Shown here: positions 1-64,000 of the stretch, piece by piece
Layout of the letters: each line of letters begins with the position of its first letter
How positions within the stretch are numbered: position 1 is the first letter of the stretch
Position numbers and translations under genes: made by a program
The notes under the pieces: generated by a model
What the model was told of the DNA's origin: nothing
Databases searched by the model: none
The model's input: only the letters and a program-made list of their open reading frames with translations
Virus record (IMG/VR): IMGVR_UViG_3300028920_000032
Span: 32,001 to 96,000 of that record
Direction: 5' to 3' (one strand)
DNA: 64,000 nt
Source: a virus

Positions 1-1965
1 GATACCATTACTCATAGTTATATTTGAACCAGTGCCTGCTGCTGACCAGCCATTAAATGCCCCAAATTTAAAATCATGATCAGCATTTAATACTTCTCTG
101 TTCAACCCATCAAATGAAATTATTAATTCATCATTTATTGCGCCTTTTACATTGATACTAGCTGTACTATTACTATATGGAAATGTTCCAACATCAGCTG
201 CTTCATATAAAGTAAATTTGCTATCAATATAAGGATATACACTATTCCTTGTGATTGTGCCATTTAAATAGTCTATTATATAATCATTATTTGGATAATT
301 ATAATCATTTGTTGATAGTGTATTTTCTTCATATGTGGCTCTAGTATCTAATGACCAAGCATAAGTTCTTTCACCTGGATATACTGGAGCTTGAGGTATG
401 GATTGTTCATCTCCTGTCGCAAAATTGATTTGTACATATTCTTCTTGATTTGAATCTTCATAATATTGTACAAGAACAGTGTCAGTTGCCGCAATATTGC
501 CACCAGTTAATCTAACTATAGTTCTTGATTCTAGATCAATAACAAAATCATTTCCAGGTGAATATAGTGTACCATGCATTAAATCACTTACTCTTAAGTT
601 TGAATAATCATTATGATGTGCATTATCTTTTAATTTTGTTAATTCAATTTGTTGTTCACCAGACTGAAATGTAATAAACTCTTTGTCTCTTGGTCCATAA
701 GGTTGGTATGGTCTACCAATTCTCATTGAGATTGGATAACTATATGTTTCAAAAGATTCCCATCCTAATTTATTTATTACTGGATATATCCAAGATTCAA
801 ATGGAGGTATGTGATAACCAAAATCATCATATATTTCATCTGGCTCATTACTTTTCCCATATGTTATACTATTCATTATAGTTGAATTGTCTTGAAGTAA
901 CACTACAAAATCTGTTGGGTTAACTGTTTTTTCAACAGTAGTCAAACTTAGTGGACCATACCTTCTAGCATGTTCTGTAGTTTCTGATTCAGATCCACCA
1001 CTACCAGATGTTAAATTGACAAAACTTATCTGTAGAGTATTGCCCGCGGCAGTAATATTTGTAGTATAATTTATAGAATTCAATGTAATATTTCCAACTG
1101 ATCCACTAGTAACTCTATACCAAACCATTATTTCATCTAAACCATTTGGGTTAAATGTTGCTACTACTGCTGATTCCCCAAAAACTAAATAAGCACTGTT
1201 TTCTTCAGTATTTTGTATTTTACATGGTGGCAAATCAATATCACTAGCGTCTTGCGCTTCGGGACTTATAAAAGATGTTACTATAGTTAATTCTTTTTTA
1301 GAAATTATATTACCATCACCATCTCTTGAAACTTTCCATACTCTGATTGATCCTTCTTCAATGCCAACTTTAGAAAGTTTTATATATTCATTATCAATAC
1401 CTGACATAGTGAAGAATTCACGATAACTTCTTCCTTCATAAAAAACTAAATCGCTATGAAACAGTGTTGGTGAAACTTGATAACCTGTATCAAATTCATA
1501 GGAACTACTTGTTCCTTCATATATATATTTATTGTTATCGTCTTTATTTAATAATTCAAAATATACTCTACTCCCATCTAAATCAGTTGCCGGAACTGTA
1601 TATCTCGCTGGAATAGCAAATGGATCTACCCAGCTATTTATTGTTGCTTTTACAGTACATGCTGCTGTTGTGGGAAGAGTCAATCTATAATTTATTAATT
1701 TTAGTATATTCATTAAATTAGTTTTTTGAGTTGCTGTCGGTTCAAAATTTTCATTAGCAACCCAATCAATTCTATCTGCTAATATAGACATTACAAATGC
1801 AACTACTTCAATTGTTACTCTGCCAGCATTACTGCTTAAAAAGTCATCTACATTGGAAAAATAGTCTGGATGATTTGTAATTAAATCACTAACTAATGAA
1901 ATTATACTATCATAATCGAGGCTAGTATAATCAATACGAGCTAATTCTGGTAATCTTACGCTCAT
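1..1965 (-). CDS. Baseplate wedge subunit, T4 gp6-like (runs off the window's left edge)
   Basis: Manually translated from ATG at 1965: MSVRLPELARIDYTSLDYDSIISLVSDLIT...DFLSSNAGRVTIEVVAFVMSILADRIDWVANENFEPTATQKTNLMNILKLINY, a typical gp6/baseplate-J N-terminus; near the gp25-like gene. Confidence 0.85.
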   Translation of the reverse strand, partial: MSVRLPELARIDYTSLDYDSIISLVSDLITNHPDYFSNVDDFLSSNAGRVTIEVVAFVMSILADRIDWVANENFEPTATQKTNLMNILKLINYRLTLPTTAACTVKATINSWVDPFAIPARYTVPATDLDGSRVYFELLNKDDNNKYIYEGTSSSYEFDTGYQVSPTLFHSDLVFYEGRSYREFFTMSGIDNEYIKLSKVGIEEGSIRVWKVSRDGDGNIISKKELTIVTSFISPEAQDASDIDLPPCKIQNTEENSAYLVFGESAVVATFNPNGLDEIMVWYRVTSGSVGNITLNSINYTTNITAAGNTLQISFVNLTSGSGGSESETTEHARRYGPLSLTTVEKTVNPTDFVVLLQDNSTIMNSITYGKSNEPDEIYDDFGYHIPPFESWIYPVINKLGWESFETYSYPISMRIGRPYQPYGPRDKEFITFQSGEQQIELTKLKDNAHHNDYSNLRVSDLMHGTLYSPGNDFVIDLESRTIVRLTGGNIAATDTVLVQYYEDSNQEEYVQINFATGDEQSIPQAPVYPGERTYAWSLDTRATYEENTLSTNDYNYPNNDYIIDYLNGTITRNSVYPYIDSKFTLYEAADVGTFPYSNSTASINVKGAINDELIISFDGLNREVLNADHDFKFGAFNGWSAAGTGSNITMSNGI

Positions 1966-1994
1966 TTATTTGTTCCCTCACCATTAAAAAATAT

Positions 1995-2321
1995 TTATAA
2001 ATTCTTAAAGAATGTTATTATGAATTCATGTTTATTTTTAAATAAATTATTTAATTTATTTTTATTTAATTTAAATAATCCTGAAAATGGACTTTTTTGA
2101 TCACATTTTATAAAAGTTCCGTTCACTCCCATAGTATACCTATTGTTAAAATAATTATTTTCACTAAATATATATGTAAAATTATAATGTGGTATCAGAG
2201 GACCATACCCATCCTCCCTTGCGTCTATTATACCATTGTATCTCATAATTGTTATAGTGCCTCTACTGCGTCCGCCATCATAAAAATAATATAATTCACC
2301 TTTTTTAATATCTTTGATCAT
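1995..2321 (-). CDS. Hypothetical protein with C-terminal KHEFIITFF tag
   Basis: ORF with SD-like GAGAGGAAG upstream; no family recognised. Confidence 0.6.
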   Translation of the reverse strand: MIKDIKKGELYYFYDGGRSRGTITIMRYNGIIDAREDGYGPLIPHYNFTYIFSENNYFNNRYTMGVNGTFIKCDQKSPFSGLFKLNKNKLNNLFKNKHEFIITFFKNL

Positions 2322-2339
2322 ATTATTCTTCCTCTCATT

Positions 2340-2816
2340 TTATTCAAATATACTCTTTATCAATTTATAATAATCTTTATGTTCAATAGGCCAACCATTT
2401 GTATTTATATAAAATTCAAAATTATTTATTCTAGCTAAAGCTCTGCCTTCTTTGAAATTGCCAACATCATCATAAATTATAGGCGTTGTCACTTTGCCAT
2501 TTAGATCAATATGGCCATATTTACCATTTTTCTGCTGGACCCAAGCTCTGCCTTCAGAGAAATAGCCAACATCATCATAAATTATTGGCGTTGTTATATT
2601 GCCATTTAGATCAACATGACCACATTTGCCATTTTTCTTAACCCAAGCTCTGCCTTCTTGGAAATAGCCAACACTATCATAAACTATAGGCGTTGTCACT
2701 TTACCATTTAGATCAACATGACCCTCTTTACCATTTTTCTGGACCCAAGCTCTGCCTTCATTGAAATAACCAATGTTATCTAAATTTAATTTTTTCTTTA
2801 TTTGTTCTTTAGTCAT
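2340..2816 (-). CDS. WG (KWG-Leptospira-type) repeat protein, paralog A
   Basis: Tandem ~35-aa repeats FxEGRAWVxKNGKxGHVDLNGKVTTPIIYDDVG. Confidence 0.9.
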   Translation of the reverse strand: MTKEQIKKKLNLDNIGYFNEGRAWVQKNGKEGHVDLNGKVTTPIVYDSVGYFQEGRAWVKKNGKCGHVDLNGNITTPIIYDDVGYFSEGRAWVQQKNGKYGHIDLNGKVTTPIIYDDVGNFKEGRALARINNFEFYINTNGWPIEHKDYYKLIKSIFE

Positions 2817-3184
2817 TTAAACAAACCTTTTATCAATTTATAAAAATCTTTGTGTTCAATAGGCCAACCATTTGTATTTATATAAAATTCAAAATCATTT
2901 ATTCTAACCCAAGTTCTGCCTTTATAGAAATTGCCAACATCATCATAAATTATTGGCGTTGTCATTTTACCATTTAGATCAACATGACCCTCTTTACCAT
3001 TTTTTTCAACATAAGCTCTGCCTTCATAGAAATCGCCAACATCATCATAAACTATAGGTGTTGTCACTTTACCATTTAGATCAACATGACCATATTTGCC
3101 ATTTTTTACAACTATTGCTCTGCCTTCTTGGAAAGAGCCAACGCCATCTAAATTTAATTTTTTCTTTATTTGTTCTTTGGTCAA
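2813..3184 (-). CDS. WG repeat protein, paralog B (TTG start)
   Basis: Same repeats and same N-/C-caps as paralog A. Confidence 0.9.
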   Translation of the reverse strand: MTKEQIKKKLNLDGVGSFQEGRAIVVKNGKYGHVDLNGKVTTPIVYDDVGDFYEGRAYVEKNGKEGHVDLNGKMTTPIIYDDVGNFYKGRTWVRINDFEFYINTNGWPIEHKDFYKLIKGLFK

Positions 3185-3189
3185 ATCTC

Positions 3190-3555
3190 TTACATACCTT
3201 CTGGAATATCATAATTTAAAGTTATTTCTTCAGTTTCAGTGTTATCAATTCTTTGAGTATATAGATGTATTCTTAAAGCATGGTCTTCTTCTATATATTC
3301 AGTTTGAACTTCAATAATTTTTATTCTAGTTTCTATTTCAGCTAATTTACTATGTATTTCTACTGCTAAATCTTGTAAAGTATCTGCAGTTATTGGCATA
3401 AAGACTTTGTTTCTCATTCCTACACCAAATGTTGGCCTCATTACACGTTCACCTGGAGTAGTCATAAGTATTCTTATTATTGATTCATAAATTAAATCTT
3501 TGCCTTGTTTAATAGAAAACCAATTTTTGTTATAGAAGCCAATGCCCCTAGCCAT
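3190..3555 (-). CDS. Baseplate wedge protein, gp25-like
   Basis: ESIIRILMTTPGERVMRPTFGVG...ETRIKI motif. Confidence 0.92.
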   Translation of the reverse strand: MARGIGFYNKNWFSIKQGKDLIYESIIRILMTTPGERVMRPTFGVGMRNKVFMPITADTLQDLAVEIHSKLAEIETRIKIIEVQTEYIEEDHALRIHLYTQRIDNTETEEITLNYDIPEGM

Positions 3556-3594
3556 TTTATCTTCCTTGAGAGTACAATTGTACTCTACAATCAG

Positions 3595-3607
3595 TTTTAA
3601 TTATCTT
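3595..3607 (-). promoter_or_regulatory. Putative late promoter AAGATAATTAAAA upstream of gp25
   Basis: Exact 13-mer also at 25616-25628 (-) and 43153-43165 (+), always upstream of a gene in the matching orientation. Confidence 0.65.
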
Positions 3608-3633
3608 TGAAGTTATTATAAATAGGTTTGTTT

Positions 3634-6600
3634 TTATGTCGGTAAATCTACTGGTCTTATCCCTTCAACTATATTAGAATATTCGCTTTCTCTAACAATT
3701 CTTCCAGCTACAACTTCTACGGCTTTTACTTTATAATATTCTGGAACTCCAATAAGAGCTCCAGTGCCAGAAGCTGCTTTTGCTAAGCCATCAGTGAATA
3801 AATCTAGCCAATTTGTACCAAATGTACCTTTTGTAATACTTATTGTTGCCCTTTCACCCTTAGCATTGCTAGTAAATTTAATTCGATAAAATATACCATC
3901 ATGAGGATGTTCTAATTCAACTAGTTCACAAGTTAGATTATTTAAACCATTTCCAAAAGCTGTATTAAGACTATTTACCATGTTTTGACAAGTCCATGTC
4001 CCCGATGCTGGTGATGTAATATAATATTGATAAATAGTTGGCAAATATGTATCTTCTGCTGTAACCATAACAATTAAATAATATCTTATATTTGCTGTAT
4101 AATCAGTATCAGCAATTCCATCGCTTGTTGAAGAAAAAGAATCTAATAAATATTGTTCAGCAGGATATTGATCTATAAAAGTTATATTAGTTTCTATATA
4201 TTCATTTCCATCATCCTGTGAAACATAACTAAATGGGGAAGTTTCAGCAGGAGCTTTATATATTACATAACCATTTGCGCCAGATAAAGAATTCCAATTT
4301 AGTGTAACTTTTTCTTTATCTGTTGTTGTAGCTGTTAATGTAATAGTTTGCCACAATCTTTTACCATTTGAATTTTCAGTTATTTCTGACATTTCTGATT
4401 CATATTCTATAGTTAAATTATTTGAATCATCATAGTATTCATATTCACTTGAATCAGCAACGGCTGTAATTCTATACCAGTATGCTAATCCTGGGAGAGC
4501 ATTTGTATCTTCATAATAAGTATTTGTCGTATTATCAATTAAAATATATCCACTAGTTCTTAATGTTGATCTATAAATATAATATTTAGATGCATTAACA
4601 GCAGCATCCCATTCTATTCTAGCATGTAAACTACTTGGGGTTACGCCATTATCGTGTATTCCGCCAACTTTTATATTTTCTGGAGGATTCCAAAGTATAG
4701 CTCCAGTTTCACCATGAGTTGTTTTATCTCCACTATATTCTTCACTATGCCACTGTGACATACTATCCCAATCTTTGTCATTTATTGTACCACCACCAAG
4801 TGTAACATCACCACTGGCACTCCATCCATTATCAACTTGTATACGATAATAATAAATTTTACCTTCTTCTAAATTAGTGACACCAGCAACTGCACTGTCT
4901 GGCGTTGTACTTAATGCTGTAAATAGATCAATTCCTACTGTACCAGCTGTTAATGCGATGGATGAGGAGCTTCCATATGTGTTGGATGTAATTCTTATAT
5001 CAGTACTTTCAATAGTCGAACTAAATCCATATTCTTCTTCTTCAGCAAGTTCATTTATTATATTTGCTAATGCTTCCCAAGATTGACAATCAGCTCCAAT
5101 CAATACTATTTCAATTGCACTAGCTCCATCAACTGAAACTTTAAAACTATATTGCGTCATATTATTATTAAGCGGAGGAGTAGCATTAAGATCTGCAAAA
5201 TTTAACCCAAATTCTTGATAACCTTGATAAGCCGCTATGTCTTCTAATATATTTCTAGGATTTTGGAAGAAATCATAATTTGGTGGATCACCTGGATCAG
5301 TATAATCATATTGTGATGAATTACCATAAGGAGTTGTAAATGTATTCCATGATCCATTTTGACCTTCTTTTCTTTCAATTCTATAGCTAGAAGCAGAAAC
5401 TACAGAATCCCACTCTAAAATAATCCTGTCTGATTCCGTCGTAGATATTGTTATATTTAATGGAGATATGTCATAAGTTTTAGCATTGGTTATTACATTA
5501 TCCATTAAATCTTCTAAATCTTGAATTTCATTATCTGGAGTTGTTCGTATTGCAGATACATAAGCATCATAATAACCACGATATGCCATAGATAGTGATC
5601 CACTAGTTCTATTTAATCTTTGATTAACAAAATACCATTTCCAATAGTATAATTTACTACCATAAAGTGTGCCAGAATTATTTTCATTAGCTGCTGAATT
5701 TGTTGTTGGTTTCCAAGATTCACTTGAACCAAGTTGGTACCAAGTATCATTTGTAGCATGTTTTCCAAGTAGTTGATATATTTCTTCTCTTCTGTCTGGT
5801 ATGTCCCCAGATTGTGCACCACTATATGAGCTTCCAGAGAAAGCAATTAAAGCATTTAAATGAGTTGTTATTAATGCATCTAAATCATCATCATCCCATC
5901 TTGAATCATTTTCATCCCAGTCATTTGTGGCGGGATCACCTACTGCTGATTTCCAGTTACTTAACCAAGAAGACCAACTTGTATTCATTGTATTTGCTGC
6001 ACTTTTTCCAGGATCTGTTAAGTTTGTTTTCTCGTTTATAACTTCATAATTATATCCAATAATATCATTTAAATCTGATTGAATTGTTGATATAAGGGAG
6101 CTAATTGCATCTATTCTAGTTTCAAATTCTTCATGATATTGACTATATACTGAGCTCCAAATATTTTCACGACCGTCAGAAGCTGTTCCTTTTTTAACTG
6201 TGTCAATCATTGTTGGGTTTTTTATGAATTCTCTTTCAGCATCAAGATCTTCATCACTAAGATCTCCATCACCAGGAGTTGGCCAATAAGCATCAGTATA
6301 TGTATAATTCCACTGATATGGACTAATTCCACTATATGATGCACTATCAATATATATTATCCACCCTTCATCTGTAGCAGATGCGTCATATACTGCATAC
6401 CACCCTTCTCCAGCTAAAGGGTCTGGATCTCCCGCTCCACATGATATATGAAAAGATCCAGTAGTTGTACCTGAATGACCGGCAATTATCTCTGTATATT
6501 CTGAAGATGTTCCATTACCTGTTCCCCAATATGTATATCTCATTCTTTCAAATGGACTTGGGCTAGTTTCTGGCGCGCCAGCATCAATATCATCTATACC

Positions 6601-7296
6601 ATAATCTCCTAATGTTGAATCTAATCTAGTAAAGCCTGCATCTACATGAGTTGTATATGAATCTATTAAAATATTTGTTCTATAAACCCATCTACCATCA
6701 TATATAATTTTTCCCCAAAGTAAATTATTCTCGTCACCATAATGTTCTAATGGTTCTTTCATAGTAAAGTTCGAACCTGTTTCAAATGGGTTGGCTGCAT
6801 TTGTATATACTGTGCTTGGTTCAGCATTAATCCAAGCTACATCATCATCTGAGCCTAAGCTACTATATTTTTGATTTAGCAATACAAATGGATGTCTTTG
6901 GTATGGAACTTCTTTAGCATTAAATCTCATATATTCATAAGTGCTTAAAGTAGATATGTCAGTAAAAAAGAATTCTTCTTGTTGTCTTGATGCATCTGCA
7001 TTTTGCCACCATGTATTTGTTGGTGGTATATTAGGAGGATCATTAGTTTCACTTGGAGATAAATTAGCGGCTGAATCATAAACATAACCAATCATATGTT
7101 TAAGTTCATCATAGTGTTCAACTATTAAATCATTTATATGTTTATAGCAAGCTTCTAACAAATATGTTTCTGGTTGTCCAGTTGAAATAGTTCCATCTCC
7201 GTCTATGATATCTGTATAATATTCATAATTAGTGATTCCATTATAATATTTTTGTATTAAGTTTGCGCGTTGTTCTTTTTGACTTTCAGCTTCCAT
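3634..7296 (-). CDS. Large virion/baseplate-associated protein with fibronectin type III-like repeats
   Basis: Repeated LxW..V..A..YxIxR and Y(W/Y)YRI motifs; lies in the baseplate module. Confidence 0.65.
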   Translation of the reverse strand: MEAESQKEQRANLIQKYYNGITNYEYYTDIIDGDGTISTGQPETYLLEACYKHINDLIVEHYDELKHMIGYVYDSAANLSPSETNDPPNIPPTNTWWQNADASRQQEEFFFTDISTLSTYEYMRFNAKEVPYQRHPFVLLNQKYSSLGSDDDVAWINAEPSTVYTNAANPFETGSNFTMKEPLEHYGDENNLLWGKIIYDGRWVYRTNILIDSYTTHVDAGFTRLDSTLGDYGIDDIDAGAPETSPSPFERMRYTYWGTGNGTSSEYTEIIAGHSGTTTGSFHISCGAGDPDPLAGEGWYAVYDASATDEGWIIYIDSASYSGISPYQWNYTYTDAYWPTPGDGDLSDEDLDAEREFIKNPTMIDTVKKGTASDGRENIWSSVYSQYHEEFETRIDAISSLISTIQSDLNDIIGYNYEVINEKTNLTDPGKSAANTMNTSWSSWLSNWKSAVGDPATNDWDENDSRWDDDDLDALITTHLNALIAFSGSSYSGAQSGDIPDRREEIYQLLGKHATNDTWYQLGSSESWKPTTNSAANENNSGTLYGSKLYYWKWYFVNQRLNRTSGSLSMAYRGYYDAYVSAIRTTPDNEIQDLEDLMDNVITNAKTYDISPLNITISTTESDRIILEWDSVVSASSYRIERKEGQNGSWNTFTTPYGNSSQYDYTDPGDPPNYDFFQNPRNILEDIAAYQGYQEFGLNFADLNATPPLNNNMTQYSFKVSVDGASAIEIVLIGADCQSWEALANIINELAEEEEYGFSSTIESTDIRITSNTYGSSSSIALTAGTVGIDLFTALSTTPDSAVAGVTNLEEGKIYYYRIQVDNGWSASGDVTLGGGTINDKDWDSMSQWHSEEYSGDKTTHGETGAILWNPPENIKVGGIHDNGVTPSSLHARIEWDAAVNASKYYIYRSTLRTSGYILIDNTTNTYYEDTNALPGLAYWYRITAVADSSEYEYYDDSNNLTIEYESEMSEITENSNGKRLWQTITLTATTTDKEKVTLNWNSLSGANGYVIYKAPAETSPFSYVSQDDGNEYIETNITFIDQYPAEQYLLDSFSSTSDGIADTDYTANIRYYLIVMVTAEDTYLPTIYQYYITSPASGTWTCQNMVNSLNTAFGNGLNNLTCELVELEHPHDGIFYRIKFTSNAKGERATISITKGTFGTNWLDLFTDGLAKAASGTGALIGVPEYYKVKAVEVVAGRIVRESEYSNIVEGIRPVDLPT

Positions 7297-7307
7297 ATAT
7301 TATTTCC

Positions 7308-7772
7308 TTAAGAAGTTTTTACTTTATCTGAAGCAGTTGTAATTTTTCCTTTTACTTTTGTTGGAAGTAAAGGTTTAAGTGCACCGAATAATGCCGCAAC
7401 TACTGGGCTTGGTGCATTTGGCGGATGTGGAGTAGCTAAGTTTGTTTGAAGTGTACTAACTAAAGCTTCCATAAAAGACATGAATTGAGAATCTGTAGTC
7501 ATATCAATTGTTATCTCATCATCTTTTCTTGCAATGCCTTTTAATTGTCCGCCACAGTTTAATTTAATTTCGGGTGCTTTTATTTCTGCAGTCTTTGAAT
7601 TATCTTTAACTAATATATCATTAATGACAATTGCTATAGCTTCTAATAATTCTATGATAGTAGGCGCGTTTTTAGCCATCTCATTTCTTACTGGATTCAT
7701 GTTGAAACCTTTCTTCTCAGCTTCATCTTTTAATTTACTAAAAATGACATCTTTATCAAATATTTTAGCCAT
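7308..7772 (-). CDS. Putative baseplate spike C-terminal/tip-like protein
   Basis: IARKDD...GKITTASDKVK resembles spike-tip segments; downstream of the gp5-like gene. Confidence 0.45.
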   Translation of the reverse strand: MAKIFDKDVIFSKLKDEAEKKGFNMNPVRNEMAKNAPTIIELLEAIAIVINDILVKDNSKTAEIKAPEIKLNCGGQLKGIARKDDEITIDMTTDSQFMSFMEALVSTLQTNLATPHPPNAPSPVVAALFGALKPLLPTKVKGKITTASDKVKTS

Positions 7773-7784
7773 TATATTTTCTCC

Positions 7785-8705
7785 TTAATACTCACTCTCT
7801 ACTGAATCTAAAGCTTCCATTGCAGTTGATATACTATCAAGTGGAGTTGCCGCCACTGGGTAACCACCAAAGAAATCATAGACCGTACTACCAAATGCAG
7901 CCGGACCTAGTTTTTCTAACATGAATGATAAAAGTAACATTCCATATTTTACTGATGCTTCTTCAGGATTAGATACAAATTCTTGTAATATAGTTACTAT
8001 CAATGTTATCTGATCAACCTGTGGTTGAACACTAGCTAATTTTGTTGCTATGTCTGCTAACGCACTTTGTACTATAGGTGAATTAGGACCTAGAAATTTT
8101 GACAATATTGCTTTTGGTGTAGCAGCAATTGCTGATGGTAATTTAATAAGTGTCTCAATTAAATAACTAGCCATATCAATTAATGCAGTAGTAATAGCAC
8201 CAGTTTCTGTACCATTAAACCAGTATGCTAAAATGGTATCAGGTGTCATTGATTGTCTAGTCATTGAAAACGAATAAGCCCAAACATCATCCATATTTAT
8301 TGTTGTCACAGCAGTTGAACTTTTTCTACCCGATTCAGTAGTAGCTGACATTGTTACTTCTACTGGTGTTTCATCTTCAGTGTCATCTCTATCTGCCCAA
8401 CCATGTACTTGAGTAATTTCTGTTAGTGGAAACTTTTCATTATATATTTTATATGACATGCCATCAATTGTAGAGGTAGTCTTAAAATTATTCTCTTTAA
8501 TAAATCTAAATTCATAAACTCTTTCTGCAGGGTTATTAAGAGCGTTAGCAACTAGTTGTTGAACTCTTGGATCATTTCTTTCTAATGCTTCCATTTCTTC
8601 TGTTGGCGTATATCCTTTAATAACAAGTGTTAATCGGTCTGGAAATTGTTCTTCAGGAATTCGAATTATTAATTTTTTAAATTTATTTGTATTAACATTA
8701 GCCAT
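7785..8705 (-). CDS. Hypothetical protein in baseplate module
   Basis: 306-aa ORF in operon. Confidence 0.6.
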   Translation of the reverse strand: MANVNTNKFKKLIIRIPEEQFPDRLTLVIKGYTPTEEMEALERNDPRVQQLVANALNNPAERVYEFRFIKENNFKTTSTIDGMSYKIYNEKFPLTEITQVHGWADRDDTEDETPVEVTMSATTESGRKSSTAVTTINMDDVWAYSFSMTRQSMTPDTILAYWFNGTETGAITTALIDMASYLIETLIKLPSAIAATPKAILSKFLGPNSPIVQSALADIATKLASVQPQVDQITLIVTILQEFVSNPEEASVKYGMLLLSFMLEKLGPAAFGSTVYDFFGGYPVAATPLDSISTAMEALDSVESEY

Positions 8706-8711
8706 TAAACA

Positions 8712-9620
8712 TTAACCCCCAACAATAGTCTTTGTAGATCCTACATGTGTTTGCATGCATGTGAATGGACATATACAATTTGATGTTACTACACCGGCAG
8801 CTCCAAATTCACCAGGAGGCCCAACTACTAATGTTTCTCCATCGATTTTTACAACTAATCCATTTATATTAATTGATCCATTTTCTAAACTTTGAATATT
8901 TATTTGACACTTATCAGAACCTTTTATATTTATAAATCCTTCTTTAACTGATAACTCATCTCCCAATGCAGATTTCATTGTTATTCCACTGTCATCTATT
9001 GTGATCTCATGCACTCTTCCATCAGCTGTTCTAACTCCTAAAACAAGTGCACCATCTCTTAATGATACATATGAAGAAGATGATGTTGAAGTAGTAATTC
9101 CGAATGGTTCATACTCATAATCTAATTGATTTTTGTGGATGAGTTCCATCTTTGATTCATTTATAACAATTAAATTTTCTACCGAATTACTATCAGATTG
9201 AGTATCTGGATTGTCAATAGAAGGATACTGTGTTTTTAATATTATAGTTGTTGGATCGTTATTTGCTTCAGCAGGTATACTAGGTACTGTTTCAACAACA
9301 GGATATCCAACTGAATCACTTGCTTCTTCATTTATCTTTTTTAATGGTGCAAATGGATAAGCTCCAATCCATACTGGGAAATTAGAATTTCCATTTTCAA
9401 ATATAACATAACCATCAGCATGAATAGGTGGAAGCATGAAAAAACCCATACCAGACAAGCCACCATATGGTGTCAATACGGGACACCATGTATGTGATTC
9501 TTCGTTATAATTGAGTACACCATCTCTTTGATATATATGCACTAATATTTTATTCATTCCCGTTGGGTCATTGTTATCTAAACATTTTGCTCTATATATA
9601 CCAAACAATTTATTTTCCAT
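8712..9620 (-). CDS. Baseplate hub/spike protein, gp5/VgrG N-terminal OB-fold
   Basis: LFGIYRAKCLDNNDPTGMNKILVHI...GFFMLPP...VIFENGNSNFPVWIG. Confidence 0.85.
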   Translation of the reverse strand: MENKLFGIYRAKCLDNNDPTGMNKILVHIYQRDGVLNYNEESHTWCPVLTPYGGLSGMGFFMLPPIHADGYVIFENGNSNFPVWIGAYPFAPLKKINEEASDSVGYPVVETVPSIPAEANNDPTTIILKTQYPSIDNPDTQSDSNSVENLIVINESKMELIHKNQLDYEYEPFGITTSTSSSSYVSLRDGALVLGVRTADGRVHEITIDDSGITMKSALGDELSVKEGFINIKGSDKCQINIQSLENGSININGLVVKIDGETLVVGPPGEFGAAGVVTSNCICPFTCMQTHVGSTKTIVGG

Positions 9621-9631
9621 ATTAACTATCC

Positions 9632-9964
9632 TTATATTAATATTCCTATTAAAGTATTATAATCTGGTATTAAAATTGACCTATCAACATAGAAATCTTT
9701 AGGATGCCACAAATAATTATATCCCATTATTACCCAAAATAAATATGGTGTACCATAATGAAGATTTGAGATATTGTCAGGCCTATATTCATATTTTGCT
9801 TCTATTTTCCAAGCTTCAGAAGCGACATTCGATCTTATACGATTTAGTAGTGTAAAATTCTTTTTACCAAGTCGCATTACTTTTATGTCACTATCATAGA
9901 TAGTAAAATATTGTCTTAATCTAGAATATATATTATTAGTAGGTACTTCGCCTTCTTTAGCCAT
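9632..9964 (-). CDS. gp53-like LysM-type baseplate wedge protein
   Basis: YRPDNISNLHYGTPYLFWVIMGYN...SILIP. Confidence 0.8.
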   Translation of the reverse strand: MAKEGEVPTNNIYSRLRQYFTIYDSDIKVMRLGKKNFTLLNRIRSNVASEAWKIEAKYEYRPDNISNLHYGTPYLFWVIMGYNYLWHPKDFYVDRSILIPDYNTLIGILI

Positions 9965-9982
9965 CTTTTACTCCTTGTTATA

Positions 9983-12520
9983 TTATTGTGGTGCCCATAA
10001 TAATACTTCATTATCTGTAACCGCTGGACCGATTTCAATAAGAGAAACTGAAATTACAATATTAGAATAATGTCTTTCATTTGCACCTATTATCCCACCC
10101 TTGTATTCAAAGCTAACGTTTTCACATAGCCACAATGATCTCATAGAATGAAATTTATAACCACCACTACTTAGTGAAAACCAATTTGTTCTGAATGTTG
10201 GATGTGATTCATTCAATTGACTATTATTTGAATCTTCAATCATTCCCGTAGAAGATCCTGTAGTATTCTCTAATCCTCCATACCAAACTTGTACAATTGG
10301 CGTCCCAAGTTTATATTTTGGATCTGACATGTTTGGTAATACCAAATTGCGAAAATTTCTTATTAGATAATTATAAATATATTCTTCAGTCCAATTTTTC
10401 ATTCCCATTGAGCTTATTGAATTACCAGATTCACCTAAATGATTATTGCCTGTTACTAGATATTCTAATTCTAAACCAATCTTTCTTTCATTACTATATT
10501 TATATACTTGAGCGGGAGTACTTCTTGCTAATGTAGAAATAGCAGAATAAGAAGCACCTTTGCTTTCTCCACTTATTTTAGGCTCAAACTGAAACGGTAA
10601 ATAGCAAATCTCATTTTGAGATGTTTGAAATTTCATACTTCTTTTAGTATATATTTTTAAATATCCAACATTTTCTGGATGATTAGATATACTTAAGTAA
10701 CTTCTATTTGAGTGATAATCACTTCTTTGATTTTCTCTATTTTTTTCTAAATCTGTTGTTTCTATTTTATTAGAATCTCTTTTATAATAATCAGATCTTC
10801 TATTTGATTCTGCTGTATTTAAAGCATCAGCAAGTTGAGCATTGGGTCTATCTGCTTCAAACGAATTGAAATCTTCTTTATTATACTGAGAGAAGTCTTT
10901 GTATGTTTCAACCATAGATAATTTATTTTGTAATTGTGCTCCGATATATTTTGTGGCAAATTCTTTTGCATATCTAAATGATTTAGCCGCTGAAAATAAA
11001 ATATCAACTATGGCACTTACAAGTGGCACATTTGGAGTATCGCCAATTACTCGTGAAATTATATTTGATGGTTTTACCTGAGTGACTATATTTTTTTCTG
11101 TTTTATTTATTTCTATGCCAACATCAATTTGATCTTTATTTACTTTTTCAGAAGGATTGTCTGATATTTGTATGATAGAAGAAGCTTCTTCAGGATCAGC
11201 AGTATTTATTTCGCCAGGCTCTTTAAAAACAGTTGGATTTAAAACTCCTGTTGATTTTGAGCTTTTGTCAATATCTGTATTGATGCTTGATCTAGTCTTT
11301 TCAGTCTTTTCGTCTGGTGAATCTAATTCGTTTATAAATTTCTCAACTACATCTTCAGCTGATTCAATATTATTAATATTCTTTTCATTTTTGTTTGCTG
11401 TTTCTTCTAAATTATTTATTAATTTAGAAGACTCTTGATCAGTTATGTCTAATTCTATTTGTTGCTTTGTTTCTTCAATTGCTGCTGTAGTAATTTCGTT
11501 TGGTGTTTTTTCATCACCTTTATCAGCAAGACTTATATTATTAACTAATTTATCATCTGTGTCTACTGAATCAATATTATTTCGTTCTTTTTCAGATTTA
11601 TTCAATTGGTTTTCTAAGACTTTGTTTTCATCTACATTTTTTCTGTTAATTAGTGAAGTATCATAACTATCGATTTTTGAAGCTTCATCATCCTTTAATT
11701 TTTTATTTACAATTGAAGATTCAATGTGTTCATTAATACTATCACTAGATTTATTAATGAAATCAGGAAATTCCCCTATTCCATAAACTCTTTTATCTGT
11801 TTTATCTTCAGATTCAGGGACGCTGCTTATATTCTTCTCATCTTTCTCAACTAATGTATCAACTGCTTGTTCACTCTTTCTTGTAGTAATATTTAGTTCT
11901 GCGATAGTTTGTGATTCTTTTTCATCTATAATAGTAGACGGTATAGATTCTATGTTTTTCTTTTGACTTAATGGTGTAATATCAATTTCTTGAGTACCTT
12001 TTTCTACTCTATCAGGGAAAATAAAATAATAATATTCTTTTAGTTGTTTTGCTAATAAAGAGAAAATAATATCAGTCATTATTTTTCTTGATGCGTCATT
12101 TGGCATATCAATTTGGTCGGATATTTTTTCTGTCCCTTTAATAACACTAATTGAATCATTAAGTAATTTAATTGTTTTGTCTAAGTTTTGATTACTTATT
12201 TCATTTATTTTTTTTCTGCTTATGTCTCCATAGTCTTGTGTTCTACTTGGAGTCTGTATGTTTAAAGATTCACCAGCTGCACTTGCTATAATACTACTAG
12301 CTTTTTCAATTTTATTAGACACATCATTGAATAAATATACAGAAGTTGTTTTATCAGCTTTACGTAAAGTATATAAAAGATTGCGTATTTCTGTTAAAGT
12401 TTTTATATTTGCTTGTTGTGGTGTGATAACAGCATCTGCAATTTTTTCTAATAAATTGTTTACAGTTGAGTTTACATCAATTATTTCTTTTGATTTAGTT
12501 GGTTCTTTTTTAATATCCAT
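9983..12520 (-). CDS. Protein with long acidic low-complexity N-terminus and C-terminal tube-initiator-like (gp48/gp54/CIS tube) domain
   Basis: C-terminal LPFQFEPKISGESKGASYSAISTLARSTPAQVYKYSNERKIGLELEY; between tape measure and LysM genes. Confidence 0.55.
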   Translation of the reverse strand: MDIKKEPTKSKEIIDVNSTVNNLLEKIADAVITPQQANIKTLTEIRNLLYTLRKADKTTSVYLFNDVSNKIEKASSIIASAAGESLNIQTPSRTQDYGDISRKKINEISNQNLDKTIKLLNDSISVIKGTEKISDQIDMPNDASRKIMTDIIFSLLAKQLKEYYYFIFPDRVEKGTQEIDITPLSQKKNIESIPSTIIDEKESQTIAELNITTRKSEQAVDTLVEKDEKNISSVPESEDKTDKRVYGIGEFPDFINKSSDSINEHIESSIVNKKLKDDEASKIDSYDTSLINRKNVDENKVLENQLNKSEKERNNIDSVDTDDKLVNNISLADKGDEKTPNEITTAAIEETKQQIELDITDQESSKLINNLEETANKNEKNINNIESAEDVVEKFINELDSPDEKTEKTRSSINTDIDKSSKSTGVLNPTVFKEPGEINTADPEEASSIIQISDNPSEKVNKDQIDVGIEINKTEKNIVTQVKPSNIISRVIGDTPNVPLVSAIVDILFSAAKSFRYAKEFATKYIGAQLQNKLSMVETYKDFSQYNKEDFNSFEADRPNAQLADALNTAESNRRSDYYKRDSNKIETTDLEKNRENQRSDYHSNRSYLSISNHPENVGYLKIYTKRSMKFQTSQNEICYLPFQFEPKISGESKGASYSAISTLARSTPAQVYKYSNERKIGLELEYLVTGNNHLGESGNSISSMGMKNWTEEYIYNYLIRNFRNLVLPNMSDPKYKLGTPIVQVWYGGLENTTGSSTGMIEDSNNSQLNESHPTFRTNWFSLSSGGYKFHSMRSLWLCENVSFEYKGGIIGANERHYSNIVISVSLIEIGPAVTDNEVLLWAPQ

Positions 12521-12534
12521 TTAATATACCTCAA

Positions 12535-15500
12535 CTATTTTTGTTTAACAAGAATTCCATTTCCAAGTGCAAGGTTTTTAATATTCTTTATGTATGACTC
12601 AGTTCTTGAAGATGCAGATTCTATAACTTGTAAATGCCCTTCTAATGCACTTAATTTATTCATTAATCTGTCTACTTCTTTTGCAAATGATTCTTGAATT
12701 GCAACATTTAATGATCTAGCTATAGACAGCTCTTCTTTTTTTTCTCCAAGTTCAGCATTGAATTCACTTTTTTTGCTTATAAGTCTAATAGGTTTAGCAT
12801 CTTCCATTTGTTTCATGAGTTTTGAAAATTGTTTAGCTGCACTACTTGCTTCACCATTAAATCCAACTAATACGGAAGTAATTGCAGCCATATCAACTGC
12901 AAGTTCAGAAAGTCTTGGAATAGTACTTGGTAATCTAGATAGTGATGTAAATAGTTGTGATAATCCTTGTCCAGCTTTTTGTATTGCACTACCTTTATAC
13001 ATACTCTTCATTATGATTAACAATGGTTCTTTGATATCATTAAGATTTTTTGCAACTGTTATTAAATCTGTTTTCCCGAGAATATATAATCCTATTGCTA
13101 ATTCACTGAAGCCTTGGCCCAAAGCAACTAATATTTTAGGATCCATTGAATACATACCCTCTTGTGCTTTAAGCATTTCAGATAAGAATTTTCCAATACC
13201 CTCAGCTGATTTTGACATAGTTCCGCTTAAACTTTCTAGTTGGTCAGCAGATTGTTGCAATACATATATACCAATTGCTAAAGCTTGAAATCCTTCACCC
13301 GTTCTTTGAATATTTTCAAACCAGCCTGTATGTGCTTTTAATGCTTCTAATAGTCCACTTACAAAATTAACAATTGGAATAAATCTTGAACCAGAAAAAG
13401 ACTCAATCATTCTAGTAAGATCTTCACTTGCTAATGTTTTTATACCTTCTGCTAATGCTTTAAACCCTTCTCCTGCATTTTTCATATTACCAATAAATGG
13501 CCCAACACTTATTGCTTCAATAGCTTTTTTAAGACCATCAAAACTAGCAGAGATTGCAGATGTTCTTTGAACTTCACTAAGAGTTTTTACAGCTTCTGAC
13601 AATATATAAAAACCTATTGCTAGATCTGTTAAATTTTGAGAAAACAATTTGAATTTACTTTTGTCTTTTACTGCACTTAACATTTCATTAATTGCTTCTC
13701 CAAATTCTTGAAGTGGTTTAATTAGTCCCACAAATTTAGTTTTTATTGTATCAGCAATTTCAGCAAAGAAAGCTAATCCTTTCCCCATTTCCATTATGTT
13801 GTCTGCTATTAACATAAATCCTAAACCAATTGCCGCTATTGCAATTCCTAAAACCAATAAAACACCTGCCATTGCTGCCATTCCTGCTAGTGCAATTGCA
13901 CCTACTGGTGTCATAAAGAAATAGCCTAATGCAACTAATCCTGCAACAAATATTGCAAGTATTGCAGCTGCTATTAATATTTGTTGCCATGGTTGTGAAG
14001 CTAAAAATCCAATACCAGTTGCAATTAAAAATATAGCAGCTCCTACTGCTAACATTACTAAAGCAGCACCAGCCATTTGTAGAAACATTTTTAAACCTGC
14101 GCCTACAGATTGAGTAAATGTTCCCATACCAGCAGCTGCTCCTCCGGCTACATTTCCCACGTTTGCAATTTTACTTGCTAAATTTCCAAGAAATCCAAGA
14201 ATTGGAGGTCCCAATTTCCATACAACTAAGAAAGCAATTATATATGGCACTGCTTTTTGTAAGAAGCTTATAACATTGCCAATTCCTTCACCTACGCTTT
14301 TGAAAAAATTGATTATCTTTTCTGGAGTCAAATTTCTAAAAAATTCCTGAAAACCTCTTGTTGCATTATCAAAAAATGCATCTATTGAATCAGCATTCTT
14401 TAGCCACCATTCGTTTAGCATTTCTAATATATCTGTTATAAATCCAATTATACCAGCAAGACGTTTCCCAAAGAATGCTCCTATCGTATTCATTAGTCTT
14501 TCTAGAGATCCTGACATAGTGGCCATACCTTCAGCAGCCTGCTTTTCAAAAGCTGCTTCACCACTGTCAATCTTTGCAAGCTGTTCACGTCCTTTTTTTG
14601 CTAATCTTAATGCTTCTTGCGCATTATTAAATCCCATCTGTTGAGCTCTAACATTTGCTGCGACGATATTTCCACCTTGTTCAAGAATTCTATTTATTTC
14701 ATCAGCGGCAGTAATCAACCCCTCTGTTAATTTTCGTAGATCAACAGGACCTCCACGTAACATGTCAAGATATTCATGCATATTCATTCCCATCTTCGCG
14801 ACTAATAATGCATTTTCTCCGATTCGTGATGCATCAAATAATTTTTCCATTATTTCATTAGCTCTTCCAGCTGTAAGTCCTAATGCTCCAAACATACCTG
14901 TTAATTTTGCAGTAGCCTCTGTCATGGCTACTATGTCTTGTTCGGCTGCGCCGAATGCTGACATTAGAAGAGTTAATTTACTGACTGTACCAATCATTGC
15001 ACTCATTTCTTGTTCAGTTAATCCAACTGCATCTTGGACTTTAGAAAATGTTCTTAATATACCGCCTGCTCCAACAATTAGTTCTTTACTAACTCCTCCC
15101 ATAACTCTTAGTCTAGCTATCATATCTGTTAATTGTTCTTGGTTGGCACCTAATGCTTTAGCTCCTAAGATTGCATATTTACTCAATTGCTTTAAATCAT
15201 CAAATGGTACTCTCTGTTGAGCTAAAGAAATATATTGGTCTTTTACTGTTTTAATACTTGCAGTAGTTTCAAATGCGACTTCATTTATATCAGACAATGC
15301 TTTAGCCACACGAGTGCCCATACTTTCTGCTTTACCCTCAGCACTTGCAAAACTGCTACTCATCATAGAAAACATGCGCACTAAATCTTTCTGCACGTCA
15401 AACACCATTTCTTTTATGTTCTTCCAGATAGATGCAAATATACCTATTATAGGTATAGCAGCTGCACCAAAAGCATCTTTCATTCTTGCAGCAGTCGTTT

Positions 15501-15723
15501 CAACTATGTTTCGTATACTTTCTATAGGTCTAGTCCAGTCCATTTCTTTTATAGCTTGTTGTATACTTTTTATCTGGTTGATAGCAGCATCGGCACCAGC
15601 TATGGCACCTTTCTCAAATGATTCTCTAATGCCTTTATCAATGCCTTTGGAAGCTTGCTTTAAAGCAGTAGGAGCAAGTTTTTCGAATTGTAATTTTATA
15701 TTTAAAATATGTTCACTAGCCAT
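12535..15723 (-). CDS. Tail tape measure protein
   Basis: 1062 aa, Ala/Gly-rich helical repeats with central hydrophobic segments; tail module context. Confidence 0.8.
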   Translation of the reverse strand: MASEHILNIKLQFEKLAPTALKQASKGIDKGIRESFEKGAIAGADAAINQIKSIQQAIKEMDWTRPIESIRNIVETTAARMKDAFGAAAIPIIGIFASIWKNIKEMVFDVQKDLVRMFSMMSSSFASAEGKAESMGTRVAKALSDINEVAFETTASIKTVKDQYISLAQQRVPFDDLKQLSKYAILGAKALGANQEQLTDMIARLRVMGGVSKELIVGAGGILRTFSKVQDAVGLTEQEMSAMIGTVSKLTLLMSAFGAAEQDIVAMTEATAKLTGMFGALGLTAGRANEIMEKLFDASRIGENALLVAKMGMNMHEYLDMLRGGPVDLRKLTEGLITAADEINRILEQGGNIVAANVRAQQMGFNNAQEALRLAKKGREQLAKIDSGEAAFEKQAAEGMATMSGSLERLMNTIGAFFGKRLAGIIGFITDILEMLNEWWLKNADSIDAFFDNATRGFQEFFRNLTPEKIINFFKSVGEGIGNVISFLQKAVPYIIAFLVVWKLGPPILGFLGNLASKIANVGNVAGGAAAGMGTFTQSVGAGLKMFLQMAGAALVMLAVGAAIFLIATGIGFLASQPWQQILIAAAILAIFVAGLVALGYFFMTPVGAIALAGMAAMAGVLLVLGIAIAAIGLGFMLIADNIMEMGKGLAFFAEIADTIKTKFVGLIKPLQEFGEAINEMLSAVKDKSKFKLFSQNLTDLAIGFYILSEAVKTLSEVQRTSAISASFDGLKKAIEAISVGPFIGNMKNAGEGFKALAEGIKTLASEDLTRMIESFSGSRFIPIVNFVSGLLEALKAHTGWFENIQRTGEGFQALAIGIYVLQQSADQLESLSGTMSKSAEGIGKFLSEMLKAQEGMYSMDPKILVALGQGFSELAIGLYILGKTDLITVAKNLNDIKEPLLIIMKSMYKGSAIQKAGQGLSQLFTSLSRLPSTIPRLSELAVDMAAITSVLVGFNGEASSAAKQFSKLMKQMEDAKPIRLISKKSEFNAELGEKKEELSIARSLNVAIQESFAKEVDRLMNKLSALEGHLQVIESASSRTESYIKNIKNLALGNGILVKQK

Positions 15724-15726
15724 AGT

Positions 15727-17679
15727 TTACCAAGCTTTAATTAATTTTAACGATGTTGTATATTCACCATCTGATATATTGTGACTACAACCTTTTATAC
15801 ATAGATAGTTGCCAGTAATTATATTACTTATTGCATTCTGATTATTTGGCAAAGGTCGATGTATAGTTATCTTAAAATAAGAGTTATATAAATTCACTAA
15901 ATAATCTTGATTTCTGAAATTATTTTGTCCATGAACATTCCATATTGAATTATCTAACCATGGATCTCCTGAAATACTAATACTTACATCAAATATTTCT
16001 TTAGCAAATTTATTCCATACATTTATAACTAATCTTCTACCATCATTTTCTATATCAACTTCATTCCCACCTCTAGAATCATAATTAAATTCTACCTCAT
16101 ATCCTCCGCTAATTCCATCTACATTTTTAACATAATTACCAGCACTTTCTGTTGGTAATGCATCTAAAGCTGTGTTTAAATCAGAGTATTTGGCGGTTAG
16201 TTTATTAGTTTTTGTGTTTTCTCCTTTTACACTGGGATCTGGAGTAGTACCCATACTCCATTTGAGTAGCTCAGAGCTGCTCAAATTTTCTTGGGCCTTT
16301 TTAGCTTCACTTGCTGCATCACCTGTGGACATGTAATATATACTTTTCTTTTCATCATCTGTAGTTTTTTCAAATTCAGTAGCTGTCGATATTACTTTTA
16401 GTTTACCTTCATTAGTAATTGTTATGGCATAAATTTGTGGCAGCCCAAACATATAATATCCTTTTGAAGACCATTCATATGATAAACTATTTATCATAGT
16501 TTGACCTTTAGCTATTTCTTCTTTATTTCCAGGACGATATATAAATGTTCTAGCTAGCCTAAATTTATCTTGAGCTTCTTTATCATCTATAGGTTTTGTT
16601 GGTGGCACTGGCTGCCAACCAAATACCATCCCTGGTTCTTTTGGATATACTCCGTCTCTACCCTCTAATCTAACACCAGCAATCATTACTGCTCTATATC
16701 CTTCTAATTCTAACATGCTAAGAAGTTTTTCTACAACTGATCTAATACCTTCTTTTGCTCCTATAACATATTTATCTTTTGTTTCTTGGTTTATAGGTCC
16801 ACCAATTTTAGTTCCTTCAATTGTTTCATCCCATGTTACTTTTAAATCTTCATTATTATTGTTTTTTGCCCACCATTTTCTTAATACAGTTCTTAACATA
16901 TACCATGGTGTTCTATTATAGAATACATTTTCAATTTCAATATCTGGCTCTGTAGTTGTGCTTTCATTGCTTGAAGCATCTTCAACATAAAAGCCTTTTT
17001 CTCCTAATGTGGTACCGACTGCAGTACCAGCTTTTAAGTCATCATAAAATGGATCTCCAGGTTTTTGACCAAACAATTTTTTTAGTGTTTCATCTAACAC
17101 ATCTTGTTTGGTTATAGTTTTTAATCCGCCTGACGATTGGTTTGCAGGCGGTGTATCTCTTAAATTTAAATTTCCAATTGATGGATCTGGTTCATTATGA
17201 CGACCATTGAATAAGCCTTCTCCTAAATCAATTAGTTCAAATGTAACTTTCAATTCTACTTCATCTAAATCATATCTTAGATCTTTTAATAAATAAGCAT
17301 GTATTCCAGAGTGTTTACCTTGCCCCTTTCCTCCATCGTGAAAATCCACTTGACGTCCATAATATGTCCATCCCCAAAATACTCTACAAAACCAATAACC
17401 ATTTGTTTTTGAAGTTCTATTGGCAATTACTTGAGCTTTAGCAAAGAAAGCTTCTAAATTTACAAAATCTGGATCTACTAAAGTAATTGAAGCTGTTGAA
17501 GATCCGGCATCACTTAATACTTCAAAATTTGCATTTCCAACATAAATTCTATTAGTTGGATTTGGGAAAGTATGTATATATGTAGACCCTCTAAATTGTA
17601 TAGATATAAATGGAGTCATTGGAGAACCAATGTTCTGCCAATCTAGAGTTTTATAAGGCCCAGTTGGTTTATTTGGCAT
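15727..17679 (-). CDS. Baseplate hub, gp27/late-control-D-like
   Basis: C-terminal ISISGDPWL...ITGNYLCIKGCSHNISDGEYTTSLKLIK. Confidence 0.65.
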   Translation of the reverse strand: MPNKPTGPYKTLDWQNIGSPMTPFISIQFRGSTYIHTFPNPTNRIYVGNANFEVLSDAGSSTASITLVDPDFVNLEAFFAKAQVIANRTSKTNGYWFCRVFWGWTYYGRQVDFHDGGKGQGKHSGIHAYLLKDLRYDLDEVELKVTFELIDLGEGLFNGRHNEPDPSIGNLNLRDTPPANQSSGGLKTITKQDVLDETLKKLFGQKPGDPFYDDLKAGTAVGTTLGEKGFYVEDASSNESTTTEPDIEIENVFYNRTPWYMLRTVLRKWWAKNNNNEDLKVTWDETIEGTKIGGPINQETKDKYVIGAKEGIRSVVEKLLSMLELEGYRAVMIAGVRLEGRDGVYPKEPGMVFGWQPVPPTKPIDDKEAQDKFRLARTFIYRPGNKEEIAKGQTMINSLSYEWSSKGYYMFGLPQIYAITITNEGKLKVISTATEFEKTTDDEKKSIYYMSTGDAASEAKKAQENLSSSELLKWSMGTTPDPSVKGENTKTNKLTAKYSDLNTALDALPTESAGNYVKNVDGISGGYEVEFNYDSRGGNEVDIENDGRRLVINVWNKFAKEIFDVSISISGDPWLDNSIWNVHGQNNFRNQDYLVNLYNSYFKITIHRPLPNNQNAISNIITGNYLCIKGCSHNISDGEYTTSLKLIKAW

Positions 17680-18046
17680 TAAATATTTCCTTTATCAATT
17701 TATAAAAATCCTTATGCTCAATTGGTATACCATTTTTGTTTATATGAAATTCTACTTTGTTAATTCTAACACAAGCTCTTCCTACTTCGAAATCAAAAAC
17801 ATCATCATAAATTATAGGCGTTGTAACGTTGCCATTTAGATCAACATGACCCCACTTGTTGCCTTTTATAACCCAAGCTCTGCCTTCATTGAAAAATCCA
17901 ACACCATCATAAATTATAGGCGTTGTTACTTTACCATTTAGATCAACATGACCATATTTATTGTTTTTTAAAACTCGAGCCCTGTTTTCTGAGAAGTTGG
18001 CAATACCGTCTAAATCTAACTTTTTCTTTATTTGTTCACTAGTCAT
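17669..18046 (-). CDS. WG repeat protein, paralog C
   Basis: Same repeats and caps as paralogs A/B. Confidence 0.9.
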   Translation of the reverse strand: MTSEQIKKKLDLDGIANFSENRARVLKNNKYGHVDLNGKVTTPIIYDGVGFFNEGRAWVIKGNKWGHVDLNGNVTTPIIYDDVFDFEVGRACVRINKVEFHINKNGIPIEHKDFYKLIKEIFNAK

Positions 18047-18413
18047 TAAATATCTCTTTTATCAACTTATAATAATCTTTATGTTCAATGGGATAACCAT
18101 TTATATTTATATCAAATCCAAAATTTTTGATTTCAACCCAAGCCCTACCTTCATGGAAATTGCCAATATTATCATAAATTATAGGCGTTGTTACTTTACC
18201 ATTTAGGTCAACATGACCCTCTTTGCCATTTTTCTCAACATAAGCTCTGCCTTCATAGAAATTGCCGGCATCATCATAAATTATTGGTGTTGTTACTTTA
18301 CCATTTAGATCAACATGACCATACTTATTGTTTTTTAAAACTCGAGCCCTGTTTTCTGAGAAGTTTGCAATCCTGTCTAAATTTAACTTTTTCTTTATTT
18401 GTTCACTAGTCAT
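18039..18413 (-). CDS. WG repeat protein, paralog D (start revised to MTSEQ)
   Basis: Same repeats and caps; ATG at 18413 matches the paralog N-termini. Confidence 0.88.
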   Translation of the reverse strand: MTSEQIKKKLNLDRIANFSENRARVLKNNKYGHVDLNGKVTTPIIYDDAGNFYEGRAYVEKNGKEGHVDLNGKVTTPIIYDNIGNFHEGRAWVEIKNFGFDININGYPIEHKDYYKLIKEIFND

Positions 18414-18426
18414 ATGAATATACCAA

Positions 18427-19218
18427 TTATTTAGCAAGATCCCAATCATTACTAATTATATATTTAATAATACTATGATATCTTTGATGTTTGTTTCTTC
18501 CTTCAACAATATGTCCAGTAAGAGTATCAAATTTAATTTCTACATACAGATTATTAAATCTTTCATATCTCGAAAATTTTATTTTATCATCTCTTGTATA
18601 AACACATTCGTTAAAAAAATTAGTCTCAATAATCACTTTACCTTTTTTATCAATTAAGCCATAAAAACGTTGCCAATGTGCATATGCATGTCCTAATTCT
18701 TTAGTGATAACTGCAGTACCATTATAAAATTCTCCAATTTCGTCAAATTGTAAAGGTATTACTAATTTACCATTAAGATTGACACATCCTGTCTTACCAT
18801 CTTTTTTTACCTGTGCCAACCCTTCTTTAAATTCAGATGCAACTGAATCATAAATAAGAGGAGTAGTTACTTTACCATTTCTATCTACATGGCCTTCTTT
18901 TCCATCCTTCTCAACCCTTGCTCTGTCATACGAATAGAATTCACCAACATCATCATAAATTATAGGTGTAATTATTTCTTTAGTTTTTTTAATACAATGT
19001 CCATATTTCTTACCTTTTTGGACTATAGCTATACCATTTTTAGATCTGCCAATACTATCACCTTCACCTTCTATTTTCTTTATTAATTCTTTTTTACTAA
19101 TAGGATCAACTTGTTTCCATTTACGACTCTTACCGGGATTTCTGTTAGGACTCTTAGCTTCATTAATATATAAAATTTCACTTAAATTTAGTTTTTTCTT
19201 TATTTGTTCTCTATTCAT
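18427..19218 (-). CDS. Divergent WG repeat protein, paralog E
   Basis: MNREQIKKKLNL cap plus TPIIYDDVGEF, FKEGLAQVKKDGKTGCVNLNGKLVIP repeats. Confidence 0.85.
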   Translation of the reverse strand: MNREQIKKKLNLSEILYINEAKSPNRNPGKSRKWKQVDPISKKELIKKIEGEGDSIGRSKNGIAIVQKGKKYGHCIKKTKEIITPIIYDDVGEFYSYDRARVEKDGKEGHVDRNGKVTTPLIYDSVASEFKEGLAQVKKDGKTGCVNLNGKLVIPLQFDEIGEFYNGTAVITKELGHAYAHWQRFYGLIDKKGKVIIETNFFNECVYTRDDKIKFSRYERFNNLYVEIKFDTLTGHIVEGRNKHQRYHSIIKYIISNDWDLAK

Positions 19219-19587
19219 TTAAAATATACTCCTTATCAATTTATAAAAATTTTCATGTTTTAATGGATAGCCATCTTTATTTATATAAAATTCAAAATTA
19301 TTTATTTTAGCCCAAGCTCTACCCTTATAGAAATGTTCAACATCATCATAAATTATAGGTACTACTACTTTACCATTTAGATCAACATGACCCTCTTTTC
19401 CATTTTTCCTAACCCAAGCTCTGCCTTCCTGGAAAGAGCCAACAACACCATAAACTATTGGTGTTGTTACTTTGCCATTTTTATCAACATGACCCATTTT
19501 ATCATTTTTCTGGATCCAAGCTCTGCCTTCATAGAAATTGCCAATACCGTCTAAATTTAACTTTTTCTTTATTTGTTCTTTGGTCAT
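19219..19587 (-). CDS. WG repeat protein, paralog F
   Basis: Same repeats and caps. Confidence 0.9.
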   Translation of the reverse strand: MTKEQIKKKLNLDGIGNFYEGRAWIQKNDKMGHVDKNGKVTTPIVYGVVGSFQEGRAWVRKNGKEGHVDLNGKVVVPIIYDDVEHFYKGRAWAKINNFEFYINKDGYPLKHENFYKLIRSIF

Positions 19588-20208
19588 TTATTCACCCATT
19601 TTTCGTCTAATAGTAATTTGATCGGCTCTATTAGTTGCTTCATTCATTTCATTAGTTAATCTGTCTGATTCGGCTTGAGAAAGAGTAACTTTGTTAATTA
19701 CTCTTGGTCTTATTAATTTATTTAATGCATGTACAAATGGTTCACCAATAAATAATGCTTTACCAGGTAGAGGAATTTGGCTTACACCATCTGAAACTAA
19801 TTTCCCATTCAAAAATTTAGTAAAATATTTTCTATATGAAACTTTGGGTATACCTGGTGCTCTCATCTTTAAAAACTGATACATTATCATGCCTGTCAAT
19901 GGTTTATTTGATTTTCTCATATTAATAATCATTCTCATCATAGTATGTTGAAATGCGCCCAAGTAATGAATATTCAGTGCATGAGTATAAAATGCATCAC
20001 TTGACAAGATAAATACAAGAGGTTTTGGATCATGTTTCCAGTTTCTATATATAGTTTTGTAAATCCTGCCAGGAGCAAACGGAATAGAAAATTCTGGAGC
20101 AGGCTGCATTGCATTTGCTTTAGCTTGTTGATGTGTCATTTTTCTAACTATTGGTATACCAGGAATTTTGCGTATGCGATTAATTATGGCTTGATACAAA
20201 CTGTTCAT
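19588..20208 (-). CDS. DNA end protector protein, T4 gp2-like (start revised to MNSLY)
   Basis: PGRIYKTIY...DPKPLVFIL...HALNIHYL...YRKY motifs; AAGATAA motif just upstream of the ATG at 20208. Confidence 0.65.
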   Translation of the reverse strand: MNSLYQAIINRIRKIPGIPIVRKMTHQQAKANAMQPAPEFSIPFAPGRIYKTIYRNWKHDPKPLVFILSSDAFYTHALNIHYLGAFQHTMMRMIINMRKSNKPLTGMIMYQFLKMRAPGIPKVSYRKYFTKFLNGKLVSDGVSQIPLPGKALFIGEPFVHALNKLIRPRVINKVTLSQAESDRLTNEMNEATNRADQITIRRKMGE

Positions 20209-20249
20209 AGTATTATCTTTATTGCATATATAATTATTGGGAGGTTTTT

Positions 20250-20571
20250 GTGGTAATATCAATTATAACAAAGAAAAATAAAAAAGAGATATTAGTCAAA
20301 TCATATAAAATTATAAATAAAAAAATTATTATAAATGGTGATTATACAATCAAACGAATGGACTATATTAAATATGAATGCAAAAAGTGTAAAAATATAA
20401 CAAAAGAAAAATTTAAGTTAAAAGTGAACTTTCTTGATGAGTTGTATATTTGCTCAAGCTGTAAAAGGAAGCTGTAAAAGGAAGCTGACTTGTATATCTA
20501 AATATGGTACAGATAGTATTAACAAAGTAACTGCAATTATTCACTCTTATTCTCATTTAATTGTTTCCTAA
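20250..20571 (+). pseudogene. Frameshifted remnant of a zinc-finger / TC..KYG-repeat homing-endonuclease-like gene
   Basis: Has GCATA motif and GGGAGG SD; two CxxC pairs; a 13-bp tandem duplication creates the stop at 20477; without it the frame continues CKRKLTCISKYGTDSINKV. Confidence 0.5.
20456..20487 (+). repeat. 13-bp tandem duplication AAGCTGTAAAAGG x2.5
   Basis: Seen directly in sequence. Confidence 0.9.
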
Positions 20572-20920
20572 TTTGTGCTTTCTTTTCAATAAGAAACCTA
20601 TAAGTCATTCTTACAATATCTCTTCTATGCATTCCTTCTTTAAGCATCTTTAATGCCTTTTGTTCTAGTTTAATGTGGCACTCATCACATAAAGTAATAA
20701 GATTACGATCATTGTTTGTTTGACTTATTCTCAATAAAATAATATGATGCGCATTAAGCTTCTTAACTTGTGATTTATGTCTGCCACATGCTCTGCATCT
20801 ATAACCATCTCTTTTATAGACTAATTCACGTATATCATCCCAACGCGGACCATATCTTTTCTTTCTGTTTAAACGTTCCCAGCGCTTTTTTTGTTTGTTA
20901 GATACACGTTTCTTGTTCAT
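20537..20920 (-). CDS. HNH endonuclease
   Basis: RDGYRCRACG...AHHI...NLITLCDECH. Confidence 0.92.
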   Translation of the reverse strand: MNKKRVSNKQKKRWERLNRKKRYGPRWDDIRELVYKRDGYRCRACGRHKSQVKKLNAHHIILLRISQTNNDRNLITLCDECHIKLEQKALKMLKEGMHRRDIVRMTYRFLIEKKAQIRKQLNENKSE

Positions 20921-20959
20921 TATTATTATCTTTAAGGTAAGTTGTTTATTTTAGAAGTT

Positions 20960-21385
20960 TTAGTACCACCAACCTTTTGGGTTTGCTTTCCAAAAAACAT
21001 TTTGTATTATAAGTTGTGGGTTCTTAGTTCTAAAAAAATGTTTTAATACTTTCTCACGAATTTCATTAAAAACTACAATATTATCTAAATTAAAATTTAA
21101 GACAATTTGAACTTTATATTTGTTATAAAATATGAAATTCAAATCTTTAATATCTTTTTTGTTGACTTTAATTTTTGTGTCACAAAGCTTGATTGACATA
21201 TATTTATGTTCCCAGTTTGAAAATTTATTTTTCCCTAAAAATATTTCAAACTGGCCAGTAATATATTCATCATCTATACAATATATATTACTATTTGGAC
21301 TAAATACAACATCACCAATTTTTGGTCTTTTTTTATTGCGTTCTCTTATACTATTATGTAGCTTTATTATTTGATCTCTTGTCAT
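20960..21385 (-). CDS. Hypothetical protein
   Basis: ORF in operon. Confidence 0.55.
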   Translation of the reverse strand: MTRDQIIKLHNSIRERNKKRPKIGDVVFSPNSNIYCIDDEYITGQFEIFLGKNKFSNWEHKYMSIKLCDTKIKVNKKDIKDLNFIFYNKYKVQIVLNFNLDNIVVFNEIREKVLKHFFRTKNPQLIIQNVFWKANPKGWWY

Positions 21386-21386
21386 G

Positions 21387-21605
21387 TTATTTTTCTTGAT
21401 ATTTAAAAAATAATTTTATTATCTTTCTCCTGTCTCTTATGACGTGATTATCTGCAATTTTGATGCGCTCAACACTTGAAAACTTACTTTCATAATATTT
21501 TTTCTTTATTTTAAAAAACACACTACCAATTAAATTAGAATAACCAACATCTAATTGAAACTCTCCTATTATTAAACGACTAGAAACTTCAACTGCACCT
21601 ATCAT
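21387..21605 (-). CDS. Hypothetical protein with RRKIIKLFF tag
   Basis: ORF coupled to neighbours. Confidence 0.55.
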   Translation of the reverse strand: MIGAVEVSSRLIIGEFQLDVGYSNLIGSVFFKIKKKYYESKFSSVERIKIADNHVIRDRRKIIKLFFKYQEK

Positions 21606-22207
21606 TCTTCAACCTCATTAAATGCAACATAAATCATTGCATGTTTGATAAAATCTATAAAATCTTTTATTTCTTCTTCTATTTTATCTAAATTAGTTAA
21701 ATATTTATTAAATTTATATTTGAATTCATGCTCATCTCTCCACTCCCATTGTTTAGCATCTTTTACAGCATCAAATAATTCACTATAATATTCATCTTCC
21801 CATAACATATTCCAATGAAGTTGTGATTCATCTTCCCAGTTTGCATAGTATTGTTTTGAATCTCTGAATTCTTCCCAGTCTTTAAATTCTTTAAATTTAC
21901 CTTCAGCCTTTTCTTCTTCAAACCATTCTTTTACACTAGCTTCAATATAATCATCTATATTAGCAGCATGTTTTAACAAATCACTTATAACTTTTTTGCA
22001 TTTATTTATTCTAGCTTGATGTTCTTTTAACATTTTAGTAAAATTGGGAGGCACCGCTGGATTCTTTGGTAATCCAAATGTATTTAAAAATGATTGCGCG
22101 ACAGGATATTGCTCATACAGACAATCTGAATCCAAATAATTATACTCTTCTTCCATATAACTAAGAGGATCTTCATAATCTTCCCAGTCATTATAAGGTT
22201 CATACAT
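21602..22207 (-). CDS. Hypothetical acidic/aromatic-rich protein
   Basis: ORF with overlapping stop/start junctions. Confidence 0.6.
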   Translation of the reverse strand: MYEPYNDWEDYEDPLSYMEEEYNYLDSDCLYEQYPVAQSFLNTFGLPKNPAVPPNFTKMLKEHQARINKCKKVISDLLKHAANIDDYIEASVKEWFEEEKAEGKFKEFKDWEEFRDSKQYYANWEDESQLHWNMLWEDEYYSELFDAVKDAKQWEWRDEHEFKYKFNKYLTNLDKIEEEIKDFIDFIKHAMIYVAFNEVEE

Positions 22208-22551
22208 TATTTAACATCCATGTCATAATTAGTAATTACTCCGCCTTTGTCTAATTTGACAAATAACATAATATTATCACTAGTTTCTTTATCAGCACCT
22301 ATGAACTGAATGCTAATCACTTCATCTTTTTTTATAAAAATTTCAGCCCACTTAAACATATCAGTTGCACTTTTGATATTATCTAGAAATATATCTTGAC
22401 CGGTTTGATTCATATGGTCTTCTATCTTTACTTGAATAACTTTTTGCATTTCTGCTGACAATTGATCAGAAGCAATCATAACATTTTTGTTTTCTTTAGT
22501 CTCGCCTTTTTTATTAAATACAATGTCTATAATTTCATGTCTAAGATCCAT
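22207..22551 (-). CDS. Hypothetical protein
   Basis: ORF with AAGGA SD. Confidence 0.6.
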   Translation of the reverse strand: MDLRHEIIDIVFNKKGETKENKNVMIASDQLSAEMQKVIQVKIEDHMNQTGQDIFLDNIKSATDMFKWAEIFIKKDEVISIQFIGADKETSDNIMLFVKLDKGGVITNYDMDVK

Positions 22552-22561
22552 AAAATTTCCT

Positions 22562-22957
22562 TTAAAATATTTTATCTAATAATTCTTCTTTTACAGAATT
22601 AATCTTGTCTTCTAATTCTCCAAATTCTTCAAAAGTTATGTCACTCCACTTCTTGCCTTGGCAATACCAAACAAGGTATATTATTTTTATACTATTCAAG
22701 TAATTTCTAAATGGTTTAGAATTCTTTTTAATCCAGTTGCTAATTTCTTTAGTGTCTTGTAAAGACAATCCATGATTTAATAAATGTTCATGAATTTCAT
22801 GTATTTGAATTTCATTATCTATTTCAACACTATCTTCATGATGTATGAAAGCTTGAATATATTTTTTAAAGTATTCAAAAGTTTTTCTATCTTTTTCTAA
22901 TTCACAGAAAAGCATAGTTAACCTCCAGAAATATAATTTTCTATATTTCCTCCGCAA
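22562..22957 (-). CDS. Hypothetical protein
   Basis: ORF; true start probably the internal MLFCELE after GGAGG. Confidence 0.6.
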   Translation of the reverse strand: MRRKYRKLYFWRLTMLFCELEKDRKTFEYFKKYIQAFIHHEDSVEIDNEIQIHEIHEHLLNHGLSLQDTKEISNWIKKNSKPFRNYLNSIKIIYLVWYCQGKKWSDITFEEFGELEDKINSVKEELLDKIF

Positions 22958-22965
22958 AAAATATA

Positions 22966-23151
22966 TTATTCTGGTTTCTTTTTCTTAACTTTTTTCTTTT
23001 TATTCATCTTTCGTTTTTTATATTTAAAGTTTTTTCTGATTTCAGAATCTTCTTTACTTTTCAGCCAAAACTTTGAAACATGTCTTTTTGCAAAATGAGG
23101 GTCTAATTGTGTTAACATTTCAGTCAATTTAATTGCTTCATTTAACTTCAT
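22966..23151 (-). CDS. Small basic protein, putative head-internal (MKLNEA...)
   Basis: Lys-rich tail and MKxxE N-terminus. Confidence 0.55.
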   Translation of the reverse strand: MKLNEAIKLTEMLTQLDPHFAKRHVSKFWLKSKEDSEIRKNFKYKKRKMNKKKKVKKKKPE

Positions 23152-23302
23152 CTTTTTTCTTTTTCCTTTTTTTCTTTTTCGTGCTTTTAATAGCCGTATA
23201 TCCAGCTGGTACTTTTCTTCTAACTATTGGACTAACTCTTTTTTTGATACCTTCTACATCTGCTGCTTGTGTTGCTATTTCAAGCGCTTCCTGAAATTTC
23301 AT
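23138..23302 (-). CDS. Small basic protein not in the ORF track (MKFQEALEIATQAADVEG...KKKKRKKKKDEVK)
   Basis: Manual translation, 54 aa; AAGGAG SD; ATGA overlap with the upstream gene. Confidence 0.6.
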   Translation of the reverse strand: MKFQEALEIATQAADVEGIKKRVSPIVRRKVPAGYTAIKSTKKKKRKKKKDEVK

Positions 23303-24600
23303 TTTTTTACTCCTTTCAATTTTGTTTGTTGCGTACCAAACTTTCTCCTTATTGCACCGTACTTTCTTTGTAGAAAGAATTTACCAGGAACATCATGGAC
23401 TCTGAATGTCCATGTGTCTAATTTTCTATTCAGCTCTCCAACTCTAGCATCAAACCAAGCTTCACCAACCATCCTTAGTTTACCAGATATAAGAACTTCA
23501 TTATCTTTTGATGATGTTATGTCGACTATTTCGAAATTTGCTTTTCTTGTTGCAAAGAACTCTAATACCGTTCCTTCGAATATTCTATTTGCTGTACTAC
23601 AAGTTATACCTTTTTCTCTGAACAGAGCTTTCATTCCTGTTGAATTTATATCTTTAGTTAATTGAATTGCCAATTCATCTTCAGGTATTTCTAACTCTTC
23701 ACCTTTTTCACTTTTTGGATATTTGTGAGCTGCTTTTTCTTTTTTAATCTCAACTAATAAAGTTTTTAAATATTTTTGTAAGTTTAATTCTTCAAATTTT
23801 CCTTTTTCAAAATCTCGGAAATGTTTTAGAGTTAATCTAGCCAATTGTTCATCACTTGTAATTTTATAATTATCTAATAACCATTTAGCAAATTTTGTAG
23901 CAATTCCTTTTTTAGCTTCGAATTTGTCTTGAACTATTTGTACTATATCAGCCTGACGTTTAAAGTTTTCTTCAGCTCCAGCTTCTAAAGTTTTTATATC
24001 ACTTAATGCATCAACAACTTCTTCATCAGTGGCTACTTTAAAACTAGTTTTTTTGTTTTTAAGACGAGTGTCACTAGCTTTTAATGTTATTTCCCCAGCA
24101 TATGGAGTACTTACGTCAAATTTATCAACGTTAAATCTTATATCGTTGTTGCTTTCTTTCATCTTTATTCTGAATGTAGTATCTGCCGTCAGTGTTCCAT
24201 GCAATATAACTCTAAATTGAAATGGTCTATATCTAGCTGCACCATGATGTGCATCAGCTGTTAATTTAAATGATTTACCCATAGACTTAGCTAGGTCATT
24301 CATTATCCTTCCATCCATCAATGGAAGTAACCATACTTTCTTATCTTTTTCTTGCGGCCAGTCAGCACTGTCAACTGGAGGTTTCATATAATACATAACA
24401 TTAGTTGCAAGATATTGTATCTTTTTTGTAGTTTGAACATCATCAGCGGCAATATTTTGTGTTGGTACTTGTTGCTGCACTTGTTGTGGTTGCTGCGCTA
24501 CATTAGTAGGAGGCGTTGGTGTTTCTTCTGGAGGCTCTTGTTCAATTAATAAATCAAGCATCTTTTTGACTCTATTTTCAAACTTCTTTTTTCTAATCAT
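23299..24600 (-). CDS. Hypothetical, putative virion-internal protein
   Basis: N-terminal LLIEQE followed by a P/Q-rich linker. Confidence 0.55.
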   Translation of the reverse strand: MIRKKKFENRVKKMLDLLIEQEPPEETPTPPTNVAQQPQQVQQQVPTQNIAADDVQTTKKIQYLATNVMYYMKPPVDSADWPQEKDKKVWLLPLMDGRIMNDLAKSMGKSFKLTADAHHGAARYRPFQFRVILHGTLTADTTFRIKMKESNNDIRFNVDKFDVSTPYAGEITLKASDTRLKNKKTSFKVATDEEVVDALSDIKTLEAGAEENFKRQADIVQIVQDKFEAKKGIATKFAKWLLDNYKITSDEQLARLTLKHFRDFEKGKFEELNLQKYLKTLLVEIKKEKAAHKYPKSEKGEELEIPEDELAIQLTKDINSTGMKALFREKGITCSTANRIFEGTVLEFFATRKANFEIVDITSSKDNEVLISGKLRMVGEAWFDARVGELNRKLDTWTFRVHDVPGKFFLQRKYGAIRRKFGTQQTKLKGVKK

Positions 24601-24603
24601 TCT

Positions 24604-25227
24604 TTATTTCCTTTTTGTTATCGATTTATAGACTAAAGAACCAGCTCCAGCTAACGCTATCATAATGGAATATTTCATTTTAACAATGAATTTATTATAT
24701 TGCATATCAGCTTCATAGATAAACCAATTATAATTAACTTTTTTTAAAATTTTAAATTTATCTTTAAATAAAGTTTTTTGATTTTCTTTTAAGAATTTTT
24801 TAAATTTTTTTTCTATAAAACTTTTAAATGTTGCATGCGGAACTTTATTTGTTATAACAAGAGGCAATGATTTTTTCCATTTCCACTCTAATGTTCTTGG
24901 AAACTCATAGGAAACTTTTGGATTTTTTAGAAAATTATCTTTTAGCCATCGCATTGCTCTAAATGCCACTGTAATCCTACGACTTGTTATTTCTTTTACA
25001 AAAATATAGTCTTTCTTTATGTCATCACTGATAGTTTCTTCAATTTCTTTCTTTAACTCTTTTTCACTTATTTTGTCTTCACTCTTTGCAGTTACTGGCC
25101 AAATAGGGTTGACATAGAGAAGAAATTCATTTTTGTGTGATTCGTAATTATACCAATCAAAACTTTTAGGTTTGATTTTGTCTTTCTTCCCCATTTTTAA
25201 ATCTTTCTCTTGTAACAGTTTTTTCAT
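24604..25227 (-). CDS. Hypothetical basic protein (MKKLLQE...)
   Basis: ORF in operon. Confidence 0.55.
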   Translation of the reverse strand: MKKLLQEKDLKMGKKDKIKPKSFDWYNYESHKNEFLLYVNPIWPVTAKSEDKISEKELKKEIEETISDDIKKDYIFVKEITSRRITVAFRAMRWLKDNFLKNPKVSYEFPRTLEWKWKKSLPLVITNKVPHATFKSFIEKKFKKFLKENQKTLFKDKFKILKKVNYNWFIYEADMQYNKFIVKMKYSIMIALAGAGSLVYKSITKRK

Positions 25228-25591
25228 AACTTAAATCAAAAATTCTTCTATATTTGAAATCTGAAAAGAATCCTTCACCAGCAATATTGCGTGAAGTAAA
25301 TATTATTGTCGGTTCTCGACCGCGTATGGCTGAAATTTCGTTAATAATAAATACACATGCAATAGGAAGTCCAGGTAGATTTACCACAAACGGCTGATCG
25401 CTTAATATATACTTCTTTTGCTTTACTACTATATCATGACATTGTAAATATGGATTCTTTGACAAGTCTAGATTTACTTTAACCATGATCTGTTCACATG
25501 TCTTTGCGTCGACTTCTTCTTCGATGCTTTTTAACACTTCGTCTCTTAATTTCGCTCCGAAATTAAGTAAATATACTTTTTCATGAGACAC
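25166..25591 (-). CDS. Csx15-like protein (CRISPR type III-associated cOA-binding/ring-nuclease candidate family)
   Basis: By-eye colinear match to Csx15: LLNF..L..E.L..IE, V.VNLD..NP..Q...IV, VVNLPGL...IINEI....G..PTII, IFDL.....TRER; 141 aa. Confidence 0.65.
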   Translation of the reverse strand: MSHEKVYLLNFGAKLRDEVLKSIEEEVDAKTCEQIMVKVNLDLSKNPYLQCHDIVVKQKKYILSDQPFVVNLPGLPIACVFIINEISAIRGREPTIIFTSRNIAGEGFFSDFKYRRIFDLSYEKTVTRERFKNGEERQNQT

Positions 25592-25615
25592 AACTTACCA
25601 CCTTCATAAATAATA

Positions 25616-25628
25616 TTTTAATTATCTT
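25616..25628 (-). promoter_or_regulatory. Putative late promoter AAGATAATTAAAA
   Basis: Exact copy of the motif, upstream of the 25591-onward operon. Confidence 0.65.
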
Positions 25629-25643
25629 GATAAATTGCGTTAA

Positions 25644-26321
25644 TTACTCATAATATGCCCAATGATATTTCCCTGCTCTTTTATATTGTCCTCTACAACA
25701 TAAACAAATACTCGTATAATTAGTTTTTGTAATAATTGATGCTTCTTTCATGCTTTCAAAAATTTGGCCAGTGTCTAAATTTATAACTGATTTTGATAAG
25801 TTCTTTTTATGCTTTTCAGAAAGATGTTTACCATAATTAGGATGATTCTTACCCTTATTAGATTTAGATATCTTTCTCTTTGTTTTTTCAGAGCGACATT
25901 TTCCTTTAAGTGAATTGGATATTTTTTCTCTTGTTTCTGCAGAAGGATTTTTATTTGCATCTGATATTTTTTTCTTATGTTCATCAGAAAGTTTTACTCC
26001 CTTCTTAGCTTTGGACATCTTTTCTCTTGATTCTTTAGAATAATATTTATTTTTATTACCACCAGAATCTAGATTATAACCTTTAGGATGCATTGCATCT
26101 AATCTTTTTATCATTTCTTTTTCAAAATAATCAAGTAATTCTTCTGGTACTACAAAAACAAATATGCTAAAATTTTTAATACCATATTTTCTTAGCGCTC
26201 TATTAATTATTTGTTTTTTATTTCTTAAGTGGCTTTTTAAACGAATTGTAAAAGTTCGAGTCGTTTGACCTACATAACATTTATTGTTTATTTTATTTTC
26301 TAAAATATATATTTGAGGCAT
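25644..26321 (-). CDS. Free-standing GIY-YIG homing endonuclease with NUMOD3/NUMOD1 repeats
   Basis: QIYILENKINNKCYVGQT...GYNL; SKESREKMSKAKKG repeats; C-terminal SICLCCRGQYKRAGKYHW. Confidence 0.92.
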   Translation of the reverse strand: MPQIYILENKINNKCYVGQTTRTFTIRLKSHLRNKKQIINRALRKYGIKNFSIFVFVVPEELLDYFEKEMIKRLDAMHPKGYNLDSGGNKNKYYSKESREKMSKAKKGVKLSDEHKKKISDANKNPSAETREKISNSLKGKCRSEKTKRKISKSNKGKNHPNYGKHLSEKHKKNLSKSVINLDTGQIFESMKEASIITKTNYTSICLCCRGQYKRAGKYHWAYYE

Positions 26322-26340
26322 ATATACTTAGCTTTATAAT

Positions 26341-27339
26341 CTAGCTGAAAATTGCAGAAATTGTTGCAAACTCTTCTAATAAAGATAATAATTTATGTTT
26401 GAAATAGAATTTTTGGATTTCTTTCAGGTTGATTTTATCAACATCTACAAACAAAGATTTGTTAATAGTTAAATTTTTTAAGATTGGATTGTTGCTAATT
26501 TTGATAAGTGTCAAATTTCTTTTAATTATTTCTAAATTTTCTTTAACAATATTTAATTTATTTGATACATCTTTCTTTGTTTTCTTTGGAATAGCATTCT
26601 CTATTACATTAAGAATTTCTATGCCACTGGCTATCTCACGAGCTGCTTTAAGTGCTTTCTTTTCGCCAAAACCTGGAACACCTCCTATATCATCTGTTTT
26701 GTCACCCTTAAATGCTTTGTATATGACTACGTCATAATCTTTTGGTATGTTTACATAAATGTCTTTGATTGGGTGATATACTTTTACATTCTTAAATTCT
26801 TGAGCGATTTGTACAAGATCACTGTCAGATGAAACAATAATTACTGTATTATGTTTGCTTAAAAATTTAGAATATAAATATATAATGTCATCAGCTTCTA
26901 AGCCTTCGACACCAATTTGTGACATAGGATAATAATTTAAAACATTCTTAATTTCATTAATATTGTTAAAGAGAATTTCCCATATGGGATCATGTTCATA
27001 ATCGCGACGACATTTATAATCGGGATAAACTTGTTTTCTCCACTCATGTGAGTTTGGATTGTCCCAAGTCATTATAAATGTTCCTGTAAATTTTTTAAAA
27101 TGTTTGTGTAGCTTTCTAAAAAAAACTAGAAGCATCATCCCGCTAATTGCTTTATAATCTTCTTTTTCAATTTGAACATTTTGTTTTGCTTCTTTTTCTG
27201 CAACCCATACTGTCTTGCCTTTCTTTGTAAGAGACTCTACATATTGTTTAATTTTGTTTTTTAAGATTATTGATTTAGCTCTGTGAAATGCAATATGTGC
27301 AAGATTATTTCCATCTAATAATATATACTTTTCATCCAT
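26341..27339 (-). CDS. RNase H / 5'-3' exonuclease (FEN, T4 Rnh-like)
   Basis: LLDGNN, YPDYKCRR, EADDII, SSDSDL, GDKTDDIGGVPGFGEKKA. Confidence 0.93.
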   Translation of the reverse strand: MDEKYILLDGNNLAHIAFHRAKSIILKNKIKQYVESLTKKGKTVWVAEKEAKQNVQIEKEDYKAISGMMLLVFFRKLHKHFKKFTGTFIMTWDNPNSHEWRKQVYPDYKCRRDYEHDPIWEILFNNINEIKNVLNYYPMSQIGVEGLEADDIIYLYSKFLSKHNTVIIVSSDSDLVQIAQEFKNVKVYHPIKDIYVNIPKDYDVVIYKAFKGDKTDDIGGVPGFGEKKALKAAREIASGIEILNVIENAIPKKTKKDVSNKLNIVKENLEIIKRNLTLIKISNNPILKNLTINKSLFVDVDKINLKEIQKFYFKHKLLSLLEEFATISAIFS

Positions 27340-27370
27340 AATATTATATATGCTAGAAAAATTTTAATAA

Positions 27371-27529
27371 TTAGTCGTTTAATACTTGCAATTCATTGTT
27401 TAAATATTTCTTTGAGACTTCTTCTTCGCTACCATAAGCCTCTAATAAATATTCAACAGTAGTTCCTAATTGTTTGGCAACATACTCTATATTTAATGTT
27501 ACTTCTTTTTGGTTATTGCTACTTGTCAT
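27371..27529 (-). CDS. Small hypothetical protein (MTSSNNQKEVTLNIEYVAKQLGTTVEYLL...), possible HTH
   Basis: Manual translation, 52 aa, GGAGG SD. Confidence 0.55.
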   Translation of the reverse strand: MTSSNNQKEVTLNIEYVAKQLGTTVEYLLEAYGSEEEVSKKYLNNELQVLND

Positions 27530-28341
27530 TATTTTCCTCCACTAACTATTTCATAAGTTTCTTTATTCGTAGTCTCAATTGTTTCAATTAAATAGCATTG
27601 ATCATCAATTTTTGGACTTACAAATAAACTTGCATCTATATAAAGCTCATTTTCTTTTTTAGAAATAAACATAGGTGCTACTACAACTGGTGCATTAAAT
27701 AAACATGCTTTTGTGTCCCAAGTTAATAAATATCTTGTTTTTTCTTTAGTTGTTTGTCTAACTACTATATTAGAGCCAAATGCACAACCTTTCATTTTTA
27801 CAAAAATATCATTTGCTCCATCTATCATTATTCTTTTTAATATGTCGCGTAAAAGACCTTTAGTTGTGTCTTTTCTTCCAAGTGTTTTTGATGGTTTTAT
27901 TTTGGAAAATATTAGTCTGTTGTGAATCAACCACATATCACCTAATTTATAATGTTGATTTTTAGTTATAGTTATAGTTGCGGCCTTAATTGAAACCATC
28001 ATTTCTGGTATACCATTACTTGTCATATTTTTTGATAAGTCATAATCTAAATAAAACACTTGGCCCGCAGAAGTTTTTGGAATTGGTTGCAATGAAAAAT
28101 ATATTGGACGAGCTGAATGCATTGCAATTAATTGATTTAAGTCATATTCATTTAATTCAAAAGTAGCACAATTTATAAGCAACAATAAATCTTCTTCGAT
28201 TTCTGTTGCTTTTTTATATTTTTGTTTTAGTATTGGTTGATTTTCACAAACCTCATCAAAATATTTTTCTTTATTAAATTTTCCCACTATCATCTCTAGC
28301 TCTTCCTCTGGCAAATGCTTCTTCAATTTTTTTGTTATCAT
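27529..28341 (-). CDS. Degenerate major-capsid-like (gp23/gp24) protein
   Basis: LIA...FSLQPIPKTSAGQVFYLDY resembles the gp23 VQPM..P.G..F.L motif. Confidence 0.4.
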   Translation of the reverse strand: MITKKLKKHLPEEELEMIVGKFNKEKYFDEVCENQPILKQKYKKATEIEEDLLLLINCATFELNEYDLNQLIAMHSARPIYFSLQPIPKTSAGQVFYLDYDLSKNMTSNGIPEMMVSIKAATITITKNQHYKLGDMWLIHNRLIFSKIKPSKTLGRKDTTKGLLRDILKRIMIDGANDIFVKMKGCAFGSNIVVRQTTKEKTRYLLTWDTKACLFNAPVVVAPMFISKKENELYIDASLFVSPKIDDQCYLIETIETTNKETYEIVSGGK

Positions 28342-28804
28342 ATTGATCCATCAAAGGAAGCACTTTGCCATAATAGGTAATTAATAAATCGTCTAAATAC
28401 TCTCGATCAATATGTAGTCTATACATATTCTCAAGTTGAGTAGTAAAGAAATCTGGAACAGGACTTTTATCTTCAATGTTTTTTATATCATTGCCAACAA
28501 TAATTTTCTCTGCAGCTTGTGTGATTTCATTATTTTCTAATTCTAATTTCTTAATTTTTTCTTGAGTTTCTGGTTTAAGTAAGTTATATGTTTGTTTTGC
28601 TCTTTCTTTGTCACCATTTAGAAAAAAATCAGCACCTCTTACATGTATATATAATAACATCTGAGAATCTTCCATACTATAACCAAGATCATCGCATATT
28701 GCTCTTATTTTTAAACCAGCTTGTAAATATTGTTCAAATAATCTTTGTTGATCTAGCAAAATATCTTCATTCATATTATATTCCTTTTTGTTTAAAGTCA
28801 TCAC
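28274..28804 (-). CDS. Hypothetical protein
   Basis: ORF in operon. Confidence 0.6.
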   Translation of the reverse strand: MMTLNKKEYNMNEDILLDQQRLFEQYLQAGLKIRAICDDLGYSMEDSQMLLYIHVRGADFFLNGDKERAKQTYNLLKPETQEKIKKLELENNEITQAAEKIIVGNDIKNIEDKSPVPDFFTTQLENMYRLHIDREYLDDLLITYYGKVLPLMDQYDNKKIEEAFARGRARDDSGKI

Positions 28805-29264
28805 AATTCTTTTTTATTTTAATCCCAATTTCTCTAGAATACATACATATTCTATTTTTCTTTCTAAAATATTCACAACTGATGCAACCATTATTCATAG
28901 GTATATCAGTTGTTATATCAAAATTCTTTTCAGAATTGTCATATTCTATAGGATTTAATCTTTCATACATTATAACAACAAGATTGTTGAATATTGTCTT
29001 TTTTCGGAAAACAATATTTTCACCATCACCTATATAATACTTTTCCAGCTCTGAGTTTAAAGCATGATAACCAACATACTTGTCGTCTGTAAAATATTTT
29101 AGTAGAGTGCTATTACTTGTTACTAAACGGAAATTCTGGTAGATATTATTATAATCTTCTTGAGTTTCCAAGTATACTCTTATTTTGGCCTTTATAATTC
29201 CCTGAGTTCCGTTGTTCTCTTTCGAATTCTTCTGTTTCAAATGCTTCAGTATCATATTTCTCAA
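28776..29264 (-). CDS. Hypothetical protein with C-terminal Cys cluster
   Basis: CISCEYF...C...NCDDF. Confidence 0.55.
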   Translation of the reverse strand: MRNMILKHLKQKNSKENNGTQGIIKAKIRVYLETQEDYNNIYQNFRLVTSNSTLLKYFTDDKYVGYHALNSELEKYYIGDGENIVFRKKTIFNNLVVIMYERLNPIEYDNSEKNFDITTDIPMNNGCISCEYFRKKNRICMYSREIGIKIKKNCDDFKQKGI

Positions 29265-29364
29265 ATAACCTTACTTGTTTTTCAATTAAAAATATGCTTT
29301 TTTCTAACAACTTTTTGATATCACACAATAAATTTATTAATTGTTCTTCTCTTTTTTCATCCAT
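29149..29364 (-). CDS. Hypothetical protein
   Basis: ORF overlapping the downstream gene. Confidence 0.45.
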   Translation of the reverse strand: MDEKREEQLINLLCDIKKLLEKSIFLIEKQVRLFEKYDTEAFETEEFEREQRNSGNYKGQNKSILGNSRRL

Positions 29365-29366
29365 TT

Positions 29367-29741
29367 TTAAATCCTGTCAATAATATTTTTTAATGCTTTA
29401 ACTTGCTCTTTTAACAAATTAATAATCGAAGCCTCGACATCTGCATATTCAAAATAATTATCGTCTCCTATTTGAGTACTATTTTGTGACATAGGTGCTG
29501 GACTCGGACAATTGTCTATACCATGTCTAGACATATTTATAGTGTTTCTAATATCATCACAAATACGATTGATTTTTGGTGCCACGTCTTCTAAATAAAG
29601 ATCAGATTCAATATCATCTCCTTGTACTGTTTGTTGAACGGCTTGATCTAATTCTTTATGTAAACTAGACATAGCGTCGTCTACATCAGATGTTTTGATA
29701 ATTTCAATTTCATCTTCTTTTACCATTTTTTTATTTAACAT
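29367..29741 (-). CDS. Hypothetical protein
   Basis: ORF in operon. Confidence 0.55.
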   Translation of the reverse strand: MLNKKMVKEDEIEIIKTSDVDDAMSSLHKELDQAVQQTVQGDDIESDLYLEDVAPKINRICDDIRNTINMSRHGIDNCPSPAPMSQNSTQIGDDNYFEYADVEASIINLLKEQVKALKNIIDRI

Positions 29742-30015
29742 CTTCTACTCCATACTTTATTCTAGTTAGTATTGCATTCACTCTGTGAGCAATATATATG
29801 TATAATATATCTTCTTCTTTTTCATCTAAATCTTCAACTTTTTTATCACGCCAATTTACTGTTAATTGTTGGTCATTAAAGAAAACATAATATAAATCAC
29901 TTATTTTTTTAATTTCAAATTTGTTACCAGGAAATTCTTTATTCAGTCTGTCTAATAACATCATCCATACTCTCTTGAATTGACTGGATTGCATCAGCAT
30001 CTTCACGAAGTTCAT
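29731..30015 (-). CDS. Hypothetical protein
   Basis: ORF; loosely similar to 37218-37448 and 40379-40645 (L.K.FP.Y.F/I pattern). Confidence 0.55.
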   Translation of the reverse strand: MNFVKMLMQSSQFKRVWMMLLDRLNKEFPGNKFEIKKISDLYYVFFNDQQLTVNWRDKKVEDLDEKEEDILYIYIAHRVNAILTRIKYGVEDVK

Positions 30016-30244
30016 CAGGAGTTATTTTCTTTTTAAAGTATACAAAAAGTTTTCTTATATCTTTTTTAGATATATCTGGAATTTTTCCTGCGACAACTTT
30101 AATTTGTTCTCTCTGAGCTATTCTTGTTTCTTTGATTTCTTTTTCATAACCAAGATATGTTTTTAAGCCATCTAAGAAATCTCTTTGCTCATCAGAATTA
30201 AATAATTCAAATTTTTTTGTTATATCAGACATTGCCACCTCCAA
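29939..30244 (-). CDS. Putative T4 DsbA/GapR-like dsDNA-binding protein
   Basis: Size and helical pattern EIKETRIAQREQIK...ISKKDIRKLF. Confidence 0.4.
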   Translation of the reverse strand: MEVAMSDITKKFELFNSDEQRDFLDGLKTYLGYEKEIKETRIAQREQIKVVAGKIPDISKKDIRKLFVYFKKKITPDELREDADAIQSIQESMDDVIRQTE

Positions 30245-30959
30245 TTATATTAGCCCATGTTTTTAATTTTAACTTAAACATAGGATCATAAATATTATAC
30301 TTATTAATAAAGTATGCCATTTCATCTTCAAAAATAATATTAGCTTTTTTATGCTCAATAGCGATATTATTACTATCAACAATATAATATTCATAAGGAC
30401 CAGCTTCTATATCAACAAAGCATACTTTCGTTGTTTTTACACCTTCTTCTGTAGAAGAGAGTTTGATTTTTCGTCGTCTCTTTGGTGTAACAGCAATCTT
30501 ATGCATACGTTTCCAGTAACTCCATTTTTTACATTCTTTCATAATTTTTACATAAGTATTTAAATATCTGAATGGTTTAAATATTAAATCATTTTTTTCT
30601 TTTGAATATGAACACAAAAATAATCCTTGCTGATCTCTTCTATGTACACTATTAAAAACACTAAAAAAGCGTACATCTATTTGACCTTCTGGGTGTCTTG
30701 AAGAAGTTTGTCGACTTTCTTGTGGCACTAAACAAAAATGTAATTTTTTAATTTGCATTCTAGTTTTTTTATATGGTTCTGGAACATTGATGAATACTGT
30801 ATATGTAGCTTCTGACCACTTAAGATCTAAATGAGAAATATTAGAAACTAATGGATCGTTGTATAAATAAAGTGCTTTATTGTCTTTTAAAAATTTTTCT
30901 AATCTTTCTCTAGCTTCTGTCAATATACCACTATTTGTCATTTTAGTCACTGAATCCAA
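30225..30959 (-). CDS. Hypothetical protein
   Basis: 244-aa ORF. Confidence 0.6.
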   Translation of the reverse strand: MDSVTKMTNSGILTEARERLEKFLKDNKALYLYNDPLVSNISHLDLKWSEATYTVFINVPEPYKKTRMQIKKLHFCLVPQESRQTSSRHPEGQIDVRFFSVFNSVHRRDQQGLFLCSYSKEKNDLIFKPFRYLNTYVKIMKECKKWSYWKRMHKIAVTPKRRRKIKLSSTEEGVKTTKVCFVDIEAGPYEYYIVDSNNIAIEHKKANIIFEDEMAYFINKYNIYDPMFKLKLKTWANIIGGGNV

Positions 30960-31191
30960 ATATAGCTTTAATTGTTTTGTTTATAACTTTTGATAATTGA
31001 CAAAAGTCATCTTCTGGCATTTGTATTGTAACATTGTTATACATTAAGAATATAACATCATCTTCTCTCCATGTATATATTTTTAAATTCTTATCTTCAA
31101 TACCTGCAAGAATTGCCGTTGTGTTTGCTTCATCGTTGGGGACGTTATCAAAATTTTCATCCATCATTTCTATTTCAGCATCTTTGCTCAT
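30943..31191 (-). CDS. Hypothetical protein (MSKDAEIEMMDENF...)
   Basis: ORF; its 5' end is duplicated at 31701-31743. Confidence 0.6.
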   Translation of the reverse strand: MSKDAEIEMMDENFDNVPNDEANTTAILAGIEDKNLKIYTWREDDVIFLMYNNVTIQMPEDDFCQLSKVINKTIKAIFGFSD

Positions 31192-31221
31192 ATTATTCTA
31201 CCCTTCTATTGTGATTTTTTG

Positions 31222-31587
31222 TTAGTCATTTTTCTCCAGTTCGTTAGGATGATTTTCATCCATCCATTTATTAAATTCATCAGATCCGGTAGTTTCTGTA
31301 AGAGATGTTCCGGTGAAAACAAATGTTCTCTTTTCTTTCCAATATTGTTTTAATATAGGGATAAAAGATTCTTTTATATTACAATAAGGATATTTATTTT
31401 CTTTTTCCTGTTCCGGTGATCCCCATTTTAGTTGGTATGCAGTGCCACAAATAAGACATACTCCTTCTCCTGAATAATCTGTCCATCTGCATCTTAACGG
31501 ATTTCCACAGATGATACATACTTCAGTTCCCTTCAACTCTCTATTTGCTTCTAAATCATAATCAAATTTTATTCCTGCTTTTATCAT
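31222..31587 (-). CDS. Zinc-ribbon hypothetical protein
   Basis: CIICG...CLICG; GGAGG SD. Confidence 0.65.
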   Translation of the reverse strand: MIKAGIKFDYDLEANRELKGTEVCIICGNPLRCRWTDYSGEGVCLICGTAYQLKWGSPEQEKENKYPYCNIKESFIPILKQYWKEKRTFVFTGTSLTETTGSDEFNKWMDENHPNELEKND

Positions 31588-31626
31588 TTGTTTACCTCCA
31601 AATAATTTAGGCTGTATATATTGTTT

Positions 31627-31743
31627 TTACAAACAATACCTATCTTTATCTCCTCCTGATATAGCTAAACATGAATTCTCCTTATCTATTATGGCGTTGG
31701 CAAAATTTTCATCCATCATTTCTATTTCAGCATCTTTGCTCAT
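31627..31743 (-). pseudogene. Truncated duplicate of the 5' end of 30943-31191
   Basis: Identical first 14 codons, then an unrelated 24-aa tail. Confidence 0.55.
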
Positions 31744-31884
31744 GCTATTTCTCCTTTCTATTATGTTGTTCTTTAAGAAAATGTTTATAATATCCATCGT
31801 TACCAGCAATAACATGGCCTAAATATGTAAAACATGAGTTCCCATTACCTGGTAATTTTCTGCCACATATGCAGCAGTTATAAC

Positions 31885-32565
31885 TCATAATATTTCCCCT
31901 TCAAATATTTCTTTTGCAAAATTATATGCATATTCATTTATTCTCAATTGAACTCTAAAATTTTCAAGTTCTTTAGGGGTAATAATCTCACATTTAATAT
32001 CACTGTCTAATTTATTATATTCTCTATTAAAGTGTATTGATACTGCTATAAAATACTTGCTTAACATATTCTGCATGCATAGTATCATCCCTTCACTCAT
32101 TATTTCATTTGGATCTTTTTTAAATAGAGATGAATAATCTCCTTCTAATAAATTATTTTTCTTCCACCATTTTTTTAGAAATGTAAGAGTATTTGCTAAA
32201 TTAGTCATTATTTTTTCTGTGTCTGTTATAACATTTTCTTCTATAATTTTTAGAGCTTCTTTGTGTTCGTTATATCTAATAACAGCTGCTTTAGTTTTTA
32301 ATTGAGCTGGGAATATTATTTTATCTTTTGGCAAATCTCTAAATTGAGCTTCTATAAAAATATGTGGATCAAACATGGAATCTTTTTTAAAAAATTCATA
32401 TACTGCCGCAAAATACGGCCAGTTTTTACTTTCTCGGGGATCTTTCTTGTGTGGGAGAAATTTTATAAAGTACCCTCTTTGATTACAAAATCTTTGGTAA
32501 GCTTTATATATATCCCAAATCCTATAATCTCTACCGGTAAAATCATATTCTTCAAATATTTCCAT
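31885..32565 (-). CDS. Hypothetical protein next to SSB, possibly a replication accessory
   Basis: 226-aa ORF with GCATA-N9-ATG start. Confidence 0.6.
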   Translation of the reverse strand: MEIFEEYDFTGRDYRIWDIYKAYQRFCNQRGYFIKFLPHKKDPRESKNWPYFAAVYEFFKKDSMFDPHIFIEAQFRDLPKDKIIFPAQLKTKAAVIRYNEHKEALKIIEENVITDTEKIMTNLANTLTFLKKWWKKNNLLEGDYSSLFKKDPNEIMSEGMILCMQNMLSKYFIAVSIHFNREYNKLDSDIKCEIITPKELENFRVQLRINEYAYNFAKEIFEGEIL

Positions 32566-32579
32566 ATTACTAATTATGC

Positions 32580-32607
32580 AAAAAAGGCCATCCGAAGATG
32601 GCCTTTT
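32580..32607 (-). terminator. Intrinsic terminator with cUUCGg loop after the SSB gene
   Basis: GGCCATC-TTCG-GATGGCC followed by a T-tract on the minus strand. Confidence 0.9.
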
Positions 32608-32621
32608 GAATAAAAATTTAT

Positions 32622-33479
32622 TTATTCATCTTTTAATTTTTTTCTTAATTTGTCTTTAAAAGCATCTAGTTTGGCTTTTTCTGTTTTTTTGCTTGTAGGT
32701 TTTTTATCTTCTGTTGTTTGCTCTTTTTCTGGCCTCTCATCTTCATAAAATTCTTCTTCGGTTGTTGCGTCTGTAAGTGCCTTAACATATGCATCAATAG
32801 CTGCTTGCATTTCTTCTTCAGTCCCAAATTTTGTTATTTCATCTAGAGCAACTCTGTTGTCAAGTATTTCATTAATTTCTTTTGCTTCATCAGCAAGTGG
32901 TGTTGATTTTCTTTTAATCTCAGAAGTATCATAACTTGGGAATGTTCCTTTTTCAGTCTTTGGACCTTCTTCTTTGCAAACATTAAAATCATAACCATCA
33001 ACAACATCTGTAATGTCTAGATCGTTATCAAGCATGCTTTTTACCATTCTCTTCCAAATCTTTACACCTGCTCCCCAGACTCTAACTGCTTTAGGATCAT
33101 CTCCTTTTCTCTCAACGATATTCATAAGATATTGAAGTTTACCTTTTAAGTCTTTTGCAACTTGAACTAAAGTTTTGTCATTAGTTCTAAAAAATCTTTT
33201 TCTTGATTCACATGCTGGACAATTGCATGGTTTACCAGTTTCTTCATCAATTTTATAACGAAGACATGGATACCATACTCCATCAATTCGATGTCTTGCT
33301 GACTCTAAATAGAATAATTCGCCATTTTCTATAGCCGGTAGGATTCTTATGAGGTTGTCGCCCCAATTTGGCTTCCACCATCTAATGCTGCCGCCACCAC
33401 TGTTGTTAAAAGCCTCTCGTAATCTTTCTAGATCAGAATTTGTGTTTGTTTTACTCTTTATTCCTTTTTTTGTTGCCAT
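32622..33479 (-). CDS. Single-stranded DNA-binding protein, T4 gp32-like
   Basis: IRILPA, CNCPACE, YLMNIV, DITDVVDGYDF, FPSYDTS, acidic tail. Confidence 0.9.
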   Translation of the reverse strand: MATKKGIKSKTNTNSDLERLREAFNNSGGGSIRWWKPNWGDNLIRILPAIENGELFYLESARHRIDGVWYPCLRYKIDEETGKPCNCPACESRKRFFRTNDKTLVQVAKDLKGKLQYLMNIVERKGDDPKAVRVWGAGVKIWKRMVKSMLDNDLDITDVVDGYDFNVCKEEGPKTEKGTFPSYDTSEIKRKSTPLADEAKEINEILDNRVALDEITKFGTEEEMQAAIDAYVKALTDATTEEEFYEDERPEKEQTTEDKKPTSKKTEKAKLDAFKDKLRKKLKDE

Positions 33480-33540
33480 TTCTTTATTTCTCCTTATTTT
33501 GTTATGTCACTTTTTTAAGAGTTGTGAGAACTCTAATTTG

Positions 33541-33717
33541 TTATATAATTATGCTATTATTTGTTTTATGTAATTCTTCTTCAATCATACCTTGAGAGCC
33601 GCAGGCCATGCATGTGGCTAACCACATTTTTTTGTTTTCTAATTCTCTCATTAAAGTTGCTTTATTTCTTGTACTTTTACATTTAGGACAAATGAATCCT
33701 TGTAGCTCTATTTCCAT
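33541..33717 (-). CDS. Small Zn-ribbon protein not in the ORF track (FICPKC...TCMACG)
   Basis: Manual translation, 58 aa. Confidence 0.6.
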   Translation of the reverse strand: MEIELQGFICPKCKSTRNKATLMRELENKKMWLATCMACGSQGMIEEELHKTNNSIII

Positions 33718-34026
33718 CTATTCTTCATCATCCATTTTATAGTTTATTGCAGCAAACATCAAGTTGACAACTTCTTCAAAAACTTTATTGTCTTGGAGTA
33801 ATTGTTTAGCTAATTGTTTTCTGTTTTTAACTGCTTCTTTTATATCTATTTTTTCAGTGTTAACATCATATATCATATCACTACCAGTATCACTGTAAGC
33901 TAAGTCTCCAATAACATCTAATGTTTCTAGCACTACTTTTTTAATGTCTTGTGAATTGTTAACTTCATTAAGTTCTTTTTCTAAACTATTTAACATTTCA
34001 TTCATATTAGTTTTATTCATTTCCAT
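33718..34026 (-). CDS. Hypothetical protein
   Basis: ORF in operon. Confidence 0.55.
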   Translation of the reverse strand: MEMNKTNMNEMLNSLEKELNEVNNSQDIKKVVLETLDVIGDLAYSDTGSDMIYDVNTEKIDIKEAVKNRKQLAKQLLQDNKVFEEVVNLMFAAINYKMDDEE

Positions 34027-34343
34027 AATCCTTTAATATATAAATATCCAATTAAACCAAAAACACCAATATCCATAAAATCTTTTATTATTTTTTCTTC
34101 AGTCAATTGTAATTCAACTCTTTCATCTTCATCAACTTCTAGATATTTCCTTATCTCAAAAAATGCATCACCAATTCTTGTTAATATTCCAACTTCACCT
34201 GTACTAGATATATTGTCTGTTTCATATACATCTTGTTTGTGATCAAATCTTTTTGTGGCTTCTAATAATGCTTTTAGAAATTCTTTTGATATATTGTGTT
34301 TACACTTTAATTCTTCAAATATTCTATTTATTAAATCTTCCAT
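34017..34343 (-). CDS. DUF1599 / nucleotide-modification-associated (Nmad1-like) all-alpha protein
   Basis: FDHKQDVY..DNI...GEVGILTRIGD...DFMDIGVFGLIG. Confidence 0.6.
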   Translation of the reverse strand: MEDLINRIFEELKCKHNISKEFLKALLEATKRFDHKQDVYETDNISSTGEVGILTRIGDAFFEIRKYLEVDEDERVELQLTEEKIIKDFMDIGVFGLIGYLYIKGLWK

Positions 34344-34358
34344 AGAATAAATTATGCT

Positions 34359-34709
34359 TTAAATATTTTTAAAATCAATATTTCGTAAAACTTTTATTAC
34401 AAAAGTTCTTACTTTACGCGCCAACTGATATTCGAAATATTCATGCAAAATCTCATATGCTACATCATCATTAGAAAGTTTTAATTTTCTCTGAATACTA
34501 TCTATTGCATCGCAAGCATCATCCATGACATCATCCCAAATTTCTGACTCAGTATTTATTAGATATTTAATCATAGATTTAACAAATGCTTTAGCATACA
34601 ATTCTTTATATGCTGCAGCATTTGCAATAATTTGAGATTTTGTTATTTTACCGGCATCTTCATTTAGCTGTTCATCTAAATTTTTTAAAAAATCATCCAG
34701 CTTTTTCAT
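34359..34709 (-). CDS. Putative head-internal protein (MKKLDDFLKNLDEQLNE)
   Basis: LxE motif near the N-terminus. Confidence 0.5.
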   Translation of the reverse strand: MKKLDDFLKNLDEQLNEDAGKITKSQIIANAAAYKELYAKAFVKSMIKYLINTESEIWDDVMDDACDAIDSIQRKLKLSNDDVAYEILHEYFEYQLARKVRTFVIKVLRNIDFKNI

Positions 34710-34753
34710 TAGTTTGCCTCTCCACCTTTATAATTTAAGTGTCTTTACGTATT

Positions 34754-35461
34754 TTATAGTTTTATATTTGTTATAGCAGAAATAACAGCTTTTTTAAATT
34801 TAGGCCACAATTTTTGGAGTCTTTCTTCTACTGCATAAAATTCATCATCTTTTTCAGTATAACCCATTGAAGAAGTAATTTCTAATACCGCTTTTTCTAC
34901 AAAGCCATCTTCATCTTCCCAAACATTTTCATATGTTCTTAAATTTGTTATTAACATTTTTTTGTTTGCTTCTATATACGCTTGTATATGCTGCGGTTTA
35001 AGATGTTTCCCTAAATCTTCATGTATATCTCTTCCCAAGGCTTTGCCTCTAATTGGTCCAGGTTTCTGTCCCATAGTGCCTTTGTCTTTCTTATTAGGTT
35101 TGTAAGCCATATTCATCATATCGCCTTTCATAGTTCCTTCTTTGTATTCGGGGTTACCAAGTCTAATTTTCTTAAATTGTTCCATGCCTTTCCCGACCAT
35201 ATTTAAGTAACTTTGAAAATCACCTTTCCAAGACTTTGGAGCTTTTCCTGATTTAACATAACGAGCCATGTCTCTTAACATTGCTTGTATTTCTTGTGGT
35301 CTATAATCATTCGGTGATTTTTCTTTTTTAGTGCCAGGTCCACTTGCTGAATTTGGGTCTTTTACCATTTCAAGCATTGCCTCTTCAGACATATCAATGC
35401 TTTCAACAGCATTCATTAATTCCACCATTTCCTGACCATTTTTTGAATGTTTCATTTTCAC
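34754..35461 (-). CDS. Putative head-internal protein
   Basis: Acidic N-terminus with xxE sites; C-terminal helices similar to neighbours. Confidence 0.5.
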   Translation of the reverse strand: MKMKHSKNGQEMVELMNAVESIDMSEEAMLEMVKDPNSASGPGTKKEKSPNDYRPQEIQAMLRDMARYVKSGKAPKSWKGDFQSYLNMVGKGMEQFKKIRLGNPEYKEGTMKGDMMNMAYKPNKKDKGTMGQKPGPIRGKALGRDIHEDLGKHLKPQHIQAYIEANKKMLITNLRTYENVWEDEDGFVEKAVLEITSSMGYTEKDDEFYAVEERLQKLWPKFKKAVISAITNIKL

Positions 35462-35522
35462 ACCTCATTTAAAGTTCAAATTTGTTATAATTAGCTTTCG
35501 GTATTGTTTTCTCTATTTCATA

Positions 35523-36215
35523 TTAGAAGGCAATAGTTTTTACGAAAGAAATAATGTCTTTTAGCTTTTTATTAATTGCTGCTTTGACATTTCTGTTGTT
35601 TACTTCAAAATTTTCAAAACTATCGTCAATTCTTTCTCTATCTTTTAAATGCGCAATAAATAATTTCTTTGCAATTTCAAGTGCTTTACTTTGTTGATTG
35701 TTGTTTAACTTTATTCTCTTAAGCTTTCCAATTTTATTATTAGTTTTATTTGTTTTAACAAATTTTAAAACGTTTTGTATTATCTTATCGCCAACGTCTG
35801 AAGCGAAACCGGCAAAGTCTTCATCAAAATCAACAGCGACATCATCAAAATTGTCGTTAAATTCATCTTGTGAACTCTCTAAATAATCAACTAAGAATTC
35901 TTTAGCATATTTCTCAGGTGTCATTTCCCCTGAACCACGTCTATTTAATCTTTTTTCTTCTTCCTCTTTCATACGTCTGAAATCTGCCATTCTTAATAAA
36001 GTATTAGTTTCTGCTCTAGTCAATTTATATTTTTTTCTAATTGTAGTTGTCATATTAGAGTATATTTCATCATATGAATTATCATTTAATATCTTTTTTA
36101 ATTTTGGCGATTCTGGAGCATATTCGTTGAATTTATTTGCTTCATCTAGAATACATTCTTTTGATAATTTAATTAGATCAGCAACTTCGTTTATAATTTC
36201 ATCATTCAAGTTCAT
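35523..36215 (-). CDS. Putative head-internal protein
   Basis: IINE/ILDE motifs; AAGATAATTTAAAA upstream. Confidence 0.5.
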   Translation of the reverse strand: MNLNDEIINEVADLIKLSKECILDEANKFNEYAPESPKLKKILNDNSYDEIYSNMTTTIRKKYKLTRAETNTLLRMADFRRMKEEEEKRLNRRGSGEMTPEKYAKEFLVDYLESSQDEFNDNFDDVAVDFDEDFAGFASDVGDKIIQNVLKFVKTNKTNNKIGKLKRIKLNNNQQSKALEIAKKLFIAHLKDRERIDDSFENFEVNNRNVKAAINKKLKDIISFVKTIAF

Positions 36216-36255
36216 ATCTCTTTCCTCCTATATTTTAAATTATCTTGTTAGTAAA

Positions 36256-37215
36256 TTAGATATTTTTAGAGATAGCTTGAATAATATTGTTCATTTCAGT
36301 TGTTGCTTCGTTGATATTTTTAAATGTAAAATTTAAAATGTTTTCATGTCCTCTTGGCGTCTCAATTTGTTCTTTTATAATGTCATATAAACTGATGTTG
36401 TTATCATTAATGCAAAATGGATTCTTTTGTAGCTGCACATGAATCTTATTGTTCATTTCAAAAACTAACATAGTGTATAAATTTTCACTATAGTAATAAT
36501 TAAATATATTTTTGTCATAACCTTTCCAATCAATTTGTGAAAAATATCTAGTAAATAATACTGGTACATTAGAAAAATGCTTAACATATTTATTTACATT
36601 TTTTTCAAATTTTTCAAAAAATGATACTTTGTGCTGCATGTATTTTTTAAAATTTAACATATTGTGATTTTTTTCAATAAAATATAATAAAGTGCTAACA
36701 TCAAATGTCTCTTCCATTAATAACAATATAGACAAATTAGTTTTTCTATTTTTTCTTAGCAAATCATTTAACGCCAAATATCTGCCAAGTTCTGTATTAA
36801 TGTCTGGAAATATAACATCTACTGGCGTAAAACTATCATTAAACTTATTTCTAAAATCTGCAGAATCAACAGTATTAATATGTTTACATACTTCTTTTGT
36901 TATAAGTGTTTTGTCTACTAAATTTTCTTTTATCAATATATCTACACAAGATGGTGCTTTCTTTATTATTTCGTTTTTAGCACCACTAGCTCTCTCACTT
37001 CTAAGATGATGATCGACAAATAATTCAGTTTTTTCGCCAGCAATATTTTCTGCAAAATCAACTGAGATAAAACTATCACACTGAGTAAGTATGTGTGAAT
37101 AATCTTTCCCATAATCAACTGCATATGCATCACTGATATTATATTCAGAGTTAACTATTAATTTAGCTGAATATAAGCCATCAAGATCGTTATGAAAAAT
37201 CAGTCCTGTTTCCAT
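36256..37215 (-). CDS. DHH-family phosphoesterase
   Basis: FHNDLDG, SVDF, FVDHH, RGH. Confidence 0.8.
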   Translation of the reverse strand: METGLIFHNDLDGLYSAKLIVNSEYNISDAYAVDYGKDYSHILTQCDSFISVDFAENIAGEKTELFVDHHLRSERASGAKNEIIKKAPSCVDILIKENLVDKTLITKEVCKHINTVDSADFRNKFNDSFTPVDVIFPDINTELGRYLALNDLLRKNRKTNLSILLLMEETFDVSTLLYFIEKNHNMLNFKKYMQHKVSFFEKFEKNVNKYVKHFSNVPVLFTRYFSQIDWKGYDKNIFNYYYSENLYTMLVFEMNNKIHVQLQKNPFCINDNNISLYDIIKEQIETPRGHENILNFTFKNINEATTEMNNIIQAISKNI

Positions 37216-37217
37216 AT

Positions 37218-37448
37218 TTATTCCTTTTCTACTATTTTTAAAAAATTTTCTACACATTCATATATTGATTGATAAATTGCGTCATTGACGTTTTTGCTTG
37301 ATCTTTTTTGAATTAATGCGTCGTCTATTTTACGCCATTCTATAAATGTTTCTTTGTCATCAATTAAAAGTTTTTTATTTCCATCGACTTCTTTAATATC
37401 AATTTTATAACCTGAGAAATCTCTTCGTAGTTTTTCTAAAAGCGTCAT
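37218..37448 (-). CDS. Hypothetical protein
   Basis: ORF with AAGGAG SD. Confidence 0.55.
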   Translation of the reverse strand: MTLLEKLRRDFSGYKIDIKEVDGNKKLLIDDKETFIEWRKIDDALIQKRSSKNVNDAIYQSIYECVENFLKIVEKE

Positions 37449-37450
37449 CG

Positions 37451-37957
37451 TTACTCCTTTTTAGCTATTAATGCAAAATAATTTCTTATTCCTTGTTCTT
37501 GCTGATGTATAAATTTAAAATCACCTTTATATAAATATCTATAATCACTTATAGGAGATTTTCCAACTTGTTTATATGAATCTTGATCTAAGAAAATTAG
37601 GGTCCCTCGATTAATTACTCTTGTATGTCCAGGATCTCCCCATGCCCACTCTGAATCATGTTTTGGTACTGAAAAACAAAATATACCATTGGGTTTTAAT
37701 ATTCTCCAATACTCTTCAAATTCTTCAAAGAAGTTAATATAATCACCTTGTTTACCTAAATGTTCTAAAACTTCATAGCAATGTAATTCGTCAAAATAAT
37801 TATCATCAAACGGTAATGGTCTAACATTAAGATCCCAAACAATATCTGGACTATGATCTTTATTAATATCTAGTGTTATCAATTTATTCCATTTATGATT
37901 ATCATCTATTGCTAATTGTTTTATGCGACTACTGCCACACCCCATCAATAATTCCAT
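37451..37957 (-). CDS. SAM-dependent methyltransferase (type 11-like)
   Basis: LMGCG, LPFDDNYFDE, EVLEHL, WRILKPNG, WGDPGH. Confidence 0.85.
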   Translation of the reverse strand: MELLMGCGSSRIKQLAIDDNHKWNKLITLDINKDHSPDIVWDLNVRPLPFDDNYFDELHCYEVLEHLGKQGDYINFFEEFEEYWRILKPNGIFCFSVPKHDSEWAWGDPGHTRVINRGTLIFLDQDSYKQVGKSPISDYRYLYKGDFKFIHQQEQGIRNYFALIAKKE

Positions 37958-38649
37958 TAACTTACCACCAATTTCTCATGGCCTACGACACAACGAGGGT
38001 CGGCGTATATTTTAAATCCGGCCATTCTAATTCTAGAACAAAATGCAACATCTTCCCCAGCTGCATATTCTTTTCCATTTATGTTGGCAGCAGCGTTTAC
38101 AAACCATGGCTTTTCTAATTTTTCTACAACACCTTTCTTTATTAACATAAATCCCATACCTGCATGGAAGCATTCTATTAAATCTTTACCACGATTTAAT
38201 GTTTGGGGTATGTTAGCCCAAGTTAGTTTTGCTGGTGTTGCATCATCACTATTTTCTTCTTTTTCAATAAAGCAAAATGTTGATCCATCTTTTCTATAAC
38301 ATCCAGTGACAACGTCACAACTTCTTTGTTCACAATCTTCTAAAAGTAATTCGAATGCTTTTGGCCAAAATATGATGTCTGAATCAATCCACATTATATA
38401 ATCATAATCAACTTTGCCATCAAACGGTTTGTCTGTAGTTTTTATCATATTTTCAACTGATGCTGCACCTAAACATTTTTCTCGGACTATGAAAACATTT
38501 GAGCCACCATGACGAGAAACAGTCATATTAATATTATTTTCTCTGCAGTATCCAGTAAGTCTAACCCAACTGTCAAAAAATTTTCCTGAAAATCCTCCAG
38601 TAGGGCCAGGTAAGCAAAATACTATATTAAGCTCTTTCTTCTTTTTCAT
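37957..38649 (-). CDS. GT-A fold glycosyltransferase
   Basis: YDYIMWIDSD (DxD), GMGFMLIKKGV, GEDVAFC, GHEK. Confidence 0.85.
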   Translation of the reverse strand: MKKKKELNIVFCLPGPTGGFSGKFFDSWVRLTGYCRENNINMTVSRHGGSNVFIVREKCLGAASVENMIKTTDKPFDGKVDYDYIMWIDSDIIFWPKAFELLLEDCEQRSCDVVTGCYRKDGSTFCFIEKEENSDDATPAKLTWANIPQTLNRGKDLIECFHAGMGFMLIKKGVVEKLEKPWFVNAAANINGKEYAAGEDVAFCSRIRMAGFKIYADPRCVVGHEKLVVS

Positions 38650-38661
38650 ATTAACCTCTTT

Positions 38662-39117
38662 TTATATTGTAAGTTTATTTACCAATGTTTTAAGTTTTAA
38701 TAATTCTATCTCAGCAGTTTTAGATTTTAGAATATTCAAAAATTGTTTGTCTATATCTTTTTGACCATCAGAAACTTCATCTAATTCTTTCCATATCTTT
38801 TCCCAAATGATTTCATCTTTGTTCATTTAAATGTAACCACCTCATTGTTTAAGTCTTTTATCAAATCAGCTTTTGTATGATAATAACTTACAGTCCTTCT
38901 GTTGTCTATCCATCTTTCTGCAAACCAGCCATTCATTGATTTAATTAGATCATAAGTATAACTTCTTATAACAATGCCAATTTCATTATCTTCGGTCATA
39001 AAATTTTACCTCTATTACAATTGTTGGCAAAGGACAAAAATATAATATTTTATTGTCTCTATCCCAATAGAATCCTATCCATAAGTCATACCATTTCCAT
39101 TTCAAAGATATTTTCAT
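38662..39117 (-). CDS. Three small coupled ORFs not in the ORF track (38662-38826, 38823-38999, 38986-39117; the last contains WYDLWIGFYWD...CPLP)
   Basis: Manual translation; overlapping start/stop junctions. Confidence 0.5.
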
Positions 39118-40163
39118 TATTTTTTCTTATCCTCCTTCCAGCTTTCTTTATGTATTTTCTTAAACATATGATTACATGTCAATACCCAAAAATCATCAGT
39201 GTATTTATCATCTACCTCAGAATAAAAGTTTAATGGTATTTTAGCTCCACCTTTATATGAAGTACCGCCGCCGAATGAACCAAAATAATCTTTGCACATT
39301 TGATTAACATCTAGTGAAACATTTGATGATCTTACTGATACTTCTAAATGTTTCTTATCAATAATTGCAAATATAACAGCTGTATTAACTGATTCCATTC
39401 TTGCATACTCATCTGCTAAAATAGCTATTACATCTCTTTGAGAAGTTGGAAGAAATCCAACTCCACCCACAAAAACGCCATTAACTTCATGTGAATTTCC
39501 TTTCTCATGTAGCGTTGTTCTTCTTTCATATAAATAACGAGGATATGGATAATTCATTATCTTTTGTAAAGATTCTTTATCTGATAATTCTAATAATTCT
39601 TGGTAAGCAGAAAAATCTTCTTTAGTCATTTTTTCAGATGTTAAATCAAATGTATCTGTTCTTATTCCCAAAAGTAATGCAGTAAATACTATAATATTCT
39701 CTGGGCTTTTCTTTTCTGAATCATCTAAGAAACTAAGTTCTTTCATTAAATTCCAAACTATAGTTGCACATGAACCATATGAAGGCTCAACTATTTCGAA
39801 CTTGCTTCCAGATTTAATTTTGTGGTGATCTATAGTGAATGTTGCATATTCAGCACAACTATTATTTATTGTGCAATCAACACATATATTTTCTGCTTTA
39901 TTATCAATATCTTCAGTCACTTTTTCAGCCAGAATATTTAACACATTAATCATAGTTTTATTTTGTGGATGAGAGACTTCACCCCTATAAAGTATTTTTG
40001 AACTAATTCCAAAATGTTTAAGTATGAGACTGAGCCCAAAAGCACTGCCGAAAGCGTCAGGATCTGGTGCATCATGCACACAAATGTTAACCTCAGTGAT
40101 ATTTTTTTCTTTCAAGTATTCTATATAATTTTTAAGTTTGTCAACCTTAGTTGTTTTTTTCAT
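39117..40163 (-). CDS. DHH/DHHA1 phosphoesterase (NrnA/Pde2-like); start revised to MKKTTK
   Basis: HDAPDPDAFGS, IDHH, GIRTDT, SVRS, GGG; GCATA-N9-ATG at 40163. Confidence 0.9.
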   Translation of the reverse strand: MKKTTKVDKLKNYIEYLKEKNITEVNICVHDAPDPDAFGSAFGLSLILKHFGISSKILYRGEVSHPQNKTMINVLNILAEKVTEDIDNKAENICVDCTINNSCAEYATFTIDHHKIKSGSKFEIVEPSYGSCATIVWNLMKELSFLDDSEKKSPENIIVFTALLLGIRTDTFDLTSEKMTKEDFSAYQELLELSDKESLQKIMNYPYPRYLYERRTTLHEKGNSHEVNGVFVGGVGFLPTSQRDVIAILADEYARMESVNTAVIFAIIDKKHLEVSVRSSNVSLDVNQMCKDYFGSFGGGTSYKGGAKIPLNFYSEVDDKYTDDFWVLTCNHMFKKIHKESWKEDKKK

Positions 40164-40167
40164 ATTT

Positions 40168-40386
40168 TTAATTATGCATTGGTTTAAATGGTTTTTTCCA
40201 ATGGCTACAAACACCCATCTTTGGTTTTATACCTTTGCGAAAGTAATAACAATTTTTTGTTTTGCTATCATGAAAATTTTTATAAAAGTCACTACTATAT
40301 TCACAATTATCACAACTTTGCCCTTTTAATAATCTTATTGTCAATTTCTTCAATTCTGCATCTGACATTTTTTTGTGTCTAACCAT
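40168..40386 (-). CDS. Small Cys-rich protein
   Basis: IRLLKGQSCDNC...C...CSHW. Confidence 0.6.
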   Translation of the reverse strand: MVRHKKMSDAELKKLTIRLLKGQSCDNCEYSSDFYKNFHDSKTKNCYYFRKGIKPKMGVCSHWKKPFKPMHN

Positions 40387-40645
40387 TGTTCGTTACTACT
40401 GAATGTTGGTTAATAAAATCTTCAACTACACCTTTTAATCTTTTATAAAGTATTTCATTATATGTTGGACCAAATTTAATAACCATTTCTAATTGTTTTT
40501 CTATATCATATCCACAATGAGTCCAATGATGATTAATAGCAATTTGTTTGAATGCTGTATTTGTTTCTGGGTGAATTACAGTTCTTGCTTGAAATGTATA
40601 TTTAGGAAAATCTTTTTGTAATTTAGAGATGAAGCTCATCATCAT
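40379..40645 (-). CDS. Hypothetical protein
   Basis: ORF in operon. Confidence 0.55.
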   Translation of the reverse strand: MMMSFISKLQKDFPKYTFQARTVIHPETNTAFKQIAINHHWTHCGYDIEKQLEMVIKFGPTYNEILYKRLKGVVEDFINQHSVVTNNG

Positions 40646-41004
40646 TACTCTCCTCTGTCAGCTGCTTTTAGTTCTTCATTGTTTTCTGTTAGATATTTAA
40701 TGATATGCATATTGTCATTTAGCCACATAAACAATATGTGAGATAATGCAGCTGTCTGTCTTTCAGTCAGATCTATTCCAGAAAAATCATCTAATGCATG
40801 TGTAAGTTCATGTACGAGTGTTACTTTCATTCTATATGCATGATTTGCTGTTGACACAAATATTTCAAGATTATCTGAATCACATGTACCATTCACAGAC
40901 GTGCCATTGTCATCATAAACTGTTTTATCCCAAATAATGTCATACTCTCTGTCTCCAACTTTTGTCTTTTTTGGTCTTTTAGTTTTAGACATATTATTCT
41001 CCAA
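40645..41004 (-). CDS. Small HEXXH zinc-metallopeptidase-like protein
   Basis: TLVHELTHAL. Confidence 0.7.
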   Translation of the reverse strand: MENNMSKTKRPKKTKVGDREYDIIWDKTVYDDNGTSVNGTCDSDNLEIFVSTANHAYRMKVTLVHELTHALDDFSGIDLTERQTAALSHILFMWLNDNMHIIKYLTENNEELKAADRGE

Positions 41005-41710
41005 TCTTTATGATATTTTCATAAATTAATATATGTTTTTTATCAACTTCTTCATCTAAATGAAGATGACCTATAAACCACTTCTTATATTTAGCATGTC
41101 GCTTAACATATTCTAAATATTTTGTTAAACTATATGCTTCAGTTGGAGAGAATTCTGGTAAATATCTTTTGTCGACTTGTTCTATAATACTTTGTGGTGC
41201 CGTATGTGTTATTATATAATCAACTTCCCAGTTGTTTTCTTCTAAAGATTGAATGCCTAATTTTTCTTCTTGAATATTTGGTATTTCTTGAGACCACCAA
41301 GAAATATGTTCTCGCCTTCTGTATTTGTCAATAGATTTAGCTCCTCCAAATACCCAATACTTTTTCCCATCGATTATGTAAACTAACCCTCTTTTTAGAT
41401 GGTATATGGAATCTATAACTTCTCCAACTACATTTTCGCAAATATAATTTTGGTTTTTTGTGTCTATTTCATAAAGTCTATCAAAATTTTCATGATTGCC
41501 ATCAATAAACAATGTAGTGAATTTTTTACCTGACAGCCACTCTAGCCAATGTTGTTCATGTCTACAACTTTCATTAACATCCCATACTAAACCAAAATCA
41601 CCCGTTATTATAACATAGTCTTGTTTAGTGAGATATCTTCCTTGTTTAAATCGTTTGTGGCTTAATCTGCTAACATTAGCGTGTGTGTCTCCCGTAACAA
41701 ACACACTCAT
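40994..41710 (-). CDS. Calcineurin-like metallophosphoesterase
   Basis: GDTH, GDFG, DGNHE, THTAP, GHLH. Confidence 0.93.
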   Translation of the reverse strand: MSVFVTGDTHANVSRLSHKRFKQGRYLTKQDYVIITGDFGLVWDVNESCRHEQHWLEWLSGKKFTTLFIDGNHENFDRLYEIDTKNQNYICENVVGEVIDSIYHLKRGLVYIIDGKKYWVFGGAKSIDKYRRREHISWWSQEIPNIQEEKLGIQSLEENNWEVDYIITHTAPQSIIEQVDKRYLPEFSPTEAYSLTKYLEYVKRHAKYKKWFIGHLHLDEEVDKKHILIYENIIKIGE

Positions 41711-41970
41711 TACAATCCTCTTTTATAGCTGTCGATAATATCTAAATAATTTTGAGCTGATTGTCTATTACGACCTAACAAAATTGTAAGTATTTTATCA
41801 TATTCTTTAGTAGAACCAGCAACTTCATATATGCTGCCGCCTTTTAAATGAACAACCCACTCTCCACTACCATCATTGCAAAGCTTATATCCGCTTACAC
41901 CAATTATTTCATCATTTAGAAAATCAATAGGTTGCTTTGTTTTCTTTAGTTTGAGTGTCATATTTTTCAA
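41710..41970 (-). CDS. Hypothetical protein
   Basis: ORF in operon. Confidence 0.5.
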   Translation of the reverse strand: MKNMTLKLKKTKQPIDFLNDEIIGVSGYKLCNDGSGEWVVHLKGGSIYEVAGSTKEYDKILTILLGRNRQSAQNYLDIIDSYKRGL

Positions 41971-42112
41971 CTGCCTTTCTGATTAGTTTTGTTTCTTCAT
42001 GAATATTCTTTAATATTTTAATAGTATCGTCTACGCGAAAGATTGCTCTTAAAGCTAAAGTTAATATACATATTATTATAACAATTGCTCCTAAAGCTGT
42101 TCCTGTATCCAT
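41924..42112 (-). CDS. Small membrane protein
   Basis: N-terminal TM helix; GCATA-N9-ATG start. Confidence 0.6.
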   Translation of the reverse strand: MDTGTALGAIVIIICILTLALRAIFRVDDTIKILKNIHEETKLIRKAVEKYDTQTKENKATY

Positions 42113-42120
42113 ATTGATAT

Positions 42121-43059
42121 CTATGCTTTAATACTGTCTTTTATAAGATTAAATTCAGTGAACCATTTACTTTTTTTTACTGCGTTGAAAGCTTTTTTAT
42201 TTTTATCTATTTTAAATATTTTAAGCATTGCGATTTTAAACCATTCTCTACCATAATCAGTTTTTAATTGCTCTAAGCACTGGTGAGCAATAGTATATCT
42301 TGCACCACTTTCTTTAGCTAACAACATACTGCGCTCATAGTTTTCTTTTATTTCTAAATCTTTTGTTACGTCAATGTTCCATTTAGTTGATATTATATTT
42401 TGGTAAGTATCAGCCCACTGCTCTATGAGCCTTTCGGCAAATTTTAATTTATCTCTTTTCTTTTGATAGTATGCAACAGCAGAGATCCAATACAAATTTT
42501 TATACTCAATATCATATTTAACGCACCAATATTTGAAATAAGTAGTATGTATAAATATATCACTAGGAAATATATTAATCATATCATTATTTCTCATATA
42601 GACAACTAGCGACATTTTATTGTCGTGTTCTACTATTGGTTGCATTATAATAGTACAAGGTTGTCTACCTTTTAAACTATAATCGCTTTTCTTCCATACT
42701 TGAATTATTTTGTCTCTACTATGTATCTTTTTCGACAAAGCTTCTTTCATTTGCCCATTTAAACGATTAGCATAATGGTAAGAATATAAACCAGAATCTT
42801 CAATTCTGTTTTCCCAATTTTTACTAAAATAATATGATAAACCTGGATTAGTCACACTAAATATTCTATCAGAACACTCACGTAATATCCATGGCCAATT
42901 ACGCTGTGCAAATGGGAAAAATAGAATATTTTTGTTCATATCTGTTAATGTAAATGTTAAGAAAGGAAGCTCTCTTCTTTTTGCTTTTATTTGACCTGTA
43001 TCTTTTATATCATGCAAAATATCTAGATATGCATCATTAATGTCTTTATATTCATCCAT
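42121..43059 (-). CDS. Divergent thymidylate-synthase-fold enzyme 2 (dCMP-type Asp, C-terminal extension)
   Basis: RQPCT catalytic Cys, YMRNNDMINIFPSD; lacks the SLHxY motif. Confidence 0.75.
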   Translation of the reverse strand: MDEYKDINDAYLDILHDIKDTGQIKAKRRELPFLTFTLTDMNKNILFFPFAQRNWPWILRECSDRIFSVTNPGLSYYFSKNWENRIEDSGLYSYHYANRLNGQMKEALSKKIHSRDKIIQVWKKSDYSLKGRQPCTIIMQPIVEHDNKMSLVVYMRNNDMINIFPSDIFIHTTYFKYWCVKYDIEYKNLYWISAVAYYQKKRDKLKFAERLIEQWADTYQNIISTKWNIDVTKDLEIKENYERSMLLAKESGARYTIAHQCLEQLKTDYGREWFKIAMLKIFKIDKNKKAFNAVKKSKWFTEFNLIKDSIKA

Positions 43060-43152
43060 ATTAAAAATTATGCGGAAAACTAAGAAAACTCCGGGGGAAA
43101 TATAGTTTTAACTGTTTTATGTGTTAAATTCATAATATTGTCTTATTTTCTA

Positions 43153-43165
43153 AAGATAATTAAAA
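43153..43165 (+). promoter_or_regulatory. Putative late promoter AAGATAATTAAAA
   Basis: Exact motif upstream of the SD and ATG of 43185. Confidence 0.65.
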
Positions 43166-43184
43166 TAGAAACTAGAGGATTGTT

Positions 43185-43565
43185 ATGAAACTATTTGAAG
43201 CAATGAATTTACATGAAAGAAATGTTCATGATATAGCTAAAGAATACAATGGTTTGCGAAAGAGAGTTGAATTACAGCTTAAAGGCAAAAAAGATGGTGA
43301 AAAACTTAAAGCTGCTATTAGTGGTTGGGTTGGTGGAATGGAAGGCCTAAAAAGTGTTCGCCAGCTAATCGGAATGTTACAAAAAAATCCTGCGTTTAAA
43401 AATGATGCTGTCGACAAAGCTATAATTAAAATTATAAACGAACTCATTAGGGAAAGTAGTGATGAGAGATCAGAAGTAGCTAAAAAACAACAAGCGTCTA
43501 CTAAAAGACAAGAAAAAATGCAAACTGTTATCCCACCAGGAACAACTTTGTCAACAGGTGTTTAA
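43185..43565 (+). CDS. Putative head-internal protein (MKLFEAMNLHE) in reverse orientation
   Basis: GAGGA SD, late motif, MKxxE N-terminus. Confidence 0.65.
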   Translation: MKLFEAMNLHERNVHDIAKEYNGLRKRVELQLKGKKDGEKLKAAISGWVGGMEGLKSVRQLIGMLQKNPAFKNDAVDKAIIKIINELIRESSDERSEVAKKQQASTKRQEKMQTVIPPGTTLSTGV

Positions 43566-43908
43566 ACCAGCTAATTATAAACAATTTATATAATTGTGTG
43601 AGATAACAAAAGTAATATTCTACAGTTAATTTAAAATCACAAGAATTTAATTCACCAACTTTTACATAAGCATAAGCAGCAGATTTTAGAAAGCAATCTA
43701 AGCCGGCTTTATGAAATCTCTTTCTTACTGCTTTATCAAAGTTTTCAAACATTAATTCTTCAAATTTTTTTTCTGATCTTTTTTCTAAACGCCATAAAAA
43801 ACCTGCAATAACTCTCTTGAAGTAAAAAATAAAACTACATTCATCATTCATAAGTATTTTGAATGTTGCTCTTATCCCTAATATTTTATTACCTTCAATA
43901 TCTGTCAT
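43528..43908 (-). CDS. Hypothetical protein
   Basis: ORF with AAGGT SD; convergent overlap with 43185-43565. Confidence 0.5.
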   Translation of the reverse strand: MTDIEGNKILGIRATFKILMNDECSFIFYFKRVIAGFLWRLEKRSEKKFEELMFENFDKAVRKRFHKAGLDCFLKSAAYAYVKVGELNSCDFKLTVEYYFCYLTQLYKLFIISWFKHLLTKLFLVG

Positions 43909-43925
43909 AACATACCTTTCTATAT

Positions 43926-44660
43926 TTAGAATACAAAATCAGGAAAGTCTTTTGCATATGCATGTAATGAACCGCCAAAATAAGTAAAACTACCAATTTT
44001 ATAATTTAATTCATTGGCTATATATTCTTGAATTTTACATGCTAGCCAAATATCAACAACAAAATGAATAAGTAAATCATTGGATCTCATTACATATATA
44101 CCATGTACTTTATTGTTTCTTACTAAGAATTGATAATGCATTGAACATGGAATTCTTCTCTTTCCACCAATGTTTTGGTGATCTTTTGAATAATTAAAAA
44201 TTTGCACAATACCTTGTCTTGAATCTGGTGACTCTTTAAGCTCTTCAATTACTTTTGTAATTTGATCTTTTATTAGAGCAGGATCACTAATTCTTTCTGA
44301 ATAAGTATATGAAAATTTTTGTTCATCTTCTAAAAATTGCTCCCACAATGAATATCTAGATTTGTGAGCATCACCAGGGTTTTTAGATTGACCACACAAA
44401 CGATCTTGTAACTCAAGTTTACAATATTCGATAATAGCTTGGCACTCTTCAGGATAAAAGATTTTTACCATTTCATCTAATTTAGCATCTGCTTGTGAAA
44501 CTTTATATGAATAACCAATTAGTTCTTTTGTATAAAAATCTTTATTCCCTTTTACCCATTTGTCTTGCATGTGTGAAATTGGGACAGTAATACCAAGTTC
44601 TTTTAATTCCCGCCTTAATTCATTAGCAGCTTGTTCATGATCTGAAAATATTCTACTCAT
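43926..44660 (-). CDS. Thymidylate-synthase-fold enzyme 1, probable dCMP hydroxymethylase/methylase/hydroxylase
   Basis: DSRQ, RIPCSMHYQF, MRSNDLLIHFVVD (Asp at the N177-equivalent position), GSLHAY. Confidence 0.8.
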   Translation of the reverse strand: MSRIFSDHEQAANELRRELKELGITVPISHMQDKWVKGNKDFYTKELIGYSYKVSQADAKLDEMVKIFYPEECQAIIEYCKLELQDRLCGQSKNPGDAHKSRYSLWEQFLEDEQKFSYTYSERISDPALIKDQITKVIEELKESPDSRQGIVQIFNYSKDHQNIGGKRRIPCSMHYQFLVRNNKVHGIYVMRSNDLLIHFVVDIWLACKIQEYIANELNYKIGSFTYFGGSLHAYAKDFPDFVF

Positions 44661-44883
44661 ATTCAATCTCCTCATTTTTATTTATGCTATTAATTACTAT
44701 ATCCATACCTTTTTGCCAAGCTTTGTCAATTATTTCTTGTTTTTCTTTTTCAGCTTTGCTTAAGTTGTCAATTGGCATATATTTTTGGTTTGCTAAACAA
44801 TTAAGCAGATGCTCTAAAAAATCTGCTTCAATTATTAAATGTTTACCACTAAGAAGTCCTTTAGTTATTTCTTTATTGCCCAT
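44653..44883 (-). CDS. Hypothetical protein
   Basis: ORF in operon. Confidence 0.55.
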   Translation of the reverse strand: MGNKEITKGLLSGKHLIIEADFLEHLLNCLANQKYMPIDNLSKAEKEKQEIIDKAWQKGMDIVINSINKNEEIEYE

Positions 44884-45389
44884 AACTTCTTAAACAATTT
44901 TAAAAATTCTTGTTCAGCTTCTTGTGGATTATAACAATCTAAATGTTTAGTTTGATAGTCTGTTGGTGCAAAGTGTTGATCAAAAAGATTATAATATTCT
45001 ATATTTAGCCATCTAACATCTGCTTCTTTAATTTGTTTGTGTATTGCGTCATTTAATTCCAGATTAAATTTTTCTAAAATAACACATTCAATTTTATTTT
45101 CGAATGGTTTAATTTTTTCAAAAACATGATGTTTTAATGGAGAAGGAATGTCTGTCATATATGTTTCTGTAGCATCATGTAACAATGCTAATAATTGTAT
45201 GTTTGAATCTACAAATTCTTTAGAAACATTTATAGAATGCTCAGCGACACTATAAAATCTTTTTGTGTGGCCACACCACCTACACTGAAATGCTAATGAA
45301 TGAGCAATGTCTTCTATACAAACATCTTCAGAATTCATGTTATCATAATGGAATATTTTTCCTGTATAAGTTTGTATCCAATTTAACAT
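44865..45389 (-). CDS. HD-domain 5'-deoxynucleotidase (YfdR/YfbR-like)
   Basis: IEDIAHSLA.QCRW.GH...YSVAEHS...ALLHDATE.YMTDIPSPLK. Confidence 0.92.
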   Translation of the reverse strand: MLNWIQTYTGKIFHYDNMNSEDVCIEDIAHSLAFQCRWCGHTKRFYSVAEHSINVSKEFVDSNIQLLALLHDATETYMTDIPSPLKHHVFEKIKPFENKIECVILEKFNLELNDAIHKQIKEADVRWLNIEYYNLFDQHFAPTDYQTKHLDCYNPQEAEQEFLKLFKKLWAIKK

Positions 45390-45399
45390 TTTTACTCCT

Positions 45400-45975
45400 T
45401 TAATATTGTAATCTTAAAGCTTCTGAAACTTTATTCATTATATATTTGTCATCACGAAAAGCTACTAATCTAACTACTGGGAATACAGTATGTTTTAAGA
45501 AAGACTCATAAAGATTATATTGTTTGCGATATCCGTCTTCACCACTATTGTCTTCTAACCAATCTTTCTTTCTGTCCATCTCTGCCATCTTTTTAAATCC
45601 GCTATCAAGTATAGTCATAAACAAAATAACTATCTTTTGATTTGTTCTGTAATATAATTCTTCTATTTTCTTTAAGTGCTCAAGCCAATATTTATGATCA
45701 TAATTATTACGATAATAAAGACCATATACACATGAGCTTATATATTGTCTATCAACAACAAGTGAGTTAGTTATATGCTTTGGTAAAGTTGGGAAATATT
45801 GTGCATAAGCTAAATCACGACCGACTGAATAGTCGTCGACATTAATATCAGGATATGAGCGATGTGTTATTCTCATACCTAAATCTTTATAGATTTGAAT
45901 ATCAGGAAAAAATTCTTTTATTTTATCACAAGTGTAGCTTTTACCGCACCTTCTGACTCCATCTATATGTATCAT
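45400..45975 (-). CDS. dNMP (thymidylate-like) kinase
   Basis: IDGVRRCGKS P-loop, VVDRQYISSCVY. Confidence 0.82.
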   Translation of the reverse strand: MIHIDGVRRCGKSYTCDKIKEFFPDIQIYKDLGMRITHRSYPDINVDDYSVGRDLAYAQYFPTLPKHITNSLVVDRQYISSCVYGLYYRNNYDHKYWLEHLKKIEELYYRTNQKIVILFMTILDSGFKKMAEMDRKKDWLEDNSGEDGYRKQYNLYESFLKHTVFPVVRLVAFRDDKYIMNKVSEALRLQY

Positions 45976-46277
45976 AAATCTTCTTCTCCTAATTTAATAG
46001 ACCCAGGTGGATTACCTTTAAAACGTTTAGCTGTTTCAAAAATAATAATATTTAAATCTTTTTTAGTTTTATAATCACAATTAGTTAAAGCAACTGTTTC
46101 ATTTTTTGAAGTAGTCTTATCTGGGTTTTCAAAAGTAATTATGTAGTAATATCCTTTAAGAAAAGTAAGATCATTTTTGCTAAATTCTTCATTGATTACT
46201 TGAGCTATGCGATCATTTAAGTGTTTGGCAAATCTTTGCATGTCTTTTGCAATATAATCATGCTTATCCATCTTCAT
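45972..46277 (-). CDS. Hypothetical protein
   Basis: ORF in operon. Confidence 0.55.
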   Translation of the reverse strand: MKMDKHDYIAKDMQRFAKHLNDRIAQVINEEFSKNDLTFLKGYYYIITFENPDKTTSKNETVALTNCDYKTKKDLNIIIFETAKRFKGNPPGSIKLGEEDL

Positions 46278-46521
46278 CTCTTAAATCCTTTTTCACTGTT
46301 TCACGAATTAAAATGTCTACTGCTTCTTTTGGTAAAGAAATTGTTACAATTGGATTGTTAGCCAAACAATCAGTTACTGAAAATTTCCATCCATCATTAA
46401 TTTTCCAAAATCTATATATTCTCTTGGCTATTAAATAGCCAGTTTTATCATGATCTTTCTCAATAACTTCCCACATCTTATTTTCAGAAACAGTAAATTC
46501 TGTATTATCTATTTTTGACAT
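46264..46521 (-). CDS. Hypothetical protein
   Basis: ORF in operon. Confidence 0.55.
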   Translation of the reverse strand: MSKIDNTEFTVSENKMWEVIEKDHDKTGYLIAKRIYRFWKINDGWKFSVTDCLANNPIVTISLPKEAVDILIRETVKKDLRDEDG

Positions 46522-46540
46522 AATTTTATTACCTACTATT

Positions 46541-46978
46541 TTATTTTTTCTTTAATGTCCTTGCTATTAGACTCATTACTAATTTTGCTTTATCTGCTGG
46601 TAAATCTTCGATTTCTGTCCATTCTCCATCTTTTAATCTAATCTCTTCCCCAATAGTACCAGATCCTACTTTAATTTCAAATATGTCTCCATATTCTTTT
46701 CTCAATCTTCTTCTCATTTCCCAAACTGATTCACTATCACTTTTAATTTTTAATAACTCATCAAATACAATATCAAAACTTATATCATTGCTATATCCTG
46801 CTCTCTTTTTTGCGCTTCTTAACCAATCTTGCCTTTTGTATTCAGACTCTCTTAATTTTTTCAATTCTTTTTTCATTTCCGCTATTTCTTTATGAAAAGG
46901 ACAAACTATTGATTGTTTCTTTTTAGAGATTACTTCACTATCTGAACTTAAAGCAAAATCTACTTTGTTATCGTTCAT
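46541..46978 (-). CDS. Hypothetical protein
   Basis: ORF in operon. Confidence 0.55.
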   Translation of the reverse strand: MNDNKVDFALSSDSEVISKKKQSIVCPFHKEIAEMKKELKKLRESEYKRQDWLRSAKKRAGYSNDISFDIVFDELLKIKSDSESVWEMRRRLRKEYGDIFEIKVGSGTIGEEIRLKDGEWTEIEDLPADKAKLVMSLIARTLKKK

Positions 46979-46987
46979 TGTTATATT

Positions 46988-47623
46988 TTAATACCCCGTG
47001 TCTATCCTAAATTTATTACATTGATTTTTTCTACTAAAGACACTCCATAAATCATCTGGAGATAAACCAATACCCCTAAATATAAGATTAAAAAATTTGT
47101 AATATACTTGCTCAAATCTTTCTTCAAAGATGAGCATGTCAGTAAGATATTGACTTTTCTTCCATGGTCTTATTTTTAATTTATTGCATGTTATTCCTAT
47201 TTGATATATAATGTCTATTATATATGGATCTAATATTTTCAAATTTGTTACTATAGTTTTGGGGATTGGAGTGTAAACCCAAAGCTCATGTAAAGATTTA
47301 AATTTGTGGAAATCCCATCCATATAAAATATAAGAACTAATTAAAAAATTGAGCGAATCACTAATTTCTTCATATATATGTTCAATTCTCTCACCTTCTA
47401 TTATAGCTTCTCTCATTTCCATAAGCTCTTCAACAACACGAATTTCTAAAAAATCTTTCATAGCTTGTTGACCTTCAAATGTGTCAATATCAACTGGTAA
47501 ATCTAAATCTTTTATTGAGACTTCAAACTTTTTATAATAGCTGACTAAAGCTTTCATTTTTTCAAATATTGCAGCCGTTACATCTCCATGATATTTTTCA
47601 GCTTGGTAATCTAATATGTTCAT
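46988..47623 (-). CDS. All-alpha (dimeric dUTPase/MazG-like) dNTP pyrophosphatase, possible dCTPase
   Basis: EELME...EEISD, RPWKK, KNQCNKFRIDTGY. Confidence 0.8.
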   Translation of the reverse strand: MNILDYQAEKYHGDVTAAIFEKMKALVSYYKKFEVSIKDLDLPVDIDTFEGQQAMKDFLEIRVVEELMEMREAIIEGERIEHIYEEISDSLNFLISSYILYGWDFHKFKSLHELWVYTPIPKTIVTNLKILDPYIIDIIYQIGITCNKLKIRPWKKSQYLTDMLIFEERFEQVYYKFFNLIFRGIGLSPDDLWSVFSRKNQCNKFRIDTGY

Positions 47624-47652
47624 TATTCCTCCTAAGATTAATTATGCTATTA

Positions 47653-47940
47653 TTATCTATATTGATCAATCCATTCCCACCATTTGCATGTTCTATTTTT
47701 AGGTATTTCGTTTGTGCTTAAAAGTTTATTTCGTCTTAGATTGTCGCAACTTTCTTCGCCAACATCACTGCTATATGTAGACCATTCAACTTTACGAAAC
47801 CAATAACAATCTTCACAAGTATTATCATTTAGTAGGTTTTTAATTTCTTCACGCTTAGATCTCTTCTCAATATTCTTTTGTGATTTTTTGCGGTTGTATA
47901 AAATCCGTTTTAGTTTCTTGTCTTTTTGTCGTGCACTCAA
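47653..47940 (-). CDS. Small Cys-rich protein
   Basis: REEIKNLLNDNTCEDC...C...CKWW. Confidence 0.6.
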   Translation of the reverse strand: MSARQKDKKLKRILYNRKKSQKNIEKRSKREEIKNLLNDNTCEDCYWFRKVEWSTYSSDVGEESCDNLRRNKLLSTNEIPKNRTCKWWEWIDQYR

Positions 47941-47943
47941 TTA

Positions 47944-48267
47944 TTATCCTTGCCCTGGAATTAAAATGTTAGACCTTTTCTTTACAACTGTTTTATAAAT
48001 GACATTGTCTTTATCTATTTTTAGATAGTTAATGATATTAATCTTATAGATTTGCATAGCTATAGAATGCAAAATATTATCAGAAACTTTCTGAATTATA
48101 TATTCAATTTTATTTGGGCCTACTGGCTGAATACTTATATCATATGTTTTAGCAGAATCTAAAGTTAAATATTCATTTGTGTCTTCAAGGATTGAATCTT
48201 TATCGACAAATAATACTCTACCATTAGATAGACATATTAGTTTGAAACTTTCTTTTGATATGTCCAA
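47944..48267 (-). CDS. Hypothetical protein
   Basis: ORF with GGAGG SD. Confidence 0.55.
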   Translation of the reverse strand: MDISKESFKLICLSNGRVLFVDKDSILEDTNEYLTLDSAKTYDISIQPVGPNKIEYIIQKVSDNILHSIAMQIYKINIINYLKIDKDNVIYKTVVKKRSNILIPGQG

Positions 48268-49540
48268 TTGCTTCCTCCTTATTATTTATTTTGTTTTCAA
48301 GTTGTAAATCTACAACTTCATTTAATATTTCTTTAAATAGTGGTCCGGGTTTAAAACCTAACTCAATAAGATCATGTCCAGTTACTAATGGACTCGGCTT
48401 AATTTCTTCTGGAGTCCACTCATTTAATTTCTTTTCTAAGAAATCAGCATGAGAAGTGTCACCATGTGAACTTGCTTTATCAGCTCGCATTACTTTAATC
48501 AAATCTTCTATATAAGGATGTGCCAATAGTTTCTTTAGTTTAGAAGTTTTCAATTTAATCGGATTAACCATATGATTATAAACTAACCAGCAAATATGTT
48601 CAATCTCTTCATTTGAAAATCTAAGTTCTTCAAGAGCTTTTCTAGTAATATCAGCACCAACCTTATGATGTCCTCTTGTAGTAATTCGACCATCGACAAC
48701 TTTATGAGTAGCTGGTTTACCGACATCATGAAATAGTGTGGCTAATTTAATAATATAAGATTCATCTCTTACAAGTTCTAATGCTCGAAATGTATGTATT
48801 AGAGCGTTACCTTCTGGATGCCATTTTGGGTCTTGCTCTTCGTTTTCTAACATGGCAATATCGGGAAATATATACCACAATATATGAGTATCAATTAGAA
48901 GATGTAGAAAAGAATGTGGATGTCTATATTCTAGACATTTAACTATTTCTTCTCGTATTCTTTCAGGAGCAATTTGTTTAATATTTATTCCATTACCACG
49001 AACTGCAGTATAAGATAAAAAATCTACTGTCGGAAATTCTAACTTGATTGCAAATCTTATAAATCTTAATATTCTCAATTTGTCTTCATCAATTCTGTCG
49101 TCTGGATTTCCAACAAAGCGTAAAATTTTATTTTTAATATCATCTTGCCCACCAACAAAGTCATATATCTTATCTGCAATCGGATCATAGAATAAGGCGT
49201 TGCAAGTAAAATCTCTTCTTTTAGCATCTTCTTCCATAGTTGAAAATGTAACCGAATTGGGCCTGCGACCATCAGTATAGTCGCCGTCGCTACGAAATGT
49301 GGCCACTTCAAAATCTACTCCATTTACTCTGATGAGAATAACTCCAAATGCTTTACCGACTGATTTTGTATATTTAAATAAAGCTTCTACTTGATCTGGT
49401 GTTGCTGATGTGGCAATATCATAGTCATGTGGTGTTTTGCCTAGTAGCATGTCTCTGATTGCTCCACCTGCAAATACAGCTTGATAGCCGTTTTTTTGGA
49501 GTCTTTTAATTATTTTTATTGCACTTTTCTTAATGTTCAT
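48224..49540 (-). CDS. cca: CCA tRNA nucleotidyltransferase with HD domain
   Basis: GGAIRD, DYDIAT, EVATFR, RRDFTCNA, EDKLRILR, ERIREE, HPEG..LIH, LFHDVGKP. Confidence 0.92.
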   Translation of the reverse strand: MNIKKSAIKIIKRLQKNGYQAVFAGGAIRDMLLGKTPHDYDIATSATPDQVEALFKYTKSVGKAFGVILIRVNGVDFEVATFRSDGDYTDGRRPNSVTFSTMEEDAKRRDFTCNALFYDPIADKIYDFVGGQDDIKNKILRFVGNPDDRIDEDKLRILRFIRFAIKLEFPTVDFLSYTAVRGNGINIKQIAPERIREEIVKCLEYRHPHSFLHLLIDTHILWYIFPDIAMLENEEQDPKWHPEGNALIHTFRALELVRDESYIIKLATLFHDVGKPATHKVVDGRITTRGHHKVGADITRKALEELRFSNEEIEHICWLVYNHMVNPIKLKTSKLKKLLAHPYIEDLIKVMRADKASSHGDTSHADFLEKKLNEWTPEEIKPSPLVTGHDLIELGFKPGPLFKEILNEVVDLQLENKINNKEEAIGHIKRKFQTNMSI

Positions 49541-49563
49541 AGTTTAATTATAGTTTCTTATCG

Positions 49564-49667
49564 AAACTTGCGTCTTGTACTTCTAACCACTTAAGTGACT
49601 CATGTGACCACCGGCTATTATGTACATTTGGCTTCCACTTTTTGTATGTTCGATCTAGCGCAAGTTT
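49564..49667 (-). ncRNA. Candidate structured non-coding RNA (about 104 nt)
   Basis: ORF-free, GC-enriched gap closed by a perfect 9-bp stem AAACTTGCG/CGCAAGTTT with a nested hairpin on the minus strand. Confidence 0.4.
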
Positions 49668-49671
49668 TGTT

Positions 49672-49950
49672 TTATCTTTTTTTGTGAATCTCATCTTTAA
49701 ATTCCTGATAATGTTTTAATAGTTCTGGATCGTAATCTTTTGGTAAAAAATACTTGTAATCACAAAAATTATATTCGTCAATTACCATTCCTGAATGTTC
49801 TGGGTGCGTACAAACAATCCAATCTGATTTTACATGACAGTTAGAATAAAAGCAACCTTCGCATTTTATATTTCTAAGCATTGCTTTGGTTTTAGTATTC
49901 CGTTTTTTATCACTCAAATGAAATCCTCGGCTTAATAGCAACTTTACCAC
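49672..49950 (-). CDS. Small Cys-rich protein (TKAMLR-CxxC)
   Basis: KTKAMLRNIKCEGC; start possibly TTG at 49917. Confidence 0.6.
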   Translation of the reverse strand: MVKLLLSRGFHLSDKKRNTKTKAMLRNIKCEGCFYSNCHVKSDWIVCTHPEHSGMVIDEYNFCDYKYFLPKDYDPELLKHYQEFKDEIHKKR

Positions 49951-50368
49951 CAGCAGAAGTCAATTCGAAAGGAGCATCTGTAAATCTTTCTGCCCATAAC
50001 AATATATGTTTTTTTTCATTTATGATTATATATCCATAATATTTTCTTGCGTCTTTAATGTTAAAAATAACTTCTTGATGCTCAGCACAATATTTATTTT
50101 TTATTTGATCTGAACCACAAGTCCATTCTTTTAATTCAAAGCTTTCAGCAGTAGTAATATAGTCATTTATTTGATCATGTTTAGTTGGATACCAGTCATT
50201 AGAATATAAATATATTCTAGTATCTTTTGTGATATGCTCTAAAACTTCTTTTAAAAGTTGATAATTTACTACTAATCCAAATAGCGCACGCGGTTTATTT
50301 TTAAGTGCTTTCCCAGCCAACTTGCGTAGTTTCATTTTAGTTTCTTCTTTTTTGCTTAATCTTAGCAT
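49910..50368 (-). CDS. Hypothetical protein with KKEETKMKLR tag
   Basis: ORF in operon. Confidence 0.55.
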   Translation of the reverse strand: MLRLSKKEETKMKLRKLAGKALKNKPRALFGLVVNYQLLKEVLEHITKDTRIYLYSNDWYPTKHDQINDYITTAESFELKEWTCGSDQIKNKYCAEHQEVIFNIKDARKYYGYIIINEKKHILLWAERFTDAPFELTSAGGKVAIKPRISFE

Positions 50369-50377
50369 GTAAAATTC

Positions 50378-50557
50378 CTATTGAACAAATAGTTCTTTGA
50401 AATATTCATAATTACACCTCATCTCAAACGCTCTAACATTAATATCAAACTTAGTACAACTTCCAGCATCAATAATACAAGACAAATTGCTTAAAAAATG
50501 TGCACATTGGAAACATTTTCTTTCTCTAAGCATTGCTTTGGTGTTTTCTTTTGTCAT
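50378..50557 (-). CDS. Small Cys-rich protein (MTKENTKAMLRERKCFQC)
   Basis: Motif family member. Confidence 0.6.
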   Translation of the reverse strand: MTKENTKAMLRERKCFQCAHFLSNLSCIIDAGSCTKFDINVRAFEMRCNYEYFKELFVQ

Positions 50558-50729
50558 AAATTGGATCCCTATGATAACGTTCATAATTACACAAGCAATT
50601 ATTTTTTATAGCTTCTTTATAAACTTTACAATACAATACAGAATCTCTGTTAGTTATAATTGCCGTACTATATATACAAGTTGTACAGTGCGCATTTCTT
50701 AATGCAGCTTTAAGTTGTTCTTTTGTCAA
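50526..50729 (-). CDS. Small Cys-rich protein (MTKEQLKAALRNAHCTTC)
   Basis: Motif family member. Confidence 0.6.
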   Translation of the reverse strand: MTKEQLKAALRNAHCTTCIYSTAIITNRDSVLYCKVYKEAIKNNCLCNYERYHRDPIYDKRKHQSNA

Positions 50730-51979
50730 AAGAATTTTAACCTTGTTTTTCTGGCTGGATTTAAAAATCTCTCAAAGATGAATTTATTTTTTATAGGATC
50801 TAACTTAGTTATACCCATAAGATATGTTACAAGTGAAGCCGAAACCGACCCTCTTCCCGGTCCAATGGCAATATTTTCTTTTCGACAAAAATTTACTATG
50901 TCATTAATTAAAAGAAAATAATCTATTAGCTCCATATTTTTGATTGTTTGCAATTCATGTTCTACTCTGTCCATATAAAATTCAACTTCATCTTTTGGTA
51001 TATAACCTTGCTTTAGCTTTTCTTCAAATCCATTAATAACTATTTCTTGTAATTTTTCCATGCCTTTTGTATAATGTGGTAATCTTGGTGGATGTTCTAG
51101 ATAAACCTCTTCGATAGTATTAGTTATTAAGTCTGTGTTTTTAACAGATTGAATAAAAACTTCTTCAGTAAAAATTGGATCATTTTTATATAACTCATTC
51201 CAGTTTGCATATAATTCTTGTTCAGTTTTTAACCACAAATCTTGAGCAGTAAAACTCCAGCCTTTGCCTTCTTCTAAATCTTTTACAGTTTTCTTGCTTT
51301 GAAGCAATAAAGAAAGTTGATGTTCATGACTGTCTTCAGGTGTTAAGTAATGTGCATCATTTGTTATTATAGTAGGAACATTATGTTTCTTGGCTATCTG
51401 TATTAACTGAATATTCATTTTAGTCTGCTCTTCCCAATCCATTATTTGTAGTTCAATAAAAAATCTATTTGGAAAATGTTTTTTCATAAGTTTTATGAAG
51501 TTATCAGCTTCTGCAATATTCTTTGTCACAAGAAACTGAGATAATGTGCCTCTCATGCAAGCTGTGGCTGCTATAACACCTTCACTATGTTCAAATAAAT
51601 ATTCATAATCCATAATTGGTTTTCTGTAGAAATGTTTCCAAGAATCATTATGTATTTTTATAATATTTCTATAACCAATTTCATTCTGAGCTATTAATAC
51701 AATATGATCAGGCTTACCATCTTTTTCAACTAAAAAATTTTCTCTGTCTAAACGAATATATCCTTCAATACCAAATATTGGAATAAGTTTGTTTTTTCTA
51801 CACTGATTATAAAGCTCGATCCAACCCCCGATTGAACCGTGATCGGTGATGGGTACATATTTCTTGTTATTGTCAAGAGCGTGTTTCACTAAATCACTAG
51901 TTTTCATAATACCATCACGAAGTGAATCTATGCTGTGTACGTGCAAATTGATATAATTTGAGTTTATTTTTATTTTCAT
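50726..51979 (-). CDS. dnaE: DNA polymerase III alpha, N-terminal half (PHP domain plus first part of palm)
   Basis: LHVHS...DG, TDHG, GIEGY, TNDAHY, GPGRGS, FERFLNPAR then stop 7 residues later. Confidence 0.92.
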   Translation of the reverse strand: MKIKINSNYINLHVHSIDSLRDGIMKTSDLVKHALDNNKKYVPITDHGSIGGWIELYNQCRKNKLIPIFGIEGYIRLDRENFLVEKDGKPDHIVLIAQNEIGYRNIIKIHNDSWKHFYRKPIMDYEYLFEHSEGVIAATACMRGTLSQFLVTKNIAEADNFIKLMKKHFPNRFFIELQIMDWEEQTKMNIQLIQIAKKHNVPTIITNDAHYLTPEDSHEHQLSLLLQSKKTVKDLEEGKGWSFTAQDLWLKTEQELYANWNELYKNDPIFTEEVFIQSVKNTDLITNTIEEVYLEHPPRLPHYTKGMEKLQEIVINGFEEKLKQGYIPKDEVEFYMDRVEHELQTIKNMELIDYFLLINDIVNFCRKENIAIGPGRGSVSASLVTYLMGITKLDPIKNKFIFERFLNPARKTRLKFF

Positions 51980-52008
51980 GTAAATATATATGTCACATAT
52001 TTTTATAT
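51980..52008. promoter_or_regulatory. Back-to-back ACATA-N9-ATG elements for dnaE-N (-) and the endonuclease (+)
   Basis: TATGT-C-ACATA quasi-palindrome; each ACATA is exactly 9 nt from an ATG. Confidence 0.6.
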
Positions 52009-52788
52009 ATGATTAAGCATATATGTAAAATTTGTAAAAAAGTTTTTTACACAAAAAAGAAAAAAAGTAAATATTGTTCACGAAAGTGTTATTACGTTTG
52101 GAATAAAGGAAATAACCCTATGAAGGGTAGAAAACATTCAAAAGAAGCAAAGCGAAAAATTAGTAAAAGTAGCAAAGGTAATCAGTATGCTAAAGGATAT
52201 AAACACACAAAAGAAGCTATTGAAAAAATTAGAAATTCTGCTACTGGAAGGAAACATGCAAAAGAATATATTAATAAAATGAAAAAACGTAAAGGCAAAA
52301 ACAACCCATTTTTTGGTAAAAAGCATTCAAAAGAAACTAAAGAAAAATGGTCGAGGAGTGGTAAAAATAATAGTATGTATGGGAAAAAACATACAGAAAA
52401 ATTTAAAAAAGAACAATCATTAAGAGCAAGAAAAAATTTTTATAAAATGTTGAAGAAAATAAATAAAAATTATCATCCTTCTTATAACATTAATGCATGC
52501 AAATGGTTTGAACAATTTGATAGAATAAAAAACACTATCGGTAAATATGCAACAAATGGTGGTGAATTTTATATAAAAGAATTAGGCTACTGGCTTGATT
52601 ATATAAACCACGAATTAAAAATTATAATCGAGTGGGATGAGGAAAGACATTATAGATATAATAAATTAAAAAAGAAAGACATAAAAAGACAAAAAGAAAT
52701 AGAAAAACATTTTCCAAAATATAGATTTTTCAGAATTCGTGAGTCAGAAGCTATTTTAGTTGAAGATTTTACGAAAATTTTAAAATAA
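52009..52788 (+). CDS. Free-standing homing endonuclease: Zn finger, NUMOD3 repeats, Vsr/PD-(D/E)xK-like domain
   Basis: CKIC..YCSRKC; GRKHSKEAKRKIS repeats; GYWLDY...IIIEWDEERH. Confidence 0.82.
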   Translation: MIKHICKICKKVFYTKKKKSKYCSRKCYYVWNKGNNPMKGRKHSKEAKRKISKSSKGNQYAKGYKHTKEAIEKIRNSATGRKHAKEYINKMKKRKGKNNPFFGKKHSKETKEKWSRSGKNNSMYGKKHTEKFKKEQSLRARKNFYKMLKKINKNYHPSYNINACKWFEQFDRIKNTIGKYATNGGEFYIKELGYWLDYINHELKIIIEWDEERHYRYNKLKKKDIKRQKEIEKHFPKYRFFRIRESEAILVEDFTKILK

Positions 52789-53237
52789 TAGCAGACAGAT
52801 AAGATTATTGTTTAATAAACGTCTACAGTTTTTCCATTGTTATTTAGTAAATAAATTTTATATTTAGAATCTACCCATATTTCTTCTTGATTTCCAGAAA
52901 CATAAGTAACAAGAATTCTTGTTATATATCTTATATTCTCTTCTATTTTGGATCTAAACTCAAAAATGATTTTATAGCCAACCCAACCCATTTCGCCTTC
53001 ACCAGTTATAAAATATCCGACATCATCATCGTGTTGATATATAATTGGCGGATGAGCTGCTTCTTGGTTATTTTTATCCAGTAAATTGCATGAGGCTACG
53101 CTAAACTTTTGTTTTTCTGATACCTCTACACTTTTAATATCGTCAAAATAAAAAGTGTTATTGTTGCTTTTGTAATTTTCTACAATCTTTAAAATCATGT
53201 CTTCCTCCTTAATTTCTGTCTATCTATCTGTCTGCTA
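52789..53237. repeat. Perfect 13-bp inverted repeat TAGCAGACAGATA / TATCTGTCTGCTA flanking one gene
   Basis: Arms at 52789-52801 and 53225-53237. Confidence 0.88.
52812..53198 (-). CDS. Hypothetical protein (MILKI...YLLNNNGKTVD)
   Basis: AAGGAGG SD and GCATA motif at 53246-53250. Confidence 0.7.
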   Translation of the reverse strand: MILKIVENYKSNNNTFYFDDIKSVEVSEKQKFSVASCNLLDKNNQEAAHPPIIYQHDDDVGYFITGEGEMGWVGYKIIFEFRSKIEENIRYITRILVTYVSGNQEEIWVDSKYKIYLLNNNGKTVDVY

Positions 53238-53252
53238 GAATTAAATATGCAT

Positions 53253-53600
53253 TTAAAGTCTAAACTTAATTATTATAATGTCATCTTCTTTTGGATCTCT
53301 TTTATAAGTAAAAGCTATTGCAAAAATTGGCTCTCCAATGGAGTCTAAATCCGGAGCGCACATAATAATTTTTGAGCTTCTTATAGAATTTGGCCATTTA
53401 GATGTTTCAATTTCTTTTAATGATTTCTCGATCATATCAACCACTGTTCTAAAAAACATATTTTCACTTTTAATACTAAAAATATCTTTATGATAAAATG
53501 TAGAGATTTTCAGTATCTGCTCGAATACTTCATCTAAGTCTGGATATTTTAGAGTCATCTTAGTATACCATTTTTTATTTACAGTTTGTGTTTTCGTCAT
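53253..53600 (-). CDS. Hypothetical protein
   Basis: ORF in operon. Confidence 0.55.
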   Translation of the reverse strand: MTKTQTVNKKWYTKMTLKYPDLDEVFEQILKISTFYHKDIFSIKSENMFFRTVVDMIEKSLKEIETSKWPNSIRSSKIIMCAPDLDSIGEPIFAIAFTYKRDPKEDDIIIIKFRL

Positions 53601-53603
53601 ATT

Positions 53604-53957
53604 CTATATTTTCAATACAATTGTTTTAAGTGTGGTATTTGGTGCTATCCTATAACGCACTGTATATCTAATAGTATTACTGTCAATAAAAGCTGGCAGT
53701 GTAAACCCAACAATCTCATACTCAATATTTTTATTATAGTATTTTAAATTTTCCATTACATCTTGTAGTTGACCTTTTATTTCACATAACAACATATTAG
53801 TAAGTGATTTATATAAATTCTCTCTTTTTATAATATTCATATAAGCAATTATTTCTACTGCTACATAGTCGCTATTACTATGGCGCAAACTTGCTTTTGT
53901 ACGTTCTTTTTTCATTAAATCATTGTGTTGATAATAATTATTAGGTATTAAACTCAT
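53604..53957 (-). CDS. Hypothetical protein with KKERTKASLR tag
   Basis: ORF in operon. Confidence 0.55.
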   Translation of the reverse strand: MSLIPNNYYQHNDLMKKERTKASLRHSNSDYVAVEIIAYMNIIKRENLYKSLTNMLLCEIKGQLQDVMENLKYYNKNIEYEIVGFTLPAFIDSNTIRYTVRYRIAPNTTLKTIVLKI

Positions 53958-54262
53958 TTTAGTCCTTGTTCATCTTCAACATCTTTTATGAATTGTCTCA
54001 TATATCCTTTTAGTTCTTCAAACTGTTCTTCACTGTATGATTTAATGTCATGACTAAACATATCACCACGTTTTTCGCTTTCTATCATTGCTTCTTTTGT
54101 TAGCTCAATGCACTTATCAATATCTTCTTTTAATTCTTTATAAGTAAATGCACGAACTGTACAAATCTCAAATATTTGTTTATTGCGTTCTATTGGATCA
54201 ATTTTTGAGTATGAAGCCCAGAATGTATACCAAACTGAACCACCCCATCTGCTATAACTCAT
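53954..54262 (-). CDS. Hypothetical phage protein (MSYSRW...WYTFW)
   Basis: ORF with GAGAGG SD. Confidence 0.6.
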   Translation of the reverse strand: MSYSRWGGSVWYTFWASYSKIDPIERNKQIFEICTVRAFTYKELKEDIDKCIELTKEAMIESEKRGDMFSHDIKSYSEEQFEELKGYMRQFIKDVEDEQGLK

Positions 54263-54276
54263 TTCTTTTTCCTCTC

Positions 54277-54531
54277 TTAATGATATAGTGCATCACAATT
54301 TATGCGATACTCTCCATTTTCCCATAAAGATTTATGGTCTATTAAATCAGTAAGCTTTACTTTTTTACCATTTCTTTTTATTTGAGGTCGGAAATTTCCA
54401 TCGCCATCTGAGTAAAAGCAAACCCAGCGACTACCACCGACATTTCCCAAATGTTGCATTTGAGCAAATAAAGATTCTAATGCTAAAGCTTGAGCTTCAT
54501 CAATGTTGTCAAATTCAAATTTTACTTTCAT
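54277..54531 (-). CDS. Hypothetical phage protein (GGSRWVCFYSDGDGNFRP)
   Basis: ORF with AGGAG SD. Confidence 0.6.
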   Translation of the reverse strand: MKVKFEFDNIDEAQALALESLFAQMQHLGNVGGSRWVCFYSDGDGNFRPQIKRNGKKVKLTDLIDHKSLWENGEYRINCDALYH

Positions 54532-54764
54532 ATTAATCTCCTACACTTACTTCTTTTTCTTCATAATTATATATGTCATCATTATCAATCAGTTTGTCTA
54601 AAGCACCTTCAATTGCATTATCTATACGGTTGTTAACTTCGCGATCTATAAGAGGTGTGTCGATTTTTAATGTGATAGTAACTTTCCTCCAATTATTACA
54701 AATTTTCATGTTATTCTCCTATACACAAATATGTCATTATAAATTGAGATATAAGTTTTATAGA

Positions 54765-55211
54765 TTATTTATTTTCGTTTAACTTCTTTGCTTTTATTAA
54801 TAGAGGTTTCATATAACTATAGCAAATTTCTATAGCTTCTTCAAATGATATGAAAGCTGCATAGTCAATTTCATCTTTTTGTATATTAATTGCTTTCTTG
54901 TCAGACAGTTTGCCACCAGTATATTTTGCTAAAAATCCATGTACCGATTTGTCTTTTCTTGTGACTCTACCGACGTATTCAATTATTCGGCACTTGATTC
55001 CAGTTTCTTCTTGTGTTTCACGCAAAGCTGCTTCTTCAACTTTTTCACCAAAATTAACATGGCCTTTAGGGAAACCCATCTTTTTATTTTTCCAAGAAGA
55101 GCCAGTTGCATGCACCATAAGAACATGAGGTATACCATCAAAATCTTTAACGATAATACAGCCAGCTGAGACTTTTTTATTTATTCTGGCAAATACTTCA
55201 TCTAACTTCAT
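54765..55211 (-). CDS. Nudix hydrolase (Ap4A-hydrolase-like)
   Basis: SAGCII, FPKGHVNFGEKVEEAALRETQEETG Nudix box. Confidence 0.92.
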   Translation of the reverse strand: MKLDEVFARINKKVSAGCIIVKDFDGIPHVLMVHATGSSWKNKKMGFPKGHVNFGEKVEEAALRETQEETGIKCRIIEYVGRVTRKDKSVHGFLAKYTGGKLSDKKAINIQKDEIDYAAFISFEEAIEICYSYMKPLLIKAKKLNENK

Positions 55212-55546
55212 TTTACTACCTTAAATATTTGGTTGAGCATATTAAAAATCAACTTGTGCCTATTTTCATGTTTGCAAAATGTTATATTATTTTTGTTCTC
55301 ATATGCTTTTTTTACTATATCTGACCAAGTAAACCAACCATGCGTTCTTGGTAAAGAGCCTTTATATATTCGATAGTTAGGATCAATTTTAATTTCATTA
55401 AAAGTTTTTGACAACCTTACTTTTATACAATAGATATATTCTTTGTCTTTTCGTTGAATAAAATAATATTCAAAATCTACATCAGTTATATTATATCTAA
55501 AAGAATCACCAATTTTTAAATCTTTAAGAAACTTTGGAATAGTCAT
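55208..55546 (-). CDS. Hypothetical protein with HKLIFNMLNQIF tag
   Basis: ORF preceded by two AAGATAA motifs. Confidence 0.55.
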   Translation of the reverse strand: MTIPKFLKDLKIGDSFRYNITDVDFEYYFIQRKDKEYIYCIKVRLSKTFNEIKIDPNYRIYKGSLPRTHGWFTWSDIVKKAYENKNNITFCKHENRHKLIFNMLNQIFKVVK

Positions 55547-55594
55547 GTATTTATCTTACAACTTTATCTTAAAAAAAAGAATATAACAAGAATT

Positions 55595-57871
55595 TTAAGC
55601 CCGAATTATTTGTATTGCAGGTTTGTTGCCTACTTCGCTAGGCCAGCATAATTTCAGCCAATTAGAGTCATTCTTTATTGCAATCTTTACTAATTGACCT
55701 TTAGTAAATTTACCAATAATATCTTTTCTGTTTTGTTCTCCAAATGCAAATACACTGATAGCTTCTCTGAAGTCTGTTATAGTAATGAGAACATACTCAT
55801 TACCACTCTTTTTAGATTTTTTTATTTTTACATCATCTATATAAGCAGCTAATACCCAAAGCTTTTTATCTTGATCTCGATCAGATATTGTTTTAAGTCC
55901 ACAATATTTTGTACCTTCTAATATATCTTTAAAACCATGAAATGAATATTTGCAATATTCATATTCTATTTGTATTAACTGGTAAATTTCAGGCATATTC
56001 TTTTGAAATTCATCTAATTCTTTTTTTATTTTTTTATCCCAAGATGTACCGCCACTTTTTAATACCTTCTTACCTTTCTCGGCTAAGTACAACAACCACT
56101 TATAAGGCCTTTCTTCAATAGTATCATCAAAATCAGCAGCACCAGAAAATATACAACCTTTTACTACCGATTTGTTTATTTTATTTTTGACTGCTTTTTT
56201 TAAGAAATCTTCCCAATTTTTATATGGTCTATACTTTATAATTGATTCAGCTCCTTTGCCAGTGTCTTTAATATAAGAAAGTGCGAAGTATATTCCATCT
56301 TTATCAGACTCAAATAGTATACCAGATTTATTAATGTTTGGCCGATGAACTTTAATTCCAGCTTTATTAATAGAATTGATGTATTTTCCTAATGAAGATT
56401 GTCCATGTTTTTCCTGGCCTCTATCAATAGTATTTAAAGAAGCAGTCCAGAATTCAAGAGGATAATAACATTTTAAATAAGCTTGGACATAACCCATTAG
56501 AGAATAAGCATATGAGTGTGGCATATTAAATGCATATTTTGCTTGAAGCATTATTTGTTTCCACTGATCATCAGCATATTTAGTAGCTTCTTTAATATCC
56601 CATCCATCTTCTCTCATTATTTTAGGAACAGCAGCATCCATGTACATTGATTGATATTTTTCACATTCTTTCAACATAGCTTGTCTGTTAGTATCAGAAG
56701 TTTTTGCTTTACCTATCTTTCTAACTAATCTTCTTAATCGATCAGCTTCAAAAATTGAGAAGTCAGCTAATTCCATAGGCACTTGCATTAATTGTTCTTG
56801 ATATATCATTAAGCCTCTAGTGTGGTTATATACACTATGTAAACATTTAGGCTCTCGTCTTTCAAGTGGTGCCGTCACATAATCATCTACTTCAGCCGCT
56901 CCAGGGCGAATTAATGTACTTATATTACTGATATCTTGTAGAGACTGTGGCTTGATTCTCCTAACCGCCTCTACAAACACTTTAGATTCCATTTGAAATA
57001 TATTATCAAGTTGTAATGTGTTAATAAACTTATACACTTTAGGATCATCTTGTGGTAGTAAATAAATGTCTTTAGGTAAATTATTCTTGGGATATTTATG
57101 ATTAATTTCTTCAACACATAAACGAATTTGTTCTACACATGCAAGACCCAAGATATCAACTTTGATTACTCCAAGAGCTTCCAATTCTTTTATTGCGCCT
57201 GACTCTTGCCAACCAGTAACATAACCTTTGTTTGCACGAATTATAGGAATGATATCAGTAAGATCGTCAGACGAAACGACGAAACCTCCTGCATGTTGTC
57301 CTACATTTTTCTTCATGCCAGTTAATTTCGTAAGAGATCTAGCAACTTCAGGATGCTTCTTCAAGAAATTATCAACTTCTGGATATTTTTCTCTAATTTC
57401 TTCTTCAGATAAATCTTTGTCATCATCAGAAACTAATTTGCTAATTTTTAAATAAGCAAACGGTGAAATCCCATAAACACGAGAAATTTCTTGGACAGAG
57501 CCTTTAACACCTAATGTTCCATATGTTCCTATTGAAACACAATTATCTTCACCGAATTTTTCTTTTAGCCAGGCTTTAATAGAATCACGACCACTCGGGG
57601 AGAAATCACAATCGACATCTGCCATGTCTGCTAACTGCCAATGATGTTGTAGTTTATCAGGATATGGAGCTATAGATAATAAATAAAATGTTAAAATGTT
57701 TTCATAATTTTTTTCTATTGTTTTTTTGTTGTTAAAAATAGAACAAATTTTTGATAAATCATCAGACTGCATTTTTAAAGCTTTAAGCTCTTCATCTAAA
57801 TAAGATTTCTCTTCATCAGATAATTTTTCTCTCTTCTTGGCTAAAAATTGAATCAATTCTCTTTTCGTCAT
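55595..57871 (-). CDS. dnaE: DNA polymerase III alpha, C-terminal half (catalytic palm, thumb, fingers, HhH, OB)
   Basis: ADVDCDF, GQHAGG, KVDILGL, IFQMES, IRPG, IYQEQLM, YAFNMPHSYAY, PNINKS. Confidence 0.93.
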   Translation of the reverse strand: MTKRELIQFLAKKREKLSDEEKSYLDEELKALKMQSDDLSKICSIFNNKKTIEKNYENILTFYLLSIAPYPDKLQHHWQLADMADVDCDFSPSGRDSIKAWLKEKFGEDNCVSIGTYGTLGVKGSVQEISRVYGISPFAYLKISKLVSDDDKDLSEEEIREKYPEVDNFLKKHPEVARSLTKLTGMKKNVGQHAGGFVVSSDDLTDIIPIIRANKGYVTGWQESGAIKELEALGVIKVDILGLACVEQIRLCVEEINHKYPKNNLPKDIYLLPQDDPKVYKFINTLQLDNIFQMESKVFVEAVRRIKPQSLQDISNISTLIRPGAAEVDDYVTAPLERREPKCLHSVYNHTRGLMIYQEQLMQVPMELADFSIFEADRLRRLVRKIGKAKTSDTNRQAMLKECEKYQSMYMDAAVPKIMREDGWDIKEATKYADDQWKQIMLQAKYAFNMPHSYAYSLMGYVQAYLKCYYPLEFWTASLNTIDRGQEKHGQSSLGKYINSINKAGIKVHRPNINKSGILFESDKDGIYFALSYIKDTGKGAESIIKYRPYKNWEDFLKKAVKNKINKSVVKGCIFSGAADFDDTIEERPYKWLLYLAEKGKKVLKSGGTSWDKKIKKELDEFQKNMPEIYQLIQIEYEYCKYSFHGFKDILEGTKYCGLKTISDRDQDKKLWVLAAYIDDVKIKKSKKSGNEYVLITITDFREAISVFAFGEQNRKDIIGKFTKGQLVKIAIKNDSNWLKLCWPSEVGNKPAIQIIRA

Positions 57872-57887
57872 AACCTTTTGTCCTTAG

Positions 57888-58091
57888 TTATAAACATGTG
57901 CTAACACATTCTTTTATAAAAGCTTGTCTATTTTCTTTGACAAGAAAAAGATTGCACCAATCAACATATAACTTAGCTTTCTCTTCATTCCAGAAACAAG
58001 CTATTGGTTTTATTGTTCCTCTCTCATAAACTAAATATCTACAACCAATTCTTGTTTTATATTCTTTAGTTTCATAATAATACTTATCCAT
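57888..58091 (-). CDS. Hypothetical protein
   Basis: ORF with GGGGGA SD-like site. Confidence 0.5.
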   Translation of the reverse strand: MDKYYYETKEYKTRIGCRYLVYERGTIKPIACFWNEEKAKLYVDWCNLFLVKENRQAFIKECVSTCL

Positions 58092-58102
58092 CTAATTCCC
58101 CC

Positions 58103-58762
58103 TTATAATATTCCCCTTCCATGTTTTTGTAACCATTTAGGTATGTCTTTCCATGGTACCAAATTTGGTACTATTTCTTCAGTAGGTTGTTCTACTGTTA
58201 TATAACATAATGTAGAAACTTTTGCTAATTCATAAGCTTCAAAAAATTTCATGTTTGGATTGCTTTTCATTATCGCACTCAAACAAGAATTAGTATTTTT
58301 CTTTTCTTCTTTGTCATTGTTTTCGAACTTCATCATTGTTATATAATAACCATATTTATAAACTACTTCTAAAAATTTTTCTTTAACTTTTTGTATACCA
58401 TAGTTTTTATATATGCACTCAAGTTTATCAAGAATTCTATTTCTAGTATTTGAATGTTCTTTTACAAACAATCCATATGGCTGTTTTTTGTTTTTGTATA
58501 TATATTCAAAATAATTTTTTGTTACTAATAAAGATCTATTGCTTTCACATAAGCCCGATAAAGCGCCGGCACTTATTAATTGATGTCTTAATGCTGTAAG
58601 ACTAGTTTGATGCATCTCATGCTTATTGTCAATTCTAAATTTAAACAAAGTAAACCATCCTTCTATCGCACCTTTCCATTGAGAGTTTGCATATTCAACT
58701 AACTCATCATAGCTATATGAAGTTACTAACTTTTTTACAGTTTTTGAATTTATTTTTTTCAT
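58103..58762 (-). CDS. Hypothetical protein
   Basis: 219-aa ORF. Confidence 0.6.
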   Translation of the reverse strand: MKKINSKTVKKLVTSYSYDELVEYANSQWKGAIEGWFTLFKFRIDNKHEMHQTSLTALRHQLISAGALSGLCESNRSLLVTKNYFEYIYKNKKQPYGLFVKEHSNTRNRILDKLECIYKNYGIQKVKEKFLEVVYKYGYYITMMKFENNDKEEKKNTNSCLSAIMKSNPNMKFFEAYELAKVSTLCYITVEQPTEEIVPNLVPWKDIPKWLQKHGRGIL

Positions 58763-58788
58763 AATTGTTTTTTGTTTTATACTTTAAT

Positions 58789-58811
58789 AAAAAGGGTGGC
58801 ATTAGCCACCC
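58789..58811 (-). terminator. Intrinsic terminator
   Basis: GGGTGGC-TAAT-GCCACCC plus T-tract on the minus strand. Confidence 0.85.
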
Positions 58812-58841
58812 ATAGAGGAGGTATATTATGGATGCATTAAC

Positions 58842-59090
58842 TCATACATCACCATTTTCATCAATTTTTTTGTCTTCATAAGGACCAAGTATCCTTCGTT
58901 CGATTTCTGTGGCACATTGTCTTAATTCTCCACAAAAGTTCTTTAGACTATTATAATTATGCTCTATAAAATATTTGGCATAATAGTAAAGTAAAAAATT
59001 TAAATCACCATTTGCTTTAATTTTAACTACTGCCATTTGCGTAGCAATTGAAACTAATTTATCTCTATCATTTTGTTTTATATAAGGCAT
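58842..59090 (-). CDS. Conserved phage protein (MPYIK...GDLNF...ERRILGPYEDKKIDENGDV; DUF6899-like)
   Basis: Recognised motif; AAGGAG SD before MPYIK. Confidence 0.7.
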   Translation of the reverse strand: MPYIKQNDRDKLVSIATQMAVVKIKANGDLNFLLYYYAKYFIEHNYNSLKNFCGELRQCATEIERRILGPYEDKKIDENGDV

Positions 59091-59247
59091 GTTTGTTCTC
59101 CTTAAAATACTTACAGTTTGTTGGACAATCACAATAGATCCATGATGTTATTGCACAATACCCTCGTGTTGTAAAATAATTAACACAATTATTACATGGA
59201 GGTTCGTCTCTCAACAGTCTTTTTGTTTCTTCTTTTACTAAATCCAT
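59068..59247 (-). CDS. Small Cys-rich protein not in the ORF track (MDLVKEETKRLLRDEPPCNNC...)
   Basis: Manual translation, 59 aa. Confidence 0.65.
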   Translation of the reverse strand: MDLVKEETKRLLRDEPPCNNCVNYFTTRGYCAITSWIYCDCPTNCKYFKENKHALYKTK

Positions 59248-59405
59248 TTCTCTTCAAAGTAACGACAATTTTCTGTATGATCTGGAAAACTATAAGATGC
59301 GATTTTACAATAACTATACAAATAATAAAATTTACAATTTTTACATTTAAAAATCTGATTATCTCTAAGTAGCTCTTTAGTTTCTTCTTTAGTTGTTTTC
59401 TTCAT
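59238..59405 (-). CDS. Small Cys-rich protein not in the ORF track (MKKTTKEETKELLRDNQIFKCKNC...)
   Basis: Manual translation, 55 aa. Confidence 0.65.
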   Translation of the reverse strand: MKKTTKEETKELLRDNQIFKCKNCKFYYLYSYCKIASYSFPDHTENCRYFEEKWI

Positions 59406-59677
59406 ATGCAACTATTTCCCATCTTTGTTTTTTATGCTTAGCAACCGATAAACAAATTTGTGTTAATGCGGCGCTAACAATTACTCCACTTATTATGAAT
59501 AATATTGTTATCATTTTTTCTTCCAAACTTTCTTGGCGCGGGCCACATAGTTAAGATCATAAGGATTAAAATTATTAGCCTTCTTCTTATTTTTTTTATC
59601 AGCTGTAAAAATTGCCGTTAATATGCAACTAACAATTATACTAGCTACTATACCAATTACTATTTTGACTGCAATCA

Positions 59678-59890
59678 TCAATCATCTCCTTTCTTTAAAC
59701 TAAATGCATTTTTTATTGCAATTCTTGGGTGCCAACTTTTCTTACATGAAATAGTATCTTTGGCACAAAATTGACATAAATCAAAACTGAAGAATTTATC
59801 GCCACGTAATAAAGCTTTAGATTCTTCTCTTTTTCTTATTTTTTTGATTCTTGTTAGTACTACCAAAACCACCTTCATTTCTATAGTCAT
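59678..59890 (-). CDS. Small Cys-rich protein (KREESKALLR...CQFC); start uncertain
   Basis: Motif family member overlapping the dUTPase 3' end. Confidence 0.45.
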   Translation of the reverse strand: MTIEMKVVLVVLTRIKKIRKREESKALLRGDKFFSFDLCQFCAKDTISCKKSWHPRIAIKNAFSLKKGDD

Positions 59891-60377
59891 CTTGTTTCAT
59901 CCAATCATATAACTGTTCTTCATCAACTAATATTGGTTCACAACTTAATACTGGAATTAAAACTAATTGTACAATCTTCATTCCAGGCTTAATTAAAAAT
60001 TCTTCATCACTAACATTATGCATATCGATATGAATTTCACCACTATAAAATGTGTCAATTACTTGTGCACCTACTAGCAATTCGTTTTTAGATGCAACTC
60101 CTGATTTATTTAAGAATAAAGCCATGTAACCATATGGAACTTCAATTTTAATACCAGAAGGTATACATATATTTGAATTCGGATAAAGCACTATATACGA
60201 TTCATCACTATATGGATCATTACTCCAACTTAATGTATGGCGATCATCGTTTTTCTTTTTTAAGTCTTCAATAAATTTTTCAGTAAAGCCGGGAACAAAG
60301 AAATCTAATCCAGCATCAGTCGCATGTCCTCTTGATGGTTTTTTCACATTTCTTACTAATGAATATTTTAATAACAT
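59817..60377 (-). CDS. dut: Trimeric dUTPase
   Basis: DAGLDF, PSGIKIEVP.GY, KSGVA, VIDTFYSGEI, RNEGGFGST. Confidence 0.93.
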   Translation of the reverse strand: MLLKYSLVRNVKKPSRGHATDAGLDFFVPGFTEKFIEDLKKKNDDRHTLSWSNDPYSDESYIVLYPNSNICIPSGIKIEVPYGYMALFLNKSGVASKNELLVGAQVIDTFYSGEIHIDMHNVSDEEFLIKPGMKIVQLVLIPVLSCEPILVDEEQLYDWMKQDDYRNEGGFGSTNKNQKNKKKRRI

Positions 60378-60393
60378 TTATTTCTCCTTATTT

Positions 60394-60729
60394 TTAAATT
60401 AATTCACCTATTTCTTTACTAATCTCTTCTAAGTTGTTTTCTAATTTTTTTAGCTTTTCTTGCAGAACTCTAATTTCTTCTTCTTTTTTATCATACTTAA
60501 ATTGTAAATCTGTTATTTTCTTAGCTTTGCTTATTAACTCTTTTGGTAGAACAAGATCTGTTAAAATATAATCTGGATCCCAGCTAGCTTCAGTTTCAAA
60601 ATCATCACTTTTGTCACTGTAAATTTTTACAATTGTAAGGCATAACTCACCTCCATCAATAACAGCTCCAACATACTCACCTGTTTTTAATTTTTTTGCT
60701 AACTTTTCGTCAAATTTTAACCATTCCAT
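60394..60729 (-). CDS. Hypothetical protein with coiled-coil tail
   Basis: ORF with AGAGG SD. Confidence 0.55.
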   Translation of the reverse strand: MEWLKFDEKLAKKLKTGEYVGAVIDGGELCLTIVKIYSDKSDDFETEASWDPDYILTDLVLPKELISKAKKITDLQFKYDKKEEEIRVLQEKLKKLENNLEEISKEIGELI

Positions 60730-60740
60730 ATTTTCCTCTT

Positions 60741-60983
60741 TTATTTTCTTTCAGTAAGATCAATTTGGTAACTTTTTCTTTTAGTTTTTTTATTCTTGTC
60801 ATTCTCAATATATGTTATGCTAGAAATTAAAATGGGTACATTTAAATCATTATTATTTAAAGTATTTGAATAACTAACAACTTTTACACTATTCTCTTTT
60901 ATCCAACTGTTTATTATTTCATCAGATTTTTTAATAGAAGATTTACTCTCAAAAACAAAATTTTTTACTAATATCATTTTCAC
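60741..60983 (-). CDS. Hypothetical protein
   Basis: ORF with GGGAGG SD. Confidence 0.55.
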   Translation of the reverse strand: MKMILVKNFVFESKSSIKKSDEIINSWIKENSVKVVSYSNTLNNNDLNVPILISSITYIENDKNKKTKRKSYQIDLTERK

Positions 60984-61537
60984 CTCCCAGCAATATTTAA
61001 GCTTGCTAAAAACTTGTTGTTTACATCAATTTGCTTCACTGTTATATTATTATCTTTTAATATCTCTATTGCTTTATATCCCTCTTCTCGATCATATAAT
61101 GTATGATAATATACATGTTTTATTCCAGCGTGTATGACAGACTTTACGCAAAATAAACATGGAGAATATGTTGTATATATGCTTCCACCTTCTACTGAAA
61201 TTCCTTTTCTAGCACAATAAATTATTGCATTCATCTCAGCATGTAATTCATGTTCAATTGCCCAAGTGTGATGAACTTCTTTAAACGACCAATGATCTAA
61301 ATATTTTTTAAATGTTGGAAACAAACTATTTCTGGTTTCTTGTGGAATTTCTTTATATTGTTTAAGAAAGTGGTCATAACAATGTTCTTTGCCAGGAGCA
61401 TTTCCATTATAGCCAGTAGATACTGCTCGATTATCAACGGAGATTACAGCACCAGCTTTTACACGAGCACATGTAGATCTCTGCGCAAACAATAAAGCTG
61501 TTTGCATCAAAATTTCATGTATGCTTAGACGTTTCAT
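60980..61537 (-). CDS. dCMP deaminase
   Basis: RSTC.R.K.GAVI, TGYNG, HAEMNAI, SPCLFC. Confidence 0.95.
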   Translation of the reverse strand: MKRLSIHEILMQTALLFAQRSTCARVKAGAVISVDNRAVSTGYNGNAPGKEHCYDHFLKQYKEIPQETRNSLFPTFKKYLDHWSFKEVHHTWAIEHELHAEMNAIIYCARKGISVEGGSIYTTYSPCLFCVKSVIHAGIKHVYYHTLYDREEGYKAIEILKDNNITVKQIDVNNKFLASLNIAGR

Positions 61538-61565
61538 ATATCCTCCTTTATATATAAATATGCAT

Positions 61566-61590
61566 AAAAAAAGGGTTACCGAAGTAACCC
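61566..61590 (-). terminator. Intrinsic terminator with cUUCGg loop
   Basis: GGGTTAC-TTCG-GTAACCC plus T-tract on the minus strand. Confidence 0.9.
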
Positions 61591-61610
61591 TAAATTTATG
61601 ATTATAACTT

Positions 61611-61937
61611 TTAATGTCTTAAAACTCTTGGTATTTTAAGTGTGGTTAAAAAAGATGCTGGAATTGTGAGGTAAGCTGATCTTTCAATTTTTATGATTGT
61701 TTTATCGGCCATCTCTCTTTTCACTTTTTCTGTATCTTTAACATCTTTTCCAGTGGCATTAACAAACTTCATGTTTTCGACTAATTCTTTTTTAAGATCT
61801 GAGATATACATTTCCCATTTTCTGTTAAACATCTCTTCATTTTTAGTGTTCTTAAAAGACATTTTACACATTAGCCAAAATCTAGTTGTTGGAATTTCAT
61901 CTTTAATTATAAATGGTTCCTTCCAAACTATTGCCAT
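61611..61937 (-). CDS. Hypothetical protein
   Basis: Strong AGGAGGT SD and its own terminator. Confidence 0.65.
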   Translation of the reverse strand: MAIVWKEPFIIKDEIPTTRFWLMCKMSFKNTKNEEMFNRKWEMYISDLKKELVENMKFVNATGKDVKDTEKVKREMADKTIIKIERSAYLTIPASFLTTLKIPRVLRH

Positions 61938-61966
61938 AATTAATACCTCCTATATATATAGTAAGT

Positions 61967-62548
61967 CTATGTCGAAGCTTTTGCTGTTTTTAACCAATTT
62001 TTTAAGATCATTTTTAAAGTTGTAAAATTATTTAAAAAATTGGGTGATTTTCTCAGTACCCATTTTAGTACTCTAACAGTATTCTTTTTGTTAGGTTTTA
62101 GTTTCTTTCGTCTATGAGATGCATTATAATCATCATAAGCTTTTTTTAATAAACTTAACTCTTCTGGTTCTACTATCTCATTTAGCGGAGTACCTTCTCT
62201 TTTAAGTTGTATGTTTTCTGCCCAGTCTAATATTTTTTCTTGTTCAACAAATATTGTTGTCGCTTTATTTTGTCTTCTACGAATTTTTCTAAGTTTATAT
62301 GCGATTGCCAAAGATATCTGTTTCCAGAAAAATGAATAAGCTCTACCTTTTGTTGTAGTATATGAATCTTGATGCATGAAGCATTTATATAAAGCAAATT
62401 GAATATAATCATCTCGTTCTTTAAAATTTATACCTTTACGAGAAACTTGATGCTTGGCAATAGAGTATAGAAAATTATAAAATTTGTCACTTCTTTTACG
62501 ATCAATCCATGATTGATCCATTTCATCTTTATTTATGTTTAATGACAT
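61967..62548 (-). CDS. Late sigma factor, T4 gp55-like
   Basis: DDYIQFALYKC...SYTTTKGRAYSFFWKQISLAIAYKLRK resembles sigma region 2 of gp55. Confidence 0.65.
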   Translation of the reverse strand: MSLNINKDEMDQSWIDRKRSDKFYNFLYSIAKHQVSRKGINFKERDDYIQFALYKCFMHQDSYTTTKGRAYSFFWKQISLAIAYKLRKIRRRQNKATTIFVEQEKILDWAENIQLKREGTPLNEIVEPEELSLLKKAYDDYNASHRRKKLKPNKKNTVRVLKWVLRKSPNFLNNFTTLKMILKNWLKTAKAST

Positions 62549-62574
62549 ATTGCCTCCTCAATTATATTATAAAT

Positions 62575-63870
62575 TTATTTCGATTTTTCATCTTCAATTA
62601 ATATTATTTGACCAAAGCCTGGCTTAAAATTGTTATTATTGACTACTGCCCATACAGTTGGAATATTATAGTGATTGATTCCTAGATCAAAATATCCATC
62701 AGTAAAATTTACTAGAATAACAGCATATTTTCTAAGATTGTTATAAACATAATCATATAAGTCTTGGCAGTCTGTACCACCACGACCTTGAACTTCTATC
62801 TTTTTCCAATCGCCTTTATTATAAGTGTAATGTCGTTGAACTTTAGTATCCCACTCAATAACAATTAGATTAGTAAAATCTTTTACTATTTTTTCAATCT
62901 GCCCAAAAAATTTTTGTAAATCATCATCATCAATACTTCCTGAAGTGTCTACTGAAACTAGTACTTTATTTGAAAGTTTCTTTATACCTGGGAGTGGTAG
63001 ATTTCTTCTATTTCTTTTTGCCCAACTATTCCTTTGTATGTTACCAGGTGAATTTACATATCTTGACAAACACATTCTAAGTTTTTGCTTCCATGGGATT
63101 CTTTTAGTTTTAATAAGATCTTCACATTTAGATTTTAAGTTTCCAGACATACTGCCCCATGATCTAGACTTAGCATGATTAACAGTTTCTTCAATAACCT
63201 GTTTGTCCATTTCGCTTAGCCGCTTATTCATCTGACCATGGTTATCTGTTGTATTAAGTTGTTTCTTCTTTTTATCTTTGCTTCCAGTACCACCACAACT
63301 TGGACATGTTTTGTTGTCTTTCATTCCAGTTCCACCACAATCTGGACAAGTGCTGTCGTTTTCTTCTTTTCCATTTCCACCTGCACCAGCTCCTTTTGAA
63401 TTAATAGATATCTGTTCAGCTTTAGACATGATAAAATCATATACAGGTTCAGAAATAGATTCTCCTTTATAACCCATCTCTTTCATCTGCTCCATAGTAA
63501 CAACACCTTTAAATAATTCTAATTGGCGACCGCCTATAGTAGAAGTGACTACAGTTTCGTTTATACATGCATCTTGTGCAACATTAAAAGCAAATATATG
63601 TCTGTCACCAACTCTTTCATGGAACTTATTAAGTATATGCATTATTTCATGTACTAATGTACCTTCTAATTGAAGAGAGCTTAGTTTTTCTATAAAATCA
63701 GGAGCATATGCTAAATGTATACGACCATTATGTATAGATACACCAGCAGTCCCTATTTCTGGCATTGGCTTATACTTAAACCTCAATAAGAATTCTGCAA
63801 AGAATGGACAATCTGACTGCCATCGTATACATATGTCGCTGATTTTTTCATGCATATTCCTAACTATCAT
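62575..63870 (-). CDS. HEXXH metallopeptidase-VWA protein (DUF2201-like) with an inserted DnaJ-type CxxCxGxG pair
   Basis: LVHEIMH...FNVAQD..IN; CPDCGGTG/CPSCGGTG; VDTSGSI, GRGGTD, FTDG. Confidence 0.88.
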   Translation of the reverse strand: MIVRNMHEKISDICIRWQSDCPFFAEFLLRFKYKPMPEIGTAGVSIHNGRIHLAYAPDFIEKLSSLQLEGTLVHEIMHILNKFHERVGDRHIFAFNVAQDACINETVVTSTIGGRQLELFKGVVTMEQMKEMGYKGESISEPVYDFIMSKAEQISINSKGAGAGGNGKEENDSTCPDCGGTGMKDNKTCPSCGGTGSKDKKKKQLNTTDNHGQMNKRLSEMDKQVIEETVNHAKSRSWGSMSGNLKSKCEDLIKTKRIPWKQKLRMCLSRYVNSPGNIQRNSWAKRNRRNLPLPGIKKLSNKVLVSVDTSGSIDDDDLQKFFGQIEKIVKDFTNLIVIEWDTKVQRHYTYNKGDWKKIEVQGRGGTDCQDLYDYVYNNLRKYAVILVNFTDGYFDLGINHYNIPTVWAVVNNNNFKPGFGQIILIEDEKSK

Positions 63871-63998
63871 TATTTTGAATCCTTTGCTTTTCTAAGTATA
63901 TTAGAAATAGTAGAGTTCATTTCATCATATAGATCCAGATATGGATCCATAAATTCACATTCTTTACCATTGTATTGTTTAAGAGATCCACTATATTT
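63870..63998 (-). CDS. 3' end of the upstream gene (possibly the partner AAA+ ATPase)
   Basis: Open frame ...DPYLDLYDEMNSTISNILRKAKDSK* with TAATG overlap; identity inferred from context only. Confidence 0.4.
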   Translation of the reverse strand, partial: KYSGSLKQYNGKECEFMDPYLDLYDEMNSTISNILRKAKDSK

Positions 63999-64000
63999 AA

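Follow-up and report, generated by a model that had tools for sequence, protein, structure and literature searches.

A phage DnaE polymerase cut through its nucleotidyltransferase core into two intein-free genes in permuted order

Gene anatomy and position of the break

The window, by which we mean the whole 64,000-nucleotide stretch analysed here (positions 32,001 to 96,000 of the IMG/VR record IMGVR_UViG_3300028920_000032, from a large uncultured phage), carries the catalytic subunit of a DnaE-type polymerase not as a single polypeptide but as two ORFs, 3.6 kb apart and in inverted order. A preliminary description made from the sequence alone had placed the pair at 50726-57871, and both ORFs were found there, on the minus strand. 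The C-half is transcribed before the N-half, and the 3615 nt between them hold eight minus-strand ORFs and one plus-strand ORF. The features of the locus are as follows.

50726..51979, minus strand: DnaE N-half (417 aa), PHP exonuclease domain and first part of the palm
50726..50776, minus strand: codons of FERFLNPAR (402-410), the 7-residue tail KTRLKFF and the stop of the N-half
50846..50857, minus strand: codons of the GS motif G375-R-G-S378 in the N-half, which binds triphosphate in the nucleotidyltransferase fold
51958..52788, plus strand: free-standing homing-endonuclease-like gene, divergent to the N-half, whose start it overlaps
52812..55546, minus strand: eight small intervening genes, one a NUDIX hydrolase (54765-55211), the other seven with no family match
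55595..57871, minus strand: DnaE C-half (758 aa), comprising N-terminal module, palm (second part, with the three catalytic Asp), thumb, fingers, HhH and OB
57155..57157, minus strand: codon of D239, third catalytic Asp, in KVDILGL of the C-half (E. coli D555 by alignment offset)
57605..57619, minus strand: codons D85-V-D87-C-D89, catalytic DxD strand of the C-half, translation checked
57626..57871, minus strand: residues 1-82 of the C-half, its helical N-terminal module, in which the motifs YL.EE[IL]K and N..N.L..YLLGI are conserved

In Pfam searches, the N-half matched a PHP domain at residues 12-178 (PF02811, 5e-34) followed by positions 2-100 of the profile PF07733, and the C-half took up the same profile at positions 100-260, followed by the finger domain (PF17657, 5.7e-30), HHH_6 (PF14579, 9.3e-12) and a weak OB match; by structure comparison, C-half residues 655-758 matched OB folds at Z about 10. 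The elements of a DnaE-type, C-family polymerase are thus all present, namely a PHP domain with its nine metal-ligand positions, a Pol-beta-like palm, and fingers, the beta-binding HhH domain and OB, with the palm spread over two polypeptides, since GRGS lies in the N-half and D85, D87 and D239 in the C-half.

Alignment to full-length DnaE, a check proposed in the preliminary description, showed that the halves are complementary exactly at PF07733 position 100 and at Taq residue 459. By phmmer against the PDB, the N-half corresponds to residues 7-459 of Taq Pol III alpha and C-half residues 81-712 to 459-1084; the respective E. coli ranges are 5-398 and 397-889. By alignment offset, S378, R404 and R410 of the N-half are E. 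coli S364, R390 and R396, and D85, D87 and D239 of the C-half are D401, D403 and D555, equivalences that presuppose an alignment free of local gaps, the residue identities having been checked in the translations. With these offsets and checked residues, the dNTP-binding residues and the catalytic aspartates do lie on different polypeptides, as had been proposed, and the C-half has neither a GS motif nor the arginines of its own. The N-half ends 7 residues past R410, and the module of the C-half opens with an ATG.

Conservation, relatives and mobile elements

The same split and order were sought in related phages, and all eight relatives examined (L040, L041/L042, L043, L044, L045, L052 and L053; about 55-77% identical, independent assemblies from JGI, ENA and Logan samples) have both genes on one strand, the C-half followed by the N-half. 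Because the arrangement recurs in eight independent assemblies, it is due neither to chance nor to misassembly, the artefact that the preliminary description had named as a possible refutation. The two halves diverge in parallel, with N/C identities to the window of 71/77, 63/63, 55/56 and 53/55%. The phage collections held no close relative, identity being at most 34% in the INPHARED set and at most 30% in the IMG/VR scan. Further dnaE halves were also sought, and the 158-kb record, which is about 70% complete, gave only the two PF07733 matches; in that same incomplete record there was no PolA or PolB Pfam match (PF00136 included) and none to the DnaN, gp45 or DnaB families.

Conservation was read from two alignments, one of 21 C-half relatives and one of 30 N-half relatives. 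In the N-half, the nine PHP-motif residues (H13, H15, D22, H47, E72, H92, C141, D208 and H210), which match the Taq motifs in the phmmer alignment, are invariant, as are G373, G375, R376, G377 and N407; S378 is nearly invariant, and so is FERFLNPAR within the clade, R410 and T412 included. In the C-half, D85, D87, D89 and D239 are invariant, and the module has its own residues invariant in the clade (E28, N55, N58, L65, P71, H76 and L80).

The absence of inteins reported earlier was upheld: neither half gave a Hint or intein Pfam hit, and no HN-[CST] motif occurs in the helical module of the C-half. Likewise, no N- and C-intein halves flank the break, where there is only the 7-residue tail of the N-half on one side and the helical module on the other. 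The central claim, of a cut through the nucleotidyltransferase core, without an intein and in permuted order, stands. Relatives do carry such elements. L043 has an intein at GRG|S and P0152/P0153 an N-intein right behind GPGRG, and since inteins in relatives target GRG|S, the motif is conserved and needed; split inteins elsewhere in the gene occur in L044 and P0152/P0153. In L048, the DxD codons are interrupted by a group I intron (RF00028, 37.5 bits, E 5e-8, Rfam evalue mode). At both junctions of the window, the small-region Rfam mode that detects the L048 intron gave no match, and there was none over 46000-62000; nothing was found at the gathering score in seven related loci, nor in evalue mode in L009 and L035. 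A dnaE interrupted by a group I intron was rejected for the window, as RF00028 is missing from the junctions and the inverted order bars splicing in cis.

The plus-strand gene at 51958..52788 has NUMOD3 repeats (1.2e-20), a weak Vsr-like DUF559 match (0.0073) and a PHROG assignment as homing endonuclease. In L040, a homologue lies just upstream of the C-half, and a 52-aa remnant lies upstream of the N-half. A gene in pieces with an endonuclease in the break was considered and rejected, as the endonuclease-like gene is found by the 5' end of the N-half instead of in the break, and the halves lack colinearity. In the sister lineage L049, the break is present with a 2-nt gap and without an endonuclease. 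Between C-half and N-half the relatives have from none to seven genes, a variable number, and in L043 the two genes abut; none of the intervening genes of the window holds its position in them, and the NUDIX gene follows the N-half in L043 and L044. The eight intervening genes of the window are variable cargo outside the enzyme. A scan of promoters and terminators gave counts equal to those of shuffles.

We then consider the origin of the module, which in the preliminary description looked like a decayed duplicate of part of the N-half. The module is also present in L049 and L047, and a search of 1.84 billion representatives with its profile returned 17 hits, each N-terminal in its protein and none (0/17) inside a full-length DnaE. 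A colinear hhalign extension through the bridging homologue P0053 favours the duplicate, whereas the direct profile, HMM-against-shuffle, library and structural tests do not. Compared by hhalign, the module (residues 1-78, 21 sequences) gave non-significant E values of 0.33 with the N-half clade and 0.38 with 30 full-length DnaEs; nonetheless, its best alignment coincided with the equivalent RLxYEL helix. A BLASTP comparison of module and N-half yielded an E of 1.5. When the canonical-segment HMM was run against the module and 500 shuffles each, the clade did not rise above its shuffles (289, 236, 225 and 63 of 500), the sole standout being L009 (2 of 500). In the VIA-align comparison of the top Foldseek PDB chains, the module was covered by no alignment to solved Pol III alpha. 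We regard descent from the N-half segment as weakly supported; the module is probably a docking element and may be what remains of the first palm segment.

Predicted assembly and alternative explanations

The AF2 model of the C-half matches Pol III alpha (4IQJ chain A) over 504 aligned residues from residue 94 on (Z 19.8, rmsd 5.7 A); its first 82 residues are predicted to be helical, with a module pLDDT of about 85-90. In the models of each half alone, pLDDT falls below 50 at C-half residues 78-94, which include the DxD strand, and at N-half residues 375-379 and 403-417. In the heterodimer prediction that the preliminary description had proposed, three runs gave an ipSAE of 0.88, and the best of 3 controls scored 0.00; the 0.88 may reflect the memory that the model has of solved single-chain Pol III alpha, our own alignments having been supplied. 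Of 80 solved complexes, 58 attain the ipSAE mark, as do 2 of 110 mismatched pairs. At least 97% of contacts are shared among the runs, and the pLDDT of the partner is 91. The predicted interface includes the GRGS motif and residues 398-417 of the N-half; C-half residue 90 contacts N-half residues 370-373, and residues 27-61 of the module also contact the N-half. The junction elements, of low confidence in each half alone, are confidently paired in the predicted complex, and the prediction supports binding between the two halves.

The most likely reading, and a probable one, is that the two proteins form a heterodimeric Pol III alpha, held together non-covalently, whose active site is composite. 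Of the two models in the preliminary description, it is favoured by the conservation of motifs on each half, by a C-half that is devoid of GS motif and arginines, and by the confidence at the junction. The C-family replicative polymerase of this phage would then be an obligate two-subunit enzyme, whose parts we infer to be translated separately and to assemble non-covalently into an active heterodimer. The 417-aa subunit would bring the PHP domain for proofreading and, from the Pol-beta-like nucleotidyltransferase palm, the elements that come first, a strand and GS loop (GPGRGS) and the FERFLNPAR helix, which would hold the triphosphate of the incoming dNTP, while the 758-aa subunit would bring the metal-binding Asp strand (D85, D87), D239, thumb, fingers, HhH and OB. 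Pairing of the GS strand of the N-half with the DxD strand of the C-half would complete the palm sheet, and the short tail of the N-half together with the helical module, in its presumed docking role, would probably enlarge the interface. The break would have been inherited from an ancestor common to other phage lineages, and the order of the halves could change because they are independent genes; the clade would have fixed the C-half before the N-half, adjacent at first, and the variable small genes and the homing endonuclease would have entered between them later.

The other model of the preliminary description, a self-sufficient remodelled C-half whose module replaces the first palm segment, beside an N-half that acts as a stand-alone PHP exonuclease with a palm relic, appears improbable to us. 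PHP domains can serve as proofreaders, as in DnaE1 enzymes, and the conserved 80-residue module does stand in place of that segment, colinear in hhalign with the segment of P0053; but it has no GS motif and neither arginine, its all-helical prediction offers no strand to the DxD strand, and this strand is unconfident without a partner. Nor does the N-half resemble a relic, as its GRGS and FERFLNPAR show no or almost no variation in 30 sequences and GRG|S is still an intein homing site in relatives. That the two products are joined into one chain, by a trans-splicing intron or an unrecognised protein-splicing element, seems very unlikely. Mobile elements do lie at or near the break in other phages, the group I intron in the DxD codons of L048 among them, and inteins and split inteins occur elsewhere in the gene in relatives; against this, Rfam matched nothing at either junction of the window or over 46000-62000, Pfam gave neither a Hint nor an intein hit, only 7 residues follow R410, and the module opens with an ATG, is helical and is conserved as protein, also in L049 and L047.

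More improbable still is a broken dnaE whose remnants are decaying while another polymerase, of host or phage, replicates the genome. The record is incomplete, at about 70%, which leaves some room for this, but both ORFs are intact, the arrangement is retained in 8 of 8 relatives, and the catalytic residues are invariant in more than 20 and more than 30 relatives, down to 53-55% identity. A chimeric or mis-joined contig is barely conceivable: nothing was found in its favour, and eight independent contigs show the same order and strand.

The heterodimer reading can be extended into a fuller account, which we put forward as possible but rather doubtful. The cut on the DxD side would be old and stably inherited in a broad phage group, the core being always completed in trans through a docking module that is a vestige of the palm. 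If the module is indeed a vestige of the first palm segment, the split would have come about by duplication and complementary decay, not through an intein or endonuclease, and the inverted order by tandem duplication of an adjacent N-C pair with loss of the outer copies.

If the core does assemble from two polypeptides, a palm of the Pol-beta-like kind can bear an interrupted backbone between the elements that bind dNTP and those that bind metal, and the locus offers a natural, evolution-tested split site for C-family polymerases, with possible uses in split-enzyme engineering and in probing the coupling of synthesis to PHP proofreading. The family holds a series of states (adjacent in normal order, separated in normal order, three or more pieces, added split inteins, inverted order) that is a worked example of essential phage genes fragmenting and being reordered under mobile-element pressure. 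There is also a risk for annotation, as such halves are readily labelled partial or truncated, and the phage is then wrongly taken to have no polymerase.

Comparison with known polymerases, whole and split

Every domain and catalytic residue of single-chain Pol III alpha (Taq 2HPI/4IQJ, E. coli 2HNH/5FKU) is also found in the phage pair, although that enzyme is one chain and the phage enzyme two; the N-terminal module of the C-half is extra and aligned to no part of the solved enzymes. In T4-related phages, intein-free genes occur in pieces, such as the family B polymerase gp43A/gp43B and the Aeh1 NrdA split by mobE, and an essential replication enzyme works there as two non-covalent polypeptides in genomes rich in free-standing homing endonucleases. 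Those cases concern another polymerase family, with colinear pieces and the endonuclease gene between them, whereas in the window the order is inverted and the break is older than the local endonuclease. The work of Edgell is cited by Dassa et al. (2009; PMC2677866), who dealt with cyanobacterial DnaE with a naturally split intein and with "fractured" DnaE genes. As in the window, dnaE is there divided over two or more genes, and the relatives L044 and P0152/P0153 have such split inteins too; the halves are, however, joined covalently by protein trans-splicing at other sites (PMC2677866), whereas the junction of the window has no intein parts.

A minimal split Pol III, predicted to be reconstituted from two separate genes, was described in group 2.2 jumbo phages (Iyer et al., 2021, Viruses 13:63, PMC7824862), the nucleotidyltransferase domain being shared there between an N-terminal protein that binds NTP and a C-terminal one that binds Mg and template. 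Compared by description, its break falls between the NTP-binding and Mg-binding subdomains, as in the window. That version lacks the PHP and other DnaE domains and stands alongside a family B polymerase (PMC7824862), whereas the halves of the window are full-size (PHP, fingers, HhH, OB) and the 158-kb record, about 70% complete, has no PF00136 match.

The split is not peculiar to this phage, as sister lineages and cultured Cellulophaga phages share the break in normal order, and the break is ancestral to a wider phage group. The Cellulophaga phages phi13:1, phiST and phi19:2 (genus Cbastvirus) have a two-gene DnaE, gp038 and gp039 of KC821625, present in annotation and without discussion in the literature searched. 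The break point is the same, gp038 carrying ...FERFLNSGR and gp039 starting 18 residues before PDIDTDF; both are annotated "DNA polymerase III alpha subunit" and, as in the window, have no intein domain call. The Cellulophaga genes are adjacent and in normal order, whereas those of the window are apart and swapped; the tail of gp038 has 55 residues against 7 in the N-half, and gp039 is devoid of the 80-residue N-terminal module. The novel features are the swapped order, which is conserved, and the 80-residue N-terminal module on the C-half, conserved as well.

Anatomy of the divided polymerase genes

The source is a linear IMG/VR virus record of 158 kb with a completeness estimate of 70%, and the window, of about 30% G+C, is coding almost wholly on the minus strand. 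The two halves of the DnaE (Pol III alpha) polymerase and their neighbours are arranged as follows.

Features of the polymerase region
48224-49540 (-): CCA-adding/poly(A) polymerase-family enzyme with an HD domain, flanking the polymerase genes
50726-51979 (-): N-half (P0001), 417 aa; PHP domain at residues 12-178 (Pfam, 5e-34) and PF07733 profile positions 2-100
51958-52788 (+): free-standing gene of homing-endonuclease-like type; NUMOD3 repeats number five, and DUF559 (Vsr-like) matches weakly
Between the halves (-): eight small ORFs, one a NUDIX hydrolase, the rest without family
54765-55211 (-): the NUDIX hydrolase
55595-57871 (-): C-half (P0002), 758 aa; PF07733 positions 100-260, finger domain, HHH_6 and a weak OB match (Pfam)
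59817-60377 (-): dUTPase/dCTP-deaminase-like gene, flanking the polymerase genes

The halves are separated by 3615 nt, with the C-half first in transcription and the eight minus-strand ORFs and the plus-strand endonuclease-like gene in between, which bears out the permuted order and the spacing of about 3.6 kb given in the preliminary description. Against solved structures, the N-half spans residues 7-459 of Taq Pol III alpha and 5-398 of the E. coli enzyme, and C-half residues 81-712 correspond to Taq 459-1084 and residues 81-580 to E. coli 397-889; this coverage is complementary, as is that in Pfam, so that the halves join where FERFLNPAR meets the DxD strand, without gap or overlap. By the alignment offsets, with local gaps assumed absent, S378, R404 and R410 of the N-half correspond to S364, R390 and R396 of E. 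coli, and D85, D87 and D239 of the C-half to D401, D403 and D555, the same residue mapping that had been proposed from the sequence. The break site lies inside the minimal Pol-beta-like nucleotidyltransferase core and separates the triphosphate-holding elements (strand, GS loop and helix) from the strand bearing the two metal-binding aspartates, such that neither protein contains a complete core. A search for additional dnaE halves in the 158-kb record (about 70% complete) returned the two PF07733 matches and no further piece, and Pfam gave no match to PolA or PolB in it.

The endonuclease-like gene runs divergently from the N-half, whose start it overlaps by 22 nt; in a relative, L040, a homologue lies directly upstream of the C-half (9340-9873) and a 52-aa remnant upstream of the N-half (14037-14192, opposite strand). 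The N-half tail KTRLKFF (50726-50749) has a conserved C-terminal [RK]LK[FI][FIV] with a loose likeness to the beta-clamp-binding pentapeptide, QL[SD]LF; no DnaN or gp45 family member was found in the 158-kb record.

Conservation, splicing and age of the break

A search of 5.8 billion proteins gave a C-half clade of about 34 members (55-81% identity; full-length ones 734-760 aa), none of them with a PHP domain, and an N-half clade of about 38 members (53-71% identity; mostly 414-422 aa), with at least 12 contigs, of identical length in each case, common to both match lists. The same split, with the C-half followed by the N-half on the same strand, was found in all eight relatives looked at, from independent JGI, ENA and Logan assemblies. 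The genes between the halves vary among them: there are none in L043, where stop and start abut, two in L041/L042, L052 and L053, four in L045, five in L044 and seven in L040, and in both L043 and L044 the NUDIX gene of the window is placed downstream of the N-half. The halves diverge in parallel, with N-half and C-half identities to the window of 71/77, 63/63, 55/56 and 53/55% in four relatives. The split arrangement is neither an assembly artefact nor a remnant. The order dUTPase, C-half, N-half, CCA-enzyme is maintained across relatives.

In the alignment of 30 N-halves (A2), the PHP-motif positions H13, H15, D22, H47, E72, H92, C141, D208 and H210 are invariant, as are G373, G375, R376, G377 and N407, and conservation is at least 90% for S378, nearly all of FERFLNPAR and the tail residue T412; in the alignment of 21 C-halves (A1), D85, D87, D89 and D239 are invariant together with seven positions of the N-terminal module (C-half residues 1-82). 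This pattern indicates that selection for catalytic function acts on both halves. In L043 (P0157; 12212-13885) an intein sits precisely at GRG/S of the N-half (…VHN/S), and in P0152 and P0153 the N-half terminates in an N-intein straight after GPGRG (GPGRG/C), which implies an additional split-intein break, as read from sequence. In L044 (9024-11821) a split intein placed between fingers and HhH cuts the C-half itself into a Hint-bearing product of 547 aa and a second one of 344 aa, giving a three-gene DnaE with one intein-free and one intein junction. These mobile elements are an independent pointer to selection for the catalytic function.

The absence of inteins from the halves of the window, claimed earlier, was upheld: neither half has a Hint or intein match in Pfam, the N-half ends 7 residues beyond R410, and the first 82 residues of the C-half begin with an ATG start and are predicted by AF2 to be helical with high confidence. 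Rfam searches found no intron at 46000-62000, nor at either junction when small regions were used, and the same kind of search recovered, as a positive control, a group I intron in L048 (9122-9436; RF00028, 37.5 bits, E 5e-8, under the gathering score). The inverted gene order rules out cis-splicing. Judged on their sequences, the DnaE halves of the window are not spliced. In L048, a temperate-looking 65-kb phage, this intron interrupts the same site, within the DxD codons of dnaE, which means that the family P0185-P0190/P0194, ending in ...NPERVTP[AP]DKQ, looks split but is probably spliced. In L009 and L035 the break at the same site adjoins LAGLIDADG-like genes.

In a FastTree built from 55 sequences and 388 columns of the N-half region, the clade groups with four further lineages in which the N-half ends at the identical point (SH-like support 0.91; one inner node unsupported).

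Arrangement of DnaE pieces in other lineages
P0160/L049: normal order, adjacent, 2-nt gap
P0167: normal order, six genes between
P0182/L047: normal order, three pieces
P0168/L046: several pieces with a clamp-loader-like gene among them; those for finger and HhH lie upstream of the N-half

From this shared endpoint, the break probably predates the clade, and changes in gene order probably came later. The DnaE of L046 (3201-9194) is in at least three pieces (finger 3201-3968, HhH 6456-7499, N-half 8001-9194), its clamp-loader-like gene is DNA_pol3_delta2/AAA, and its finger piece begins with an intein-C-like end, ...IVHN/S; no piece with the DxD strand was found there.

Predicted assembly and the N-terminal module

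With AF2, the C-half alone had a mean pLDDT of 78 and was unconfident exactly at 78-94 (DxD strand), and the N-half alone a mean of 86, unconfident exactly at 375-379 (GRGS) and 403-417. We predicted the heterodimer put forward in the preliminary description from C-half residues 1-575 and the full N-half, supplying the clade alignment for each, in three runs and three controls. The predicted pair reached an ipSAE of 0.88 in all three runs against 0.00 for the best control (n=3); 58 of 80 solved complexes attain that mark, as do 2 of 110 mismatched pairs. Agreement among the runs was at least 97% of contacts, with a partner pLDDT of 91. The predicted interface comprises N-half 368-381 and 398-417 and C-half 75-91 and 232-241, C-half residue 90 contacts N-half 370-373, and module residues 27-61 also contact the N-half. 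The model favours binding of the two halves without showing it, as the high score may reflect their likeness to solved single-chain enzymes.

In a composite core, the N-half would contribute the triphosphate-holding strand, the GS loop and the helix, and the C-half the metal-binding aspartates. We consider it likely, from conservation and the model, that the DnaE halves of the window assemble non-covalently into a Pol III alpha heterodimer whose active site is composite in this way and whose PHP proofreader is probably active. The rival reading, in which the C-half is a self-sufficient polymerase and the N-half merely an exonuclease, fits poorly, because the GS motif and the arginines are missing from the C-half whereas the N-half strictly retains them.

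The preliminary description had suggested that the module (57626-57871) derives from the final 80 residues of the N-half by duplication and decay. Direct tests gave no such signal: hhalign returned E 0.33 and 0.38 and BLASTP E 1.5, the module of this clade scored no better than chance in HMM comparisons against shuffles, no structural alignment covered it, and a profile search of 1.84 billion representatives gave 17 matches, at protein N-termini only. What did support the idea was the hhalign of A1 with P0053, a PHP-less homologue with an intact GAGRGS, which is colinear across the module with the GS loop deleted and pairs YLDEELKAL with HLDEELKII and ILTFYLLSIAPYP with SVVCYLLNITSIPP. A motif like N..N.L..YLLGI recurs in the sister-lineage C-halves of L049 and L047. 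A vestigial palm copy is possible, if on the doubtful side. Irrespective of where it came from, the module is both conserved and located in the predicted interface, hence our working idea that it might serve in docking. Five proteins of 67-92 aa (P0206, P0208, P0209, P0211, P0212) match the module profile by themselves and may be truncated gene calls or stand-alone module copies.

Comparison with known divided polymerases

The cultured Cellulophaga phages phi13:1, phiST and phi19:2 have the same-site break, with gp038 and gp039 adjacent, in normal order, and annotated simply as two 'DNA polymerase III alpha subunit' genes. In phi13:1, gp038 (L050 3368-4945) carries a 55-residue tail after FERFLNSGR (…YKLTLEDGSIVELPEGTVVKI…) that resembles the start of a Hint domain without its Cys and may be a dead intein relic.

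Kazlauskas and Venclovas (2011) found viral C-family polymerases E. coli-like in domain organisation and mention no split one. The literature searched gave no account of a full-size, PHP-bearing DnaE with a break at this position, or of the inverted order. We regard the split as real and well conserved, and the mechanism as plausible. Polymerases in pieces, and split Pol III, are already known: split inteins fracture DnaE (Dassa et al., 2009; PMC2677866), and a minimal Pol III catalytic module divided into NTP-binding and Mg-binding parts was predicted in another jumbo-phage group (Iyer et al., 2021; PMC7824862). Three features stand out here: the inverted order and the N-terminal module, both conserved, and the position of the cut, within the minimal catalytic fold of an enzyme of full size.
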